In this document: in pieces, positions 1 to 64,000 of the stretch | How positions within the stretch are numbered: the stretch's first letter is position 1 | How the letters are laid out: each line of letters opens with the position of its first letter | Assembly (NCBI GenBank): GCA_963674735.2 | Contig: CAXXQS010000002.1 | Location: 96,001 to 160,000 of the forward strand | DNA length: 64,000 nucleotides | Direction: 5' to 3' | DNA from: Myxococcota bacterium | Lineage (GTDB): Bacteria > Myxococcota_A > SURF-8 | Notes under the pieces: generated by a model | The model's input: only the letters and a program-made list of their open reading frames with translations | What the model was told of the DNA's origin: nothing | Database searches by the model: none | Position numbers and translations under genes: made by a program

Positions 1-1229
1 TGCGCCTCGATCACGTCCTGATAAACGTCCGTCAGACGCTGCACGATGGCCTCCCAGCGGTAAGTTTCTCGCACTTTCGCATGTCCCGCCTCGGCCAGAC
101 GCGCGGCCAGTTGCTTCTCGTCCAGGAGACGTCTCAAAGCCGCCGCCAAAGCCGCCGGGTCGTTCTCGGGAACCAACAGGCCGTCCTGTTCGTCATCGAT
201 CAAATGCGCCAATCCCCCCACCCGCGTCGCGACCACCGGCGTTCCGGCGCTCCAGGCCTCCAGCACCACAATGCCGAAAGGCTCATGACGCGAAGCCAAG
301 GCGAACACGTCCAACGCCGCGTAGGCATCGGCCAACTCGCGGCCGCCGAACGCCAGAGGCGGTTGAATGGTCACGCGCTCCGCCAATCCAAGCGTCTTCG
401 CCCGCGCCGCCAGTTCCGCCGCGTAAGCGGGGACGGTTTGCGGGCCGACCAGCAGCAGGCGCGCGTTGTAACGCAACGGATCGAGCCGCGCAAACGCACG
501 CAGCAGATTCATCTGGTTCTTCTGCGGGTCGATGCGACTGATGCAACCGATCAGAATTTCGTCGTTCTTGAAACCGTGTTCGCGACGAAAACGCGCTCCG
601 TCGCCATTTTCGAAGTCCTCCGCATGAACGCCATTGGGCAGATGTTCCACGCGCGTCCCCGGCAACGTCGCTTTCAAAGGCGCAACCTCGGCCGGATTGA
701 CGCAGAATACGGCATCGGCGCGTTTCAGCAGCGAACGCGATCCCAAAACGGCGCCGATAACTTTTCCCCATTCCAACCGGCCGATCAGCGGCCTGGCCAG
801 ATCGAGTTGCTCCTCGGCAGGAATGATCAAATAGCCTCCGTGCAAGGTGACGACGTAGGGCTTTCTGCGCCAACGCGCAGCCAGGGCCGCCTGTGCGCCC
901 AGCCGCTTGATGGCATGCAGATGATAGATATCCACATTGGAGCGCGCCACCAGCGCCGCCATCATCGGCCACGACACCAGGTTCCCGCCCTTTTTGTCCA
1001 GGGCCAGACGCGATTCGCCATCGAGCCCGAGCACCGGATAGTGATACCCGAAGCGCTTCACCGCCACCCCCGCCACCCAGTCGTCGCCGGGCTGCGAAAG
1101 CGCCGAGGAGGCCCAGACTTCCGTATCGTGCCCCATCTTCACCAGACGTTGCGACATCTCGGCGATGACGGTTTCCGTCCCACCCCATTCATCGGCCACG
1201 AAACGGCGGGCGATTTGTAAAACACGCAT
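1..1229 (-). CDS. Glycosyltransferase family 4 (3' end runs off the window)
   Basis: Not in the ORF track. Hand translation from ATG at 1229 gives MRVLQIARRFVADEWGGTETVIAEMSQRLVKMGHDTEVWASS..., and the window-start end reads ETYRWEAIVQRLTDVYQDVIEA. Both ends are typical GT-B/GT4. Starts 2 nt after the upstream stop. Confidence 0.88.
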   Translation of the reverse strand, partial: MRVLQIARRFVADEWGGTETVIAEMSQRLVKMGHDTEVWASSALSQPGDDWVAGVAVKRFGYHYPVLGLDGESRLALDKKGGNLVSWPMMAALVARSNVDIYHLHAIKRLGAQAALAARWRRKPYVVTLHGGYLIIPAEEQLDLARPLIGRLEWGKVIGAVLGSRSLLKRADAVFCVNPAEVAPLKATLPGTRVEHLPNGVHAEDFENGDGARFRREHGFKNDEILIGCISRIDPQKNQMNLLRAFARLDPLRYNARLLLVGPQTVPAYAAELAARAKTLGLAERVTIQPPLAFGGRELADAYAALDVFALASRHEPFGIVVLEAWSAGTPVVATRVGGLAHLIDDEQDGLLVPENDPAALAAALRRLLDEKQLAARLAEAGHAKVRETYRWEAIVQRLTDVYQDVIEA

Positions 1230-1231
1230 AT

Positions 1232-2464
1232 TCAATTCCTCCCCGGCCGAGCGGCGCTAACCGCTTCACCCAGCCAGGCTTCGAGATCATCCACATAGCG
1301 ATCCATGTTGAAGCGCCGCCGCACGTCGTCCAGCGCACTTTGCGCCAATTCGCGCCGTTCGGAATCGTGGTCGCTCAACCACCGTAAACGCGCCGCCAAG
1401 CCCGCCGCATCACCCGCGTTGAACGTAAGGGCGTTGCGGCCCTCCGCGATCAGCTCGGCCGTGCCGCCACGCGTGGTGCTCACCACCGGCGTTCCGCTGG
1501 CCATCGCCTCCAGGTGCGTCAAACCGAACGGCTCTTCCCAGTCGGACGGGAAGACGAAGAGATCGGCCTCGCGATACAGGCCCGGCAGTTTTTCGCTTTT
1601 CACCCGACCCTGGAATAGCACCTTTTCCGCCACGCCGAGATCGCGCGCCAGCGTTTTCAATCGTGCAAGATAATCCGGCTCGCCCCCGCCGACGATAGAC
1701 AAATTCATCCGGCGGCCCTCGGCCGTCAACAACCCCAAGGCCTCGACCACCGTGTGCACCCCTTTGTAGTCGTGCACCTGCCCCGCGTACAGCAGCCGTA
1801 GCGGATCATGCAAAGCACCGGGGTCGGACTTGGCGGGAAAGCGTTCGAGGGGAATGGCCTGATAAATCACCCGTGCCCCTTCAACCGGAACGCCTTGGGC
1901 GATCAACCCGGTCTGCAAGGCGCGGCTGATCGTGGTGACCCGAGAGAAATCCAGCCCCTTCCAGGTCAGTCCTTTCAACGCGCTGCGATCGAGCGCCCAG
2001 GATGCCAGCTTGCGCGGTCGTATCTCAAACGGCGCGGGCCGATAATAGGCCAGATAGTCGTCGTTCAAGGTCAACGCGCAGGGAATGCCCCGTTCCGTCG
2101 CCGCCCGCCAGGTCCCCAACGACAAGCGCCGCTGGCTCCAGAAAAAAACCACGTCGGGCTTGAAAGCGGCGAGTCTGCGAGCGGTTGCCGCGCGATTGCG
2201 CCGGAAAACGTTTAAATGTTGCACCCGCGCACGCCCCAGCGGCTTCCCGAAAGGAACGATCAAGTTCAAGTCGCGCCACACGTTTCCAAACGGTTTCGCT
2301 CCGTCCGACATCGCGGCCGACGGTCCATCGGGACGGAAATCGCTGGTCAACACGGCCACAGCATGACCGCGCGCGGCCAATCGTTCCGCCACCTGGGCGC
2401 ACAAGATCTCGTAGCCGCCCAGCACCGCAGGCGGGTAGAGGTTGGAAACTATCAGGATACGCAT
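1232..2464 (-). CDS. Glycosyltransferase family 4
   Basis: MRILIVSNLYPP..GGYE N-terminus; FVFPSDWEEPFGLTHLEAMASGTPVV (E-x7-E) motif. Confidence 0.93.
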   Translation of the reverse strand: MRILIVSNLYPPAVLGGYEILCAQVAERLAARGHAVAVLTSDFRPDGPSAAMSDGAKPFGNVWRDLNLIVPFGKPLGRARVQHLNVFRRNRAATARRLAAFKPDVVFFWSQRRLSLGTWRAATERGIPCALTLNDDYLAYYRPAPFEIRPRKLASWALDRSALKGLTWKGLDFSRVTTISRALQTGLIAQGVPVEGARVIYQAIPLERFPAKSDPGALHDPLRLLYAGQVHDYKGVHTVVEALGLLTAEGRRMNLSIVGGGEPDYLARLKTLARDLGVAEKVLFQGRVKSEKLPGLYREADLFVFPSDWEEPFGLTHLEAMASGTPVVSTTRGGTAELIAEGRNALTFNAGDAAGLAARLRWLSDHDSERRELAQSALDDVRRRFNMDRYVDDLEAWLGEAVSAARPGRN

Positions 2465-2470
2465 GACCCC

Positions 2471-3643
2471 CTACGCGGCGTCGCCCACTTTACCCTTGAG
2501 GGGACGCACCATTAGTTTATACATATCGGCAATATGCCCGATTTCGGTCCCGATTTCACGATTCGACATCAAGGCCGCCGTCGAACTCGGTGCATCGGGA
2601 TGATACCCATGCATACCGGCGATCGGACGCTCCCCCATGAAACTCGGAACGATCAGATGCCCCTCGTCCAACAAAAAGAACAATTCGCCGTATTTATTGT
2701 GCGGAAAAACCGATCCAAACGTCTTCAGGTCGTCCCGGCTTAATATTTTACCATAGGATTGTTCCTTGAGCAACGCGGAGATCCCGTGGCGGGCGTCGTC
2801 GTTCATAAACCAGAAACGCGCCATGGTCGAATCGTACACCACGGCATAGTCGCGCCCGAAGCGGTAGGGCAAGCGCTTGACTTCGCCCCACAGGTCGTGC
2901 CAGTCGGTGACCTCGGCCATGCAATGATCGGAAAAGACGTACAGATCCACCTGCTCGTAGTTGGCTTCGGCCGCCTCGAACACCTCCTGAAGGCGCGTTT
3001 TATAGTGCGCGATTTTGGCGCGCGCCGCATCGCTGTCGGGACCGTGAATGTGCATGATGCCGTCCAGGTCGGCGTTGTAATTGAAGGCCCAGCGAATTTG
3101 TCCCGCACGGATATCCTCCAGCAAGGCCTGGTGGTTGCGTTCTTCCCCCACCCGCCAGTCGGACACGTGCATGGGGGTGCCGGTCAAGCGCGCCAGCGAA
3201 AACGCATTGTCCCCCGCCAGAATGCCGTCCGAGGCGAACAAGTCCTTCTTCTCGCAGTAATCGAACAGGTGCATGTAGTTGAACGGCATGTTGTAAATCT
3301 GAAAATACCCGCTGTAGCCGTACAGCTTTTTCAACGCCTGCGACAGCTTGTTGCGCACCCGTGCACGGGAGCTGATGAACTTCGGAATCAAGGCCAGGGG
3401 ACGCAAGGGCTTGAAGGGCGACTTCTCGGGTTGGAAGTAGTAGAACGAAAAATGCCCGTGTTCCTGGGGCATCCGGCCGGTTAAAATGGTGGGAACGGCG
3501 GTGGAACTGTAACCGAAAACCGACTTGAGCGGCTTGCGGTGCGGCAGCTTCTCGGTGAAAAAATCGGCTCCTTGAACGAGATCCCAACCGAAGGCGTCGA
3601 TAAAGATAAACAGGGATAAGGTTTTGTCGGATTTCATGATCAA
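2471..3643 (-). CDS. Alkaline phosphatase superfamily / nucleotide pyrophosphatase-phosphodiesterase-like protein
   Basis: IFIDAFG, GYSSTAVPTILTG, DLDGIMH, FSDH and GMHGY metal-binding/nucleophile motifs. Confidence 0.85.
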   Translation of the reverse strand: MIMKSDKTLSLFIFIDAFGWDLVQGADFFTEKLPHRKPLKSVFGYSSTAVPTILTGRMPQEHGHFSFYYFQPEKSPFKPLRPLALIPKFISSRARVRNKLSQALKKLYGYSGYFQIYNMPFNYMHLFDYCEKKDLFASDGILAGDNAFSLARLTGTPMHVSDWRVGEERNHQALLEDIRAGQIRWAFNYNADLDGIMHIHGPDSDAARAKIAHYKTRLQEVFEAAEANYEQVDLYVFSDHCMAEVTDWHDLWGEVKRLPYRFGRDYAVVYDSTMARFWFMNDDARHGISALLKEQSYGKILSRDDLKTFGSVFPHNKYGELFFLLDEGHLIVPSFMGERPIAGMHGYHPDAPSSTAALMSNREIGTEIGHIADMYKLMVRPLKGKVGDAA

Positions 3644-5715
3644 TTCACCTCCTTCCAGAGGTGCAGCAGGCGTTCTTCCAGTTGCTGCGGGGCTCGTTCA
3701 TCCGGGGGAGCCGCCAACAAACCCGCCAACGTTTCGGCGGCTCCGTTGAACGCTCCGTTTCCGGTGATGTCCAGATGGTAGAGAAATTCCGGGACAGCCG
3801 CCCGCACACGATATTGCGGATGCGCCAGGTAGCGACGCAGGTCTTGACCGTCACTGGGCCAGCGACCCAGCCTCCGCCGGTTCTGCACGGCATTCACCAC
3901 GACTTGCGCCGATCGCACATGGGGCGATAGAAGTTTTTCGCCGTAATCCTCCCAGGTCGAAGCGCCGCGCGTCACTTGAATGAACCAACGGTGCGCTTCA
4001 TGGAAGAGGTCGCGCGCCTGCGTCCAAAACGCCTCCAGTTGGGCGTAGGTCGTGTTTTCGAACGCTGGATAAAAGCGATACTGCATGGCGGCGCGATAGG
4101 CGGCCTTGATGTCGTCGAAGCGCAACGGCGATTCCAGCTCCAACGCTTCCAGACGCGCCAGACGTTCCCGGTAGCTGTAGTGGTACAGCCCCAAACGCAA
4201 CAACACCACATCCCCGCCAGCCAGCAAGGCCTTGTATATATTGCGGGTGATGAAATCGAGGTCGTCGAGCGGCAGGGAATCGTTCGTCGTGCGAAAGGCA
4301 TCCAGATGACGACGCGCGTAGATCATGCCGATGGCGCGATTCATGAGCAGCCGTTCGCCCTCGTCGCTGGGAATCTCCGATCCGCGAACATCCGGCAGAA
4401 TGTCCATCGCCCGGCCCGATCCGATAAGCACCCGATTGCCGCGCCGTAACTCATACCACTCGATGCGCGGCGGCGCATTGCGCAGCTTACGCTCGCACAC
4501 GACCGCCACATCCACATCGAGACCCATCTCAGCCGTCGCTTCTTCCGCCATCGCCTCGATCGCGTGCCGGATCTTGGACATCTTCCAGGGCGGAGCGTCT
4601 TCGTAAAGCGCGTAGAGATCGTAATCGTTGTAGGGCTGCCAATGACCGTCCACCTTCCAGGCTCCCCCTTCGCGCCGTCCGTATCCGCCCCCCAACACCA
4701 AGGCTTTCGGCGGCTCGGGAAGCGCGGCGAAGCGTTCGGCCAGTCGCGCCATATCACGGTCCAAACGCGCTTCAAGCTCCGGCAAAGGATCGACCGTATA
4801 CTTGCCGCGCGTCGGCATGGCCACATCCGGGGCCGGTCGATACGCCGCGGCCAGGCTGTCTTTCAGACCGTCGCGCACGCCCAGCCAGCGGCCCAGCCCT
4901 TGCGCCACACGCAAACCCGGCGATTGCCAGATCGCCCGGGGTTCCTTTTCATCGACGGCAAAGGCGATATCGCGCACGACTTCCATGGCGGCCGGCAACA
5001 AAGCCTGACGCAGGAAACCGGCCTGCCCGGCTTTCAGGTGGAACATCCAGGGGATGGCGCTGCCTTCGGCGCGATGACGCTTCAAACTCTGGCGAAAGGT
5101 GTAATTATGCGAATGCACGGCAATGGAATCGGGCACATACACGATCCGCTTTCCCTGCAAACGGGCGCGGTAGGTCCACTCGCCGTCTTCCGTGGAGGTG
5201 ATGGCATCGTGGAAGGGATCCCGCTCCCACCAGGAGCGGCGAATCGCGCTGGCGGCCATGGAAAAGAAATGCGGCCAGGCGGCATGTCCCCGGCCGTCGC
5301 CGAAGGCGCGCTGGTAGTCCTTGCGAAACAAAGGCAGGGCGTCGTCGCGCGGAATCTGCTGTGAAAACGAAGCCACGACTTCCTCATCTTCCACCAGCGG
5401 AGCCAATAAACGCGACAACCAGTCCCGTCCGACCGGGGTGGCGTCGGCGTTGAGGAAGGTCACCCATTCGTCCTCACAAAGCCGCATCCCGAGATTGATC
5501 ACCCGTCCCGGGATGTATTCACCGGCATTGATATGATAAAAGGTTCCGCCCTTTTCCTGTAACACCTGCTGCGTTCCATCGGTGGAGTTGTCGATATGGA
5601 TCAAGGTCCACTCCACACCTTCCTGGCGGCTCAACGCTTCGAGCGTCTGCTCGACAATGCGCGGGCCATCGTTGAAGGAACGCATCACGATCGTCGTTTT
5701 AACAGTCATTTCCAC
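3640..5715 (-). CDS. GT2 glycosyltransferase fused to a C-terminal Pol-beta-like nucleotidyltransferase domain
   Basis: N-terminal GT2 (IVMRSFN, FLNADA, TEDGEW). C-terminal LVLGGGYGRREGG...NDYDL...VDV matches the NTase hG[GS]..DxD..D pattern, followed by a helical region. Confidence 0.8.
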   Translation of the reverse strand: MEMTVKTTIVMRSFNDGPRIVEQTLEALSRQEGVEWTLIHIDNSTDGTQQVLQEKGGTFYHINAGEYIPGRVINLGMRLCEDEWVTFLNADATPVGRDWLSRLLAPLVEDEEVVASFSQQIPRDDALPLFRKDYQRAFGDGRGHAAWPHFFSMAASAIRRSWWERDPFHDAITSTEDGEWTYRARLQGKRIVYVPDSIAVHSHNYTFRQSLKRHRAEGSAIPWMFHLKAGQAGFLRQALLPAAMEVVRDIAFAVDEKEPRAIWQSPGLRVAQGLGRWLGVRDGLKDSLAAAYRPAPDVAMPTRGKYTVDPLPELEARLDRDMARLAERFAALPEPPKALVLGGGYGRREGGAWKVDGHWQPYNDYDLYALYEDAPPWKMSKIRHAIEAMAEEATAEMGLDVDVAVVCERKLRNAPPRIEWYELRRGNRVLIGSGRAMDILPDVRGSEIPSDEGERLLMNRAIGMIYARRHLDAFRTTNDSLPLDDLDFITRNIYKALLAGGDVVLLRLGLYHYSYRERLARLEALELESPLRFDDIKAAYRAAMQYRFYPAFENTTYAQLEAFWTQARDLFHEAHRWFIQVTRGASTWEDYGEKLLSPHVRSAQVVVNAVQNRRRLGRWPSDGQDLRRYLAHPQYRVRAAVPEFLYHLDITGNGAFNGAAETLAGLLAAPPDERAPQQLEERLLHLWKEVN

Positions 5716-6019
5716 TCTTTCAGTTATTCGCCCTTCGATCGTTACGGTTGCGGGAAACGATCATTCATTTATACCGAAAAGTTCATCCCCTCCGAAAAAG
5801 CCGTCATTCCCCCTGAAAAATCCTCGTCATAACTGATGATAGAATGCCAAATATGTGCTGGCATTCCCGAAATCACGGTCAAATACAAGAATTCCGTTGC
5901 AGCTCATTCACCGTTTGGTTATTATCCTACGAATTGGAGTCATTTCGCAAGCCTTCAAAACGACGGGGCGACGTATACGGCCCCTTCGACGTTTGTAGAA
6001 ACGCCGTAAGGATTTTTCT

Positions 6020-7183
6020 GTGCGAGTTCTGATTGCTGAAGACGACGGAGTCATGCGCCGTATGCTCGAGGTGGCCTTGGGTCGCTGGGGCTATGACTAT
6101 GCCAGCGCCAAAGATGGCGATGAAGCCTGGTCGTTGTATCGTTCGGGCGACTACGACATGGTCGTCACCGATTGGATGATGCCCGGCCTGACCGGCCTCG
6201 ATTTCTGCAAAAGAATCCGGGAATACAACAAAGATCAATACACCTACATCATCTTGCTCACCTCCCTGGACGCCAAAGAGCATCTGGCCCAGGGAATCGA
6301 GCAAGGCGCAGACGATTTCGTCGAAAAGCCCTTCGAACCCACCGAGTTACGCGCCCGACTCAAAGCCGGAGCCCGTATCGTGGAGCTCGAACGCAACTTG
6401 GCGGCCTCGAATGTGAAAATGACTCGCGATCTGCAAAAAGCCGCCGCCACCCTCGAAAGCCTTCTACCTCAGAAAAAAGACCTCTTTGCCGGTTTGCAGA
6501 TCGAATGGTACTTCCGTCCCAGCACCTTCATCGGGGGTGATTTCTTCAACGTTCTCAAACTGGACGAAGACCACATCGGCTTCTACATGGTCGATGTTTC
6601 CGGGCACGGCGTTTCCGCCGCGCTGCTGGCCGCGACGTTGAGCCACCTGTTGCGTCCCATGCAGGAGCAAGGAGGCATCCTGAATCAGATCACCGACAAC
6701 GGCGAAGAAATTCTGCTGTACCCGCGCGACGTGGCGGCCAAGTTGAACCGGCGTTTTCCCTTCGATATGGAAATGGGCACCTTCTTCACGTTTTTCTACG
6801 GCATCATCAACCGACCCAAGCGCCGACTGCGCTGGGTGCGCTGCGGACATCCGAAACCCGTTCTGCTGCATCAGTGTGGATTGCTGGCCCTGGAACACGG
6901 CAACCCGCCCATCGGCATTTTGGACGGCCACGCGTTTGAAGATTTCGAAGTGGAATTAGAGCCGGGGGACAAGCTGTTCATCTGTTCGGATGGCCTGCTC
7001 GAATCCGCCAATCCGCAAGGCGAACCGTTCGGCGACGCGCTGCTGCACGACGCCATCCGCAAGCGTCACGGTCACCCGGTCTCATCCATCGTCGCGGCGA
7101 TCATGCATGACTTCAACGCCCACCTGGGTCCGGCGATTCCCGAGGACGACATCACCCTTTTAGCTCTTGAAATCACCGATTGA
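6020..7183 (+). CDS. Response regulator with PP2C/SpoIIE phosphatase output (RsbU-like)
   Basis: REC domain (LIAEDD, VTDWMMPG, FVEKP); PP2C motifs GGDFF, DVSGHG, SDGL, DDIT. Confidence 0.93.
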   Translation: MRVLIAEDDGVMRRMLEVALGRWGYDYASAKDGDEAWSLYRSGDYDMVVTDWMMPGLTGLDFCKRIREYNKDQYTYIILLTSLDAKEHLAQGIEQGADDFVEKPFEPTELRARLKAGARIVELERNLAASNVKMTRDLQKAAATLESLLPQKKDLFAGLQIEWYFRPSTFIGGDFFNVLKLDEDHIGFYMVDVSGHGVSAALLAATLSHLLRPMQEQGGILNQITDNGEEILLYPRDVAAKLNRRFPFDMEMGTFFTFFYGIINRPKRRLRWVRCGHPKPVLLHQCGLLALEHGNPPIGILDGHAFEDFEVELEPGDKLFICSDGLLESANPQGEPFGDALLHDAIRKRHGHPVSSIVAAIMHDFNAHLGPAIPEDDITLLALEITD

Positions 7184-9544
7184 TCAACGAAGCGGGCCTT
7201 CGCTTCGGTTTTTCTTGCGCCATTGAACCAAGCGCCACAAGGCGGCTTTGGGGCCTTTCAACGCCATCTCGATTTGGTAGATCGGGGCCTGTTCCGTCGC
7301 CCAATCGGCCTTCCAGTCCGAGCCTTCCCCGCCCATTTCCACCAGACGGTCACCCGCTTCGTGGCAGTCGGAAAGGAAGCGATGAATCACCAGTTGGCCG
7401 ACGCCGAAGCGGGAAAACTCCCGGTCGTACACCGTCAGCAGGCCATATGTACGCCCCCCGGCGACGATCCCCGCCGAACCGGCCACGGCGCGTCCTTCGA
7501 TGCGCAGCAGCGTCAGGTGCAACCAGCCACGTTCCGCCCAATGCCGGGCCGCCTCGCGGTAATGCTTCATCACGCGTTCGGCCTGCCCCTCGCTCTGCTT
7601 GTCCGCCTCTTCAACCTGCCAGCTCTTGCCCCGCAACGCCTCGAATTCGTCCCATAAAGACGCCATCTCGGGATGATCCAAAGGCTTCCCGCGAAGGCTG
7701 ACGAATTCCGGCGTTTCTTCCCGTTCACGTTCGATACGGCGCAAACGATAGCGCAAAGACTTTCTTATATTGCGGCTCAAACCCTTGAAATAATTTTCAA
7801 AATCGTCATCGAAGCGCGCGCGCTGACTTTGGGTGAACACGCGCATTTGATATGAAATGCCGCGCCGTGAAAGCTCGCGCATCCAAGCCTCCGCCCGTTC
7901 GCCATCCAGCCGATAGCTGTTCAGCATGTCCGCGCCGGTTCGTTGGGCGATGGTAGGGAGCGCGTCGGCCATGGCGTGACAAGCCAGTGTTTCCAGATCG
8001 CAATCCGCCAAAAACGGAACGATGCCCATGGACATGCCATCCAGACTGCGCAGAGTCTTCATGTTCAGGCCGCCGCGTTTGACCGTTTCCTCGCGCCAGA
8101 TTGCGGCAGCCAGCATCCCGCGCTGTCGTCCGGCAGGCATCGGCAACGCCACATACCAGCAACGGGTTCCATTCAGAAACGTTTTCCAGAGGCTGAACGC
8201 GTGTTCCCATAGATGCCAGGGATTGGGTCGGCTGTGTTTTTCAAGTCCTTCGAAATCCTTGCGAACGGCCAGCCAGTCGGCCTCCGTTTCGAGCGCCTGC
8301 ACCACCAGACCGCGATCCAAGCGGTCGGCCTCGGCTTGCGGATCCGGCTTGTGGGGCTTGTCTTCGCCGGAGGTCGCTTGCTTGAATTCATTCCGGTTAT
8401 GGACGCGGTGTAAACGCTCCAACGGAATCCCATCGATCGGATTGCGACACCATTGGCGCAGGTTCCACAGACGTCCTTTGACTCCTGTAAGCCCGGCCTC
8501 GATCATCAAGACCGGTTCCTCATGCGTGGACCAGCGACGCTTCCAGGCAATCGCTTCCCCACCGAAATCGAGCGCACGGTCTCCTCGCTCGGAGCTATCG
8601 AGAATCATCCGCAACAGGTTGCTGGACCCCACTCCGTAATCTTCGAACTCGCGATCGAAAAAGGTTTGCAACAGCCAGACATAACCGTCGACGGCCAGGT
8701 TGAGATAGACCGCCGCCAGTTTGTCCCCCAACAGATAGGCGCACAGATCCAGCCAGCCCTTTCGGCTCCATGATTCCAGCGCTTTTTCCATGTACAGGCA
8801 GGATGGATCCGCGTGCACGGTGCCCAGGCGGGTCTGGTATTGGGTTTGCCAGGACGCCTCATGCAGACGGTTGAACTGTTCCCACAGACCGCTGTCTTTC
8901 AAGGTCGTCATCACATCGCCCCGGTGGCGGACGAACCGCGCCTCCAGCGCCAACTCGCTTTGCAGTTTTTTCTCGAAACGCCGCATGTTCTGACGGCGCT
9001 TTTTGATATTGGTTTTCTCCACCCAGCGGGCGACCTCGATCACCTGTGAAAAGCTGATGCTGCGCTGGGAATGGATCCGTCCGGCCGCTTGCAAAGCGGC
9101 GATATAGCCTTCGCCATCACGGCGCATGACCTGGGAATGACACAGCAAATGGCAGCCGGTCACCCTTCCCAGTTCGGGCAGACATTCGGCCAGCCGTTCG
9201 GCGGCCTCATTCTCCCGACCCGCCACCGCCCAGACCGGCGGCAGACTGCCGCTGAGCCAGTCCAACGAGCGCAACACGGCCATATGGCCCAGTTTGGAGG
9301 CCCGCCTGTCGCAGCGATAAACGCAAGCGGCAAAGGGAACGCCTTGATCCTTGAACAGCAGCAACCAGAAGGGGTCGTGGGGAAAAGCCAGTTCGCGGAC
9401 AAGTTTCACGTGCTTCCAACTCGTCCAGGGCTGTGGCGGCATCTGTGTTTCCAGTTGCAGCAACCGCTCTCGGCACACACGCCAATCCGCCTCGCTCTCA
9501 AGCGCTCGAATCTCCAAATCGTGACGATTGACCCGTTCCGACAT
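7184..9544 (-). CDS. Tandem GNAT acetyltransferase (two CelD/BcsL-like domains)
   Basis: Two homologous halves, each starting ALE[ST]EADW and ending [FY]DREF..[YF]GVG...GDR...GGE...WK..W. Confidence 0.8.
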   Translation of the reverse strand: MSERVNRHDLEIRALESEADWRVCRERLLQLETQMPPQPWTSWKHVKLVRELAFPHDPFWLLLFKDQGVPFAACVYRCDRRASKLGHMAVLRSLDWLSGSLPPVWAVAGRENEAAERLAECLPELGRVTGCHLLCHSQVMRRDGEGYIAALQAAGRIHSQRSISFSQVIEVARWVEKTNIKKRRQNMRRFEKKLQSELALEARFVRHRGDVMTTLKDSGLWEQFNRLHEASWQTQYQTRLGTVHADPSCLYMEKALESWSRKGWLDLCAYLLGDKLAAVYLNLAVDGYVWLLQTFFDREFEDYGVGSSNLLRMILDSSERGDRALDFGGEAIAWKRRWSTHEEPVLMIEAGLTGVKGRLWNLRQWCRNPIDGIPLERLHRVHNRNEFKQATSGEDKPHKPDPQAEADRLDRGLVVQALETEADWLAVRKDFEGLEKHSRPNPWHLWEHAFSLWKTFLNGTRCWYVALPMPAGRQRGMLAAAIWREETVKRGGLNMKTLRSLDGMSMGIVPFLADCDLETLACHAMADALPTIAQRTGADMLNSYRLDGERAEAWMRELSRRGISYQMRVFTQSQRARFDDDFENYFKGLSRNIRKSLRYRLRRIEREREETPEFVSLRGKPLDHPEMASLWDEFEALRGKSWQVEEADKQSEGQAERVMKHYREAARHWAERGWLHLTLLRIEGRAVAGSAGIVAGGRTYGLLTVYDREFSRFGVGQLVIHRFLSDCHEAGDRLVEMGGEGSDWKADWATEQAPIYQIEMALKGPKAALWRLVQWRKKNRSEGPLR

Positions 9545-9591
9545 GATTATCCTGTTCGTTAATCCCTTCCAATCCCCTAAAGGCGGCTGCT

Positions 9592-11235
9592 TTAGAGAAA
9601 CCGCCGTTGCACGCGTTTCAGCATGCGACCGGCCTGCAGCCGTTCATCTTTGGGGGCGGAAAATCCGAAATAGAGAAGCATATAAATCACGCCCCCGACG
9701 ACGCCGGCCAGAACCGAGGCCACCAGCCACATGCGTCCGGCGGCCCACTGCCGGGTTATCAAGCCATTGAGTCCGAAACCAACCGCCATGCTGACCACAA
9801 ACGGAATCAGGTGGGGCCAGTAAGCCAGGCGCACCCAGCGATCCAGGCGCACGTCCAGCTTGATGCACAAGCGCAACAAGAACAGGGGAAGCATGAGAAA
9901 CAGATTGACGGACAATCCGGCGGCCGCGACTCCGGCCGGTCCCCACAACTCGCCGCATGAAAAGGCCAGCGGCAAATAGACGGCCATCAGGCCCATGGAG
10001 GTCAAGTTGCTCCAACGATGGTCGCCCGAAAGCGCCAGGGTATTCGCAGTGGTCATGGTCGGCGCGTTGAGAAAGGTTCCCAAAGCCAGAATCAACAGCG
10101 GCAGCTCGGCCATGGGGGCCATTTCGCCCCCCACCCATCCGACCAAAAAGGTGCCGCCCAGCGGAATCGCCATCGCGGCCAGAGGTCCGCTCAGCAGCAT
10201 GGCGCGTCGACCGAGTGTGAGGGTCAACCAGCCCGCCTCCAAACGTTGTTCGTCCGATCCGGCCGCCAACTTGGCCACCTTGGGCCCCCCGGCAAAGGTC
10301 ACCTGCGCCGCCAGTTCGGCGCTGATGGCGGTCAGGCGGGCCGCCAATCCGAAACCGCCGGTGGCGATCAATCCGGAGGTGACCTGCACGATCAAGACGC
10401 TGGCCCGCTGTAAAATCACCGTAACTACCTGCCCGAGCCAGGCGAACATGGCGAATTCCAACAGGTTGGGAATCAGGCTGCGGTCGAAATATTTCAGACG
10501 ATAGGACGAGAGCGGGATAACGGCCCGCGCCATGATCAGATAAAGGGCGTGTTCGACCAACATCGTCGCCAGATAGGCCAGCGCCAAGCCTTCCAGTCCC
10601 CAACCCGCCAGAAGCGTCGCCAAACCGGTTCCAAAGTACAAAAGATTGGAAAAGCCCTGGGTGAAATGCGCCCTGGCCATGTAACGTTGCGAAATCAGAA
10701 CCGAACTGAAATTGCGCAACGGAACCGACAGGGCCAGCCGCCATACGAAAATCCCCACCACCAGCCCGGCCTCCGCGCGGATGCGCTCGGGGACGTCCAA
10801 AAGCACCCCGATGGGGCCGGAAAGCGGCAATCCCACGATCAACACCAACAAGCCGACAGCCACCGTCACCCAGAAAGAGGTGCAGGCCATTCGACGCATC
10901 ATGTCGGGATCACTACGAAAATCGATGGAAGAAAGGTGGCGGTTGGTGCTTTGCACGAGCCCGAGTTCGAAAAAACTCAAAATGCCCATAACGGCCATCG
11001 CCAGCGTCCAGACTCCGTAACGCTCTTCCCCGACATAGCCGATAATGATGGGAACCAGCACCATCATGGCCGCCAGTTGCGAACCCATCCGGAAAATCCC
11101 GGTGACCGCGTGCAGCGTCAGCCAATGATCCGAAACGGATTTCGGCGACTCGTTTTCGGGTGTCGGCTCGGCGGCCGGATCCGGCTGTTCGGTCGGTTGA
11201 GCGGGGGGCGGTGTATCGTTATTTGAATGAGTCAT
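9592..11235 (-). CDS. Polysaccharide flippase (Wzx/MATE-like)
   Basis: Many hydrophobic segments; VPIIIGYVGEERYGVWTL...FELGL N-terminal signature; glycan locus context. Confidence 0.85.
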   Translation of the reverse strand: MTHSNNDTPPPAQPTEQPDPAAEPTPENESPKSVSDHWLTLHAVTGIFRMGSQLAAMMVLVPIIIGYVGEERYGVWTLAMAVMGILSFFELGLVQSTNRHLSSIDFRSDPDMMRRMACTSFWVTVAVGLLVLIVGLPLSGPIGVLLDVPERIRAEAGLVVGIFVWRLALSVPLRNFSSVLISQRYMARAHFTQGFSNLLYFGTGLATLLAGWGLEGLALAYLATMLVEHALYLIMARAVIPLSSYRLKYFDRSLIPNLLEFAMFAWLGQVVTVILQRASVLIVQVTSGLIATGGFGLAARLTAISAELAAQVTFAGGPKVAKLAAGSDEQRLEAGWLTLTLGRRAMLLSGPLAAMAIPLGGTFLVGWVGGEMAPMAELPLLILALGTFLNAPTMTTANTLALSGDHRWSNLTSMGLMAVYLPLAFSCGELWGPAGVAAAGLSVNLFLMLPLFLLRLCIKLDVRLDRWVRLAYWPHLIPFVVSMAVGFGLNGLITRQWAAGRMWLVASVLAGVVGGVIYMLLYFGFSAPKDERLQAGRMLKRVQRRFL

Positions 11236-11351
11236 CTTTTTCCCGGCATTGCTCGAAACTCATGATGCATTTTCGGAACCTGCGAATGTCTGAGCCTCTG
11301 AAGCGCCCCTCCTATTCCTGCAATTCCATGGCGCGTCTTTGGCGGTTGCAC

Positions 11352-13388
11352 TCAGTCGGACGAAGCACCCAAGGACTCCAGAATCCGTTTTAAGGAGCCG
11401 GACAGCCAATGTTCGCGGCAGGTCAACCGACGAAGAAAGCCCATCTTCCAGTAGCTCTGCAAATAGACCCGTCGCAAGCGCTTGACATTCAGACTTTCAC
11501 GCCAAGCGGGCGGACGGGCAAAATACCCGGATTCTTCAACATGATCAAATGAATCGACATGCTGCAGGTCGCCGATCTTGACCGCATCGAGACAACTGGG
11601 CTGCGCCACCACTTGACGCACGGCCGCGAAAGCCAATTCCGGCGATAGAGCCAACCAGGGATAATCCCGCCGGACTTCCAGGAAATCCGTCATGAAATCC
11701 AACGCACCGGTCTGCACGTCTTCGGCCAGTCGATTCTGTTGCGGAATGAAATTCGGTTCGAAGTCGGGCTGAACCTCGCCCTCCACATCGCGGTATCCCC
11801 GCACGCTTCCATGAGGAGCCGTATGCAGAAATTCGTAAAACGGCACGCATTGCAAAATGGCCTGATGGTGGGTGGGAGGTTCGCTGAACTGACAAAGAAA
11901 GCCCTTCATCCGATCGCTTCGCTGACCCAGCCGAAGCGCTTCGGCAAAGGTCGCCAGGTAGTAACCGGAGATGAGGGTGGGCCAGTTCAAACGGGCGAGC
12001 AAGCGATCCAAGGTATATTGCATACTCCCCTGCCAGCCGATATCCACCAGGGCCACTTTTCCACCCACCTCGAATTCCAGTTCCTTAAGATAGGTCAGCA
12101 GCCGTATTCGCTGTTTTTCCACCGCTTCCAGAATCGGTTCTTTGAGCAGGTGCACGAGGTGCCGCAAGGCCGCTTCGGAGCGCAAAGGCCGCAGCAGTTC
12201 CGTCGGACCCGCGAACCCGGCCTTGCGAATCTCGTCCCCGTAACGCCCGGCATCGAGACCCAACCGCCCCAACAGATGCCGCACCTGGATGGCGTGCGAT
12301 TGCCGCAGGAAGAAGTCGAGTTCGCCGTTGTCGAAATTTTCGAGCGCGGCAAAACGCAAGGCCCGGCGTGACGCGTAGAGATAGGCGGACGGCGGCAGCT
12401 CGCGGTGACTCTCCCGCAGGCGCTGGTAAGCCTTTTCCATGATATAGCCATCGCGGGAGAGAAAATAGACCTTGCGAATCCCGTCTTTTTTCACGGCGTC
12501 GGCCAGCCACAAGGCGAATCCGGTATAGAGCGGACCGACATTTGCGTACCCGAGACGATACCAGTAATCCTCCTCGACTCGCCGCTTGTTCATCGGGCGC
12601 GCCGCCAGAAGCGAGTTGGTTACCAAGCCTTTCACCACCCCGCTTTCGGCCGTCCCGGCGTCCCATTCACCCACGTCCGGCAGGTACGTTTCCGCGAGCA
12701 AAGCCGGACGTTTGTAGTGGTAGGTCCGCAAGCCCCGGCGACGCGCCATCTTGATATCCGACAGCCAATCATCGCCGATGTGCAAAACCCGTTTGGGCGC
12801 TGCATCGATCTGCTGGCACACATGTTTGAAGAGATCGCCTTCACGTTTACGCAAGCCGACTTCGTTCGAAACGAACAGGTGCCGATAACGGGTGTACCCG
12901 CTCCGGTCCAGCATCTGGGCCAGAACGTCTTCCGGCAGATACATATCGGAAATAAAGAGAACGATTTTTCCGCGCGCCAGTGCCAGACGATACGCTTCGT
13001 GAATGAAAGGATTGCGGGTGGCGAGGTTGAGCTCGACCCCGATTTCGATTTCCATCAGTTGCCGGGCCACCGACGGACCGATTTCCGGCCGATTTTCCAG
13101 CTCTTTGTAGATATCGGTCAATGACAGGAAAGCCAATCTCCCGCTTTGTTCCAAACGATGGCGCGCGTCCCGCTCTGCCTCCGAACGCAGATCGACGAAG
13201 TCGAAATCCGGGCGTCCCAGCCGCAAACGGGCCTCGATTTCCACGATCGCGAAAACATCGTGCGGCGAACCGACCTTGCGCAGAATGGCCGTATCGAAAA
13301 TGTCGAAAGACACCCAGCGGGCCGCTTCAATGGCGCGAGTCAAGATGGGGTCATGTAGGGCCGATTCCATCAAGTTCCTTCCAAACAA
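11352..13388 (-). CDS. HAD-superfamily hydrolase, polysaccharide-locus type
   Basis: SFDIFDT, ISDMYL, HIGDDWLSD, FLSRDG, VDIGWQGS motifs. Confidence 0.88.
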   Translation of the reverse strand: MFGRNLMESALHDPILTRAIEAARWVSFDIFDTAILRKVGSPHDVFAIVEIEARLRLGRPDFDFVDLRSEAERDARHRLEQSGRLAFLSLTDIYKELENRPEIGPSVARQLMEIEIGVELNLATRNPFIHEAYRLALARGKIVLFISDMYLPEDVLAQMLDRSGYTRYRHLFVSNEVGLRKREGDLFKHVCQQIDAAPKRVLHIGDDWLSDIKMARRRGLRTYHYKRPALLAETYLPDVGEWDAGTAESGVVKGLVTNSLLAARPMNKRRVEEDYWYRLGYANVGPLYTGFALWLADAVKKDGIRKVYFLSRDGYIMEKAYQRLRESHRELPPSAYLYASRRALRFAALENFDNGELDFFLRQSHAIQVRHLLGRLGLDAGRYGDEIRKAGFAGPTELLRPLRSEAALRHLVHLLKEPILEAVEKQRIRLLTYLKELEFEVGGKVALVDIGWQGSMQYTLDRLLARLNWPTLISGYYLATFAEALRLGQRSDRMKGFLCQFSEPPTHHQAILQCVPFYEFLHTAPHGSVRGYRDVEGEVQPDFEPNFIPQQNRLAEDVQTGALDFMTDFLEVRRDYPWLALSPELAFAAVRQVVAQPSCLDAVKIGDLQHVDSFDHVEESGYFARPPAWRESLNVKRLRRVYLQSYWKMGFLRRLTCREHWLSGSLKRILESLGASSD

Positions 13389-13394
13389 ACGAGC

Positions 13395-14636
13395 TTAATT
13401 CACCTTTTCCATCACGTAACGCCCAACCACCAGCGCCTGCAGCACAACCCAGAGCCAATAGAGGCGTTTGTTTTGAATGCGATCGGCCAAAGCCAGCCAC
13501 AAAACCGGCACCACCGCCAGATAATAGCGTTCCCATACATGCGGAACAAACAGCAGAATGCCCACATGCGCCAGCGCGATCAGCACATAGCGCTGACGGA
13601 TATGGCTGACGAAGAACCAGGCGATGCCGAAACCCGCCCACCAGGCGACGGTTTGCACGATGTGCAAACCCAGCACCGGAATCCCGATCTGTTTCAGCAT
13701 CAACAGGGCTTTGGGAATCACGCCGGTTACCGTATTACCGGCCAGCCCCACCGCCGCCGGATCCGCCATGTAAAGCGGTCCGGCCAGCATGTGCAGGGCC
13801 AGAAACGCGCCCAGCAACAACCACCATTTGGGCAGGTTGGTCAGGTTGTCGAGAAAGACCGGTAGAAACCACAAACCCAGGAAAATGAAAGCGAAATCCA
13901 CCTGCATCAGGTTGAGGCCGCGACTGGCGTTCCCGGCATAACCCGGCGGCGTCGTTCCGCCCCAAACCCAAATTAAAACCGCCAGCGCCGCCAACGGCAG
14001 TACGACGGCCACCCCACGCAGCCAGACACGTTTATGCGACCGGCGCGATCCGAACCGCTCCAAGAGAAAAGAAGCGGCAATCCCGACGGCGTAAGACAGG
14101 TAAAACTGGCGGCTCCAGATGGCCAGCGCCGCCGCAGCTGCATAAACCCCGAGCCACAGCGCCGAGGCACGTTCATCGCGAGAACGATCATAGGCAACCA
14201 GCGCCAGAAGTCCAAAAAAGAATGCGGGAACAAGGGTATAGAGAGAAAAAGCGCGCGCGATGAAATAGGGTTGCAGCACCATGAGCAAGAACAACAACGT
14301 GCGCCGATCCGGGGTTTCGCGCCGTGCAAGCAGCGCCAGCAACAGCACGCAAGCCGAGGCCAACAGAAGAGTCAGGAGTCGAAAGGCTACCAGGGAATCC
14401 CCGACCCACTTGCCCCAGCCCGCCCATAACCAATAGGGCACCGGTCCCGACGCCGACTCATAGCCGCTTAACGGCATACTCGGCCAATCTTTCATAAACA
14501 ACCGGATACTCGGCAAGTGATGGTGGATTTCGTCGTAATCGACCGGCTGATCCAGCCCGGTCCACCACGCCATGGCCGCCAGCAAGGCTATCAGCAAAAC
14601 CGCGGCCGCGATATGTACAAAACGTCCCCGCATCAT
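13395..14636 (-). CDS. Membrane GT-C fold glycosyltransferase
   Basis: N-terminal TM followed by YDE motif; RLLTLL, WSRQ, ERYY; polytopic. Confidence 0.65.
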   Translation of the reverse strand: MMRGRFVHIAAAVLLIALLAAMAWWTGLDQPVDYDEIHHHLPSIRLFMKDWPSMPLSGYESASGPVPYWLWAGWGKWVGDSLVAFRLLTLLLASACVLLLALLARRETPDRRTLLFLLMVLQPYFIARAFSLYTLVPAFFFGLLALVAYDRSRDERASALWLGVYAAAAALAIWSRQFYLSYAVGIAASFLLERFGSRRSHKRVWLRGVAVVLPLAALAVLIWVWGGTTPPGYAGNASRGLNLMQVDFAFIFLGLWFLPVFLDNLTNLPKWWLLLGAFLALHMLAGPLYMADPAAVGLAGNTVTGVIPKALLMLKQIGIPVLGLHIVQTVAWWAGFGIAWFFVSHIRQRYVLIALAHVGILLFVPHVWERYYLAVVPVLWLALADRIQNKRLYWLWVVLQALVVGRYVMEKVN

Positions 14637-14901
14637 TCTTCACCGAAACTCCTGAAAACACGTGAGAATATAGTATTTTAGCGCATATAGCGTCCGTCGT
14701 CAACTTCCAGTCAAACCTTGCGTTTGGCCGATTAGAAGGTTTTCGCAGGCTTTCTGTTCCACCATTTACTCCCTTTTCGTCGAAAAGCCCGACATAAAAT
14801 CGGAATCTGCGCTATCCTATATCGCAACAACCAATCAGGGTAATGGGACATGACGTTGAGCCAGCAGGGCAATCAACCGGCATAACGACAGGGTAAACGC
14901 G

Positions 14902-17496
14902 ATGAAACGACCTCAAGATAGTCTCTGGGTATTCCAATCGGGCTTCTCTTTTCTCGTCCTTGTTCTCGCCCTCATCGGACTCCCTCAACCCCTCGCCGCT
15001 CAGAACGACTTACCGCAGCTGGCGCCGTTGGGAGGGCCGCAAGCCCTGTCGGCGAAGGTCGAAAGTACCACTTCCAGCAGCGTGAAACTATCCTGGGACG
15101 CGATCGCCGACGCACGCGAAATCCGGGTTTCGTTCGGGCCCGAACCTTCCGATATGCCCAACACGGCCCTGCCGCTGGCGAGCAAACCGCAGAAGCTTGG
15201 CGGCCGCACCACCCAGATGACGTTGACCGGACTGGCGGCGGCCGTCGATGTGTTCATTCGCATCGAAGCCGACACCCCCAAGGGCGTCAAGTCGGCCAAC
15301 CTGCATGCGCGCACCCTGGGCGGACCCCGCGCGAAATTGGACAACGCCCTGCGCGAAGCGCACCTGATGGGGCCCTCCATTTTGATGCTGACCCTGGCCA
15401 ACGGAAAAGGCGAAAGCTGGCAAAAGGCAAACTGGTCGCTCACCCGTCTGGACGGCCGCCCCCTGCCGATTCGCCAAATCCATCGCCGCTCGATCCCGGT
15501 CGGCGCGCCCGGCTACCAGATCGGTCCCAATAAACCCACCGATGACGCACGCATGGATGTGGACCACCAGCTTTTTTTCATGCTGAGCGAGCCGGTGGGT
15601 GAAAAGGACATCCTGACGATCAAAGGTCCGCAAGGCTTACGGATTACCCTGCCCTTCTCCGACCGCTACCTGGAAACACCGGTTATCCAGGTCAACCAGG
15701 TGGGCTACAATCCGCGCGCCAAACAACGTTATGCCTATGTTTACGGGTATCTGGGCGATGGCGGGAAACTGTCGCTGAACGACTTCCCGGCGGTGGCCGA
15801 GGTGCTGGCGGAAGGAGCCAACCCCTTGTTTCCGCGCCAAGCCACACTGTCGGGCGCGCCCATCCGCCACCGCGCCACCAACGACTGGGACGCCGGAGGC
15901 GACGTCCGCGAGATCGACCTGCACAACGTCCCGGCCGCCGAGACCGTCCGCTATCGGATCCGCATTCCGGGTATCGGCGTTTCCTGGCCTACGGCTGTCA
16001 GTGAGTTGGCCGTCTTCAAAGCCTTCTACATCGCCGCACGCGGACTCTTTCACAATCGCTGGGGCGCGGAACTGACCCCCGAGGCCACCTTCTGGGCGCG
16101 TCCGGCCGCGCATACCGAGGCCTACACCGGCACGCAGACCGACTTTAACCGCATGCACCCGCCCAACACACCGAAAACCGGCAAACGACCGTTGACCGGC
16201 GGCTACCACGACGCCGGGGATTACGATCAGCGGCCGATGCACACGGTCATTCCCATGCTGCTGATGAGCGCCTACGAGCTGAATCCCTTCAAATTCACCG
16301 ACGGCCAGCTGACGCTCCCCGAAAGCGGCAACGGCATTCCCGATCTGCTGGACGAAGCCCTGTGGGGCGTCAAAGGCTGGGAGGCCCTGCAAGAACCCGA
16401 TGGCGGCGTGCGCATCGGCGTGGAATCCTACAAACACCCCTACGGAATCTATCTGGCCAACGAAGACCCGCTGCCTTACTGGACCTACGGCGTCCATCCC
16501 AACATCACCGCACGGGCGGCGGGACTCTTCGCCCAGGCGGCGCGTCTCCTGCGCAAATTCGATCCCCAACGAACGAAAGAGCTGACCGAGAAAGCGGTGA
16601 AGGCCTTCAATTACGCCCGACGCAATCAAGCGGCCCCGGCGGATATGCTGTACGCCACCGGCGAATTGCTGTTGCTTACCGGCCAGACGCCCTACCGCAG
16701 CGAATTCGATAAAGCCTGGACGACCATGGGGCCCTACGGCGCTTTCAACAAGCTGGCCCTGTTTCATCAACCGACCCCCAATGCCGTGGCGCACGCCATG
16801 GAAAACCGCAACGAGGCCTTCGCCCACGCGGATTACTTGACCGCCTACCTGGCTAGTCCCGCAGCCAGCCCCCACATCCGGGAGATCGTCCAACGCTGGA
16901 TGCCGCAGTTCATCAAGGGGATGATCGAGACGATTGCCAAGTCCCACGCCCACCGCAACGGACGGCGCTTCAAAGATCCCGTCACCTGGGGAAAAGGCGC
17001 CACCATGGGGCGTTACTCCGATACGGCCATCTTCGCCATGCGTTCCATCGGGATCGATTCGAAAACGAAACAGGATCTGTTCGACGCCATGAGCCTGAAC
17101 GCCGATTACATTCTCGGCTGCAATCCTCTGGGCATGGTGTTTTACACCGGACTCGGCAGTCGTCATCCCGAAGAACCGCTGCACCTCGATTCGTTGGCCT
17201 GGATCAAAAAAGGGAAAGGAGCGGTTCCGGGCATTCCCGTCTTCGGCCCGGTCGACGGTCCCCCGCGCGCACCCTGGTCCAAAGCGGCGGTGGATACGTT
17301 TTATCCGCCGATGCAGGAGCAACCGCTGGCGCTGCGCTACGGCGATGTGCGCACGCTGGTGCCCTGCAACGAATCGACGGTCTGGGGCGACTACGCGCCC
17401 AATATCAAGCTGTTTGCGGCGTTGATCAACTACAATATGAAGCCGCCCGATTCGTGGAAACCCGGTGGAGCCGATCAGGCCAACCCTCTCCCCTGA
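14902..17496 (+). CDS. Secreted glycoside hydrolase family 9 with N-terminal Ig-like domains
   Basis: Signal peptide; IQVNQVGY; GGYHDAGDYD; PESGNGIPDLLDE; YILGCNP...TGLG; NEST (catalytic Glu region). Confidence 0.88.
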   Translation: MKRPQDSLWVFQSGFSFLVLVLALIGLPQPLAAQNDLPQLAPLGGPQALSAKVESTTSSSVKLSWDAIADAREIRVSFGPEPSDMPNTALPLASKPQKLGGRTTQMTLTGLAAAVDVFIRIEADTPKGVKSANLHARTLGGPRAKLDNALREAHLMGPSILMLTLANGKGESWQKANWSLTRLDGRPLPIRQIHRRSIPVGAPGYQIGPNKPTDDARMDVDHQLFFMLSEPVGEKDILTIKGPQGLRITLPFSDRYLETPVIQVNQVGYNPRAKQRYAYVYGYLGDGGKLSLNDFPAVAEVLAEGANPLFPRQATLSGAPIRHRATNDWDAGGDVREIDLHNVPAAETVRYRIRIPGIGVSWPTAVSELAVFKAFYIAARGLFHNRWGAELTPEATFWARPAAHTEAYTGTQTDFNRMHPPNTPKTGKRPLTGGYHDAGDYDQRPMHTVIPMLLMSAYELNPFKFTDGQLTLPESGNGIPDLLDEALWGVKGWEALQEPDGGVRIGVESYKHPYGIYLANEDPLPYWTYGVHPNITARAAGLFAQAARLLRKFDPQRTKELTEKAVKAFNYARRNQAAPADMLYATGELLLLTGQTPYRSEFDKAWTTMGPYGAFNKLALFHQPTPNAVAHAMENRNEAFAHADYLTAYLASPAASPHIREIVQRWMPQFIKGMIETIAKSHAHRNGRRFKDPVTWGKGATMGRYSDTAIFAMRSIGIDSKTKQDLFDAMSLNADYILGCNPLGMVFYTGLGSRHPEEPLHLDSLAWIKKGKGAVPGIPVFGPVDGPPRAPWSKAAVDTFYPPMQEQPLALRYGDVRTLVPCNESTVWGDYAPNIKLFAALINYNMKPPDSWKPGGADQANPLP

Positions 17497-17617
17497 AACG
17501 GGCGACGCAAGCCGGTTGGCGCACGAGCGCAAGGTCTGCTAGGATAACGACGTTCGGAAGAAGGCGGCCGACACGCCGCTTTGATGGGAAAGTGAAAACA
17601 GGGAGCAGGTTGAGCGC

Positions 17618-18919
17618 ATGAAGATCGCGGCGTTTCTTATGGCCTTGACAATCGGTGTGCCACTGGGCGCCCTGTTTGTCCGCATGTCCCACCGTTGGGC
17701 GCGCGTGATCTTTTTCTTTATGGTACTGGTTCCGGCCCATTCCTTCAACATCAAATTCATGGCCATCGACACCTACCGCGGCGATGCACGCGGTTTCGAA
17801 GTGGATCTGGCGAACCTGCTGGCGCTGACTCTGATCGTCGGAATGGCGCTTGGCCGCCGCCGTTACGGCCGCCTGGTGTGGGTGCCCAAAGCGGCACGAC
17901 CCTTTTGGCTGTTCATCCTGATCGCCGTCATCTCCATCATCCAGTCGGAAATCCCCCTTTACGGAGTCTTCACCCTCTATCAAATCCTGTTGGGTTATCT
18001 GGCTTTCGTGGCGGCCTACAACTTCCTGCGATACCGCCCCGAAGAGATCCGGCTGGCGGTCACGGCACTGGCGGTCGCGGTGGTCGTACAGGCCTTGGAG
18101 GTGTTTTACGCCAAGTACCTGGGCGGCATCTATCGGGCGGTGGGAACCTTCTACCATCCCAACACCTTATCGCTCTACCTGGAACTGCTGGTGCCCATCC
18201 TGCTGGCGATGATCCTGCATCGCAAGACCAAGCTCAACGGGCTTTACTGGTTGGCGGTGGTGGGGGGATTGTTCGCCGTGATTTCCACCTTTTCGCGCGG
18301 CGGGCTGGCCGTTTTGGGCGGCGCGCTGGGACTGGTGCTGATGCTGTCGCTCTATCAGCGGGCCAGCGGACGCAAGGCCGCGCTTCTGGTGGTGCTGACG
18401 CTCGTGGGCTTGTTGGGCATGATCAAGGCCAGCGACACCATTATCCAGCGCTTCGAACTGGCTCCCGAATCCTCGGGGGAGGCGCGGAGCTATTTCAACG
18501 CCGCCGCGCAGGCCATCGCCAACAGCCATCCGGTGGGTTGCGGCCTCAACCACTATTCACACACGATCGGGAAACCCGAATACCAACCGTATTTCGAACG
18601 CGGCGCCGACCGATCGGGCGTGTGTCATCACATCTACTGGCTGACGGCGGCCGAAACCGGCTACGTGGGGCTGGCGGCGTTTCTCCTGTTTCTGGCCAGT
18701 TTCTATCGGGTGGCCTGGCGGCTGACCCGGGCGCGTCCCCCCAGCGATTTCAACGCCCTGGGCATGGGTATTCTGGCGGGTCTGACCGCTTTGCACCTGC
18801 ATGGTTTTTTGGAATGGATTCTGCGCCAAGGCCCTATCTGGTTGATCTTTTTCACCATCAGCGGCCTGCTGCTGGCGGCGGAGGAACACGAAAAGAAACG
18901 GAAGCAAGCGCTTCGTTAA
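17618..18919 (+). CDS. O-antigen ligase / Wzy-like polymerase
   Basis: GTFYHPN, TFSRGG, GCGLNHY, HHIYW..AAETGYVG motifs; polytopic. Confidence 0.85.
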   Translation: MKIAAFLMALTIGVPLGALFVRMSHRWARVIFFFMVLVPAHSFNIKFMAIDTYRGDARGFEVDLANLLALTLIVGMALGRRRYGRLVWVPKAARPFWLFILIAVISIIQSEIPLYGVFTLYQILLGYLAFVAAYNFLRYRPEEIRLAVTALAVAVVVQALEVFYAKYLGGIYRAVGTFYHPNTLSLYLELLVPILLAMILHRKTKLNGLYWLAVVGGLFAVISTFSRGGLAVLGGALGLVLMLSLYQRASGRKAALLVVLTLVGLLGMIKASDTIIQRFELAPESSGEARSYFNAAAQAIANSHPVGCGLNHYSHTIGKPEYQPYFERGADRSGVCHHIYWLTAAETGYVGLAAFLLFLASFYRVAWRLTRARPPSDFNALGMGILAGLTALHLHGFLEWILRQGPIWLIFFTISGLLLAAEEHEKKRKQALR

Positions 18920-18926
18920 TTCCCCC

Positions 18927-20072
18927 TCACTCAGGCAAGAAAAAGTCGGCGCGAAGGGCGGCGTGGTCCGAATCGCCCAGGTAGATCTGGCCATCCTTGA
19001 CGACCTGCGCACTTCCGGCGATATACGCACCGCCCGCCTGTTGTCCCCAGAAAAGATGATCGATCGCCTGCGGATCTCCGCGATACGAATACGTCGCGTC
19101 CCGATCCTGGGTGAGTTCGTCGGCCACCCGCTTGAGAGCATCACCGGTTTCGAGCGCAGCGAGAGGCGGCGAGCCGGGGGTGTCGTTGAGATCGCCTCCC
19201 ATCACCACCAACGCATGAGGATAACGCCCGGCCACCGCGCTGACGATGCGGTAGGCACCTTGCGCTTCGGCCAGCCGCTGGGCGGGATCGTCGCTGGCTT
19301 TGCTTTTGAAATGCGCCGGGAAAACGATCACGCGCGTGCCGTCGAAATCGAGGTGGACTTCGGGAAACTCACGCAGAAAAGTAGTCGATCCGCCGCCGGA
19401 CAACGGCAGGCTTTCATCCCCGTGATCGATGACCGAAACCAGCTCACCGCCGCTTAAAACGGCCACGTCGAGCGACGCATCGTAGCCGGTTTCGCCGAGC
19501 ACCACCACCGGGTAACGCGGTTCGAGCCAATTGGACAGATCCTCGGCGCAACCGCGCGTCTCGATCTCCTGCAGCAGCATGATATCCGCGTTGATTATCG
19601 ATAGAGCCCCGGAAATCGCCGTGAGTCGGTCGTTGTATGCGGCGGCGCTGACCAGCGGCTCCCATTCGTCCTCGCCGCAATGGCCGCTGTCGCAGGTGGT
19701 ATTGAAAAAGCGCTTCACGTTGTAGGTTCCGATACGGATGCGTTTTTGTTCGCCATCTTGATCGCCATCGGGAACATCACCGTCGGGATCGTCGCCGTCG
19801 GGATCGTCGCCATCGGGATTATCGCCATCGGGGCTGTCGCCGTCGGGATTATCGCCGTCGGGATTATCGCCATCGGGGCTGTCGCCGTCACCGGGTAACC
19901 ACCAATCGAAATCGGAGTCGCCATCGGGAACGCTCTCGTCCAGATCGCTCTCCTGATCGCCATCGTCCCGATCCCGATCGTCGTCCTCGACGGTCGCGCT
20001 TTGTTCACACCCGCTCGAAAAAACGGCAAACAGAAGAAGTAGAGACAAAATTCGAATGAGTCGCGCTTGCAT
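18927..20072 (-). CDS. Endonuclease/exonuclease/phosphatase lipoprotein with PDGDx repeat linker
   Basis: Start moved to ATG 20072 (GGAGGA RBS); lipobox-like FSSGC; GTYNV, LQEIE, HFKS, GGDLND, IDH, SDH. Confidence 0.85.
   Translation of the reverse strand: MQARLIRILSLLLLFAVFSSGCEQSATVEDDDRDRDDGDQESDLDESVPDGDSDFDWWLPGDGDSPDGDNPDGDNPDGDSPDGDNPDGDDPDGDDPDGDVPDGDQDGEQKRIRIGTYNVKRFFNTTCDSGHCGEDEWEPLVSAAAYNDRLTAISGALSIINADIMLLQEIETRGCAEDLSNWLEPRYPVVVLGETGYDASLDVAVLSGGELVSVIDHGDESLPLSGGGSTTFLREFPEVHLDFDGTRVIVFPAHFKSKASDDPAQRLAEAQGAYRIVSAVAGRYPHALVVMGGDLNDTPGSPPLAALETGDALKRVADELTQDRDATYSYRGDPQAIDHLFWGQQAGGAYIAGSAQVVKDGQIYLGDSDHAALRADFFLPE
19759..19890 (-). repeat. 15-bp coding tandem repeat, about 8 x PDGD[NSDVQ]
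   Basis: Repeated tcgccatcggg/tcgccgtcggg units. Confidence 0.9.
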
Positions 20073-21086
20073 CAATCCTCCACTAGTATCACTTGAACCG
20101 CAGCTTCTCCGACCTTTCGCAGGAAGGTCCGGGAACCGCAAGGTATGCCGGAATACGTCGCGCCCCCGCAAGGGGTATGACGTATTTTAGCACACGCGTC
20201 AACCCGAAACCATGGCTTTCATGGAGCTGAAAAACGACGCCGAAACGGCGACACGCGTCAGCCGATCGGCCCTCGGTGCCGGATAAAGACACGGAATCCA
20301 CGGCCGGACAAGCGTAAAATCGTATCCCTATGGTCTGGAAGCACGTGTTATCACAGGATAAACTTCCTGTTTGCAGGTCGTTTTCCGGCAGCCTTTCGAG
20401 GTCGAAACGCCGAAACGGGAAAAGGCCTGTGATATCAACGAACTAAGGGTGCCACATTGAAATATCTTTTATATATTATATTTAGTATATTATATAGAAT
20501 CGATTATACGACCGCTTTCGCTCGTGCGTTCACGGGAATTTAAGTTCCCGGCGCTTGTGGCTACAGCCGTCTATGCACCCGGAATAACAAACTATTTTAT
20601 GCAGGCCGGCTCGCGCCTGCCGCCGTTTGCAGCAAAGGCGCTTTCGTCCTCGGCCAGTTTATGCCGCGAACAGGTGTGACGTATTACGGCAAACCCGGAA
20701 AGTCGGTAGGAAATCGACCTGACCCCCCGATTTGACGCCGAAAAACGTAATGATTTCAACAAAGGCATCTGAAAGCGACGAAAAACGGCCGAAATGGACC
20801 GTTTTCAGGTCGATGGCGCATGATTGATTCAATGTTTCCCGCTCGTCAGAATTCGCCTTTCGGTGATTTCCGGTGGCTGGCCGGATCGCCTCCCGCCGGA
20901 GGCGAAGTAGCCAGCACACCCGCCGAAACGTGAAGGCGGACCCGTATTCCGATAGGAAAATGGCATCTGTCCCATATCGTCCGCCCCCGTTTCATCGACC
21001 GGGAATCGCCACAAATTCGGTTGACAAAGTCGGGACTCCGAAGCGAGAATGGGCCCTCATTTTCACGAATCTCAGGAGGAATCACA

Positions 21087-21632
21087 ATGCGGCGCACACT
21101 CTCATGGCTTATCATCCTCAGCGGACTTTTTCTTCTACAGGCCTGCGGCTCGGATAGCAGCGACACAACCGACGGCGATTCGCCTGATGGCGATTCGGGC
21201 GACAACCCCCTGATTACGGGTGAGGCTTACCTGTCATTCAAAGCCGACGGGGCCGACGTTTCCTTCGGGCCGGACGATTTCGACGTACACTACTATCCGG
21301 AAAGGGACGAAACCAATCTGATCGGACCGGATGGCGGAAGTGCTTTCATGCTGACCTTCCCAGGCGCTGCTGCCGACTCGTTCACTGAAGCCGACGTTTT
21401 TCTGACCTACGATATCGACCCCGCGCAGGGTTTCCCCTGGGGCTATGTGGCTGGCAGCGCCTATGACGGCAGCAGTCTGGATCTGACGATCACGGCTTAC
21501 GGCGAAGAAGACGATTGGATCACCGGAACCTTTTCCGGAACCTTTGTCGAAATGCACGATTCGGATGCCACCGGAAACAGCCTTTCCGTGACGGAAGGCG
21601 AATTCGCGCTTCTGCGCGGCAACGATCGTTGA
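21087..21632 (+). CDS. Acidic lipoprotein of unknown function
   Basis: ATG 21087 after AGGAGG; lipobox LQAC; DGDSPDGD linker. Confidence 0.75.
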   Translation: MRRTLSWLIILSGLFLLQACGSDSSDTTDGDSPDGDSGDNPLITGEAYLSFKADGADVSFGPDDFDVHYYPERDETNLIGPDGGSAFMLTFPGAAADSFTEADVFLTYDIDPAQGFPWGYVAGSAYDGSSLDLTITAYGEEDDWITGTFSGTFVEMHDSDATGNSLSVTEGEFALLRGNDR

Positions 21633-21825
21633 GTCGGCGTTTACGGGTTAGACCGCAGGGCACCACCGTGTCTCCGACCGTCGGGCCTGTCGGGTGAAAA
21701 ATCACCCGGCTCACCCACTCACCGTGTCCAAAACTAGCCTGCGAGAGGGAACCGCGCCGCGCTGCTTTATCCGGCTTTAAAAAAACGCCATTCAACCGGA
21801 AGCGATAGTTACAGATGGAGCGACC

Positions 21826-22698
21826 GTGATGAAGATATCTCATGAGTGCCTGCCGTGTTTTTTGAATCAGGCGTTATCCACATCCAAACGGCTGGGGCTA
21901 GCACCGGACCTCATCCATACAGTGATGATGCGCACCGTAAAAGAGCTGCAAAACGTCGAATCGTATCCGGGAACCACGCATTTCGCCCGTCGCATTCAAG
22001 GCCTGTTGAAGGAAGCCGCCCACGCGACGGATCTTTTCGAAAAAGAGAAGAGGCAAGCCAACGAATGGATGCTGCGCCTGTTGGAGGAAGAAGCCGAGCA
22101 GCTCGCCCCCCGAGACATCTCCCAGGCCATTCGCCTGGCCGTGGCGGGAAACATCATCGATTTGGGCGCAAACCCCGACCTCGATTCGCAGGAGGTCTTG
22201 CGCATCATTCAGAATGTGAAACAGGCGTCTTTTCATATCGATCACAGCCGAAACCTGTTGACGGCCATCGCAAAGGCGCAGAACATTCTTTATGTCGGCG
22301 ACAACGCCGGTGAAATCGTTTTCGATAAAATCCTGGTGTCCATGATGCCGCCGGGAAAGGTGACATTCATGGTAAGAGGGGGACCGATTCTGAACGACGC
22401 CACGCGAGCCGACGCGGAATTCGTCGGCATGACGGATCTCGTTCCGGTGATCGATAGCGGTTCGGATCTGCCCGGGCTGCGCCTGGATGAATGCTCCGAA
22501 GCTTGTTCCGAAGCTTGGGCGCGCGCCGACCTCGTCATCGCCAAGGGGCAGGGAAATTTCGAATCCCTGTGCGAGGATTCAAGCGGCAAAACCGTCTTTT
22601 TCCTGTTCATGGCCAAATGTCGCAAGGTGGCCGACATGATCGGCGGCCAGGTCGGCGATTATAACATCTTGGATAAACGGGAAATCGTTCAGCGTTGA
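21826..22698 (+). CDS. DUF89/ARMT1-like damage-control phosphatase
   Basis: ECLPC, AGNIID, GDNAGEIVFD, PILNDAT, IAKGQGNFESL, KC motifs. Confidence 0.9.
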   Translation: MMKISHECLPCFLNQALSTSKRLGLAPDLIHTVMMRTVKELQNVESYPGTTHFARRIQGLLKEAAHATDLFEKEKRQANEWMLRLLEEEAEQLAPRDISQAIRLAVAGNIIDLGANPDLDSQEVLRIIQNVKQASFHIDHSRNLLTAIAKAQNILYVGDNAGEIVFDKILVSMMPPGKVTFMVRGGPILNDATRADAEFVGMTDLVPVIDSGSDLPGLRLDECSEACSEAWARADLVIAKGQGNFESLCEDSSGKTVFFLFMAKCRKVADMIGGQVGDYNILDKREIVQR

Positions 22699-23218
22699 CA
22701 CGCCGAGACAGACCTCCGAAAAGAGCCCTAACCGCCATCGCAACGGCTTGGTGTTTTCGGCAGTCCGGCGTGCCTGTCGAACCTGCCGGACGAATGTAGC
22801 GCCCACTGCCACCGTCACAAAAAACGGGCACCCGCCCGTCGGCAACAAAGCCAAAGCAGAGCGGGTGTCGGACAATTTAACCAAATTGGGATGTCTTGCC
22901 TCATCGGATGTGATCAGAGTCCTAACGCATTCGATATCGTCGTGTGCCTGTCGGCCACATGCGGTTTCAACGCATCGCTTGCAGCACTGACGGAGTTGGC
23001 AAAGTCGCTGGAGCTCCCGAGAAATGTGGGGGGGCTTCTTTCAGGCTCCGACCCTGTCACATATGGCGCGATCAATTCATGGTAGACGTCGATTTTGGCA
23101 TTGACGAAATCGATTTCAAAGCCTGTTTCGAGAGCAGAGGCCGAGTGTGCCTTATAGATCGTTCTGTATGTGAATCATCAATACAGAGCCCCCTTTCGCT
23201 GGGATATTCTCGAAAAGC

Positions 23219-24016
23219 TCAATCGGATTGCTGTTTTAGCAATGAATCGATTTTGCTCGCCGCCATTTTTCCGGACTCATATCCAAGCTGAAAGATATCG
23301 AGCATCTCGGTTGTTTGGAAAACGCCGTACCGCTCGATGCCCGGCGGAGTAATCAACAGGTCACAATACCGGCTCTTCTCATCCTGATCCGCATGGTATC
23401 GAAGATCCATGACCCGCTCGATGATGCCGCGGATCGATTCAAGATCTTCTCTGAATGCCTCGTGATGAGGATCGACGTTGACCCCGATGACGAAGTCGCA
23501 GTTTTGCCGCAAAGATTCAACCGGGAAGTTATCGATAATACCACCATCCATATACAACTCTCCTTCCCATTCGACCGGACTGAAAACAATGGGGAAGGCG
23601 GCGGAAGCGAGTACTATCGGCCAGAGCGGACCCGAGTCAAAGATCCTGAATTTCCCGCTGAGCATGGCGGTAACTCCGATATACAGGCGGTGCTGTAGAT
23701 CCTCAAAGGTGTCCACATGGACGAACTGCTTGATCGGTTCGATGTAATTAAGCGTGCTGAAAAACGAAGGTTCTCCCAGCGCCACATTTCGGATACTGAG
23801 GGGGTCCGTTTCCGTCCAGAAATCGAGCATTTCCTTCGTGCTGCAACCGGCAGCGGCCATCACGCCGACAAGACCTCCCGCACTAACACCGCTGAAAGCC
23901 TCGACCTCAATGCCCCGTTCTCGCAATGCCTGGATAACGCCGATATGCGCCAATCCCCTCACGCCCCCACCGGACATAGCCAAACCGATCCGCATGTGCC
24001 ACCTCCGCTTTGTCAC
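23219..24016 (-). CDS. Patatin-like phospholipase
   Basis: SGGGVRG, GVSAG (GxSxG), DGG. Confidence 0.92.
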   Translation of the reverse strand: MTKRRWHMRIGLAMSGGGVRGLAHIGVIQALRERGIEVEAFSGVSAGGLVGVMAAAGCSTKEMLDFWTETDPLSIRNVALGEPSFFSTLNYIEPIKQFVHVDTFEDLQHRLYIGVTAMLSGKFRIFDSGPLWPIVLASAAFPIVFSPVEWEGELYMDGGIIDNFPVESLRQNCDFVIGVNVDPHHEAFREDLESIRGIIERVMDLRYHADQDEKSRYCDLLITPPGIERYGVFQTTEMLDIFQLGYESGKMAASKIDSLLKQQSD

Positions 24017-24065
24017 GAACCATTTGTAATCTTACAAACTTACGACCGAGCGTCAACACCGAAAC

Positions 24066-24245
24066 GGCGTTTCAATTCTAAGCTTTTCACCGTTTTCCAC
24101 CTACTATAATTCGGCTTAGGGGGTGCCATGGGCCAAGCCTTTGGCTTGCCCATGCTGTTTTCACGGGCAAACCTGACGGTTTAGCCCGTGCCACCCATCA
24201 CCAATCGAAGATAATTCGAGACTCAATCAGAATTGAAACGCCCTA
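24066..24245. mobile_element. MITE-like element with 14-bp inverted repeats
   Basis: GGCGTTTCAATTCT (24066-24079) is the exact reverse complement of AGAATTGAAACGCC (24229-24242). Direct repeat CAACACCGAAAC flanks it at 24054 and 24246. Another copy of the end lies at 24836-24852. Confidence 0.65.
24121..24196. repeat. REP-like double hairpin
   Basis: CATGGGCCAAGCC-TTT-GGCTTGCCCATG and CACGGGCAAACC-TGAC-GGTTTAGCCCGTG, enclosed by GGGTG..CACCC. Confidence 0.65.
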
Positions 24246-24486
24246 CAACACCGAAACAGCACCGACCCAATGACCATCTTTCGCTCCCGCTTCTTTTTTC
24301 AATACCTGCTCGGTGTGATGCCTGCAAAAGAAAGAAGTCGATGCCCGCCAGGTTGATGCAGTCGGCGTTAGTCAGATGAAATAGTCAGGATCATCCCGTT
24401 TGATTCAAATATCCGTACAAGTTGTTTTTCACGCTTGGACTCATTCATATCCGCCATTTTCTCGGATCCAAATAACGATGAACAAT

Positions 24487-24721
24487 TGACCTGCTACCCT
24501 GAACCGAATCCAGTTTTTGAGTTAGATTTTTACTGGTTTGGCCTGCTCCCCATTTTACGGAGGATTTCTGCAACAGGAACACCACTTTCAACTTGCCTCA
24601 AGGCAAACGCAATCTGCTCCTCGCTGTATCGCTTCTTCTTCATCTTGTCTCCTTTCCTCATCGATCCAGTATACCGCAAATTATGTGAGTCGCACTGGAT
24701 CGGGATTCGGGGAGAAGACCA
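24487..24721 (-). mobile_element. Internally deleted IS3-family (IS407-group-like) element
   Basis: TG...CA ends with imperfect IRs sharing ATCCAGT; mini-ORF 24643-24530 MKKKRYSEEQIAFALRQVESGVPVAEILRKMG resembles the OrfA N-terminus. Confidence 0.8.
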
Positions 24722-24919
24722 CCTTCAATATTTCGCTTCAATCCACCCGATTTCATCTTCCATCAAACCGCCGAAGCCACCCGGATGAAGTTTTCGGGAC
24801 ACACGGGGAAAGTCCATCGAATTAATTCCAAGAAACAGAATTGAAACGCCCTGTATCGATGGATTTCCGGCTTGACCCCGGCGTGTTCTCATGCATAGTG
24901 GTGGAGATACCCGAGGAGA

Positions 24920-25909
24920 ATGAATGCAACGGACATCCATGCAACGAAGAACGCCGGAAGCCTGCGGGGCCGCTTCATGAGCGACGCCCCGACGACCGTC
25001 ATCATCAACGCATCCTGCCGCAGCCTGCGCAACGCGCGGGCCTACCGGCGAGTTGTTGCGCTGTTGGAGCGCGCTTTGCCCGACTGCCGCATCGAATCGA
25101 CCGCTGCAAGCGGCGATGCCGCCCGCCTGACACGCGCGGCGCTGCATAAGGGATCAGACCGTATCGTCGCTGTAGGAGGCGACGGCACGCTCGGCGAAGC
25201 CGTCGACGGCTTTTTCGAAGACGGTGTACCGATCGCACCCGATTCGGCTTTCTCGTATATCATGTGCGGGACGGGAAACGATTTCATGAAAACGCTCGGG
25301 GGCGCGCACGATGGGGATGCTTTCGTCGCCGCCATGGCAAAACCGCGCGAAAAGCAGATCGATGTCGGAAGGCTCACGTATGTCGATTTTCACGGCGCAA
25401 CCCGCAGCCGCCATTTTTTGAACATCGCGAGTTTCGGTATGAGCGGGGCAGTCGACCGGCAAGTCAACCGCATGCGCTTCAAGGGGCTGTTCGGCGGAAG
25501 GCTCACCTTTCTTCTGGCGACGGCGCGGGTGCTGCTCGGTTTCCGAAATCCGAGCGTGCGCTTTCTCGTAGACGGCATGGAGGCCGCCGAGCGGCGCATA
25601 CGGCTGGTCATCGTGGCGAACGGACGGTATGCCGGGGGCGGGATGCTGTTCGCTCCCGATGCTCTGCTCGACGACGGCCTGTTCGACGTCGTGACCTTCG
25701 GGGACCTTTCATCCACTCGTATTCTGCGCCACATGAATGATATTTACAAGGGTGAGCATCTCAACCACGAAGGAATCGAACATTTCCGCTGTAGGCGAGT
25801 CGATGCATTTTCGAACGAGGAGGTGCTGCTCGACGTGGATGGCGAAGCGCTGGGAAAGCTGCCCGCGAGCTTTGAAATCGTACCGAACGTACTTCGCGTG
25901 CTCTACTGA
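24920..25909 (+). CDS. Diacylglycerol kinase family lipid kinase (YegS/DgkB-like)
   Basis: VGGDGT, GTGNDF, NIASFG, NGRYAGGG, DVDGE; true start may be ATG 24977. Confidence 0.9.
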   Translation: MNATDIHATKNAGSLRGRFMSDAPTTVIINASCRSLRNARAYRRVVALLERALPDCRIESTAASGDAARLTRAALHKGSDRIVAVGGDGTLGEAVDGFFEDGVPIAPDSAFSYIMCGTGNDFMKTLGGAHDGDAFVAAMAKPREKQIDVGRLTYVDFHGATRSRHFLNIASFGMSGAVDRQVNRMRFKGLFGGRLTFLLATARVLLGFRNPSVRFLVDGMEAAERRIRLVIVANGRYAGGGMLFAPDALLDDGLFDVVTFGDLSSTRILRHMNDIYKGEHLNHEGIEHFRCRRVDAFSNEEVLLDVDGEALGKLPASFEIVPNVLRVLY

Positions 25910-25920
25910 AACTTATCCTT

Positions 25921-26838
25921 TTATCCGACAATTTCGAAATCACCTAAACAGGCCTCGCAGGCCGCGATTTCCTCCGCCGTCATAAAGCGGGTGAAGGGAA
26001 ATTCCAAGGGCTGGCCGAGCGACGCAGCCTTGTCCGGCCACGTGGGATTGTATGGCAGCAGGGCGACTCTCGAAAAGCCATGGCGCTTCAGCCAGTCGGC
26101 AATGCCTTTCAGATTCGCGGACGTTGCCGTCACCTCGGGTACGAGCGGGATCCGTGGCAACAGTTCAAGCACCCGGCTCTGCGAAATCTCCCACAGACGC
26201 AGTATATTCGCCAGAATCGTCTCGTTGCCTCGCCCGCAATACCGGCGGTGCTCGTCCGGATCGATCAGTTTAAGATCCACGTACACCGCGTCGAGCCAGG
26301 GCAGCATCAGGCGCTCGAATCGTTCGAAGTCGAAGCTTCCGCAGGTTTCGAGCAGGGTATGGATACCGGCCTCCTTACTCGCGCGGAGTAGCCGATTGCA
26401 GAACTCGGGGTACAAGGTCGCCTCTCCGCCGCTCAACGTCAGGCCGCCGCCGGAATTCGCAAAGAAAGGCCGATCGCGCACAAGCGTGGTCACAATATCA
26501 TCCACCGGGAGAGCGGCACCGTAGCGTTTCATCGACAGGGTGGGGCAGGCGTCCGAGCAGAGAAAGCAGCGTGTGCAGGCCGTGCGGTCGATGAAGCGAT
26601 CTTCGTCTGGACGGATGGCGCCTTCCGGGCACGCATTCAGGCAGGCCAGACAGCGGATGCAGGTCTGCGCGTCGTGCGCTAGTTCAGCCTGTGCGGATTT
26701 GGATTCAGGGTTGTGACACCAGGTGCAGGAAAGTGGGCAGCCCTTGAAAAACACGGTCGTGCGGATGCCGGGCCCGTCGTCCAGGCTGTTGCGTTTGACC
26801 GCCAGGATCAGAGGCGTCTTACCGGTTGCTCGATCCAT
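25921..26838 (-). CDS. Glycyl radical enzyme activating enzyme (radical SAM with ferredoxin insert)
   Basis: DGPGIRTTVFFKGCPLSCTWCHNPE; two CxxCxxCxxxCP motifs; SGGE. Confidence 0.93.
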   Translation of the reverse strand: MDRATGKTPLILAVKRNSLDDGPGIRTTVFFKGCPLSCTWCHNPESKSAQAELAHDAQTCIRCLACLNACPEGAIRPDEDRFIDRTACTRCFLCSDACPTLSMKRYGAALPVDDIVTTLVRDRPFFANSGGGLTLSGGEATLYPEFCNRLLRASKEAGIHTLLETCGSFDFERFERLMLPWLDAVYVDLKLIDPDEHRRYCGRGNETILANILRLWEISQSRVLELLPRIPLVPEVTATSANLKGIADWLKRHGFSRVALLPYNPTWPDKAASLGQPLEFPFTRFMTAEEIAACEACLGDFEIVG

Positions 26839-26841
26839 CGT

Positions 26842-29799
26842 TCACACTCCATATTCGGCGCGCTCGATGAGTTCAAGCTGCATGTCCCGGTTCAACGTCA
26901 CGAAGTAGGCGTTGTAGCCGGAGATGCGCACCAGCAGGTGCGGATAGTTCTCCGGATGAGCCATGGCGTCGCGCAAGGTATCCGAGGTGACGATGTTGAA
27001 CTGCATCTGCATGCCGCCCAGATCGAAATAGCTTTTCGCATACGCCCTGATGCGGTCGATGGTGGCGCGATGACCGTCCTTGGCGTCGGGCATGATTTTG
27101 ACGTTGAAGGCGATGTTGTTGGGCATATGGTGGGGATTCAGGGACGCCACGTCGCGAATCGGATCCAGCAGGGTGTCCGAAGCTTCGGGGCGCGGAGTCA
27201 GTCCGGGCGTGAAGGATTTGCCCGCCAGTCTTCCGGAGGGGAGCGCCCCGGCTAAACAGCCGAATGCGACGTGATTGGACATCGACCAGAACCCGGCCGT
27301 ATAGGGTCCGCCGCGAAAATTCGTATGGCCGCGCAGGCAGTCGTTGGTGAAGCCGGTCAGGCGGTTTGCAATAGCCAACGCCTCCACATCGCCGGAGCCG
27401 AATTTCGGCAGCCGGTTCAAAATGCGGGCGTGCAGGGCGGGATCGTCGGCGAAGTTCGTATCGATCGCTCTTTTAAACGCGGAAAAGGTGAGTTCCCGGG
27501 TTTCGAAAACGAGTTTTTTGATCGCGAGCAGGGAGTCGGTAACATCGGCCAGGCCGATGCATGCCATGCCCGTCGTGTTGTAGGTCGCGCCACCCGCAGT
27601 GACGTCCTTGCCGGATTCGAGGGTTCCTTCGATCATGGACGAAAGTAACGGCGTTGGGCGAATCAGGGCGTGCGCCTCGCTCAGATAATAGTTGTACTCG
27701 CAGACCTGATCGATGAGGAAGCCGTACTGCGCGGTGAAGGCGTCGAAGAAGTCCTCGAAGGTCGCGAACGCGTCTCGTTCGAGGTTGCCGGTTTCCGGAC
27801 CGATCTTCCAGTCCATGAGCGGATGTTTGCCGTTGTTGAGCGCCATCTCCAGCGCGGCCACCATGTTCATCATGATGTTGCCGGTGTGGCCCATGTGTCT
27901 GCCGGAAATCGTTGGTTCCACGCAGCCGGTCGCCGCCCAGTCGCGGCGGTGTTCGTCCGGGTAGCCGAAGCTTTCAAGCGCCGTCAGCACCGCTTCGTCG
28001 TTGTGCATCGATGGCGTGGCCGCGGTAAGCAGGTTCACTTCGCACAGCCGCTGCAGATAGGTTTCCGAGTTGACCCCGCGATGGAAGCGGGCGTTGACGT
28101 TCGGATCGCGGATCGCGAGCAGTTCGGTTACCTTAAGGAACACATACGTCATGTCGTTGACCGCGCTCGATCCGTCCGGCTTCACGCCTCCCAGAGTGAT
28201 CGCTTGGTCGGATGAGCTTCCCCCGAACAGAAAATTGCCGATATCCGGGATCAGCGGCAGATGATCCGTGCAGCGCATGTAGAAACAGCCGACCAGCTCC
28301 ACAACCCGCTCGATGTATCGCCGCCTCTCCTCGGCCGACTGCAGGGCTTCAATTTCCGCATGGAAATAGGGCTGCAACCACTGGTCCATTCGCCCAAGTG
28401 ACAAGCCCGCGTTGGTGTTTTCCATATGCAGCGCCACCCACACGATCCATATCGCGTTGAGCGCTTCATGCAGCGTTCGTGCCGGATGCCGTGGGGCGTG
28501 GCGACAGAAACTCGCCAACTCGTTCAGTTCGCCCGCCCGTTCGGCGTCCGCTTCGATCTCGGCCAGTCTCGCCACCTCGCTTGCCAAATTATCCGCGTAG
28601 ACTTCCACGCCTTCCAGGCAACGCAGCATGGCGCGAAGCACGTTGCGCCTGCTACGCTCCTTCTCGTCCATCTTCGACAGTTCCCGCTCTATCTCGGCCG
28701 CCATGCCGCTCGTGCCGAGCCGAAGCAGCTTGGGGAAATCGGCGATCGTGTGGGAGATCGCGACCGTTTTCCAGATGAAATACACAGCGAAGCGCTCGTC
28801 GAGCTGCTGGCACAAGGGTTCCCCGTGCTTGCGGCGCACCCATTCGCGAATGTTCCGCTTCTCCCAGAAGGGGAAAACGTCGTGATGCAGGACGCGGCGG
28901 GTATCTTCCGACACGTCGTAGGGATTCAACTCCCGCTCGTGGGCCGAGAACAGCTCGCCCCAGATCGTGGTCGCATGTGTGTCGGGATAAAGAACTACGC
29001 CGATCTCCTCGGTGGTCGTGGTTCCGGCCAGCAGGTCGTTTTCACGGATGATCGGTTTTTTGTTCGCCAGAAGGTGGTGGAGCAGCTCCGCCTGCCGAAG
29101 TTCCGGGACCCACGCGTTTCCTTCGCTATCCGTTTCGAACCCATGTCGCCTGCACCAGTCGGTGACCAGTGCAGCGCGCTCGTGACAGATCACGGGCTTT
29201 TTCGTGAAGTGGATGTCGCGAAAAGCGGCCAGGCGCGGAAAGTCGCTCAGCGAATACGCGGAGAGGTAGGGATCGTCGAGGTGCGGCGCGTCCTGGTCGA
29301 ATTCGCCGTGCAAGCGTTCGCGCCGGATCGGCTGTGGTCGGGACGACTTGCCGTTCTCCTTCGACGAGCCGTTCGCGAACGGTTTTGCTGCGAGCTTTTT
29401 CCGTCGCATGCGGCTGTGCTTGTTCTTCAGCAGCACGGCCAAAAGGAAATTGAACTTGTTCATGGTGGCCAGGTTGCCGCTGATGCGCAGTTTGTTCTGC
29501 AGCATCAGGTCCATGACCTCCTCGGGCGTGACCGAAAGCATGTCTTTCAGAACCGTCAGGTCCTTGAAGGTCATGACGGTGTCCACCGCTTCGGGAATGT
29601 CGCGAAGAGGTCGAACGACGCCCCTTTCAACCCGAACCCCAAGGCGGACCGCATCGTCCACCGTCCGCAATCCGATGGAGAAGTCCATCCACCCATCGAG
29701 GTCACGGAGATAGTGACGGTTGGACGGGCGTACGCGATACAGGACACCCATCAAGCGCAGTAGGTTGTAAACAACCGCTTCCGACATACGTGCGTTCAT
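26842..29799 (-). CDS. Glycyl radical enzyme (PFL-like, GCVE Cys loop) with N-terminal SCP2-like domain
   Basis: Start moved to ATG 29799 (GGAGG RBS); GRMDQ, ATGCVEP, QMQFN, LVRISGY; N-terminal DTVMTF...MLQNKLRISGN resembles SCP2. Confidence 0.88.
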   Translation of the reverse strand: MNARMSEAVVYNLLRLMGVLYRVRPSNRHYLRDLDGWMDFSIGLRTVDDAVRLGVRVERGVVRPLRDIPEAVDTVMTFKDLTVLKDMLSVTPEEVMDLMLQNKLRISGNLATMNKFNFLLAVLLKNKHSRMRRKKLAAKPFANGSSKENGKSSRPQPIRRERLHGEFDQDAPHLDDPYLSAYSLSDFPRLAAFRDIHFTKKPVICHERAALVTDWCRRHGFETDSEGNAWVPELRQAELLHHLLANKKPIIRENDLLAGTTTTEEIGVVLYPDTHATTIWGELFSAHERELNPYDVSEDTRRVLHHDVFPFWEKRNIREWVRRKHGEPLCQQLDERFAVYFIWKTVAISHTIADFPKLLRLGTSGMAAEIERELSKMDEKERSRRNVLRAMLRCLEGVEVYADNLASEVARLAEIEADAERAGELNELASFCRHAPRHPARTLHEALNAIWIVWVALHMENTNAGLSLGRMDQWLQPYFHAEIEALQSAEERRRYIERVVELVGCFYMRCTDHLPLIPDIGNFLFGGSSSDQAITLGGVKPDGSSAVNDMTYVFLKVTELLAIRDPNVNARFHRGVNSETYLQRLCEVNLLTAATPSMHNDEAVLTALESFGYPDEHRRDWAATGCVEPTISGRHMGHTGNIMMNMVAALEMALNNGKHPLMDWKIGPETGNLERDAFATFEDFFDAFTAQYGFLIDQVCEYNYYLSEAHALIRPTPLLSSMIEGTLESGKDVTAGGATYNTTGMACIGLADVTDSLLAIKKLVFETRELTFSAFKRAIDTNFADDPALHARILNRLPKFGSGDVEALAIANRLTGFTNDCLRGHTNFRGGPYTAGFWSMSNHVAFGCLAGALPSGRLAGKSFTPGLTPRPEASDTLLDPIRDVASLNPHHMPNNIAFNVKIMPDAKDGHRATIDRIRAYAKSYFDLGGMQMQFNIVTSDTLRDAMAHPENYPHLLVRISGYNAYFVTLNRDMQLELIERAEYGV

Positions 29800-30170
29800 C
29801 GTGCCTCCGCCCGGCGCCCAGCATCGGCGGTTGTCCGACGGCTTGCGCGGGTTCGATGCGTTCAGGTACATATACGAGCGTGATTATAAGAGAAAACGGA
29901 AGTTTCCACAAACCGATAGCGCATAATCCGCATCGCATGGGTCCGGATGGGGTTGCGACGCACGGCGGTGACGAAACCTTTGACGGATTTCGCCGCCAAG
30001 CGGCTCACGATCTCTCATAACAATTGGGGGCACTGTCGGGGGCAGGTCATCTCAGATCCGTAAATGGCCGGGTAGATCCTTGGCTCAATAACCACTGTTA
30101 AGCATTCTCACGTGGTTCTCTTTCCGGTCGGGATCTTCAAACTGTGATAGGATAGAGCATCGTCGCGAAT

Positions 30171-30935
30171 TTGAAAAGGATGAATAGCATGGTCAATGTC
30201 GGAACACTTGCTTTCGTTGCTGGAGCCACCGGCTATGTCGGCCAGTACGTGGTCCAACAACTGTCCAAACAGGAGATTTCCGTCGTGGCTCACATTCGTC
30301 CCGATTCCAAACGGTTGGATGAATGGTGCAAACGCTTGGAAATTCAAAACGTTCGGATCGATACCACCGTGTGGAGCGTGAAAGCCATGGCTGAAACCTT
30401 TCGCCGTCTACAGCCATCGGTCATCTTTTGCTTGATCGGCACCACACGCTCCCGAATGTCGAACTATCGCAAAGAAGGCCAGCCTGCAACTGAAGCATCT
30501 TATGAGGCCATCGATTATGGACTCACGCAGATCCTTATCGATGCTGCTCAGCAAGCGGATATACAACCGCAATTTGTCTATCTCTCCGCAATGGGAACCA
30601 GTCCCCAGGCCAAAGGGGCATACATGAAGGCCCGTTACAAGGCCGAGCAGGCAGTAATTTATAGCGATCTACCATATACGATCCTTCGTCCAGCCATCAT
30701 TACTGGTTCGGATCGCGAGGAATCCCGCTTGGCCGAACAATGGGGTGGAAAGATTCTGGACGGAATCCTCACTATCGGGAAGGTTTTGGGGTTCCGTTCA
30801 GCAGCGAACTATCGTTCCATCAGTGGAAAAGGTCTGGCGGACGTGTTGGTACAGGTAGTGCTGGATTCAGAGTTGGAGAATCGTATCATCGAGCGACAGG
30901 AGTTTGAAGGAGCGCGTTCAGCAGAATCCAAATGA
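30171..30935 (+). CDS. NAD(P)-binding atypical SDR / epimerase-like protein
   Basis: VAGATGYVG Rossmann motif; YLSAMG; ILRPA. Confidence 0.85.
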   Translation: MKRMNSMVNVGTLAFVAGATGYVGQYVVQQLSKQEISVVAHIRPDSKRLDEWCKRLEIQNVRIDTTVWSVKAMAETFRRLQPSVIFCLIGTTRSRMSNYRKEGQPATEASYEAIDYGLTQILIDAAQQADIQPQFVYLSAMGTSPQAKGAYMKARYKAEQAVIYSDLPYTILRPAIITGSDREESRLAEQWGGKILDGILTIGKVLGFRSAANYRSISGKGLADVLVQVVLDSELENRIIERQEFEGARSAESK

Positions 30936-30968
30936 AGGGGAGTCTCATCATGCTCGATATTATTTGCA

Positions 30969-31190
30969 AACGCCGTTTTCATTCTGAATCACATGTTGTA
31001 TCGAGGCTTCGATCTGCCTTCTGAGCGGCAATCGGAAATCGCGAACGCCAACCCGTATTTTCTGGAGCGGGCCGAACGGTGTCGAAAGGAAACGGGAAGC
31101 CTGCCCAACTTCGTGATCGTGGATTTCTATTTCATCGGCGACGTGTTTGATGTGGTGGATAGTCTTAGCGGAATCGCCTCGGCGAAGTGA
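30969..31190 (+). pseudogene. C-terminal fragment of a PI-PLC-like phosphodiesterase
   Basis: In frame with the 30993 ORF: NAVFILNHML...ERAERCRKETGSLPNFVIVDFYFIGDVFDVV; N-terminal catalytic part absent. Confidence 0.6.
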
Positions 31191-31213
31191 TCGGCAATTG
31201 AGAAGGAGAAAAC

Positions 31214-32191
31214 ATGCGTAAGTTCTGTGTCTTATTTCTCGTTATCTCTTGGGTCATCATGTTGCTTCCCGCATGTTCGGATGAATCCGACACGTCATCC
31301 GATCTCGATGGCGATACAGATTCGGAGTTTTTGGAGATGGAAGAAGAGTTCGAGAACGGAATCTCGGACGGGAATGAGATCGATGGAGATGAAGACTTCA
31401 CCGAGACAGAGACCGACATTTCAAGCGGAGAGTTTGGTTTATTGACCTACAACGTGGCGGGTCTTCCGGAAGGATTATCGTCCTCGAATCCGGAAGTCAA
31501 TATTCCCCAGATCAGCCCGATGCTCAATGCCTATGATATCGTTTTGGTTCAAGAAGACTTCTGGTATCATGAATTATTAATACAAGACCTGTCCCATCCC
31601 TACCAGTCGGAGCCGATGTGGGAGGAACCAGATTGGCTGAACATGGGGGATGGCTTGAACCGGTTTTCGATTTTCGAGTTCGGTGAGGTGTCTAGAGTAA
31701 CATGGGTCGAATGCAACGGGGATCTTGATTGCGCCAGCGACTGTATGACGACAAAGGGCTTCTCTATGGCGCGGACAAAGTTCCCCGGCGGTCTCACTGT
31801 AGACATCTACAATCTCCACATGGACGCCGGTCGCTGTGATGGCGATTATCTCGCCCGCGACAAAGGTATGGATCAGATGATCGACTACATCAAAGACTTT
31901 TCCGAAGGCAACGCGCTTCTGGTGGCAGGAGATTTCAACTTGCATTCAGACAATGATGCGGATGTAGAGTTATTGGAACGACTTATGGAGTCGTCAGATT
32001 TAACCGAACTCTGCCGACATTTCAACTGTGGGGGCGACTACATCGACCGTATCCTGTTTCGCAGTTCGGAGTCGATTCAACTGGAGCCGCTTTTGTGGGA
32101 AAGACCCGAAGGTTTCATCGATGTTCAAGGGGAGGACTTATCTGACCACCGACCGGTTCTCGGAAGATTTACGTGGAGCAGGATTGACTAA
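31214..32191 (+). CDS. Endonuclease/exonuclease/phosphatase lipoprotein (sphingomyelinase-like)
   Basis: Lipobox LPAC; TYNVAGLP, VQEDF, KGF, NLHMDAG, AGDFN, IDRI, SDH. Confidence 0.85.
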   Translation: MRKFCVLFLVISWVIMLLPACSDESDTSSDLDGDTDSEFLEMEEEFENGISDGNEIDGDEDFTETETDISSGEFGLLTYNVAGLPEGLSSSNPEVNIPQISPMLNAYDIVLVQEDFWYHELLIQDLSHPYQSEPMWEEPDWLNMGDGLNRFSIFEFGEVSRVTWVECNGDLDCASDCMTTKGFSMARTKFPGGLTVDIYNLHMDAGRCDGDYLARDKGMDQMIDYIKDFSEGNALLVAGDFNLHSDNDADVELLERLMESSDLTELCRHFNCGGDYIDRILFRSSESIQLEPLLWERPEGFIDVQGEDLSDHRPVLGRFTWSRID

Positions 32192-32269
32192 GGAAACGAT
32201 CCACCACGACAATCAAAACACCTCTGCGATATAGTTGGTTGATCCTCTTGTACGACCATTCTATTCGCC

Positions 32270-32505
32270 TGCCTGCCCCCTGAGCCGAATCCAGTTTTGG
32301 AGTTAGAATTTTACTGGATCGGACTGCTCCCCATTTGTGTACCATAATGCATGAGAATTTTCGCTGGTAAAATCGCCATTGCAGAGCGCTTGCCCAGCCG
32401 GATAATCACCAAATCTGGTGTAGGTGTCGATCAGTGTCAAAACCCGCAGCTTGCGCCCATCGAAAAGCTGATCCGAAACAAAATCCATCGCCCAGACATC
32501 ATTCC
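32270..32505 (-). mobile_element. IS3-family transposase remnant with right end
   Basis: WAMDFVSDQLFDGRKLRVLTLIDTYTR integrase-core fragment; about 65-bp end closely matches 24490-24555. Confidence 0.8.
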
Positions 32506-32509
32506 GACC

Positions 32510-32839
32510 CACCGCTTGCGGACAGCCTGCCAGCAGGCCGGGGTTCAAAGGGTTACACTACACGACCTGCGGCACGTCTGCGGGTCGAACCTGATGATGA
32601 CAGGTGGTGTTGCCGTTGCCTAGGCGGTTCTCGGTCACAGTCAGATCAACACGACAGTGGACATCTACGGTCACTTGAACTCAGCCTACCTCGTTCGTCA
32701 AATCGAACTGGCCAACAGACTCGGTGAGAAGGGAAAACGATTGGTCGAACTGGCTGAAAAATATGCCAACCATGACGACCCAGAAATCAGGGAACTGGCT
32801 GTCCTTTCCGAGCAAGTTTGTCAAATTTTGTCAATTTGA
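32510..32839 (+). pseudogene. Tyrosine integrase C-terminal remnant
   Basis: ACQQAGVQRVTLHDLRH...VA*AVLGHSQINTTVDIYGH with in-frame TAG at 32621; 5' part replaced by the IS3 remnant; next to the tRNA-Val 3' end. Confidence 0.82.
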
Positions 32840-32841
32840 AA

Positions 32842-32876
32842 GAAAAAAGGACTTGGCCGAGGTGGCTAAGTCCTTG
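32842..32876 (-). terminator. Intrinsic terminator downstream of tRNA-Val
   Basis: AAGGACTTAGCC-ACCTC-GGCCAAGTCCTT followed by a T-tract. Confidence 0.8.
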
Positions 32877-32883
32877 TAATGAT

Positions 32884-32958
32884 TGGTGGGCGATGGCAGA
32901 TTTGAACTGCCGACTTCTACCGTGTGAAGGTAGCACTCTACCGCTGAGTTAATCGCCC
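32884..32958 (-). tRNA. tRNA-Val(CAC)
   Basis: GGGCGATTAACTCAGCGGTAGAG...CTACC-TTCACAC-GGTAG...GTTCAAATC...CGCCCACCA. Confidence 0.95.
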
Positions 32959-32995
32959 GAACTCTATATTCAAAGACCGGTTGGCCCGTTGCAAC

Positions 32996-33072
32996 TGGTG
33001 GGCGACGCCGGATTCGAACCGGCGGCCTTTGGCTTCGGAGGCCAACACTCTATCCAGCTGAGCTAGTCGCCC
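32996..33072 (-). tRNA. tRNA-Arg(CCG)
   Basis: GGGCGACTAGCTCAGCTGGATAGAG...TTGGC-CTCCGAA-GCCAA...GTTCGAATCC...CGCCCACCA. Confidence 0.95.
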
Positions 33073-33464
33073 GCAAGGCGTCATTATTTACCATTCCTGG
33101 ATTAAAGGGTCAAGAAAAAAGTGGGCCCCGCATTGATTTTGGAAAACCGCTAAATCAGTGAAATAACGAAATTTTATAACGGCTTCCAGCTTGTTTCAAT
33201 TGCGCGTGATGTGGACGGAAAACGCAAGTCGGTCCGACGGGTCGAGACCGGGAAAACGTGGAGAATCGCAACTCGGATTTTCACGCAGGCGCGACGACAC
33301 CCGCCACACAACATCTAACCGAAATGATTGCCAAATCCCTTGCAAAACCTCTGCGCATGGGATATTCTTCATACGGTGCGTATTTAAGATTCCGACCAAA
33401 AGCCTTATCCGCCTTTCTCGTTTGGGGAGTGAGTTGCGGATCGTATACCCATCGGAGTCACACC

Positions 33465-34310
33465 ATGCCGGACCGGGAAGCCATCAAAAGGCGTAGCGCT
33501 TTGCGGCTGCGTGACGGATATTGGAGCCGAATCGACGACCAGGTCGCCGTCGAAGCGCCGCTGGGATTTGTCGTAAATGGTCGATACCTGACCACCACTC
33601 TGCGCAGCCCCGGTGACGATCGGGTTTTAGCCTTCGGCTATGCTTTCTCGGCCGGGCTCATCCAAACTCCCGATGACGTTCAATCCATGGAATTCACCGA
33701 CAATAACAGGGGCCGAACCGTTGCCCTCACCCTACGAAAACCGCTGGCGGAAAACCCATTCGGCGAACCCCGTCCCAGCTCTCAACCGGACGTGATCGCA
33801 GACATTGTCCAGCGTTCCTGCAAAGTCAAACGCCTGCTGCGCCTGAATCCGGAGCTGTTGGATCAGTGCCGCAACCAGATGGAAGACCGCCAACGCCTCT
33901 TCACGCCGACTGGGTCCACCCACGCCGCGGCGCTCTTCGACGAGTCGGGCCGACTGCTCGCGCTGGGCGAGGATGTCGGCCGCCACAACGCCTTCGATAA
34001 AGCCATCGGACAGGCGCTGCTGGACAAGACTCTGTCACGGGCCGCTATCGGCTTTTTGTCGTCGCGGGCGGGATTCGAAATGGTGGCCAAGGGCGTGGCG
34101 ATCAACCTGAGCGTTCTGGCCTGCACCTCCGGTCCGACCGGTCTGGCCATCGAACTGGCCGAAGCGGCCGGGCTGACGCTCGTTGCGTTTGTCCGTCCGG
34201 GCGGAATGACCGTTTTCAGCGGTGCCGCCCGCCTGGCCATCCCGGTTGAAACCGCAGCGGCGACACCGGCGGACATTTGCCGACCGGCGGCGAATGGAGA
34301 AGGAAAATAA
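33465..34310 (+). CDS. fdhD: Formate dehydrogenase accessory sulfurtransferase FdhD
   Basis: VAVEAPL, TGSTHAAA, EDVGRHNAFDKAIG, SSRAGFEMVAK, PTGLA; start ATG 33465 after GGAG. Confidence 0.9.
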   Translation: MPDREAIKRRSALRLRDGYWSRIDDQVAVEAPLGFVVNGRYLTTTLRSPGDDRVLAFGYAFSAGLIQTPDDVQSMEFTDNNRGRTVALTLRKPLAENPFGEPRPSSQPDVIADIVQRSCKVKRLLRLNPELLDQCRNQMEDRQRLFTPTGSTHAAALFDESGRLLALGEDVGRHNAFDKAIGQALLDKTLSRAAIGFLSSRAGFEMVAKGVAINLSVLACTSGPTGLAIELAEAAGLTLVAFVRPGGMTVFSGAARLAIPVETAAATPADICRPAANGEGK

Positions 34311-34393
34311 ACTCGACCTTTTTACGTCGTTCTCATCACGACCTGGAATTGATATTGCGATTGTTTGAGAATCATTGAACCGAAGGAGGAGCC

Positions 34394-37126
34394 ATGCAGA
34401 TCACCATTGATGGCCGCACACTCACGGCGAGTGAGGGGCAAACCGTGCTGGAGGTGGCCCGCGCAAACGGAATCTATATTCCGTCTTTGTGCTGGCATGC
34501 CAAAACCGGCCCGGCCTCCCGTTGCCGGGTATGCGTCGTCGAAATCGAAGGCGCACGCGGATTGCAAACATCCTGCTCAGTCCCGGCACGCAATGAGATG
34601 GTCGTCCGAACCGACACCGAACGCGTTCGCAACGCCCAGCGCATGATTGTGATGAACCTGCTTTCGAACGGGCACCACAACTGTCTGGCCTGCGAGCAGA
34701 ACGGGCGCTGCGAGTTGCAGGACACCGCCTACTGGCTGGGCATCAAAACCTGGGAAGTCATCCCCGAGCCGGAGCAGCCGAAGGACGGCAGCTCACCCAT
34801 GCTGGTGATGAATCCCAATAAATGCATCGCCTGCGGCCGCTGCATCGCCGCCTGTCACGAGGTGGTCGGCAACGAAGTGCTCACCTTCGCCCAACGCGGA
34901 TACAACACCAAGGTTGTCTGCGACATGGGCGTTCCGATGAAAGACAGCTCCTGCGTACAATGCGGCGAATGCGCGCAGGTTTGTCCCACAGCTGCCATCA
35001 TCGAAAAGAAGGCCATCAACACCGGGCGCGAATGGGAACTCGACAAGGTGGACACCACCTGCGCTTACTGCGGCGTCGGCTGTCAGCTGACCCTGCATGT
35101 CGACAAAGCCAAAAACCGCATCGCGCGCGTTTCGGGCCGGGAAGGCATCCCCCCCAACGACGGCATGCTGTGCGTGAAGGGCCGCTTCGCCTACGACTTT
35201 CCGTCCAGCCCTAAACGACTCACACGGCCCCTGATCAAAAAGAACGGAGCCCATGTGGAAGTCAGTTGGGACGAAGCCCTCAATTTCACCGCCAAGCGGT
35301 TGACCGAAATCAAGGAAAAGCACGGTCCGGGCGCGTTCGCATCGATTTCCTGCGCCCGCACGACCAATGAGAACAACTATGCGATGATGAAATTCACGCG
35401 CGCAGTGATGGGGACGAATAACGTCGATCACTGCGCACGTACTTGACACGCTCCGACGGTCGCCGGTCTGGCGGCAAGCTTTGGTTCCGGAGCGATGACG
35501 AACTCCATCCGTGAGTTGGAGGACGCCAAACTGATTTTCGTGATCGGGTCCAACACCACCGAGGCGCACCCGGTCATTTCGTATTACATGAAGCGTGCCC
35601 GCAAAAAGGGCGCGACGATCATCGTCAACGATCCGCGCAAGATCGATCTGACGCGCTGGGCCGATCTGTATGTCCGCATCAAGCCGGGCACGGACGTGGC
35701 TTATCTCAACGGATTGATGCGCGAGATCATCGTCAATGGCTGGCAGGACGAAGCCTACATTCAGTCTTTCACCGAGGATTACGACGCCCTGCACCAAACG
35801 GTGATGACCTATACCCTCGATCGAACGAGCGAGATCACCGGAGTTCCGCAGGAAACGATCAGAAAGGTGGCCCGTCTGCTGGGCGAAGCGGATGTTTCGT
35901 CGCTGGTCTATACCCTCGGCATCACCGAGCACACCTGCGGCACCGACAACGTCAAGAGCTGCGCCAACCTGCAATTGTTGTTGGGTAACGTGGGCAAATA
36001 CGCGGGCGGCGTCAACCCCTTGCGCGGCCAGAACAACGTTCAGGGCGCCTGCGACATGGGCGCTTTGCCGAACGTCTATCATTGCTATCAGAAAGTGGAT
36101 GATCCCAAGGCAAAGGCGAAATTCGAAAAGGCCTGGGGCGTCGAGAATCTGGACGACAAACCCGGCCTGATGATCCCCGACATGTTCTATGGTGCGCTGG
36201 ATGGGTCGGTCAAGTGCCTGTACGTCTACGGTGAAAACGTGGTGCTGACGGAACCGAACATCGCCCACACCAAGAAATGTCTGGAAGCCTGCGAGTTCAT
36301 CATTTCCGGCGAAATCTTCCCCAACGAAAGCACCCCCTACGCCGATGTCATCCTGCCGGATCTGGCTTGGGGTGAAGAAGACGGCACGTTTACCAATTCC
36401 GAACGGCGCGTGCAGCGTGTGCGGGCCGCCCTGAAAGGACCGGGCGAGGCACGCTCGCACTGGTGGTGGCTCAACGAACTGGGTAAACGCATGGGCGTGG
36501 ATATGGGATTCGACAGTTCCCAGGCGGTCTGGGAAGAAATCCGCGAACTGGGCCCGAGCGTTCACGGCATCACCTGGCCGCGCATCGAGGATATCGGCCT
36601 GCAATGGCCCTGCCCGACCGAGGAGCATCCGGGTACCGAATACCTGCACCGCGACGGCAACATCGTGCGCGGCAAAGGCCTGTTCCAGTCCATCGAGTAT
36701 CGCCCCCCGGCGGAAACCCCCGACGACGAATACCCGTTGTGGCTATCCACCGGACGGCGTCTGTGGCATTACCATACCGTTCAAACTCATCACTGCGATG
36801 GCATTCACGATCTGTGCGGCGAGGAATGGCTGGAGCTCAGTCCCGCCGACGCCGATCGATTGAAGGTCAAAACCGGCGACACGGTCAAGGCGGCTTCGCG
36901 GCGCGGCGAGATCAGCCTCAAAGCCTGGGTCACCGACCGTTCTCCGGAAGGCGTGTGCTGGACAAGCTTCCACTTCGCCAAGGCCTGCGGCAATGCGTTA
37001 ACCAACGACGTATTCGACCCGGTTACGAAAACGGCGGAATACAAGGTCTGCGCCATCAAGGTCGAGAAAATCGCCGATGGCGACCCCGCCGTCGAGGTCG
37101 GTCCGCGCAGACAGGCCCGGCCGTAA
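34394..37126 (+). CDS. fdhA: Selenocysteine-containing formate dehydrogenase alpha subunit with N-terminal Fe-S domains (910 aa)
   Basis: The two track ORFs are in frame across TGA 35444-35446 in HCART-U-HAPTVAGL; CAYCGVGC, LRGQNNVQG; N-terminal 2Fe-2S and 4Fe-4S motifs. Confidence 0.93.
35447..35494 (+). promoter_or_regulatory. Bacterial SECIS hairpin
   Basis: Directly after TGA: lower stem CGCTCCG..CGGAGCG, apical GTCGCC-GGTCT-GGCGGC, resembling fdhF-type SECIS. Confidence 0.85.
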
Positions 37127-37185
37127 CCCGGGTGGCAAAGGAGCTTTTCGCAGGATAGATTCGAACATATGGAACAGGTAAAGCC

Positions 37186-37635
37186 ATGAACGGAGTCGAT
37201 ACAGTTCTCACAAGGCATCCGGACGCCAGTTCGGACAGCCTGATTGCCATCCTCCAGGAAGTCCAGGAGGAAGAAGGCTATCTCTCCCCGGATTCGATGT
37301 ACCGGATCAGCACACATCTGGATATGCCCGCCAGCAAAGTATACGGCGTGGCGACTTTTTACAATGGTTTCCGTTTCAGCCCGATCGGAGAACACAATAT
37401 CGTGGTGTGTCGCGGAACGGCCTGTCATGTCAAAGGCTCGGCGCGTGTCCTCGACTCGCTTCAACAGGAACTCGGCATCGAGCCCGGAGAAGTCACCGAA
37501 GACGGCAAATTCAGCCTCGAAGTCGTTGCCTGTATCGGTGCCTGCGGTCTGGCCCCGGTGATCACCATCGGCGGACAGACCGTCGGCGAGGTACAACCCA
37601 GAAAAGTCAAAAAAATCCTGGGGGGCATAAAATGA
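37186..37635 (+). CDS. NuoE/HydC-like 2Fe-2S subunit
   Basis: VYGVATFY, CRGTACH, CIGACGLAP. Confidence 0.92.
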   Translation: MNGVDTVLTRHPDASSDSLIAILQEVQEEEGYLSPDSMYRISTHLDMPASKVYGVATFYNGFRFSPIGEHNIVVCRGTACHVKGSARVLDSLQQELGIEPGEVTEDGKFSLEVVACIGACGLAPVITIGGQTVGEVQPRKVKKILGGIK

Positions 37636-39542
37636 AAATAGAAAAACCATCGGATATCAGAGACATCCAGGAGTTGATGACCTCGCGGGATGGCCGCATC
37701 GCGCGCCGGGTCATGGTCTGCGCCGGAACCGGCTGCGTGGCGAGCGGATCGCTTGACGTCTACAAGGAATTGGTACGACTGTCGAAGGAAGCCGGACTGC
37801 CGGTCACCGTCACCTTCGATAAGCACGAGCATAAAAAAGACGATTCCAACGAAGAGTTGTATATCGCCAAGAGCGGCTGCCACGGTTTCTGCCAAATGGG
37901 ACCGCTGGTGCACGTCATGCCCGACGATATTCTGTACTGCAAAGTCAAAGCCGCCGACGCCGAGGAGATCGTCCAAAATACCCTGACCACCGGCGAGGCG
38001 GTGGAGCGGCTGCTTTACACCGACCCGGTCAGCGGCGAGCATCGGCGCGGGCGCGGCGACATTCCCTTCTACGCCGGACAATCGCGCGTCGTTTTGGGAC
38101 GCTGCGGAGTGATGGACCCGGAAAGCATCGGCGAATACATCGCGTCGGGCGGATTCGAGGGTCTGGCCAAATGCCTCTCGAAATACAGCCCCGAGCAGGT
38201 CGCGGAGGAAATGGTGGAATCGGGCCTGCGCGGCCGCGGCGGCGCGGGTTTCCCGACCGGCATCAAATGGCGTTTCGCCAACCGGGAGAAAGCGGACAAG
38301 AAATACGTGATCTGCAACGGTGACGAAGGCGACCCGGGAGCCTTCATGGACCGCTCCCTGATGGAGGGCGATCCCTTCGCCGTGCTGGAAGGATTGGCGA
38401 CGGCCGCCTACGCCATCGGCGCGCAATTCGGCTACCTCTACATTCGCCAAGAATATCCGCTGGCCATCGCGCGCGTACAAAAAGCGATCGAGACCATGCG
38501 CGAAGTCGGTCTTTTGGGCGAACACATCATGGGGACGGACTTCTCGTTCGACTGCAAAATCAAAAAGGGCGCGGGCGCGTTCGTCTGCGGCGAAGAGACG
38601 GCGCTCATTCACAGCATCGAAGGCAAGCGCGGCGAGCCGCGTCCCCGACCGCCCTTCCCGGCCCAAAGCGGAGCCTTCGGCAAACCCACCATCATCAACA
38701 ACGTCGAAACCCTGGTCAACATCCCCAGCATCATGGCCAAAGGCGCGAGTTGGTACAACGCCGTCGGCACCGAATCGAGCAAGGGAACCAAAGTCTTCGC
38801 CTTGACCGGCAAGATCAACCGCACCGGACTGGTTGAAGTGGCCATGGGAACCACGGTGCGTAAAATCATCGAGGAGATCGGCGGCGGCATACAAGGCGGC
38901 AAAGCCTTCAAGGCGGTGCAGATGGGCGGTCCTTCGGGCGGTTGCGTCGACGCCGCTCACATGGACATCGAGATCGACTACGAGTCGCTAAAAGCCGTGG
39001 GAGCCATGATGGGCTCGGGCGGCATGGTGGTCATGGATGAAGACAACTGCATCGTCGATGTGGCCAAATTCTTTATGGACTTCATCCAACGTGAAAGCTG
39101 CGGCAAATGCGTTCCCTGCCGCATCGGCACCAAGCGGATGCTGGAGATGCTCACCCAAATAACCGAAAACGATTTCACCGATCAGGAGGCCGGTGAGTTG
39201 ATCGGCAAACTGGAAGCACAGGCGCAAGTCACCCAGGACGCCAGCTTGTGCGGTCTGGGTCAAACCGCCCCCAACCCGGTGCTCTCCACCCTGCGCTGGT
39301 TCCGCGAAGAATACGAAGCGCACCTGCATCAGCGCACCTGCCCGGCCAAGGTGTGCAACAAGCTGCTGACCTTCTCCATCGATGCCGAAACCTGCATCGG
39401 CTGTTCGATCTGCGCCAAACGCTGCCCGGTCGAAGCGATTGTGGGCGAGAAAAAGAAACCCCACGAAATCATCGAAGCCAAATGCATCAAGTGCGGGAGC
39501 TGCTTCACCGTCTGCCCGAAAGGAGCGGTGGTCGCGCAATAG
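37632..39542 (+). CDS. NuoF/HydB-like NADH/FMN-binding subunit with extra Fe-S clusters
   Basis: ATG 37632 overlaps the upstream stop (ATGA); GLRGRGGAGFP, NGDEGDPGAFMD, GGPSGG, ESCGKCVPC, two C-terminal CxxCxxCxxxCP. Confidence 0.92.
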   Translation: MKIEKPSDIRDIQELMTSRDGRIARRVMVCAGTGCVASGSLDVYKELVRLSKEAGLPVTVTFDKHEHKKDDSNEELYIAKSGCHGFCQMGPLVHVMPDDILYCKVKAADAEEIVQNTLTTGEAVERLLYTDPVSGEHRRGRGDIPFYAGQSRVVLGRCGVMDPESIGEYIASGGFEGLAKCLSKYSPEQVAEEMVESGLRGRGGAGFPTGIKWRFANREKADKKYVICNGDEGDPGAFMDRSLMEGDPFAVLEGLATAAYAIGAQFGYLYIRQEYPLAIARVQKAIETMREVGLLGEHIMGTDFSFDCKIKKGAGAFVCGEETALIHSIEGKRGEPRPRPPFPAQSGAFGKPTIINNVETLVNIPSIMAKGASWYNAVGTESSKGTKVFALTGKINRTGLVEVAMGTTVRKIIEEIGGGIQGGKAFKAVQMGGPSGGCVDAAHMDIEIDYESLKAVGAMMGSGGMVVMDEDNCIVDVAKFFMDFIQRESCGKCVPCRIGTKRMLEMLTQITENDFTDQEAGELIGKLEAQAQVTQDASLCGLGQTAPNPVLSTLRWFREEYEAHLHQRTCPAKVCNKLLTFSIDAETCIGCSICAKRCPVEAIVGEKKKPHEIIEAKCIKCGSCFTVCPKGAVVAQ

Positions 39543-39562
39543 GTGCCGGATTCCCAACAAGC

Positions 39563-39593
39563 AACGCCCGTCTCGTGTGAGGCGGGCGTTTTC
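39563..39593 (+). terminator. Terminator hairpin between convergent genes
   Basis: AACGCCCGTCTC-GTGT-GAGGCGGGCGTT-TT. Confidence 0.7.
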
Positions 39594-39622
39594 GATTGCG
39601 TCGTGGGTTCATAACCCACCGG

Positions 39623-40585
39623 CTACCCGGCGGAAGCCGCTTCTTTGACCTCTTCGCCGAACAGCCCCATGCGCCGGACGGCCTGCCCGCAGTTGGACCC
39701 GATTTCATCCTCGCGCCCATCGCCGATGGAAATCACCACCTCGTACCCGGCCATCTGCAAAGCATCGCAGACCTCGCGCAACCGTTCGGACCGCTCGGAG
39801 CGCAGGACCGTCTGCAGACCGTTCTGGTTGCCGCGCGTGGTCGGGTTCAGCGGCGTCAGCTTGACGGCAAACGCCGCGGGGTTGAAGCGCCCGGAAATAG
39901 CCGCCACGTCGAAGTCCACCCCCTTCGCCAGGGCGAAATTCAACACCGGTTTGCGATCCCCCGATTCGTAGAAGCGTTCGCCGAAGGCCGCCACCTCATC
40001 CATGCTCCAATGGGGAAAGGGCATCAGCCGATCACGCTCGGCCTCATCGGTGGCGTTGATCGAAAACTGAAGCTGAAAGCGTCCGTGATAGCGCTCGTTT
40101 TTCAAATGGCGCAGATCTTCGAACCAGCGCATGCGTCCGCGCGGCGCCACGGTCGGCACGCAGCACCACAGGCCGCGGGCGTTTTGCAACTGAGGCAGCT
40201 CGGGCAGACGGCGCATGGCCGTCAACACCTCATCGTTGAGCGACGGCTCCCCCATGCGAGCGAAATGCACCTTCAATTTGCCGCAACGCGCCGGAAGTCC
40301 GGGATGGCGGTCGAGCACGGTCACCGCCTGGCTGAGCATTTCGGCGGCGCTGAGATTGCCGCGAAAATCCCCGCCGGCATCACAGAACACACAGCCGACC
40401 GGGCAGCCGAACTGCGTGGAAACATTGACGATCCACTTTTCGTCGCGGGGGAAACGGGTGTCGAGTCCGTCCACGAACTCCACCACGTAGCGGTCCTCGC
40501 CGCGAAAACGGCCCACGAAAATCTCCGCCACATCCGCTCGTCCCGATTGACCGAGAATTTCGACGGGGGCAATCTCGATTGACAT
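39623..40585 (-). CDS. RlmN/Cfr-like radical SAM protein
   Basis: STQFGCPVGCVFC, MGEP, SIN, GSNCGQ. Confidence 0.82.
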   Translation of the reverse strand: MSIEIAPVEILGQSGRADVAEIFVGRFRGEDRYVVEFVDGLDTRFPRDEKWIVNVSTQFGCPVGCVFCDAGGDFRGNLSAAEMLSQAVTVLDRHPGLPARCGKLKVHFARMGEPSLNDEVLTAMRRLPELPQLQNARGLWCCVPTVAPRGRMRWFEDLRHLKNERYHGRFQLQFSINATDEAERDRLMPFPHWSMDEVAAFGERFYESGDRKPVLNFALAKGVDFDVAAISGRFNPAAFAVKLTPLNPTTRGNQNGLQTVLRSERSERLREVCDALQMAGYEVVISIGDGREDEIGSNCGQAVRRMGLFGEEVKEAASAG

Positions 40586-40901
40586 GTTCGCACCTCCACG
40601 TTATCCGACCGCCTACGAGCGACGCGCCTACGGGTGGCGATCGGCAGGTGATGAAACGCAACAAGGGGGAGGGTGTGGCAAAACAGGCAGACATTTCCCA
40701 AACCTGCGACGCACACACGCCAACGCCGACGGCCGGGATGCTCCTGAATGGACCTGACATAACCGAATGCCGGAATGCTAGCACACGCCGCGTCGAGCGT
40801 CAAGAGCGGCGCGTTTATCCTATCTTTTTTCTTGCAATCACGGGAGTATCTGCTATAAAAGTTGCCTCGTACCGAGGCCGACTATGTCGGCGTGACATCT
40901 C

Positions 40902-40977
40902 GGGGGTGTAGCTCAGTTGGTAGAGCGCTTGCTTCGCATGCAAGAAGTAGGGAGTTCGAATCTCCTCACCTCCACCA
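40902..40977 (+). tRNA. tRNA-Ala(CGC)
   Basis: GGGGGTGTAGCTCAGTTGGTAGAG...CTTGC-TTCGCAT-GCAAG...GTTCGAATC...CCTCCACCA. Confidence 0.95.
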
Positions 40978-40985
40978 TTAAAATC

Positions 40986-41018
40986 AAGGACTTAGCCGTT
41001 TCGGCTGAGTCCTTTTTT
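40986..41018 (+). terminator. Intrinsic terminator downstream of tRNA-Ala
   Basis: AAGGACTTAGCCG-TTT-CGGCTGAGTCCTT-TTTT. Confidence 0.82.
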
Positions 41019-41065
41019 CGTAGGCGTTGACGAATATTGACAAACTTGCTGGCACTGTGCCTCCA

Positions 41066-42196
41066 TCAGTCGCTCGATTCGGTATCGGTAGCGTCGTCGT
41101 CGGACTGTTTTTCCTCCACCGTAAACACCGCCTCCACCTCCTGCTGAACGTATTCCGGCAACAGGTGGGTATAACGGTCGGCGGTGGTCTGGATGCGGGT
41201 ATGTCCGGCGATTTGCTGGGCTAATTTCAGGTTCTTCTTCATAACCAGATGACTGATACAGTTATGCCGCAGGCCATGCAAGGTCATGCGTTGAACGCCT
41301 GCTCGTTTGCAGGCCGTGGCCAGGGTTCTGTGTAGGTTGTTCTGAAAAATCGGGTACAACTTTTCGTGCAATTCCTTTCCTTCCAAGGCCGGTTCGATGA
41401 AAGGTATCGCTATGGATGGAAGCGGGATGAATCGGGATCGGTCGGTTTTGGTGCTTTTACCCGCATCGCATGAATTCTCCTTTCCGTACACCCGAACCCG
41501 CCCTTTGGTTACATATACTTGCCGACGTGCGAGGTCGATATCACCTATATTCAAGGCCATGATCTCCCCGCGTCGCAGCCCACAAAAAGCCGCCAAGGCA
41601 AGTCCCGGCTGGCTGAATGGAGTCGCCAGTTTAATAACCTCCATAACGGATTTTATAGGAACGATGGGATTGGGTTTTGGACGGATGGTGTGCGATGCTT
41701 TCCAGGGGGATTTCATTAAATGCCCCGCCTTTTCCGCTTGGTTGAGAAGAGTCGAAAGAAAGACCGCAACATGTTCCTTCATCGATGGTTTGTCGATGGA
41801 TTCAAGCTCGTTGGATATCCGTTCTGCGGACAGCTTGTCCATAATGAAAACTTTTAATGTGTCAGGCATCCTTTTCCAATACTGTCGGTAATTCTCGGCG
41901 GTTGTCGGTGACATTTTCGGAAAACGCTTTTCTGCCCAGTCATCGTACCATTGCTCCAATGTCATTCGTCGCATGGTGATGACTGGCAGATCGTCGAGTT
42001 CTTTTCGCATCACCAATGCCCGCTCGTAGGCCTCCTCCATGTTATGACTGATGACTTTTCGTTTAACTTTCCCATCGCGGCGATAGTCGAACTGAAACGA
42101 ACCGGGGTCAATGTATCGCAGTTTGGCAGGCCATAACTGTTTGTTCATGGCCTCCAGTCGGGCATTCTCCCTTTTTGTGAGCGGACGTTTTTCCAT
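41066..42196 (-). CDS. Tyrosine recombinase/integrase
   Basis: GLRRGEI, K, HGLRH, AGH, RYTH catalytic residues. Confidence 0.93.
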   Translation of the reverse strand: MEKRPLTKRENARLEAMNKQLWPAKLRYIDPGSFQFDYRRDGKVKRKVISHNMEEAYERALVMRKELDDLPVITMRRMTLEQWYDDWAEKRFPKMSPTTAENYRQYWKRMPDTLKVFIMDKLSAERISNELESIDKPSMKEHVAVFLSTLLNQAEKAGHLMKSPWKASHTIRPKPNPIVPIKSVMEVIKLATPFSQPGLALAAFCGLRRGEIMALNIGDIDLARRQVYVTKGRVRVYGKENSCDAGKSTKTDRSRFIPLPSIAIPFIEPALEGKELHEKLYPIFQNNLHRTLATACKRAGVQRMTLHGLRHNCISHLVMKKNLKLAQQIAGHTRIQTTADRYTHLLPEYVQQEVEAVFTVEEKQSDDDATDTESSD

Positions 42197-42218
42197 AGTT
42201 CGATGACGAAAATGATGA

Positions 42219-42467
42219 TTAGAGTGGAAGTTCTTGTTTGCCTGCTAGAACAACAGCAAGGGAATTTCGGGTTATAAACAAACGTCCGCCGATAGTTCGC
42301 ACATCAAGGTCGAGCCTCTTCGAATCACTCTGTCCCCGGCTGTATATGTCGTTCGCCCGGACAATCCCGAGGCTGGCCTCCTGCACCTGTTTCGGGGTCA
42401 ACAGCGGTGGATAGCTACTGAGCATCGCTTTCCATTCGTCATGAACTGAATCTTGAACCTGTTGCAT
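42219..42467 (-). CDS. Excisionase/RDF-like small DNA-binding protein
   Basis: ATG 42467 after AAGGAGG; YPPLLTPKQV...IY...VRTIGGRLFITR fits a MerR-like winged HTH; directly upstream of int. Confidence 0.6.
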   Translation of the reverse strand: MQQVQDSVHDEWKAMLSSYPPLLTPKQVQEASLGIVRANDIYSRGQSDSKRLDLDVRTIGGRLFITRNSLAVVLAGKQELPL

Positions 42468-42505
42468 CTCATTCCTCCTTGCCATTCCCGGCACTATCGT
42501 CACTA

Positions 42506-42534
42506 CAACAACCCAGATAAAACCGGCACTAAGC
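42506..42534 (-). promoter_or_regulatory. Motif copy 1: GCTTAG-N11-TCTGGGTTGTTG (upstream of xis-int)
   Basis: GCTTAG TGCCGGTTTTA TCTGGGTTGTTG. Confidence 0.8.
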
Positions 42535-42877
42535 TGCTTTCTTCTGGTTTTTTCGTTCGGCCACCGAATTCTCGGGAATTCATCAATCGAATTCGGCAAC
42601 CTAATGAACTCTACCCATGTCCTCGATTTTCTGATTCGAGGATTCGATGTTTTTCACGATTTTTATTGGGTGATAGGTCGTAACCCCAGTTTCAAAACCC
42701 CGGTTTCAATTTCATTCACGGTTTTAATATCCATCCGACATCCATCAAAATGGGCGATCAGGAACCGAAAGAGATTTTTATCGAGCGGTTCTGATGTGCT
42801 GACCTGAAGGCTTTCGTCCGTGATTCCGGACGGTTGACCTGGATGTTACCCCTCCTGCAAAGTTTCCAAAGTTTGCG

Positions 42878-42906
42878 GCTTAGTCAGCCAAACTTCTGGG
42901 TTGTTG
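42878..42906 (+). promoter_or_regulatory. Motif copy 2 (upstream of resolvase)
   Basis: GCTTAG TCAGCCAAACT TCTGGGTTGTTG. Confidence 0.8.
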
Positions 42907-42960
42907 AAGGGGATAACGTGCAGGTTTTCCCGCGAAACCGCAGGAGGATACCGCTGCCAG

Positions 42961-43611
42961 ATGCCGACGACGAAAAAGAATGAAAAAAAACGAGCTGGCC
43001 TGTATGGAAGGGTCTCCACAGCTAATCATGGTCAGGATGTCGGACTTCAAATCGAAGAATTGGAAACAGTTGCAGAACAAAGAGGCTGGCAGGTGGTCGG
43101 TACCTATATAGATGAAGGGGTGAGCGGTACAAAGCACGACCGGCCCGCCCTCGACCGAATGCTCACGGACGTTCGTGCCGGGAAAATCGACGTGGTGGCG
43201 GTTTGGCGGTTCGACCGGTTCGCCCGCAGTACTCAACACCTCATCCAGGCATTAGAAGAATTCGATTCACTCAATGTCGAATTTTTCAGTCTTCGAGAAC
43301 AAATCGACACATCCACCGCTATGGGTCGGGCAATGTTCACAATCGTTTCAGCTATATCTCAACTAGAACGTAGCTTAATACAGGAGCGCGTTCAGGCTGG
43401 GGTAAATCGTGCGAAAGCTAAAGGAATCCATTGTGGTCGTCCAGTCGTGGACATTGATGTCCGGCCTGCCCTCGCCATGCTTCGGGAGGGGCGACCCCTG
43501 AACGAAGTCGCCAACATTTTAGGCGTTGCCCGGAACACACTCCGACGACGGTTAATCGAGGCAGGAGAATGGCCTGTCCAAAAGCCTAACCAGGAAAAAG
43601 ACCCCGAATAA
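42961..43611 (+). CDS. Serine recombinase (resolvase/invertase) with C-terminal HTH
   Basis: YGRVST, DEGVSG, RPAL, DRFARS, ERVQAG, GRP. Confidence 0.92.
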   Translation: MPTTKKNEKKRAGLYGRVSTANHGQDVGLQIEELETVAEQRGWQVVGTYIDEGVSGTKHDRPALDRMLTDVRAGKIDVVAVWRFDRFARSTQHLIQALEEFDSLNVEFFSLREQIDTSTAMGRAMFTIVSAISQLERSLIQERVQAGVNRAKAKGIHCGRPVVDIDVRPALAMLREGRPLNEVANILGVARNTLRRRLIEAGEWPVQKPNQEKDPE

Positions 43612-44154
43612 CCCCATTTAGCTGTCCACAAGCCATGTCCATTATCAGTCAACAACCAAATGGTTTTGGACATCGTACTTTAGTACGAAGGTCGGTATCT
43701 ACGGCGGTCGGGTCGAGTACGGGGCCAGGAACCATCTATTACATAGGTAAGACCACGCATGATGCAGTGCAGGACCTCGATGAGGTTGCCTCGGTCGTGT
43801 TTCGATTGTGGAGACCTCTCGGAAACAACATGCCCCCCAAAGCATTATTTTCTGAAAATAACGACATTTCTTCCTCGACCAGCCACAAACCGTCTCAAAC
43901 CCCAGTTTCCATCACCCCTTTTTTTACGTGACAGAAGCTCATTCCGCTTTCGACGGACACCTTTCAGTCACCCCCTGCAACTGAATTTCTCCTATATGTG
44001 GTTTCTTTTTCAACGCTGATTCGACCCCCTTCCGTTTTCTGCGACGTAACCACCTCGATTACGGGTAATAGAAACAGCGGCTGTTAATGGCAGGCCAGTC
44101 GTGTCGAATCTCGGTAATCCGTCTATACGCCTGCCTTAGTGAAAGGAGAATGCC

Positions 44155-44457
44155 ATGAAACCCCAAAAATCATCCCGACGCCCCCTGGTTACTGCCCAAC
44201 AGGTCGCCGACCATATCGGCGTCCACAAAGCCACCGTCTATCGGATGGTGACTGAAGGCCTCATCCCGTGCGTTCGAGCTGGGAGGGCGATCCGGTTCGA
44301 CCTGGACAGTGTCCTGCATGCGTTGGCGCATAACGAACTGGACGTAGATGTCGCCTGTCGCATCATTGCGAATGATGACAATTTATTTGATTCGTTCATG
44401 GAGAAAGTTCTAACCGAACACGAAAATGCTGCCAAGCAGGCGCAGGAAATGGACTGA
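44155..44457 (+). CDS. HTH_17 / excisionase-family DNA-binding protein
   Basis: LVTAQQVADHIGVHKATVYRMVTEGLIPCVRAGRAIRF; AAAGGAG RBS. Confidence 0.85.
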   Translation: MKPQKSSRRPLVTAQQVADHIGVHKATVYRMVTEGLIPCVRAGRAIRFDLDSVLHALAHNELDVDVACRIIANDDNLFDSFMEKVLTEHENAAKQAQEMD

Positions 44458-44525
44458 ATCGGAACCCAAAAAGAATGCCCCCAGGCTCTACGAAAGCCTG
44501 GGGACATTAAAGAAAGGATGCACCA

Positions 44526-45890
44526 ATGTCTTTGTCTATTATTATACCCGGGAAATCGGGGAATCCTTCTGAAAAATCACGGTTGGCGTCAGGGTGTTGG
44601 GTTGAGTTGTCCCGTGCGTCAGCATCAACCAGGATGCCGGTCGATTTAACCCAAACCACCCTACCGGATGCGATGCTGGATTACGTTCACAAACACCCGG
44701 TCCGTCCCATTATTGTTGGCGAGGATGAGGATGTCCGGCAGGTTCACCCCGATCCGTATACCGACCTGTGCCGCACCCATTATCAGGCCGACGACAGCAC
44801 GTTGAAACATGCCGTCCGGTACCTTGAGCCAATCATCGACCTGGACTTCGATTCCGGCAAAAATCGGACTGAAAACTTCGAGGCCGCCGCCGATGCCGTT
44901 CGGAAATTGATGGCAGTGTTCGATGAACATCATGTACCGTACCGGGTGTATTTCTCCGGTAGCAAAGGGTTTCACGTTACTCTACCGGGCGTTACGTTCT
45001 GGCCTTACAACCATGAAAACCGACGGTTGGAATACGTCGAACGTGGCAACCACATCCTCAGGCGGATGGTTCGGGCAATCTGCAATGAGGCTGGAGTCCC
45101 GGAAAGCAACCGCAACACCAAAGGCAATGCTGGATGGGACGCCAGCCTGTACGATCTTCGGCGTATGGTGCGGCTTCCAGGTGTGCCACACTCGAAAAGC
45201 ATCATCGTCAGCCAGGAAATCCTCAGTCGGACGGCCACCATTTATAAGACCTGGTTGCCAACAAGCTGGGCAACGTGGTCGATCCGGGAGGTCGTCGAAT
45301 GGTCTACCGTAGTACGCCCTGTACCAGCATGGACCGACATATCCAGAAACAAATGGTTGGAGGAATTATGGGAACGGGCAGTGATTGCCAATGATGCTGA
45401 TGCCAATGACGAACCCGTCATTTATAAACCAGCCCTGATGAAGACCATGACGCCGTCCGCGCCCCACGCCGTAGCCGATTTAAGGGGCTATCCACCCTGC
45501 ATTACGAGCATTCGACAGGGTGACATCACGGTAATGGGATTGAGAAACCGGATCGGCATTGCGGTGTGTTCGTTTCACGCATCCACGGGGGAGACGGTCG
45601 AGGATGCCATTGCCACGATGCGATGCGTTCCCAGTCGCAGCCGGGACTTGGCTGCGGAGACCCGGTCACAATGGAATTCCATCACGACCAAGGCCGGGAA
45701 GCCGAAGGAGAATTACCGGTTCAGCAACCGGTCGTGCCGGACATTCCGGGGGGCGGGTGCGACCTGCACCGACAAGTGTCCCCTGCACACTGAGTTTATC
45801 AAGGGGGAGAAGACATCTAAAAGGAACGTTCCGTATACAAAACCCTTCGATTGGGGTACGGACGACGACACCGATCTGGGGGATGTCTGA
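44526..45890 (+). CDS. Archaeo-eukaryotic primase-polymerase with PriL-CTD-like C-terminus
   Basis: IDLDFD (motif I), YFSGSKGFH (motif II), DASLYDLRRMVRLPG (motif III); C-terminal PPCI...SC...C...CP. Confidence 0.8.
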   Translation: MSLSIIIPGKSGNPSEKSRLASGCWVELSRASASTRMPVDLTQTTLPDAMLDYVHKHPVRPIIVGEDEDVRQVHPDPYTDLCRTHYQADDSTLKHAVRYLEPIIDLDFDSGKNRTENFEAAADAVRKLMAVFDEHHVPYRVYFSGSKGFHVTLPGVTFWPYNHENRRLEYVERGNHILRRMVRAICNEAGVPESNRNTKGNAGWDASLYDLRRMVRLPGVPHSKSIIVSQEILSRTATIYKTWLPTSWATWSIREVVEWSTVVRPVPAWTDISRNKWLEELWERAVIANDADANDEPVIYKPALMKTMTPSAPHAVADLRGYPPCITSIRQGDITVMGLRNRIGIAVCSFHASTGETVEDAIATMRCVPSRSRDLAAETRSQWNSITTKAGKPKENYRFSNRSCRTFRGAGATCTDKCPLHTEFIKGEKTSKRNVPYTKPFDWGTDDDTDLGDV

Positions 45891-48325
45891 TGGGAATCAT
45901 CTACCGACACGTGTCCTCAGGCACCAAGGACGAACTGCTTTTACTGCCACCGGGGGCCGGAAAAACGTGGAGCTCTGTCCATGCGTTGGTTGCTAAAACC
46001 ACCACCCATGAACGAACGCTTTATGCCGGTGTTTCCCGCGACCTGTGTGAACAAGCTGCGAGGTGGGCGAACAAAAACGGCAACATCATGTCGGAAAAAC
46101 TACCCCGGACGGACAAGAACTGCCGGTGTGCGGGTGACGCCAATGCCCTGTCCGGCAAAAGCTGGTCGGCGGTGGAGTACGTGTGTAAAGGATGTGATAA
46201 CTTCGAGCCGGGCAAGCCTATCGAGTCCAGGTGTGAATGGTGGCGGCAGTGGGACGATCCCGACCATCTGACATGGGCTGTGACCCATCACCACCTGCCG
46301 TCGCAGCTGCCGTTCCGTTACCATAAACCGACTACTTTGGTATTGGACGAGGGAACTGTAGCGGCTTGTCTTGGATGGGCGGGCGGATGCGAGGACGGGT
46401 TCACGGACTTGGATTTGGAAAACCTTGCCCATTCGTTGCCCATCACCGACCCCGGCATCCATAGCTTTACGCTGGGGGATGTCCTGCCCGGTTCCGCCGC
46501 ACGGTTACTGATGCACCTTGCCGGGCGATTGCGGCAATGGGAAAAATCCGGGTCGGCTATGCTGAAGATGTTCCAGCGACTTCAACAAAACCATCACGGA
46601 AAAAACGTCATCGGCCCCGAAGCGGCTGGGTTCCTGCTCGGTCACGATACCGGAACGTCACTGGATAAAACGACGCTGACATTGTTGGAGGCCTTGCTAC
46701 ATGAACGCAGGGAGAACCTTCGAGTAGCTTCCACCATGCCCCGGAACAAACGGCACATCATCCGACCATTACCGGAACCGTCCACGTTCGATGAGGGACC
46801 GATCCCGCCGAACGTCCTGCAACCTCTGGTGAATGCCCTGGCCGCAGCCCGGAAATCCGTCGAACGACATGACGGGAAAGCCGGTGCGGTGCCCATGGCT
46901 CTCGATTTTCACGAGCCGGAGAAACTCAACCCTTTCTTCGCCGTTCGCATCCGAACCTTCACACCTCTAAATGTCCCGAAAAACTGCCGTATCGTGGCTT
47001 TGGACGCCACCGGCAACAAAGAACTGTTCGAGAAATGCGTCGGCAGGCCAGTCGAGGTCATCCGACTGAACGTGCCATTCAAAGGCACGGTCACTCAGGC
47101 TACGGATATGCGGTTGCCGATGGCCACGCTGACCAATGACAAAGGCACCGTGAACCGCTGGGTCGCCAACATCAAACCATACCTGATACGCCTTCAAGAA
47201 ATGCACGGAAAAGTCCTCGTCGTGACTTTCAAACGCCTGGCATTACGGCTTAAATCGGAACTGAAAGCCTGCAAGGGAATGGAATTTCGGTGGTTTTTCG
47301 GTGTCCGAGGTGAAGATTTCTCCGATTATCCCGTCCAGGTGACGATTGGATTCCCGATGTCTCCTCCCGATATGACCTACCTTGACGCCGCAGCCATGTG
47401 CCAGGGTGAGGACGTCGACACGACCTGGGAAAAACAGTGGCGGCCCTACCGGGTCGTCGGGCATGAAAACGACACTGAATCACCCGGTGTCGAGGTGATG
47501 GTGCCGGTCGATCCCCGCCTTAGATCGGTCTACGAGCTGTCCAGTGACCATGAATTCTACCAAGTTGCCTGTTCCAGGAACCGCATCCTTCGATTCAACC
47601 ATCAGTCTGTCGTGATGTCACAAGTGCCATTCCTGCCGGAATACCGAGTGCCGGTTCAGTTGACGACCGTCCAGGAGCTTCTGAACATCGGCCGACAAGA
47701 AGCCGTCTTGTCGGATAAGGTTCATCAACTGGCCGATGCTTTCCTGAACCGTCTGGGATGGGTGTCCAAACGGTTCCTGGAGGCCATTTTGACCGAAAAA
47801 CGGGATTCCGTTGTATTATCCGATGGTTGTGAATTAGCGGCGGGTACACTTATATTATATACTATAAGCCACCCCGCCGGTAATTATTCAGAACCCCATC
47901 ATCAAAAGCTTTTCACCCAACGAGCGGCCTTACGTTCCGGGATGGGTTTTTCGAACGGACTGGAACCCAGACGGTTCCGCGAGGCTTGGGCATCCTGGGA
48001 ATCCGCAACTCGGTGGGCAGGTTCGGATGTCGCCATCAAGGTCAAGGGTAAAGTCGGAAAGCCCTTTCAAGATGTCGTCTACGGCGACTTCAACCTGTGG
48101 CTCTGGGATAATCGAGAACTAGTTTCCCACCCCTACCTGACCGTCATGATGGACGGCACCGTCGTCGATGCCAATACCGTCGACCGTCTTCGGGATGTGA
48201 CGGATGTCCCCGGCAAACGCATCGTAGTGGATGTCAGCCGGGTCCTGCCGGACGGTTCGCTGGACGACACCGTAACATTCCGGCAATTCCGGCAAAGTCC
48301 TCAACAGCTTTGGGCACTCATTTGA
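45890..48325 (+). CDS. SF2-like helicase / replication protein
   Basis: TGATG coupling to the primase; PPGAGKT Walker A, LVLDE Walker B, LDAT motif III; Cys cluster between A and B. Confidence 0.7.
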   Translation: MGIIYRHVSSGTKDELLLLPPGAGKTWSSVHALVAKTTTHERTLYAGVSRDLCEQAARWANKNGNIMSEKLPRTDKNCRCAGDANALSGKSWSAVEYVCKGCDNFEPGKPIESRCEWWRQWDDPDHLTWAVTHHHLPSQLPFRYHKPTTLVLDEGTVAACLGWAGGCEDGFTDLDLENLAHSLPITDPGIHSFTLGDVLPGSAARLLMHLAGRLRQWEKSGSAMLKMFQRLQQNHHGKNVIGPEAAGFLLGHDTGTSLDKTTLTLLEALLHERRENLRVASTMPRNKRHIIRPLPEPSTFDEGPIPPNVLQPLVNALAAARKSVERHDGKAGAVPMALDFHEPEKLNPFFAVRIRTFTPLNVPKNCRIVALDATGNKELFEKCVGRPVEVIRLNVPFKGTVTQATDMRLPMATLTNDKGTVNRWVANIKPYLIRLQEMHGKVLVVTFKRLALRLKSELKACKGMEFRWFFGVRGEDFSDYPVQVTIGFPMSPPDMTYLDAAAMCQGEDVDTTWEKQWRPYRVVGHENDTESPGVEVMVPVDPRLRSVYELSSDHEFYQVACSRNRILRFNHQSVVMSQVPFLPEYRVPVQLTTVQELLNIGRQEAVLSDKVHQLADAFLNRLGWVSKRFLEAILTEKRDSVVLSDGCELAAGTLILYTISHPAGNYSEPHHQKLFTQRAALRSGMGFSNGLEPRRFREAWASWESATRWAGSDVAIKVKGKVGKPFQDVVYGDFNLWLWDNRELVSHPYLTVMMDGTVVDANTVDRLRDVTDVPGKRIVVDVSRVLPDGSLDDTVTFRQFRQSPQQLWALI

Positions 48326-48648
48326 TGGTAGTAACCCATATAAAAATTGCCGCCGTCTTGTCCTGTCAGGGTGTTTATAGCTTTGGCTTTATCTGGATCT
48401 ACATATCCCAACAGTTGGGCTAACAAACGAGCCTCGTTTTCGGTCGGCTTCAGCATAATCATCGACAAGCTGATATAGTGCCAAGGATTATCGATGTAAC
48501 GTTTAGCAAGTATCCCCCGTCTTCCTGGCTTTCTTTCCTCTTCACACCCTTCCAAGAATGCATAAACGCAACCGAGGGCGTATGCTTGGGGGGACTTCTC
48601 GTTTAGTCGTTCATTGATTTTTAGTACCATCTTCTTTCTTGAACTCAT
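48301..48648 (-). CDS. Stand-alone Cas11c-like protein (Cas8c/Csd1 C-terminal domain)
   Basis: AYALGCVYAFLE...PG...RY..NP...TLTGQDGGNFYMGYYHQ matches the recalled Cas8c C-terminal pattern YLLGRLFAVLE...RY...P...QGxFxxGYYHQ; AAGGAGG RBS. Confidence 0.65.
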   Translation of the reverse strand: MSSRKKMVLKINERLNEKSPQAYALGCVYAFLEGCEEERKPGRRGILAKRYIDNPWHYISLSMIMLKPTENEARLLAQLLGYVDPDKAKAINTLTGQDGGNFYMGYYHQMSAQSC

Positions 48649-48781
48649 AATGACCTCCTTTGGTTTTGAGTTCGGTCCTGTTTGGAACGAAAACCATTTC
48701 CGTTCCCGTCGGTTATTACCCCGACCGTGGTTAGGTCCACGGTCATGGGGGCAATCGTTCTGATTCTTGTGGTCATGTTGG

Positions 48782-49507
48782 TCACCCTACGTTACGAACC
48801 AACAGGAACGCCTCGAGGATCTGCAGGGCATCACGAACCTGTCCCCGAGCGTCGTTCCGGGCCAATTCCATCAGGATGTCGCCAACCTCGGCGTCCGTAA
48901 GTTCGTACCCTTCTTTTTGGGCGATGGTTCGAAGATATCCGCTCATCTGTTCATCCGTCAGGCGCTCGGTACGAACCTGGATGCAGCGCCCTCGAAGCTG
49001 AGCGTCTACATTTCCGATGTTGGCCGTGGTCAGGATGATCGGGTTTGGCGGCTCTTTTTCGAACCGTTCGAGGAGGAAGGTTTGTAAGCCCTTATGACGG
49101 TCGATTTCGTTGATGATATAAGGCCCGTACTGGACGCTCAGGTCGTTATAGACCGTGTCGATGGCGGATGCGCTGCTGGCGAAAGTAGCCGCCGACCGAC
49201 GTTGGATGAGGGTTTTTCCAAACACACCCTGGGATGGCACATCCCAGTTCTGGCATTGCTCACATTGGCCGCAGGGTTCGTAACCGTATTGGCGGTCTCC
49301 ATAACAAACCATGCTATGGGCAGTGATGTTGGCTAAGGTGGTTTTTCCGGTTCCGGAAGGGCCGTGAAGCAGAACGATCCGAGAAGAGCGATTTGCTACG
49401 AGCCGGGTCAGGATGTTTACGGCAACCGAGTTTCCGAACACCTCATCGAAGCGCCTAGGCGTGTGCTTCTGAGGGAAGGGCAGGTTCTGATGATTCTGTA
49501 GTAACAT
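48782..49507 (-). CDS. Short DnaX (clamp loader gamma/tau)-like AAA+ ATPase
   Basis: KHTPRRFDEVFG, GPSGTGKTT, C...PCGQCEQC zinc module, IINEID, LRGRC, GQVRDALQILE; ATG 49507 after GGAGA. Confidence 0.78.
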   Translation of the reverse strand: MLLQNHQNLPFPQKHTPRRFDEVFGNSVAVNILTRLVANRSSRIVLLHGPSGTGKTTLANITAHSMVCYGDRQYGYEPCGQCEQCQNWDVPSQGVFGKTLIQRRSAATFASSASAIDTVYNDLSVQYGPYIINEIDRHKGLQTFLLERFEKEPPNPIILTTANIGNVDAQLRGRCIQVRTERLTDEQMSGYLRTIAQKEGYELTDAEVGDILMELARNDARGQVRDALQILEAFLLVRNVG

Positions 49508-49563
49508 AACATTCTCCGTTCGTTTGCGGGCCCGTGCGGTCATCGCACAGGCCCTGTTGGTGG

Positions 49564-50481
49564 TTAGGCGTTATCGCCAGCGGTATTGGCGTCAGGATTA
49601 TTGCCGATGTTCGTGAACAGGCGTTCCGTGGCGGCCTTGGACTCAGTTTTCGCCTTCTTGATCATGGCCAAAAAGATCTCCGCCTTCTGCTCGATCTGGT
49701 CCAGATCCTCTTGTGGCATGCTGGAATCCACCCCCATGTCGATGGCTTTGTCCAACCACACATGGACCTTTTTCACGGGTCGGGGTGTTTTCTTAGCCTT
49801 CGTGTAGTTCGCGGTGCGCTTCTTGACCTCTTCCGCCATGTCGCGACAGCCCAGCCCTTTTTCAATGGCTAGGTCGAGCAATTGCAACCGCGTTTGAAGG
49901 TCTTTGACCTTGATGAGCTCTTCATGAACACCCAGCGGCACCAGCTCCCGTTTGTCCTCTGGGTACTGGTCCCACGCGAAGTGGACTCGGATGAGTGTCA
50001 TCATGGATTTTTTGCAAAGGCCGACCGTCTTCAGATGGCCCATCGCACAGAACCGGTTGAACGGATGGTTTTTACCCCGCCGTTTTCTATACTTTTCCTC
50101 GCTATTGTCGAAGAACAGCTCGGCGAACAAACCACCCAAGGCCAGTTTTGATTGGAAAGTGTCATTTCCATAGGCATCAATCCCCTTTTTCGCCTTTGCG
50201 AAGGTGATGGTTTCGTCGTTCTGCCCGTCGACCTTTTGTGGGTTGGCAGGAACATCTTCTGGGCTGGAAGCTTCCGTCAAGGCATCGCCGGAAGTTTCTT
50301 TGGTTTGCGCAGGATGTTCCTGGCCTTTTTTGCCATTATCACTTGGCTTGTTCTTCTTGGACTTCACGTCCATCTTCGTCCTCCTTTCTCCTGGTACGCC
50401 AGGCATGGGAGCGCTGGGTACTTGTTCTGCCGGGATCGGTTTGTTCGGGGCTTCAGACTCAGGCATTACTGTGTGTTCCAT
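49564..50481 (-). CDS. Hypothetical protein, helical DUF1016-N/ParB-like middle region
   Basis: GGAGG RBS; disordered N-terminus; HEELIKVKD..TRLQLL..AIEKGLGCRDM pattern. Confidence 0.5.
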   Translation of the reverse strand: MEHTVMPESEAPNKPIPAEQVPSAPMPGVPGERRTKMDVKSKKNKPSDNGKKGQEHPAQTKETSGDALTEASSPEDVPANPQKVDGQNDETITFAKAKKGIDAYGNDTFQSKLALGGLFAELFFDNSEEKYRKRRGKNHPFNRFCAMGHLKTVGLCKKSMMTLIRVHFAWDQYPEDKRELVPLGVHEELIKVKDLQTRLQLLDLAIEKGLGCRDMAEEVKKRTANYTKAKKTPRPVKKVHVWLDKAIDMGVDSSMPQEDLDQIEQKAEIFLAMIKKAKTESKAATERLFTNIGNNPDANTAGDNA

Positions 50482-50497
50482 GTTTACCTCCTACGGT

Positions 50498-51151
50498 TTA
50501 GGAACGTGTTGTGTCGCCACCAATGCGGTGGTCGACGATGTTTTTTAGGTGTTTGTTGGAATCAGCCACCGTGCAGCATTTGATACCGTCGGGTATGTCC
50601 TTCTCATTGTCGGTAGGGACCAGTTGGATGCTGCCGTCGCAGATTGGACAATCGGCCCATCGACCATTGATGAATCGTTCGACGGCAACGATGTCGGACA
50701 TTGGAACCGGTTTATAGCTCGTCAGCCAGCAGTCAGGATGTGCCCCCTTTTTTATGCCGACCTTTTTCAACAACTTGAAAGAGCGCCTTGTGATGCCGCT
50801 TGTTTTTCGGAACTCCTGCATATCGATGAGAGGGTAATCCGCGCCAACTCCCAGGCGATAAAGCCCGAGTTGCCTTTCCATCTCCTGCATGGTGGCATCC
50901 CTGATAACCCCGTTCTTTTGCCGAATACCCTTCGTAGCCGTAGGTTCCCACCGATCCAACGTGGAAAACCACACAGCCGGACGTTCTTGTTCATCTGTGC
51001 GCGCCACCGCTGGAAAGATGGCCTGCAAATCCATGATGCCGAGGAGTTTTGTTCCGAGTGTGTAATGCCATGCCTTAACAGGGGTTCCGTTCTTGGCAAG
51101 TAAAGGTTGAGTACTTGTCGTTGATGTCTTCTTATTGGCGTGGGTTTTCAT
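50498..51151 (-). CDS. Hypothetical protein, possible ADP-ribosyltransferase fold
   Basis: AWHYT...LLGI...PAVWFST..WEPTA; AAAGGA RBS. Confidence 0.5.
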   Translation of the reverse strand: MKTHANKKTSTTSTQPLLAKNGTPVKAWHYTLGTKLLGIMDLQAIFPAVARTDEQERPAVWFSTLDRWEPTATKGIRQKNGVIRDATMQEMERQLGLYRLGVGADYPLIDMQEFRKTSGITRRSFKLLKKVGIKKGAHPDCWLTSYKPVPMSDIVAVERFINGRWADCPICDGSIQLVPTDNEKDIPDGIKCCTVADSNKHLKNIVDHRIGGDTTRS

Positions 51152-51166
51152 CGTTACAGTCCTTTG

Positions 51167-51445
51167 TCAGTGAGATGAATGTTCCGGTTCCACCCCACCA
51201 TTGAGGTGGTCGATACGGTTTGCTAGATGGTCGATGACGGCGATCAGTCGCTCCATGGGAGCGTTTGTTGTCCCGCCTAAAATGGATTCATCGTTCAGGT
51301 AGGCCTGAGCGGCTTGACGCAGAAGCACCGTGATGGTGATTCCGTTCTTTTCGGCAGATTCTTTCAGTTGCCGGTGTAGTTCGGGTTTCATGAAAAGCGA
51401 GATACCAACCTGTTTTTTTCCGTTTTTTGTAGTTCGTTCTTTCAT
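51167..51445 (-). CDS. Ribbon-helix-helix (CopG/Arc-like) DNA-binding protein
   Basis: ISLFMKPELHRQLKESAEKNGITITVLLRQAAQAYL. Confidence 0.75.
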   Translation of the reverse strand: MKERTTKNGKKQVGISLFMKPELHRQLKESAEKNGITITVLLRQAAQAYLNDESILGGTTNAPMERLIAVIDHLANRIDHLNGGVEPEHSSH

Positions 51446-51485
51446 CGTGCTATCCTTTCCAAAGTGACGAAGTTTCGTTCGCCGT

Positions 51486-51826
51486 ATACCCCAACAACCC
51501 AGAACTTCTCCGCACTAAGCTGAAAAAATGCTGGAAAATGCTGATTGCGGCATTTTTCCTTTTCCCGACTTGATTTCATGGTCCCAATTCCGGTTGTCAT
51601 CTTCGTTTCCTCCATCCAACGGCGAATTCTTCTCGCCGATACCCCAACAACCCAGAACTTCTCCGCACTAAGCTGAAAAAATGCTGGAAAATGCTGAATG
51701 TGGTGTTTTTCTTTCAGTCGGGTTGATTTCATGGCCCCAATCCCATTTGTCATCATCGTTTTCCTCCATCAAACGGCGAATTCTCCTCGCCATACCCCAA
51801 CAACCCAGATTCCAATGGACCTAAGC
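51486..51826 (-). repeat. 153-bp tandem repeat (2 full units plus 1 partial) carrying motif copies 3-5
   Basis: ATACCCCAACAACCCAGA at 51486, 51639 and 51792; motif at 51492-51520, 51645-51673 and 51798-51826. Confidence 0.92.
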
Positions 51827-51981
51827 CTAAAAAGCTGAATGAGGCTGCTTTTTTGGGTCGAAAATAGGCGAGGATTTACTAGTCGTGTGTTATTAGGTAC
51901 TTATAGGGTACTAATGATAGAGGTGTGGATCTAGTGGCCATGCATTGATAAAGTTCTTCGGAATGGGGCTGGAGCCGGAAA

Positions 51982-52881
51982 ATGGAGATAACCATCGATT
52001 CTACCAATGGATCCCGTGCAAACCTGCACTATGGGATGGATGCCCGGACAGCCTTGGATTCACTTGGCAGGACGAGGGTGAACTGCGTCGTAACTTCTCC
52101 TCCCTATTGGTTGCACCGGCAGTATGGGGCCGACCCACAGGAATGGGAGGATGGTTGGACTGGCGAGTTGGGCTTGGAACCCGACCCGGATCAATACGCT
52201 GCCCACATTGCCGAAGTGTTTCGTTCCGTTCGGCGGGTGTTACGAACGGACGGGGTCGCATGGATGGCTCTTTCGGACACCTTTATGTCAAACGAAACCG
52301 GATCACCATCTAAAATTAAAACCGGCATTCAGGGAAAACGCCTCTCTATTAATGATAGCTATCAAAAATCCACGGCCACCCACATTCGCCCGGCACCAAC
52401 TGATGTGGGCCTGCGATTTAAAAGCCTCGCCGGAATACCATGGCGGGTGGCGTTTGCGTTGCAGCGGGATGGATGGATTGTCCGTAATGAAATGATATGG
52501 CACAAGCCCGATTCCATGCCCAGTCGAGCCGCCGACCGATTGTTAGTCGCCCATGAAACGGTGTTTCTTATTTCGCGTTCGAGGAAGTATTACTTTAATA
52601 GGGACGCCGCCGCGAAGGAAGGTTTCCCCATCGAATTATCCAGGGACGTGTGGACGTTTAATTCTGGCCGGTCAAAAGGGCGTCATCATGCCGTTATGCC
52701 AACCAACATCGCTGAGGCAATGATTTCAATGGGATGCCCGAAAGGTGGAACAGTCCTTGACCCGTTCGCGGGGAGCGCAACCACGGGCGAGGCCACCATG
52801 CGACAGCATAGGAATTTCATCGGCATTGATTTGAATGAGGATTACCTGACGGAAGCCCGACAGCGGCTGGAACAGCTATGA
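51982..52881 (+). CDS. Orphan beta-class (N4-cytosine/N6-adenine) DNA methyltransferase
   Basis: VTSPPY precedes DPFAGSATTG. Confidence 0.9.
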   Translation: MEITIDSTNGSRANLHYGMDARTALDSLGRTRVNCVVTSPPYWLHRQYGADPQEWEDGWTGELGLEPDPDQYAAHIAEVFRSVRRVLRTDGVAWMALSDTFMSNETGSPSKIKTGIQGKRLSINDSYQKSTATHIRPAPTDVGLRFKSLAGIPWRVAFALQRDGWIVRNEMIWHKPDSMPSRAADRLLVAHETVFLISRSRKYYFNRDAAAKEGFPIELSRDVWTFNSGRSKGRHHAVMPTNIAEAMISMGCPKGGTVLDPFAGSATTGEATMRQHRNFIGIDLNEDYLTEARQRLEQL

Positions 52882-54801
52882 TCTTCTTTTAGGTTTCCTG
52901 CCCCCGCTCCTAGGCTCTTTGTGCCAACCTTTAATACGCTTCTCTGCATCTTTAAGGTAGTTGGCGTTGAGGTCGAATCCGATGTAATTCCTACGCAACT
53001 CCAAAGCGCCCCGTCCGGTCGTACCGGAACCACTGAATGGGTCCAGAACAACAGAACGACCGGAGCCATTGTTGTCCGGGCATTCACAATTAGGAGTCCA
53101 GCCTTTCATTAGCGGTGGATTTTCCTTCAGCCATTGGTCAAATTCATTACTTGAAACCCCGGTCAATCGGATCGCTTGTTCATGTAACAAACCGCCGGAA
53201 CGGAAATCCACATTCAGACCTTCACCGGCCCTTGGACGAGTGCCCTTACGTTCCACGACCCGTTTCCAAGGAGTACCGCAATGAGGGCATACCCCAAAAT
53301 CCGATGTGCTGGCCTTGATGGCCAGTTCCGGAAGTTCGGGCGGAAATACGGCAAAATGGTTGCCGGACTTGGCCCTGGTATTGATGGTCCATACCGACCG
53401 ACGATACCGTCCTACCAAAGCAGCCTTCCCGTTTCGAGAAAGCGCTTTCCTGGTTTTGTCGGAGTCAACCCATGGCTCGAGAATGGCGTACTGGTCGTAA
53501 TAGTAACCGGGTGCTTTACTCAGCAGGAACACATACTCATGGGAATGCGTCGGCCTGTCTAAAATGGATTCGGGCTGGATATTGTTCCGGTGCCACACGA
53601 CATCCGAACGGAGGTACCATCCATCAGCTTGCAATGCCAAAGCGACCCGCCATGGCATACCCATAAGATTGTATTCACGAAGGTTTTCCATACTGGCAGA
53701 GTATTCGCCAATTTCCTTTCGGCTGCGGACTATGGTCGTCGAATAGCAGTCGCCGAGGTTCAACCACACGGTGCCGTCATCACGAAGGACACGGCGGATT
53801 TCCCGAAACACATCGACAAGATGCTGAACGTATATGTCAGGACTGTATTCCTGGCCTAGATGCCCACTCCAGGCACCGCACAACCGGCACGTGGCGTTGT
53901 TTTCCTGTCGGCGGGCATTCTCGGGAGCGCCTTGTTTGTTTGTCTCGAGATATTCCCAATCATGGGGACAATCCGGATTCCCACCCCATATGACTGGCTC
54001 CGTACCAAAATCCCGTAATCCCCAATAGGGTGGCGACGTACACACGACATGAACGGATTTATCGGACAGTTCTTTCAGTGAATCCATCACGTGCTGACCG
54101 TACACGAGCTTGTAGGCAGGGTGTTCCACCCGTCGTGGTTTGTTCTTTCGGATTTTCAGTTCCGAGGTGGCCAGTCTCTTTCGATATGCCTGTAGGGCCT
54201 GATCAGCACGCATTTCCTCCTTGATGACCATGTCCAGGATTTCGGTCCGTTGCCCGTCCGGCAGACGGGATAGCTTAACAGCCTCTGGCATACTACGAAT
54301 TTGTCCGGCGGCCATAGCGTCGAACACATCCGGGGCTTTCCGTCTAACCTTGACTGCCAACCGGACGTTTTCGGCGGCGACACCGACACGTGATCCCGCC
54401 ACTTCCACAGCTTTGCCACCTTCGGCCAAATTTAGCCTAACCCCCGCTTTCCGCCTTTCGGCCGCCTTAACCTTTTCATGATCGAACAATTGAGCAGCGA
54501 CAGTGGCCCGCACAACCGTTGTCAGGTGGCGTCGGGTGACATTGAGGGAAATGACCAAGGCAAGAGCTTCGTCATCTGTGCCGTTAAATTCGCTGAAGTC
54601 CCTGGCATCCAGTTCAACACCGGCAATTTCACACGCCCTGTAACGGTTCCGACCGTCCAGTATTTTTTCCTGGTACAAGACGATTGGATGGTGGAGTCCA
54701 TTTTCACGGATGTCGTCGGCAAGGCGTTGTAGGTCTTCACCTTCAAGTAAAGGGAAGAGATTGGCGAAGGGGTGGGAAAGATGTTTGGTTGAAGTCAACA
54801 T
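52876..54801 (-). CDS. ParB-N domain fused to a beta-class DNA methyltransferase
   Basis: HPFANLFP..LADDIRENGL..ILDGRNRYRAC..NVTRRHLT; CTSPPY; DPFSGSGTTG. Confidence 0.88.
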   Translation of the reverse strand: MLTSTKHLSHPFANLFPLLEGEDLQRLADDIRENGLHHPIVLYQEKILDGRNRYRACEIAGVELDARDFSEFNGTDDEALALVISLNVTRRHLTTVVRATVAAQLFDHEKVKAAERRKAGVRLNLAEGGKAVEVAGSRVGVAAENVRLAVKVRRKAPDVFDAMAAGQIRSMPEAVKLSRLPDGQRTEILDMVIKEEMRADQALQAYRKRLATSELKIRKNKPRRVEHPAYKLVYGQHVMDSLKELSDKSVHVVCTSPPYWGLRDFGTEPVIWGGNPDCPHDWEYLETNKQGAPENARRQENNATCRLCGAWSGHLGQEYSPDIYVQHLVDVFREIRRVLRDDGTVWLNLGDCYSTTIVRSRKEIGEYSASMENLREYNLMGMPWRVALALQADGWYLRSDVVWHRNNIQPESILDRPTHSHEYVFLLSKAPGYYYDQYAILEPWVDSDKTRKALSRNGKAALVGRYRRSVWTINTRAKSGNHFAVFPPELPELAIKASTSDFGVCPHCGTPWKRVVERKGTRPRAGEGLNVDFRSGGLLHEQAIRLTGVSSNEFDQWLKENPPLMKGWTPNCECPDNNGSGRSVVLDPFSGSGTTGRGALELRRNYIGFDLNANYLKDAEKRIKGWHKEPRSGGRKPKRRS

Positions 54802-54815
54802 TTACAGTCTTGCTC

Positions 54816-55583
54816 TTAAAATGGAATATCATTGTCATCCGGCTCTTGATATTCACTGGTAAGTTGAAACTTATCTTGGTTCTGGAGAAGCCACATCGAT
54901 CCAGTATCAGTAAGACAAAGGGCATAATATTCGTTTCCGTTGTAATCAGCGGATTCTTTCTGTTCGATGAATCCTTTCATTAGGAGTGATTTTGCAGCAA
55001 GCTGTCCAGCAATACGGGTGAAGCCTGACCGTTCCATATACTCGATAAATTGGTATTGTGGGACACCTTCAGGATTAAGAAGACTTTCACCCAAATTTAT
55101 CAAGGCAGACGATTCGTGCGGAGTAAGCCCCTCTGTTACTACTGCTGGTGGCAAATTAGAAAGTTTGGCTGATTTTGTTTTTCTTTCTAACAAGGCCTTC
55201 AATCTTTGGACAATACTGTCATTCAAAGCATTAAAATCACTAGATGAATCGGACTCATATGTGATGATGTTTTTATGACGAACATCAAAAGGAAATGAAT
55301 TGGAGCATTCCGTAGAACGAACAAGGCATACTCCTTTACCCTTGGCGTAGGCATAGCCAAGTTCATACCAAACATTTGGGTTGTCTTCGCTTATTTCAGC
55401 AAAACACACGTCCGATTCAGAAATATTCTTTTCAATTGTTTCTATCGGAATGTCAGCTGTTGGGTCTTGATCGACCCGATAAGCCTCCAGTCCAGCACTT
55501 TCGATTGCAGGTTTGAAGATGTCGTTATATCGTTTGTCATATTTTGCACCGTCGAACGGTTGGATAACAAAACATTTCGGCAT
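54816..55583 (-). CDS. Nucleoside 2-deoxyribosyltransferase-like domain plus C-terminal winged helix
   Basis: CFVIQPF, YRVD, NPNVWYELGYA, PFDVRH; AT-rich. Confidence 0.72.
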   Translation of the reverse strand: MPKCFVIQPFDGAKYDKRYNDIFKPAIESAGLEAYRVDQDPTADIPIETIEKNISESDVCFAEISEDNPNVWYELGYAYAKGKGVCLVRSTECSNSFPFDVRHKNIITYESDSSSDFNALNDSIVQRLKALLERKTKSAKLSNLPPAVVTEGLTPHESSALINLGESLLNPEGVPQYQFIEYMERSGFTRIAGQLAAKSLLMKGFIEQKESADYNGNEYYALCLTDTGSMWLLQNQDKFQLTSEYQEPDDNDIPF

Positions 55584-55608
55584 AGTGGTTCCTTTCTGTT
55601 TTTACCCC

Positions 55609-57111
55609 TTACACCCTCTCCTCCAAATCCCCGAGAATCCCCTCGATCTGCTCCAGGGCGGCATTCAGGTCGTCGGCAATCTCCTGGGCCAGGATGTTCG
55701 GGTCGGGGAGGTTGGCCGAGTCTTCCAGGCTCTCATCCCGAAGCCAGAAGATGTCGAGGGACACCTTGTCCCGTGCCAGCAGTTCCTCGTAGGTGTAGGA
55801 CCGCCACCGGCCTTCGGGGTTCGTTTCCGACCAGGTGGCCTTTCGGGTGTTCCGGTTGTCCGGCTTGTAGAGGTCCACGAATTCGGCAAGGTCGGACCGG
55901 ACCAGCCGTCGGGTCTTCAACGTGAAATGTTTGTTCGTTCGGAAGTCGTACACCCACAGCTTCTTCGTCCAGGCCGTTTTCGATCCGGGCTTCCGGTCGA
56001 AGAAGAGGACGTTGGCCTTGACCCCCTGGGCATAGAAAATGCCGGTGGGCAGCCTCAGCAGGGTGTGAACATCACACTCCTGAAGGAGTTTCCGTCTGAC
56101 CGTCTCTCCGGCCCCGCCCTCGAACAGAACGTTATCCGGCACGACGACGGCCGCCCGTCCGTGAATCTCCAGCAGGGACTTAACGTGCTGGACGAAATTG
56201 AGCTGTTTATTGCTGGTGGTCGTCCAGAAGTCGGGCCGGTTGTAGGAGATGGTTTCGGTGCTGGATTTGCCGTCGTCGGCAATGACGGTGATGCTGCTTT
56301 TCTTGCCGAAGGGCGGGTTCGTGATGACGACCTCGTAATGATCCGACGGTTCGTCACGTAGGCTGTCTTCACCACCCTTCAAGGTCGGTTCGTATTCCCC
56401 GTTTATGGGGCCAATGCCGTGGAGGATGTAGTTCATGGCACAGAGCCGGGCCACCCCGTCCACCAGTTCCACTCCGTGCAGGGCTTCATAGGCCAGGTGC
56501 TTCTTCTGGTCCCGGTCGAGCTGGTAGGTTCCGGCCAGATAGTCATGGGCAGCCAGCAGGAAGCCTCCCGTCCCACAGGCCGGGTCGATGATTCGTTCAC
56601 CGGGGGTCGGTTTAACACAGTCCACAATGGCCTGAATCAATGGACGGGGTGTAAAATACTGCCCGGCACCACCCTTCACGTCCTGGGCGTTCCGTTCAAG
56701 AAGTCCCTCGTAGGCATCCCCTTTCACATCGGCATCCATCGAGAGCCACTGCTCTTTGCCGATCAACTCCACCACCAACTGCCGCAGCTTGGCCGGATCC
56801 TGGATTTTGTTCTGGGCCTTACGGAACACCAGCCCCAGCATCCCTTTCTGTTTGCCGAGTTCGGACAGGAGCTTCCGGTAGAAGGCTTCCAGCTTGGTGC
56901 CTTCCATCTGGGGGTTGGCCAGGTCTTCCCACCGGTAGCCTTCAGGGATGGGCTGGTCTTTGCCGGTCAGCCTGGCCCGTTCATCGGCCATCTTGAGGAA
57001 CAGGAGGAAGGTCAACTGTTCGAGGTAGTCCTGATAGGAAAGGCCATCGTCTCGTAGGACGTTGCAGTAGGACCATAGTTTCTGGACGATTCGGGCTGAA
57101 TTATCGGTCAT
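55609..57111 (-). CDS. hsdM: Type I R-M methyltransferase subunit
   Basis: GQYFTPR, DPACGTGG, TNPPFG, LRLPTGIFY; start may extend to 57129. Confidence 0.95.
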   Translation of the reverse strand: MTDNSARIVQKLWSYCNVLRDDGLSYQDYLEQLTFLLFLKMADERARLTGKDQPIPEGYRWEDLANPQMEGTKLEAFYRKLLSELGKQKGMLGLVFRKAQNKIQDPAKLRQLVVELIGKEQWLSMDADVKGDAYEGLLERNAQDVKGGAGQYFTPRPLIQAIVDCVKPTPGERIIDPACGTGGFLLAAHDYLAGTYQLDRDQKKHLAYEALHGVELVDGVARLCAMNYILHGIGPINGEYEPTLKGGEDSLRDEPSDHYEVVITNPPFGKKSSITVIADDGKSSTETISYNRPDFWTTTSNKQLNFVQHVKSLLEIHGRAAVVVPDNVLFEGGAGETVRRKLLQECDVHTLLRLPTGIFYAQGVKANVLFFDRKPGSKTAWTKKLWVYDFRTNKHFTLKTRRLVRSDLAEFVDLYKPDNRNTRKATWSETNPEGRWRSYTYEELLARDKVSLDIFWLRDESLEDSANLPDPNILAQEIADDLNAALEQIEGILGDLEERV

Positions 57112-57144
57112 GTGATTTTCTGCTTTCAAGAAGAATTACAAAGA

Positions 57145-58098
57145 TCATCTGAGAGGATCCTCAACATTTGTACATGGACGTTCTCCTGACCCAATGTTGT
57201 GTACAACACACCGCATAGCGATATTATTTTCGATACTGTTATAGGTTTGCTTGAAGCCTTTCGGAAATTTAGTGTCCGGCGAATATATAATATTCTCAAA
57301 TTCAACAGACTTAAATACTGCATCTGTGAAGTTGGCACTTGAGATATTTACATCAATAAATTCGCACTCCCGGAATTGGGCACGCGTAAAATCTGCATGA
57401 CCAAAATGACCACCTTGAAATGTTGTTCTAACAATTTTAGCATTTTTATAACTTGATCCCACCGCCGAAGCTTCAATGAACTCCATGTCGGATATTTTAG
57501 CCTGATCAAAGATCGCATCGGATATCCAGCAATTTTCAAGAACTGATTTCTTCCTGCCTGAAAAAGGATGGGAAAATTGTGCACCAGCCATATCTGTTTT
57601 ATAAAATCGTCCGTGCCTAAGCGTAAGGACATCAAAAGTTGCATTTCGAAGATTTGCATTTGAAAAATCTATCGGGATTTCTGTCACAACAACTCCCAGG
57701 TTTGCTCCTTCTAAATTGATACGTGACATGTCAATTATTCTTGATTCTGTCCTGCTCAGACCTTTTTCTGTAGCATTTATTTCTTCCATTTTTATAAAAG
57801 ACTTTACGGCCAATTCGCGGATTCGAATATTGGCCTCTGGCTCACAATTTTGTATTTTGATTTTGTCGCTACAGTCACCCATATTGTATAGTTGAGACAA
57901 GATACGATTGTACGTATCTGTGTTCATGTAGTCTGCTTGCATATTTACCTGTGTCGCTTGCAATTCAACTTCTTTGTAAAATGCCTGCAATTGGTTTGAA
58001 ACAATCCTGTTCTGCCAAAGGAGTAATCCAGCTGCAATACTGGCAATAACGACAGTTAATGAAGCAAAAACAATCTGCCATTTCTCAAAATTCGTCAT
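57145..58098 (-). CDS. Membrane-anchored pentapeptide-repeat protein
   Basis: N-terminal TM helix; NLEGANL, FSNANLRNA, ADFTRAQF, ANFTDAVF repeats; AT-rich. Confidence 0.8.
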   Translation of the reverse strand: MTNFEKWQIVFASLTVVIASIAAGLLLWQNRIVSNQLQAFYKEVELQATQVNMQADYMNTDTYNRILSQLYNMGDCSDKIKIQNCEPEANIRIRELAVKSFIKMEEINATEKGLSRTESRIIDMSRINLEGANLGVVVTEIPIDFSNANLRNATFDVLTLRHGRFYKTDMAGAQFSHPFSGRKKSVLENCWISDAIFDQAKISDMEFIEASAVGSSYKNAKIVRTTFQGGHFGHADFTRAQFRECEFIDVNISSANFTDAVFKSVEFENIIYSPDTKFPKGFKQTYNSIENNIAMRCVVHNIGSGERPCTNVEDPLR

Positions 58099-59597
58099 CC
58101 CTTCCTCCCCCGTTTCCCAGTTTTCTTCCCCGGCTTCATCCCCTCCCGTTCCTGCCGTATTCTCTCCAGCAGCTCCGATGCCGGTTCGTCGTTCGGGTCC
58201 TGGTCGGCCAGCTTGCCTTCAAAGGCCCATTTCAGGATGGCCTGCCGGAGACGGGTGGTTCGTTGGAGGTTGGTTTCGATTGCCAAGTCAACGTCATCAT
58301 TGACCGATAATAGTCTTTCTGTCTCAGATACGATTCGATCTTGTTCTGTAAGGGGAGGAAGTGGAATAGGAGTGTCACCAACATCTTTCTGATTTATACT
58401 GGCTTGGTTAACTGCCCATTTTGCATTTTCAACTAAACGAGCTTTTCCGTCTAGTGATGTTAGGTATGCTTGCACATATTCAGGGCTCACAGTATTAGAA
58501 AGAGTCAACCTCATCATATTGCTTTCAAATACAGAGGGTAGATTTCTTCCTTTTATTACAACACTCTTCCCTAAGTGGCTTGGGCTGTTTACTCTATTCA
58601 CAACAAGGTCACCGATTTCGAGTCCGTACTTAGAAGCCTCATTTTCATCGATGTTGATTTTTTGCAACTCGACCGAAGGTCTGGACCAATCGTTTTGATA
58701 GTCATCGATACGTAAGATTGGGATTCCTTGACCATATTTCGATTTTGGCACGTACACCCCGTTTTGGGGTCCAAATACAATCAACTGCTCCACCGTAGCC
58801 CAGCACCAGCCCTCCGGCAGTTCCGGCAGGCCGTCGGTGTCGGGAGCGGCGGGGGCTTTGTACTTGCCCCTGCCTCCGGCCTCCTCCCACTTCTTCCGTC
58901 GTTCTTTGAGGATTCGTTCCAGCAGCACGGAAGCCGGTTCGTAGTCCCGTCCTTCAGCCTTGGCCAGCTCGGCTTCGGTGGGCACCAGCTGACCCTCGAC
59001 GGCGGATTTCAGCACACTGGCCCGGTAGCGTTTCAGGTTGGCCTTCACCCGTTCCAGGGCTTCCACGGCCTTGTCCAGCCGGGAGAAGTAGTTCTCGATG
59101 GCCTCCACGATCCGGTGCTGTTCGGGGAGGGGAAAAAGAGGTATTTCCATTTCTTCAAGGTGTTGCCGTTTCAGGTTGTTGATGTTAACACCTGCAGCAA
59201 GTTCTGAAACCCGGTTTCGGTATTCCCCTGTTTGAAGAAAAAATCCAATGTATTTCGGATCAGTGTGTTCAGCTAAGGGCCGAATAGCATAGCAGAATGC
59301 CCCGAATGAGCCTTTCCATTCGTGATGTAGTTGAGCAGTTTTTCCAACAACTGCCCTACTACCGCTAGATGCTGCAATAACAATATCTCCCTGTTTCAGA
59401 TACTGTATCTTCGATACAGCTTTCTCAGGAACGTATACAAGATTATCGAAATCAAGGTGCTGATTGATGTTCGTTGCACGAAGAATCGGGACGTATCCTT
59501 TTTCTGGTTGATCAGTTGAATCTTGTTTTTTATAAGTAACCCCTCTTAGGAGATTGGAAATTTCTTTCAGTTGTGCAGGTATTCTTTGGGTATTCAT
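58095..59597 (-). CDS. hsdS: Type I R-M specificity subunit
   Basis: Two TRDs; PLFPLPEQHRIV and PLPPLTEQDRIV; LPEGW; ILKWAFEGKL. Confidence 0.95.
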   Translation of the reverse strand: MNTQRIPAQLKEISNLLRGVTYKKQDSTDQPEKGYVPILRATNINQHLDFDNLVYVPEKAVSKIQYLKQGDIVIAASSGSRAVVGKTAQLHHEWKGSFGAFCYAIRPLAEHTDPKYIGFFLQTGEYRNRVSELAAGVNINNLKRQHLEEMEIPLFPLPEQHRIVEAIENYFSRLDKAVEALERVKANLKRYRASVLKSAVEGQLVPTEAELAKAEGRDYEPASVLLERILKERRKKWEEAGGRGKYKAPAAPDTDGLPELPEGWCWATVEQLIVFGPQNGVYVPKSKYGQGIPILRIDDYQNDWSRPSVELQKINIDENEASKYGLEIGDLVVNRVNSPSHLGKSVVIKGRNLPSVFESNMMRLTLSNTVSPEYVQAYLTSLDGKARLVENAKWAVNQASINQKDVGDTPIPLPPLTEQDRIVSETERLLSVNDDVDLAIETNLQRTTRLRQAILKWAFEGKLADQDPNDEPASELLERIRQEREGMKPGKKTGKRGRKG

Positions 59598-62446
59598 GCC
59601 ACCAGTGCCTCATTCAGTTCTTTCAACAACGTTCCCAACTCCTGCCCGAACACCTGAGAGGCCCGACCCAGACCACCGGCCTCGGCAAAGGGGGCATAAT
59701 CGAAGTCGTCGATTTCCATTTCCCAACTGCTGGCAATATGGTCCCGGATCATCGTCAGCCATCGGATCTGCTCGTCCGTAAAGCTCCGGCCTGCCGTCTC
59801 CTGCTGGGCCAGCCAGTTGTCGAACCGTTCCTTTACATGCTCACTCACCGGCTCCAGGACCGGCTCCTGCTTCAAGGCAAACTTCACCAACGACACCAGA
59901 TCCACCAACTGCCTCCGACCACTGGCCCCACGTACACGGGATTTCTCCATCGTCTCGTAGGCTCTCCACAACAAATCCGGTGTCCACGAACGGGGCGGAG
60001 CCTTGATGGCTTCGGACAATTCCTTAATGTCGGTAAAGGTCAACCGTCGTCGGTGAGGCTGGGCATAGAAGAACTGCAAAGCATCAATTTCGTCTTTGTT
60101 CTCGGCCAGGAAGGTTTCAAAATCCTGCACCAGAGCCTTGGCCTTTTCCTTGGCTTCCTCACTCACCCCGGCATACAGGACACTATCGATGCTGACTTCA
60201 TCAATCAGCTGCTCGAACTTCTGCTTCAATTCCAGAATGGTATTCCTGAGCTTCGGATTGGCTGCCAGGGGCTTGGCTGCTTCCTTCTTCAGTTCATCGG
60301 CCACAGCCTTCACCTGGGCCTCGGTCGGCTCGGCATCCTCCGGCAGGTCGTTTGCCTCCCGTGCTTTCTCTATCTGAACATCCGGGTCCACAGCATCCAC
60401 CAAGGCCCGGGCAATCTTCTTCAACGGGACACCCTCGGCTGCATTCCGAATCAGCTCCTGGTCATCCACCGAGAATTTCTTTTCCAGCCGGGACAGACGG
60501 GAGGCTATGGACGACAGCACATCCGGGTCTGTACCACCGGCAGCTACATGATTCAGCAGGGACTTGAGGGATTCGTATTTCTTCCGTTCCAGTGGATGGG
60601 TGTCACTGATTTCCATCTCCAGCTGACCCACACAATCCACAATGACAAAATGGGTCTTGCCGTTCTTGGCATCAGGAGAAACAGCCTTCATATCGGTCTT
60701 GGAAATCACCCGAACTCCACGACCCTTCATCTGCTCGAACAAGCCACGGCTCTTGACCGCCCTCATGAACATGACGATTTCAATGGGCTTGATGTCGGTA
60801 CCCGTGGCAATCATGTCCACCGTCACGGCAATACGAGGCTCGTAGGAGTTACGGAAGTCCTGAATCAGTTCCTTGGGCTTCTTGGCCGTGGTCTTGTAGG
60901 TAATCTTCTGACAGAAGTCGTTACCCCGTGCAAACTCTTCCCGGATGATGTCCACGATGTCTTCGGCATGGCTGTCGTCCTTGGCAAAAATCAAGGTCTT
61001 GGGGACTTCGGTTCTGCCGGGGAAAATCTCCGTGTACAGCTTTTCCTTGAAGGTCCGGACAATCGTCCGTATCTGGTCTTTGGCCACCACCTTCCGGTCG
61101 AGGTCACCGGCTGTGTAATCCACATCCTCGTCAGGGGTTTCCCACCGTTTGGCCCGGGTGGAACGGTCCCGGAAGGTGAGCATCAAATCATCGTTGGCCT
61201 CGATGATGGAGCCCTGTTCGGTGATTTTGGTCTTGATCTGGTAGACATCGAAGTCCACGTTCACCCCGTCTGCCACAGCCTTTTCGTGGTCGTATTCCAT
61301 CACCAGATTCTTGTTGAAGAATCCAAAGGTATGCTTGGCCGGGGTGGCCGTCAGCCCCACCAGGAAGGCATCGAAGTATTCCAGCACCTGCCTCCACAGG
61401 CTGTAAATGGAACGATGGCACTCGTCCACCACAATCAGGTCGAAGAACTCCGGGGGATAGGTTTCGTTGTACACCACCGGCATAGGCTCTTTACGGTCTG
61501 GAACGCCCTCAAACGCACTTTCTTCCTCCAGGGCAGGGTCGAGGTCGGGTTCCCCCTTCAACATCGAATACAGCCGTTGTATGGTCGTTATAGCTACCTT
61601 CGAGGAATCCCTGATGGAGTTCGATTGCAGGAGCTGGACGTTATACAGCTCCGTGAACTTCTTGTTGTCATCCGGTGTCCGAAAGCCCTGGAATTCCTTC
61701 TCGGCCTGCTCACCCAGATTTCTCCTGTCCACCAGGAAAAGTGTCCGTCTGGCTCCACTGAACTTGATGAGCCGGTACAGGGCCGTGATGGCCATGATGG
61801 TCTTGCCGGAACCGGTGGCCATCTGGATCAACGACCGGGGATGGTTCTGTTTCAGACTCCGTTCCAGATTGCCGATGGCCGTGAACTGGTTTGGGAACAG
61901 GAAGGATCGTTCCAGCTCCGGCAGAGTCTGAAGACGTGACCGGAAGGTCGAAGGTTGTGTATCGTCAGCAGCCGTGTGGGAACCGGTGGACTTCACCCAA
62001 TCGTCCAGATTGTCGGCTAACAGCCACTCGGCAAGGGTTTCGGGACGGTGAATCTGGAAGACTTCTCTGGCACGAGGATCGGGGTCAAGACCATTTGTGA
62101 AACGGGTTTCTTCCCCGTTGGCTTGATAAAGAAACGGCAAAGGTCGAACGGGAACGGAAAGGTTTTCAGGGAGTCCCTTGCTGTACTTCTCAGCCTGGCC
62201 TTCGACACCTGACAGGGTGAAGCCTTCCTTCTTGGCTTCCAGAACCCCCACGGCTTTCTGATCTACGAACAGCAGGTAGTCGGCAAAACCGTAACCGGTT
62301 GCCATCACGAATTCCCGAACAGCCACCCCCTGACCGGCATAGAGGTTCATCTCCTTCCAGTCTTGCACAACCCAGCCGGATGCCTCCAACTGGGCATCGA
62401 TCCGAACTCTGGCTTGAGCTTCAGGTTGTTGGGGGTCAGGTGTCAC
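59594..62446 (-). CDS. hsdR: Type I R-M restriction subunit
   Basis: ADYLL..LEAK nuclease motif, MATGSGKT, DECHR, GLTATP, QMKGRG. Confidence 0.95.
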   Translation of the reverse strand: MTPDPQQPEAQARVRIDAQLEASGWVVQDWKEMNLYAGQGVAVREFVMATGYGFADYLLFVDQKAVGVLEAKKEGFTLSGVEGQAEKYSKGLPENLSVPVRPLPFLYQANGEETRFTNGLDPDPRAREVFQIHRPETLAEWLLADNLDDWVKSTGSHTAADDTQPSTFRSRLQTLPELERSFLFPNQFTAIGNLERSLKQNHPRSLIQMATGSGKTIMAITALYRLIKFSGARRTLFLVDRRNLGEQAEKEFQGFRTPDDNKKFTELYNVQLLQSNSIRDSSKVAITTIQRLYSMLKGEPDLDPALEEESAFEGVPDRKEPMPVVYNETYPPEFFDLIVVDECHRSIYSLWRQVLEYFDAFLVGLTATPAKHTFGFFNKNLVMEYDHEKAVADGVNVDFDVYQIKTKITEQGSIIEANDDLMLTFRDRSTRAKRWETPDEDVDYTAGDLDRKVVAKDQIRTIVRTFKEKLYTEIFPGRTEVPKTLIFAKDDSHAEDIVDIIREEFARGNDFCQKITYKTTAKKPKELIQDFRNSYEPRIAVTVDMIATGTDIKPIEIVMFMRAVKSRGLFEQMKGRGVRVISKTDMKAVSPDAKNGKTHFVIVDCVGQLEMEISDTHPLERKKYESLKSLLNHVAAGGTDPDVLSSIASRLSRLEKKFSVDDQELIRNAAEGVPLKKIARALVDAVDPDVQIEKAREANDLPEDAEPTEAQVKAVADELKKEAAKPLAANPKLRNTILELKQKFEQLIDEVSIDSVLYAGVSEEAKEKAKALVQDFETFLAENKDEIDALQFFYAQPHRRRLTFTDIKELSEAIKAPPRSWTPDLLWRAYETMEKSRVRGASGRRQLVDLVSLVKFALKQEPVLEPVSEHVKERFDNWLAQQETAGRSFTDEQIRWLTMIRDHIASSWEMEIDDFDYAPFAEAGGLGRASQVFGQELGTLLKELNEALVA

Positions 62447-62720
62447 CGCTACGTTCCCTCCGTTCTGCTGAATTCGAGATTCGGATTCCCGGAGGAAAGG
62501 TCTGGTGTCTGGTCAGGTTGTTTCAGTCAATCCAAGGGCATCCGTATCCAAAATCGTCCATATCAAGTATCGCTAGCATACTGTTTCGGGCGCTCCAGGT
62601 CAAAAGAATTGTGTTGAGATACTGACGGGTTAAGCCTGTGTCAGAATATGTCTCACCTGCTGTCATCCTGCCCATTTTTCGTACTCAATACGCAAAAATC
62701 CACGCCATGAAAATTATTTG

Positions 62721-62749
62721 GCTTAGTTGGGGTTCCGTCTGGGTTGTTG
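62721..62749 (+). promoter_or_regulatory. Motif copy 6 (upstream of the rightward operon)
   Basis: GCTTAG TTGGGGTTCCG TCTGGGTTGTTG-GGGTA. Confidence 0.8.
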
Positions 62750-62801
62750 GGGTAGCGAACGATCAAGAATTGGAAACAACCGACAATCATGGAGAACGAA
62801 A

Positions 62802-63449
62802 ATGCCCTACCAGCCTTACAACGACGCCATCGAATACGTTGAGGATGAGCTTACCAGGTACTTGCCCACCAGGGCCGCCAGAATCAACGCTGAACGGATG
62901 GTCAGGGAAATGACTATCCCGGTTCCCGATAAACAGACCGTCGGGCAGAAACAACAGGTTTCGGTAAAGGAATACGAACGGCAGGCCCACTCGTACCGCC
63001 AACAGGAAGCCCAAATCCGGCATGAAATCGACGAACGGTTGGCAGTCACCCGTGCATCCGTCGGGGAGCCGGGAATTGCCCTCGACCGTCTGAACGGTGA
63101 TTTAAGCCAGGATGCACGGCTGATTCTGCTATCGCTTACCGCCATGGCCGTCGGCCTGTGTGACGAAACGTTGGGCGAACTTGGCGTGAGTTATTACGGA
63201 TCGGCCAGCGTGAACGACATCATGACCATCGTCGACGCCCACACCATCAGCGAAAGGTTGCGGATACGGAAACTTATCCTCGAGTTGACCGGTAAGGGAT
63301 TCATTATCCTGGATTACCCTCACGCCTCCTTTACGCCCGAGGAATTCAATTTCGTCCAGGCCAAGCTCAGCCGCAGGGCGTTCAGCGTCATCTTGGACGA
63401 TCCCAGTCTTGAACACGAGGGCGTCGTTTCCGACGAAGAAACACACTGA
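62802..63449 (+). CDS. Hypothetical protein (coiled coil plus probable winged helix)
   Basis: ATG 62802 after GGAGA; LDRL..LSQDARLILL...LTGKGFIIL. Confidence 0.6.
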   Translation: MPYQPYNDAIEYVEDELTRYLPTRAARINAERMVREMTIPVPDKQTVGQKQQVSVKEYERQAHSYRQQEAQIRHEIDERLAVTRASVGEPGIALDRLNGDLSQDARLILLSLTAMAVGLCDETLGELGVSYYGSASVNDIMTIVDAHTISERLRIRKLILELTGKGFIILDYPHASFTPEEFNFVQAKLSRRAFSVILDDPSLEHEGVVSDEETH

Positions 63450-63461
63450 AAGGCTGTCATC

Positions 63462-63677
63462 ATGAAGGAATTCACGATCCAGGTTTTCAAGCACGGAACG
63501 GTTGGAGCTGACAACGAACACATAGTTCAAATCAGCGGCCAAGAAAATGGCCAGACAATCGGTCAGGTCCAGTTCCCCACCGGTGATTACGAAAACGCCC
63601 GCTATATAGCCGAAGGGTTTGCGGCATTGTCCGACGGAGGTTTCGACCTTTCCCAGCTGATTCAAAACGAAGAATGA
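63462..63677 (+). CDS. Small hypothetical protein
   Basis: Operonic spacing, AAAGG RBS. Confidence 0.55.
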   Translation: MKEFTIQVFKHGTVGADNEHIVQISGQENGQTIGQVQFPTGDYENARYIAEGFAALSDGGFDLSQLIQNEE

Positions 63678-63712
63678 CGTTCACGGCCAATAACGACAGG
63701 GAGAAAAGAACC

Positions 63713-64000
63713 ATGAGAACACTGAAATATGCATGCAAGAAGTTTGTCGAACACCTGAAGGCGACCGGCACGAAGGAAATCACGGCATCGAACTATTGGA
63801 GAATCCTCCAGTTGTTCATCGACTACCTCGGTCCGGAAAAGAACATCGAAGACATCACGGTCAGGAATGTATCGGATTTCTACCGGTCGAAACCCGCCAC
63901 GCACAAGACGCGGAAGGACGGCACGATGGTGCCCCGTGCCGAAACGTCGTATCTGCAAATCAAACGGGATGTCCGCTTGTGCCTTTGCTGGTTCCATGAA
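63713..64000 (+). CDS. Integrase N-terminal SAM-like (core-binding) domain protein, runs off the window
   Basis: Hand translation, not in the track: MRTLKYACKKFVEHLKATGTKEITASNYWRILQLFIDYLGPEKNIEDITVRNVSDF...; GGGAG RBS. Confidence 0.6.
   Translation, partial: MRTLKYACKKFVEHLKATGTKEITASNYWRILQLFIDYLGPEKNIEDITVRNVSDFYRSKPATHKTRKDGTMVPRAETSYLQIKRDVRLCLCWFHE

Follow-up and report, generated by a model that had tools for sequence, protein, structure and literature searches.

The small subunit of type I-C CRISPR systems, Cas11c, is reported to arise by translation from a start site within the 3′-terminal part of cas8c. Its structure has been solved in the Cascade of D. vulgaris (7KHA/8DEX) and in that of N. 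lactamica (8G9S), and the native subunit is reported to bind the non-target strand (O'Brien 2020). An inhibitor related to this part of the complex has been described for type I-B. AcrIB4, which is encoded on Listeria mobile elements and is homologous to the C-terminal 90 residues of Cas8b, inhibits the Listeria type I-B system and blocks it upstream of DNA binding according to Katz et al. (bioRxiv 10.1101/2023.06.24.545427), and a preprint from 2025 puts forward a mechanism in which AcrIB4 takes the place of Cas11 in Cascade. Its reported identity to the cognate Cas8b is 38%, and 49 homologues are reported from Listeria. Two further anti-CRISPRs are described as acting by resemblance to a Cascade subunit or domain, namely AcrIB3, a homologue of Cas5, and AcrIF3, a structural mimic of the helical bundle of Cas8f.

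A 115-aa ORF on the minus strand (48301-48648), here called P0001, lies in the 64,000-nt stretch of a Myxococcota genome that was analyzed (the window). It is very probably a real protein-coding gene whose ancestor was the 3′-terminal part of a cas8c of type I-C, and its sequence identifies the product as a real yet extremely diverged Cas11c homologue. The translation includes QAYALGCVYAFLEGCEEERKPGRRGILAKRYIDNPWHY and ends in GGNFYMGYYHQMSAQSC; the ORF, the strong ribosome-binding site, and the motifs quoted in the first-pass annotation are all present. That annotation had recognized a divergent Cas11c by eye, and profile and database comparisons now bear the judgment out. Alignment of P0001 to nine Cas8c C-termini with hhalign gave probabilities of 89.4 to 91.2% and scores of 39 to 41, while the best of 200 shuffled sequences scored 19.9 against the same nine. 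Against a profile of 118 sequences, the probability rose to 93.4% (E, 2.6e-7; score, 43.2), with a best score of 21.2 among 100 shuffles. Taken together, these profile matches to Cas11 (probability, 89 to 93%; E, 2.1e-6 to 2.6e-7) extend over 97 to 103 columns and lie approximately 12 to 14 standard deviations over the shuffles.

Matches in the PDB, PADLOC, Pfam, and the ESM Atlas converge on one segment, the C-terminal part of Cas8c. With phmmer, the PDB gave 10 distinct sequences at E ≤ 10, every one a Cas11 or Cas8 chain of type I-C, and the top match aligns end to end (E, 0.0014). In PADLOC, P0001 matches the C-terminal ends of three Cas8c models (E, 3e-4 to 3e-3), and its sole Pfam match is to positions 535 to 556 of the 559 in Cas_Csd1 (PF09709; E, 0.027). 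The best matches in the ESM Atlas are Csd1 clusters of approximately 120 aa (score, 0.85 to 0.86; 176 to 184 of 256 features shared), and the three matches that span most of P0001 in translated plasmid searches all lie at the 3′ ends of genes annotated as cas8c. Neither the Pfam gathering score for Cas_Csd1 (13.6 versus 27 bits) nor the NCBIfam cut-off for TIGR01863 (8.9 versus 218.65 bits) was reached, but both models cover the whole of Cas8c, approximately 560 to 590 residues, so these curated thresholds are hardly reachable for a protein of 115 aa. An exhaustive phmmer search with P0001 returned no Cas8c at E ≤ 0.001, and single-sequence comparisons reached E-values of 1e-3 to 1 at best. 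Searches that covered 5.8 billion clustered proteins and 1.84 billion representatives, together with 400 further genomes from the phylum and phage and plasmid records, yielded no relative of P0001. P0001 is therefore a singleton far outside the sampled diversity of Cas8c and, as such, cannot form a separate clade.

P0001 is collinear with Cas11c over nearly its full length, with residues 6 to 112 aligned to positions 6 to 122 of the 125-column profile and both terminal motifs in register. It is slightly shorter (115 versus about 120 to 130 aa), and the difference in the middle helices is also one of length, these being shorter in P0001. Both share the core motifs of the helical bundle, with Y-x-x-G close to the N-terminus, F-x-G-Y-Y-x-Q at the C-terminal end, and a conserved proline. 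Identity to the nine Cas11c sequences compared is only 23 to 29%. Nine of the 19 columns that are invariant in the nine Cas8c C-termini are kept (L15, Y23, G26, P55, F102, G105, Y106, Y107, and Q109). An Arg, a Gln, a His, and a Lys are among the other 10, which are altered or deleted. A model predicted from the single sequence is all-helical (pLDDT, 47.9). An alignment-guided model reached a pLDDT of 66, and the top eight Foldseek matches of this model, which is not independent of the alignment, are all type I-C Cas11c or Cas8c chains (E, 0.04 to 0.8; TM-score, 0.41 to 0.47). The net charge of +4 and the pI of 9.0 are inside the range of native Cas11c.

The setting of P0001 differs from that of Cas11c. 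Not nested in cas8c, it forms a gene by itself between an AAA+ gene and a gene for an 824-aa protein and has a Shine-Dalgarno sequence of its own. No cas genes adjoin it, and the integrative element that carries it is in a genome without type I-C effector genes. In its setting P0001 resembles AcrIB4, which by its published description is also small, encoded on a mobile element, and located outside cas loci. The homology of both is to the C-terminal part of Cas8, the large subunit, that is equivalent to Cas11. AcrIB4 derives from Cas8b of type I-B, however, and P0001 from Cas8c of type I-C, and P0001 would thus have been co-opted independently. They also differ in divergence and abundance (38% identity and 49 homologues versus 23 to 29% and none), and the activity that has been demonstrated for AcrIB4 is proposed for P0001. 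Among the precedents named by the first-pass annotation, the Cas11-like character of AcrIB4 agrees with the published description; AcrIF25, in contrast, is described as a mimic of the Cas7-Cas7 interface, and the review passages that describe it do not call it a Cas7 homologue.

AcrIB3 and AcrIF3 share with P0001 the resemblance to a piece of Cascade but are reported to mimic other subunits and to target other subtypes. The description of AcrIF3 gives it no detectable sequence homology to Cas8f, whereas the homology of P0001 to Cas8c is detectable. With known type I-C anti-CRISPRs such as AcrIC3, AcrIC4, AcrIC5, AcrIC8, and AcrIC9, and with the RNA anti-CRISPR RacrIC1, P0001 would share its presumed target, the type I-C Cascade or Cas3. 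These inhibitors are reported to block PAM recognition, to bind Cas3, or to be repeat-like RNAs, and none is called a Cas homologue in those accounts; the element that carries P0001 has no solitary type I-C-like repeat.

This element confirms the earlier assignment of P0001 to mobile DNA. It measures 43,173 bp and is integrated at a tRNA-Ala gene, with exact 51-bp direct repeats at both ends. The tRNA-Ala(CGC) gene (40902-40977, plus strand) and attL (40929-40979) are in the window, while attR (C2:180051-180101) is beyond it. A tyrosine integrase gene adjoins the tRNA gene (41066-42196, minus strand; Phage_integrase, E, 5.8e-19) and is followed on the plus strand by genes for a serine recombinase or resolvase (42901-43611; Resolvase, E, 1e-47), a 100-aa product with a putative excisionase-type HTH read by eye from the translation (44155-44457), a primase-polymerase-like protein (44526-45890; LigD_Prim-Pol, E, 0.0025; phrog_16345 primase, E, 1.8e-14), and an 824-aa protein of no known family with a P-loop-like GAGKT seen by eye (45851-48325). 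The 3′ end of this last gene is convergent with P0001 and overlaps it by 25 nt; no other overlapping ORF of more than 43 aa lies on the plus strand opposite P0001.

Directly upstream of P0001, on the same minus strand, is a gene for a DnaX-like AAA+ clamp-loader module of 253 aa (48782-49543; phrog_5846 clamp loader, E, 2.5e-24). It is preceded by genes for a 305-aa protein of no known family, with a disordered N-terminus and a putative ParB-like HTH seen by eye (49564-50481), a 217-aa protein of no known family (50498-51151), and a 92-aa product that heads the row and contains a putative ribbon-helix-helix, again read by eye from the translation (51167-51445). Two orphan DNA methylases, an N6_N4_Mtase (51982-52881, plus strand) and a ParB_N-N6_N4_Mtase fusion (52876-54801, minus strand), are encoded 3 to 6 kb from P0001. 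A type I restriction-modification operon follows on the minus strand (55609-62446), consisting of hsdM (55609-57129), a pentapeptide-repeat gene (57145-58098), hsdS (58095-59597), and hsdR (59594-62446). Searches of Pfam, PADLOC, and PHROGs recognized no known acr or aca gene near P0001, and besides P0001 itself the element holds no cas gene, no array, and no solitary type I-C-like repeat. The position of P0001 at the end of a replication-type gene row, with no obvious anti-defence cluster, speaks against an anti-CRISPR role.

P0001 looks like a maintained gene, as judged from its Shine-Dalgarno sequence and from a simulation of neutral change. The Shine-Dalgarno sequence (AAAGGAGG; 48654-48661, minus strand) is near perfect and ideally spaced, 5 nt from the ATG, and GGAGG occurs in only one other of the 10 neighbouring genes inspected. 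When the cas11c of a relative was carried by neutral substitution to 28% identity, with indels ignored and the divergence assumed to post-date capture, the frame stayed free of stops in 0.45% of 2,000 runs. The open frame tells little if the capture was instead recent and its source a highly divergent cas8c outside the sampled diversity. The composition of the ORF stands apart from its surroundings. The GC content is 0.445 over P0001 and drops only within the ORF (0.44 to 0.48 versus 0.53 to 0.59 in the flanks), and GC3 is 0.466, or 0.47 against 0.59 to 0.65 in neighbouring genes. A 133-nt gap with two short hairpins (48684-48706 and 48723-48744) separates P0001 from the AAA+ gene. The dip confined to the ORF and the hairpin gap suggest that P0001, a low-GC cassette, was acquired separately and is not a co-evolved member of an operon.

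The absence of a cas locus from the window, as stated in the first-pass annotation, holds and extends to the type I-C cas genes of the whole genome. The host has no match to the Cas8c family and lacks Cas8c, Cas5c, Cas7c, and Cas3, and in tblastn searches with the Cas3, Cas5, Cas8c, Cas7, Cas4, and Cas1 of a relative the only match was an RT-Cas1 on another contig. The window contains no CRISPR array. Elsewhere the genome retains an orphan type I-C array of six repeats, flanked by transposases where the cas genes would be, with a repeat that closely resembles that of the same-family genome G002; an unrelated type III-B system is also present. The host lineage has lost its type I-C cas genes and left the array behind. 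Cas8c of type I-C is present in two of five genomes of the same family, and this, together with the array of the host, makes type I-C relevant to the lineage. No spacer matched the element, either among the 40 tested from the host or among the 92 type I-C spacers tested from two relatives. The earlier proposal that P0001 poisons the Cascade of its host consequently cannot fit the present host, where type I-C effector genes are absent, an orphan array is all that is left, and there is thus nothing to inhibit. Any inhibitory activity would date from the past of the lineage or take place in other bacteria that carry the element.

We tentatively regard P0001 as a candidate Cas11-derived anti-CRISPR that would poison the type I-C Cascade, with a probability of roughly 0.4. 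The 3′ end of a cas8c gene, also the source of the small subunit Cas11c, very probably gave rise to this gene, which now stands alone on the 43-kb element behind a Shine-Dalgarno sequence of its own, and its product would serve the element in cells with a type I-C system. P0001 is predicted to take a Cas11c position on the belly of Cascade, beside the C-terminal domain of Cas8c and the Cas7 backbone. Once in the complex, it would fail to support the non-target strand and the R-loop, and interference would break down. Such poisoning by a faulty decoy subunit is the mode proposed for AcrIB4 in type I-B. This is the less radical reading, which we favour over an exaptation, and P0001 could then, just as tentatively, be the first Cas11c-derived anti-CRISPR against type I-C.

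On the positive side of this anti-CRISPR reading we count the homology, the maintained look of the gene, its place as cargo of a mobile element, the type I-C of the lineage, and the precedent of AcrIB4. On the negative side are the lack of a type I-C Cascade in the host, the singleton status, the absence of nearby acr or aca genes recognizable with Pfam, PADLOC, or PHROGs, the lack of spacer matches, and the weak fold evidence.

The Cas11c fold might instead have left CRISPR altogether, its helical bundle being used in DNA transactions of the element itself, for example as an accessory single-strand or R-loop binder or as a regulator alongside the PrimPol, 824-aa P-loop, AAA+, and ParB-like neighbours. 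We regard this as somewhat unlikely. P0001 is last in a same-strand row with the DnaX-like clamp-loader module and two proteins of no known family, and it converges on the pair of PrimPol and 824-aa genes. A host without a type I-C Cascade, an open frame and strong Shine-Dalgarno sequence that imply some function, and a charge and pI within the range of native Cas11c, a binder of the non-target strand, would also suit such a role. The separate-cassette character suggested by the GC dip and the hairpin gap argues the other way, and no relative of the AAA+ or 824-aa gene was found with a similar neighbour: in 58 of 60 relatives the AAA+ gene matches housekeeping DnaX and nothing else, and the 824-aa protein has two distant matches in 400 other genomes. 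The papers searched contain no earlier case of such an exaptation of Cas11. The narrower version, in which the bundle was recruited as a single-strand or R-loop accessory factor of a replication module of PrimPol, P-loop, and clamp-loader-like proteins, appears decidedly improbable; if an exaptation were true, a CRISPR effector subunit would have been given a non-CRISPR job. That P0001 is an inert relic, a 3′ fragment of cas8c acquired by the element and still open by chance or youth, is rather improbable. The lack of relatives in the collections searched, the loss of 10 of 19 invariant residues, and the absence of partner proteins from the host are consistent with decay, but the 115-codon frame is intact at 23 to 29% identity, an outcome rare in the simulation even with indels ignored, the Shine-Dalgarno sequence is of a quality seen in few neighbours, and the residues retained are the core motifs of the fold and not a random subset.

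A bona fide Cas11c that supports the type I-C Cascade of some host in trans would also explain the homology, and Cas11c is reported to be normally a separate polypeptide. Native cas8c genes already encode Cas11c internally, however, so that a further copy would be redundant, and the lost invariant residues, the shortened middle of the protein, and an element devoid of any other cas gene, array, or solitary repeat make this very unlikely. In Listeria, moreover, over-expressed native Cas8b is reported to have had no effect, whereas the diverged homologue inhibited. A chance resemblance among small helical proteins is just as hard to credit. It would be in keeping with the weak scores in each single library (Pfam, 0.027; PDB, 0.0014; PADLOC, 3e-4), with the exhaustive phmmer search that yielded no Cas8c at E ≤ 0.001, and with the low TM-scores of the alignment-guided model. 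Against it, independent libraries agree on the family and on the collinear place within it, the hhalign scores far exceed those of shuffled sequences, and the motifs at the two termini are both in register.

Should P0001 indeed inhibit type I-C, the poisoning of a Cascade through a Cas11-type subunit would have arisen at least twice, from Cas8b in the case of AcrIB4 in Listeria and from Cas8c here. Mobile elements would then have a general means of turning parts of the immune machinery against immunity, and type I-C, reported to be a compact system used in large-deletion genome editing, would gain an inhibitor that acts in a new way. Such genes may then diverge past the reach of ordinary searches. 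A published census of orphan cas genes is reported to have used tblastn at a threshold of E 1e-4, which P0001 would escape, given its best single-sequence E-values. Together with a host that keeps a type I-C array but has lost the cas genes, P0001 provides a concrete case for how CRISPR conflicts between elements and their hosts end.

Database searches placed P0001, the product of a stand-alone 115-codon ORF on the minus strand (48301-48648), at the C-terminal end of Cas8c, the type I-C large subunit whose gene also yields Cas11c from its 3′ end. Its sole Pfam match at E<=10 was Cas_Csd1 (model positions 535-556 of 559; E 0.027, under the cut-off), its sole NCBIfam match was cas_Csd1 (E 0.47), and in PADLOC it matched the C-terminal ends of three Cas8c models (E 3.1e-4, 3.6e-4, and 2.8e-3). 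A phmmer search against all PDB chains returned 10 distinct sequences at E<=10, every one of them a type I-C Cas11 or Cas8. The best three were D. vulgaris-type Cas11c (E 0.0014-0.0016), and P0001 residues 19-111 aligned to residues 7-113/114 of Cas11c chains 116-124 residues long. Translated searches of plasmid records gave three matches spanning most of P0001, which are the 3′ ends of annotated cas8c genes (E~1), and one further match that is partial and unannotated. The single-library signals are weak, yet all of them fall on the same place of Cas8c. The alignment-free ESM Atlas search, taken as a graded lead only, ranked three clusters of ~120-aa Cas8c/Csd1 proteins at the top (score 0.85-0.86; 176-184 of 256 features common).

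Profile comparisons gave stronger scores. A sample of 401 genomes of the host's phylum contains nine with Cas8c, and hhalign comparison of P0001 with an alignment of the C-terminal 130 residues of these nine proteins yielded a probability of 89.4% (E 2.1e-6, 97 columns). A rerun scored 41.0, while 200 shuffles of P0001 reached at most 19.9 (mean 11.6, SD 2.4). A broader profile was drawn from small Csd1-like proteins (1429 matches), the best 120 of which are mostly fragments from 1-4 kb contigs; 118 of these 120 were used, the two without the C-terminal motif being left out. Against this profile, P0001 residues 6-112 aligned to positions 6-122 of 125 over 103 columns (93.4%, E 2.6e-7, score 43.2; maximum of 100 shuffles, 21.2). 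Together with the PDB and PADLOC matches, these results uphold the first-pass annotation of P0001 as a divergent Cas11c, and we regard its homology to Cas11c and the Cas8c C-terminal domain, judged from sequence comparison to be very probable, as established.

The fold evidence, which comes from predicted models, is weaker than the sequence evidence. A single-sequence AlphaFold2 model was all-helical with a pLDDT of 47.9, too poor for a fold search, and a second model, built with the Cas11c alignment as a guide and not independent of it, reached a pLDDT of 66. With the guided model, the first eight Foldseek matches were I-C Cas11c or Cas8c chains (E 0.04-0.8, TM 0.41-0.47), followed by a match at E 3.7. 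Docking of P0001 with two Cas7c copies and the native Cas11c of G002, a genome of the host's own family with a type I-C cas locus, scored 0.03 against a mark of 0.32, which counts neither for nor against binding.

P0001 is a singleton in all collections searched. Among 5.8 billion clusters, a near-length word search recovered P0001 itself and no relative; phmmer, run exhaustively over 1.84 billion representatives, recovered P0001 itself with two multi-repeat artefacts (P0002 and P0003). Searching 400 other genomes from the phylum in all six frames detected no relative at E<=0.01, and a search among longer proteins gave no match at E<=10. In phage records, one weak match (E 0.1) lies in a 577-aa ORF of a complete I-C operon (MT836695.1). 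Three loci from a Cas11c-profile scan were considered as solo Cas11c genes on viral contigs and set aside, all being full-length cas8c within operons; the pattern used in the viral-contig scan, [LRM]FA[ILV]GYY[HQ], is the canonical motif and is blind to P0001-like variants.

The first-pass annotation had also placed P0001 on a mobile element, and the boundaries of this element could be defined. A tRNA-Ala(CGC) gene (40902-40977) is followed next by a tyrosine integrase gene (41066-42196), and exact 51-bp direct repeats (40929-40979 and C2:180051-180101, the latter in contig coordinates and beyond the window), comprising the 3′-terminal 49 nt of the tRNA and 2 nt more, bound an element of 43,173 bp that reaches 20 kb past the window. 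It carries a resolvase, a primase-polymerase-like gene, an 824-aa protein without family (two distant matches among 400 other genomes), two orphan DNA methylases, one of them fused to a ParB N-terminal domain, and a type I restriction-modification operon. Embedded in this operon, between hsdM and hsdS, is the gene of a 317-aa pentapeptide-repeat protein (57145-58098, minus strand); DNA mimicry is possible for proteins of this kind. Between the ParB_N-methylase gene and hsdM lies a TIR/deoxyribosyltransferase-like gene (54816-55583, minus strand), whose 255-aa product has a weak TIR-effector likeness (PADLOC E 3.1e-5) and resembles nucleoside 2-deoxyribosyltransferases (Pfam E 1.9e-4). No capsid or conjugation families were found among the element ORFs scanned. 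The part outside the window encodes very large secreted-type proteins: in the distal half (L016, C2:160001-180000), proteins of 1225 and 2797 aa occupy 2571-6248 and 11467-19860 of that locus, the larger with FGE-sulfatase, Lcl_C, and disintegrin-like domains, and a separate gene encodes a 275-aa FGE-sulfatase. Such large proteins are unusual cargo for an integrative element. Elsewhere in the window, a formate-dehydrogenase-like molybdopterin enzyme (34394-37126, plus strand), with an FdhD gene upstream (33258-34310), has an in-frame TGA at 35444-35446 (context C-A-R-T-*-H-A-P) that probably encodes selenocysteine instead of interrupting the gene.

P0001 closes a minus-strand row of genes comprising a 92-aa ORF, 217-aa and 305-aa proteins without family, and a DnaX-like clamp-loader AAA+ module, from which it is separated by a 133-nt gap with two hairpins. 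The module (48782-49543, minus strand) is truncated at 253 aa and shares 23-33% identity with the N-terminal part of the ~600-aa housekeeping DnaX of relatives; neither a clamp nor a polymerase gene was recognised in its vicinity. Among 60 relatives, it matched housekeeping DnaX-sized frames only (58 of 60, 23-38% identity), and the genome contigs searched with it held no related locus. A hidden Cascade, in which diverged Cas5 and Cas7 would be represented by the 217-aa and 305-aa neighbours, was rejected, as PADLOC, Pfam, PHROGs, and PDB all gave it no support. The 830-nt divergent intergenic region between this row and a methylase gene contains a 153-nt tandem repeat (51479-51809, 2.2 copies, 88% matches), which could serve the element as an iteron, origin-like or regulatory region.

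The gene itself has the features expected from the initial description, the quoted protein motifs being found in the translation as written and the strong ribosome-binding site being AAAGGAGG, set 5 nt ahead of the ATG. GGAGG occurs within the upstream 20 nt of just one other among ten neighbouring genes inspected. No ORF longer than 43 aa overlaps P0001 on the opposite strand, and its 3′ end overlaps that of the convergent 824-aa gene by 25 nt. The GC content is 0.445 and GC3 is 0.466, while GC3 is 0.59-0.65 in the neighbours and 0.74 in a core gene; the cas11c segment of G002 has an equal GC content (0.444). P0001 looks like a separately acquired cassette, since the GC dip (0.44-0.48) is limited to 48300-48700, with flanks at 0.53-0.59. 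Three DNA runs, all from one study, contain this stretch, and no RNA run is listed for it.

The host genome (three contigs, 5.26 Mb, 94% complete) has no Cas8c family match anywhere, and tblastn with the Cas3, Cas5, Cas8c, Cas7, Cas4, and Cas1 of G003, a second I-C-bearing genome of the family, found only an RT-Cas1 (E 4.6e-24). The absence of type I-C cas genes reported near P0001 thus holds across the genome. The RT-Cas1, a 964-aa fusion, sits in a type III-B locus (contig C1, about 520.9-538.3 kb; L005/L006) with Cmr1, Cas10, Cmr3, Cmr4, Cmr6, a CorA-like gene, and three arrays of a 36-nt repeat. Arrays 1 and 2 contain an identical 106-nt stretch (521943-522048 and 526588-526693) in which two spacers flank one variant repeat. 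A link of P0001 to this system was discarded, as P0001 does not resemble the ORF that occupies the Cmr5 position. The proposed check of the host for type I-C had a divided outcome: the cas genes are missing, but an orphan I-C-like array remains on C1 (1753038-1753399; L003/L004), with six copies of a 31-nt repeat and five spacers of 34-36 nt. The reverse complement of this repeat ends in GTGGATTGAAAC, and its first 18 and last 7 nt match the repeat in G002's complete I-C locus, the differences lying only in the stem-loop. The flank expected to hold the cas operon contains nothing but IS transposase genes (rve, DDE_Tnp_1, and HTH_Tnp_1). Because the array remains and transposases stand in place of the operon, the host lineage once had type I-C and has since lost the cas genes; Cas8c is still present in two of five same-family genomes. 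None of 40 host spacers and none of the 92 I-C spacers of G002 and G003 match the element. An RNA anti-CRISPR was also considered and rejected, the element having no I-C-like solitary repeat at up to 8 mismatches.

Translation from a start site inside cas8c produces Cas11c, of which two copies line the belly of the I-C Cascade and form a groove for the R-loop's non-target strand (O'Brien 2020, PMC7684278; Hu et al. preprint). The first-pass annotation named AcrIB4 as a Cas11-like precedent, and the sources agree. AcrIB4 occurs on Listeria mobile elements, shares 38% identity with the 90 C-terminal residues of Cas8b, and inhibits type I-B at a step upstream of DNA binding but does not prevent Cascade assembly, while over-expressed native Cas8b is without effect (Katz et al., 10.1101/2023.06.24.545427). 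Its mechanism is graded unclear in a 2026 review (PMC13131331), and a preprint of 2025 suggests that AcrIB4 takes the place of Cas11, naming this the first Cas11 subunit poisoning (10.1101/2025.06.06.658234). An anti-CRISPR derived from the Cas8 C terminus or Cas11 is therefore already in print for type I-B. Like AcrIB4 as described in those texts, P0001 is element-borne, stand-alone, and from the C-terminal part of a Cas8, but its source is Cas8c rather than Cas8b. In the accessible portions of the literature searched, a counterpart for type I-C is not described, nor is any AcrIC presented as a Cas homologue; the 358 viral orphan cas genes that the supplementary table of Katz et al. lists may include cas8c-type entries. 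Their census used tblastn at E 1e-4, a threshold of which P0001 would fall short.

P0001 shares 23-29% identity with the nine Cas11c segments, and its central helices are shorter than theirs. Nine of 19 invariant Cas11c columns are kept (L15, Y23, G26, P55, F102, G105, Y106, Y107, and Q109), and the other 10 are altered or deleted; among these are the G-R-L-F-A arginine and one Gln, one His, and one Lys. A functional Cas11c provided in trans would share the retained columns and would have to operate with these losses, which makes for a very improbable reading; similarly slim odds attach to a chance likeness, to be set beside the modest single-library E values on one side and the shuffle controls on the other. 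Neutral substitution was simulated from the cas11c DNA of G002 to 28% protein identity (2000 runs, indels ignored), which took ~289 substitutions in 393 nt and left a stop-free frame in 0.45% of runs. The rarity of these runs, the strength of the Shine-Dalgarno sequence, and the selective keeping of core motifs argue for selection on a folded P0001 protein. A recent capture from an unsampled, very divergent cas8c would mean that most of the divergence arose under selection as a Cas protein, and the open-frame argument would then be weaker. Between these considerations, we find it improbable that P0001 is an inert relic.

A folded, selected protein may instead have been exapted to serve the element's own DNA transactions. 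P0001 stands in one gene row with the clamp-loader-like module, and the literature searched gave no precedent for a Cas11 so exapted; we consider exaptation rather unlikely. The reading we favour, tentatively and with a probability of roughly 0.4, is that P0001 is a decoy Cas11c-type anti-CRISPR against type I-C, because it shares the anatomy of AcrIB4: it is element-borne and stand-alone, the core of the bundle is kept, and conserved polar residues are lost. As such a decoy small subunit, P0001 would enter the I-C Cascade of a host cell and spoil R-loop formation. P0001 is thus a plausible and testable, if singleton, candidate for a type I-C anti-CRISPR, one that would benefit the element in hosts carrying type I-C and be idle in its present one.
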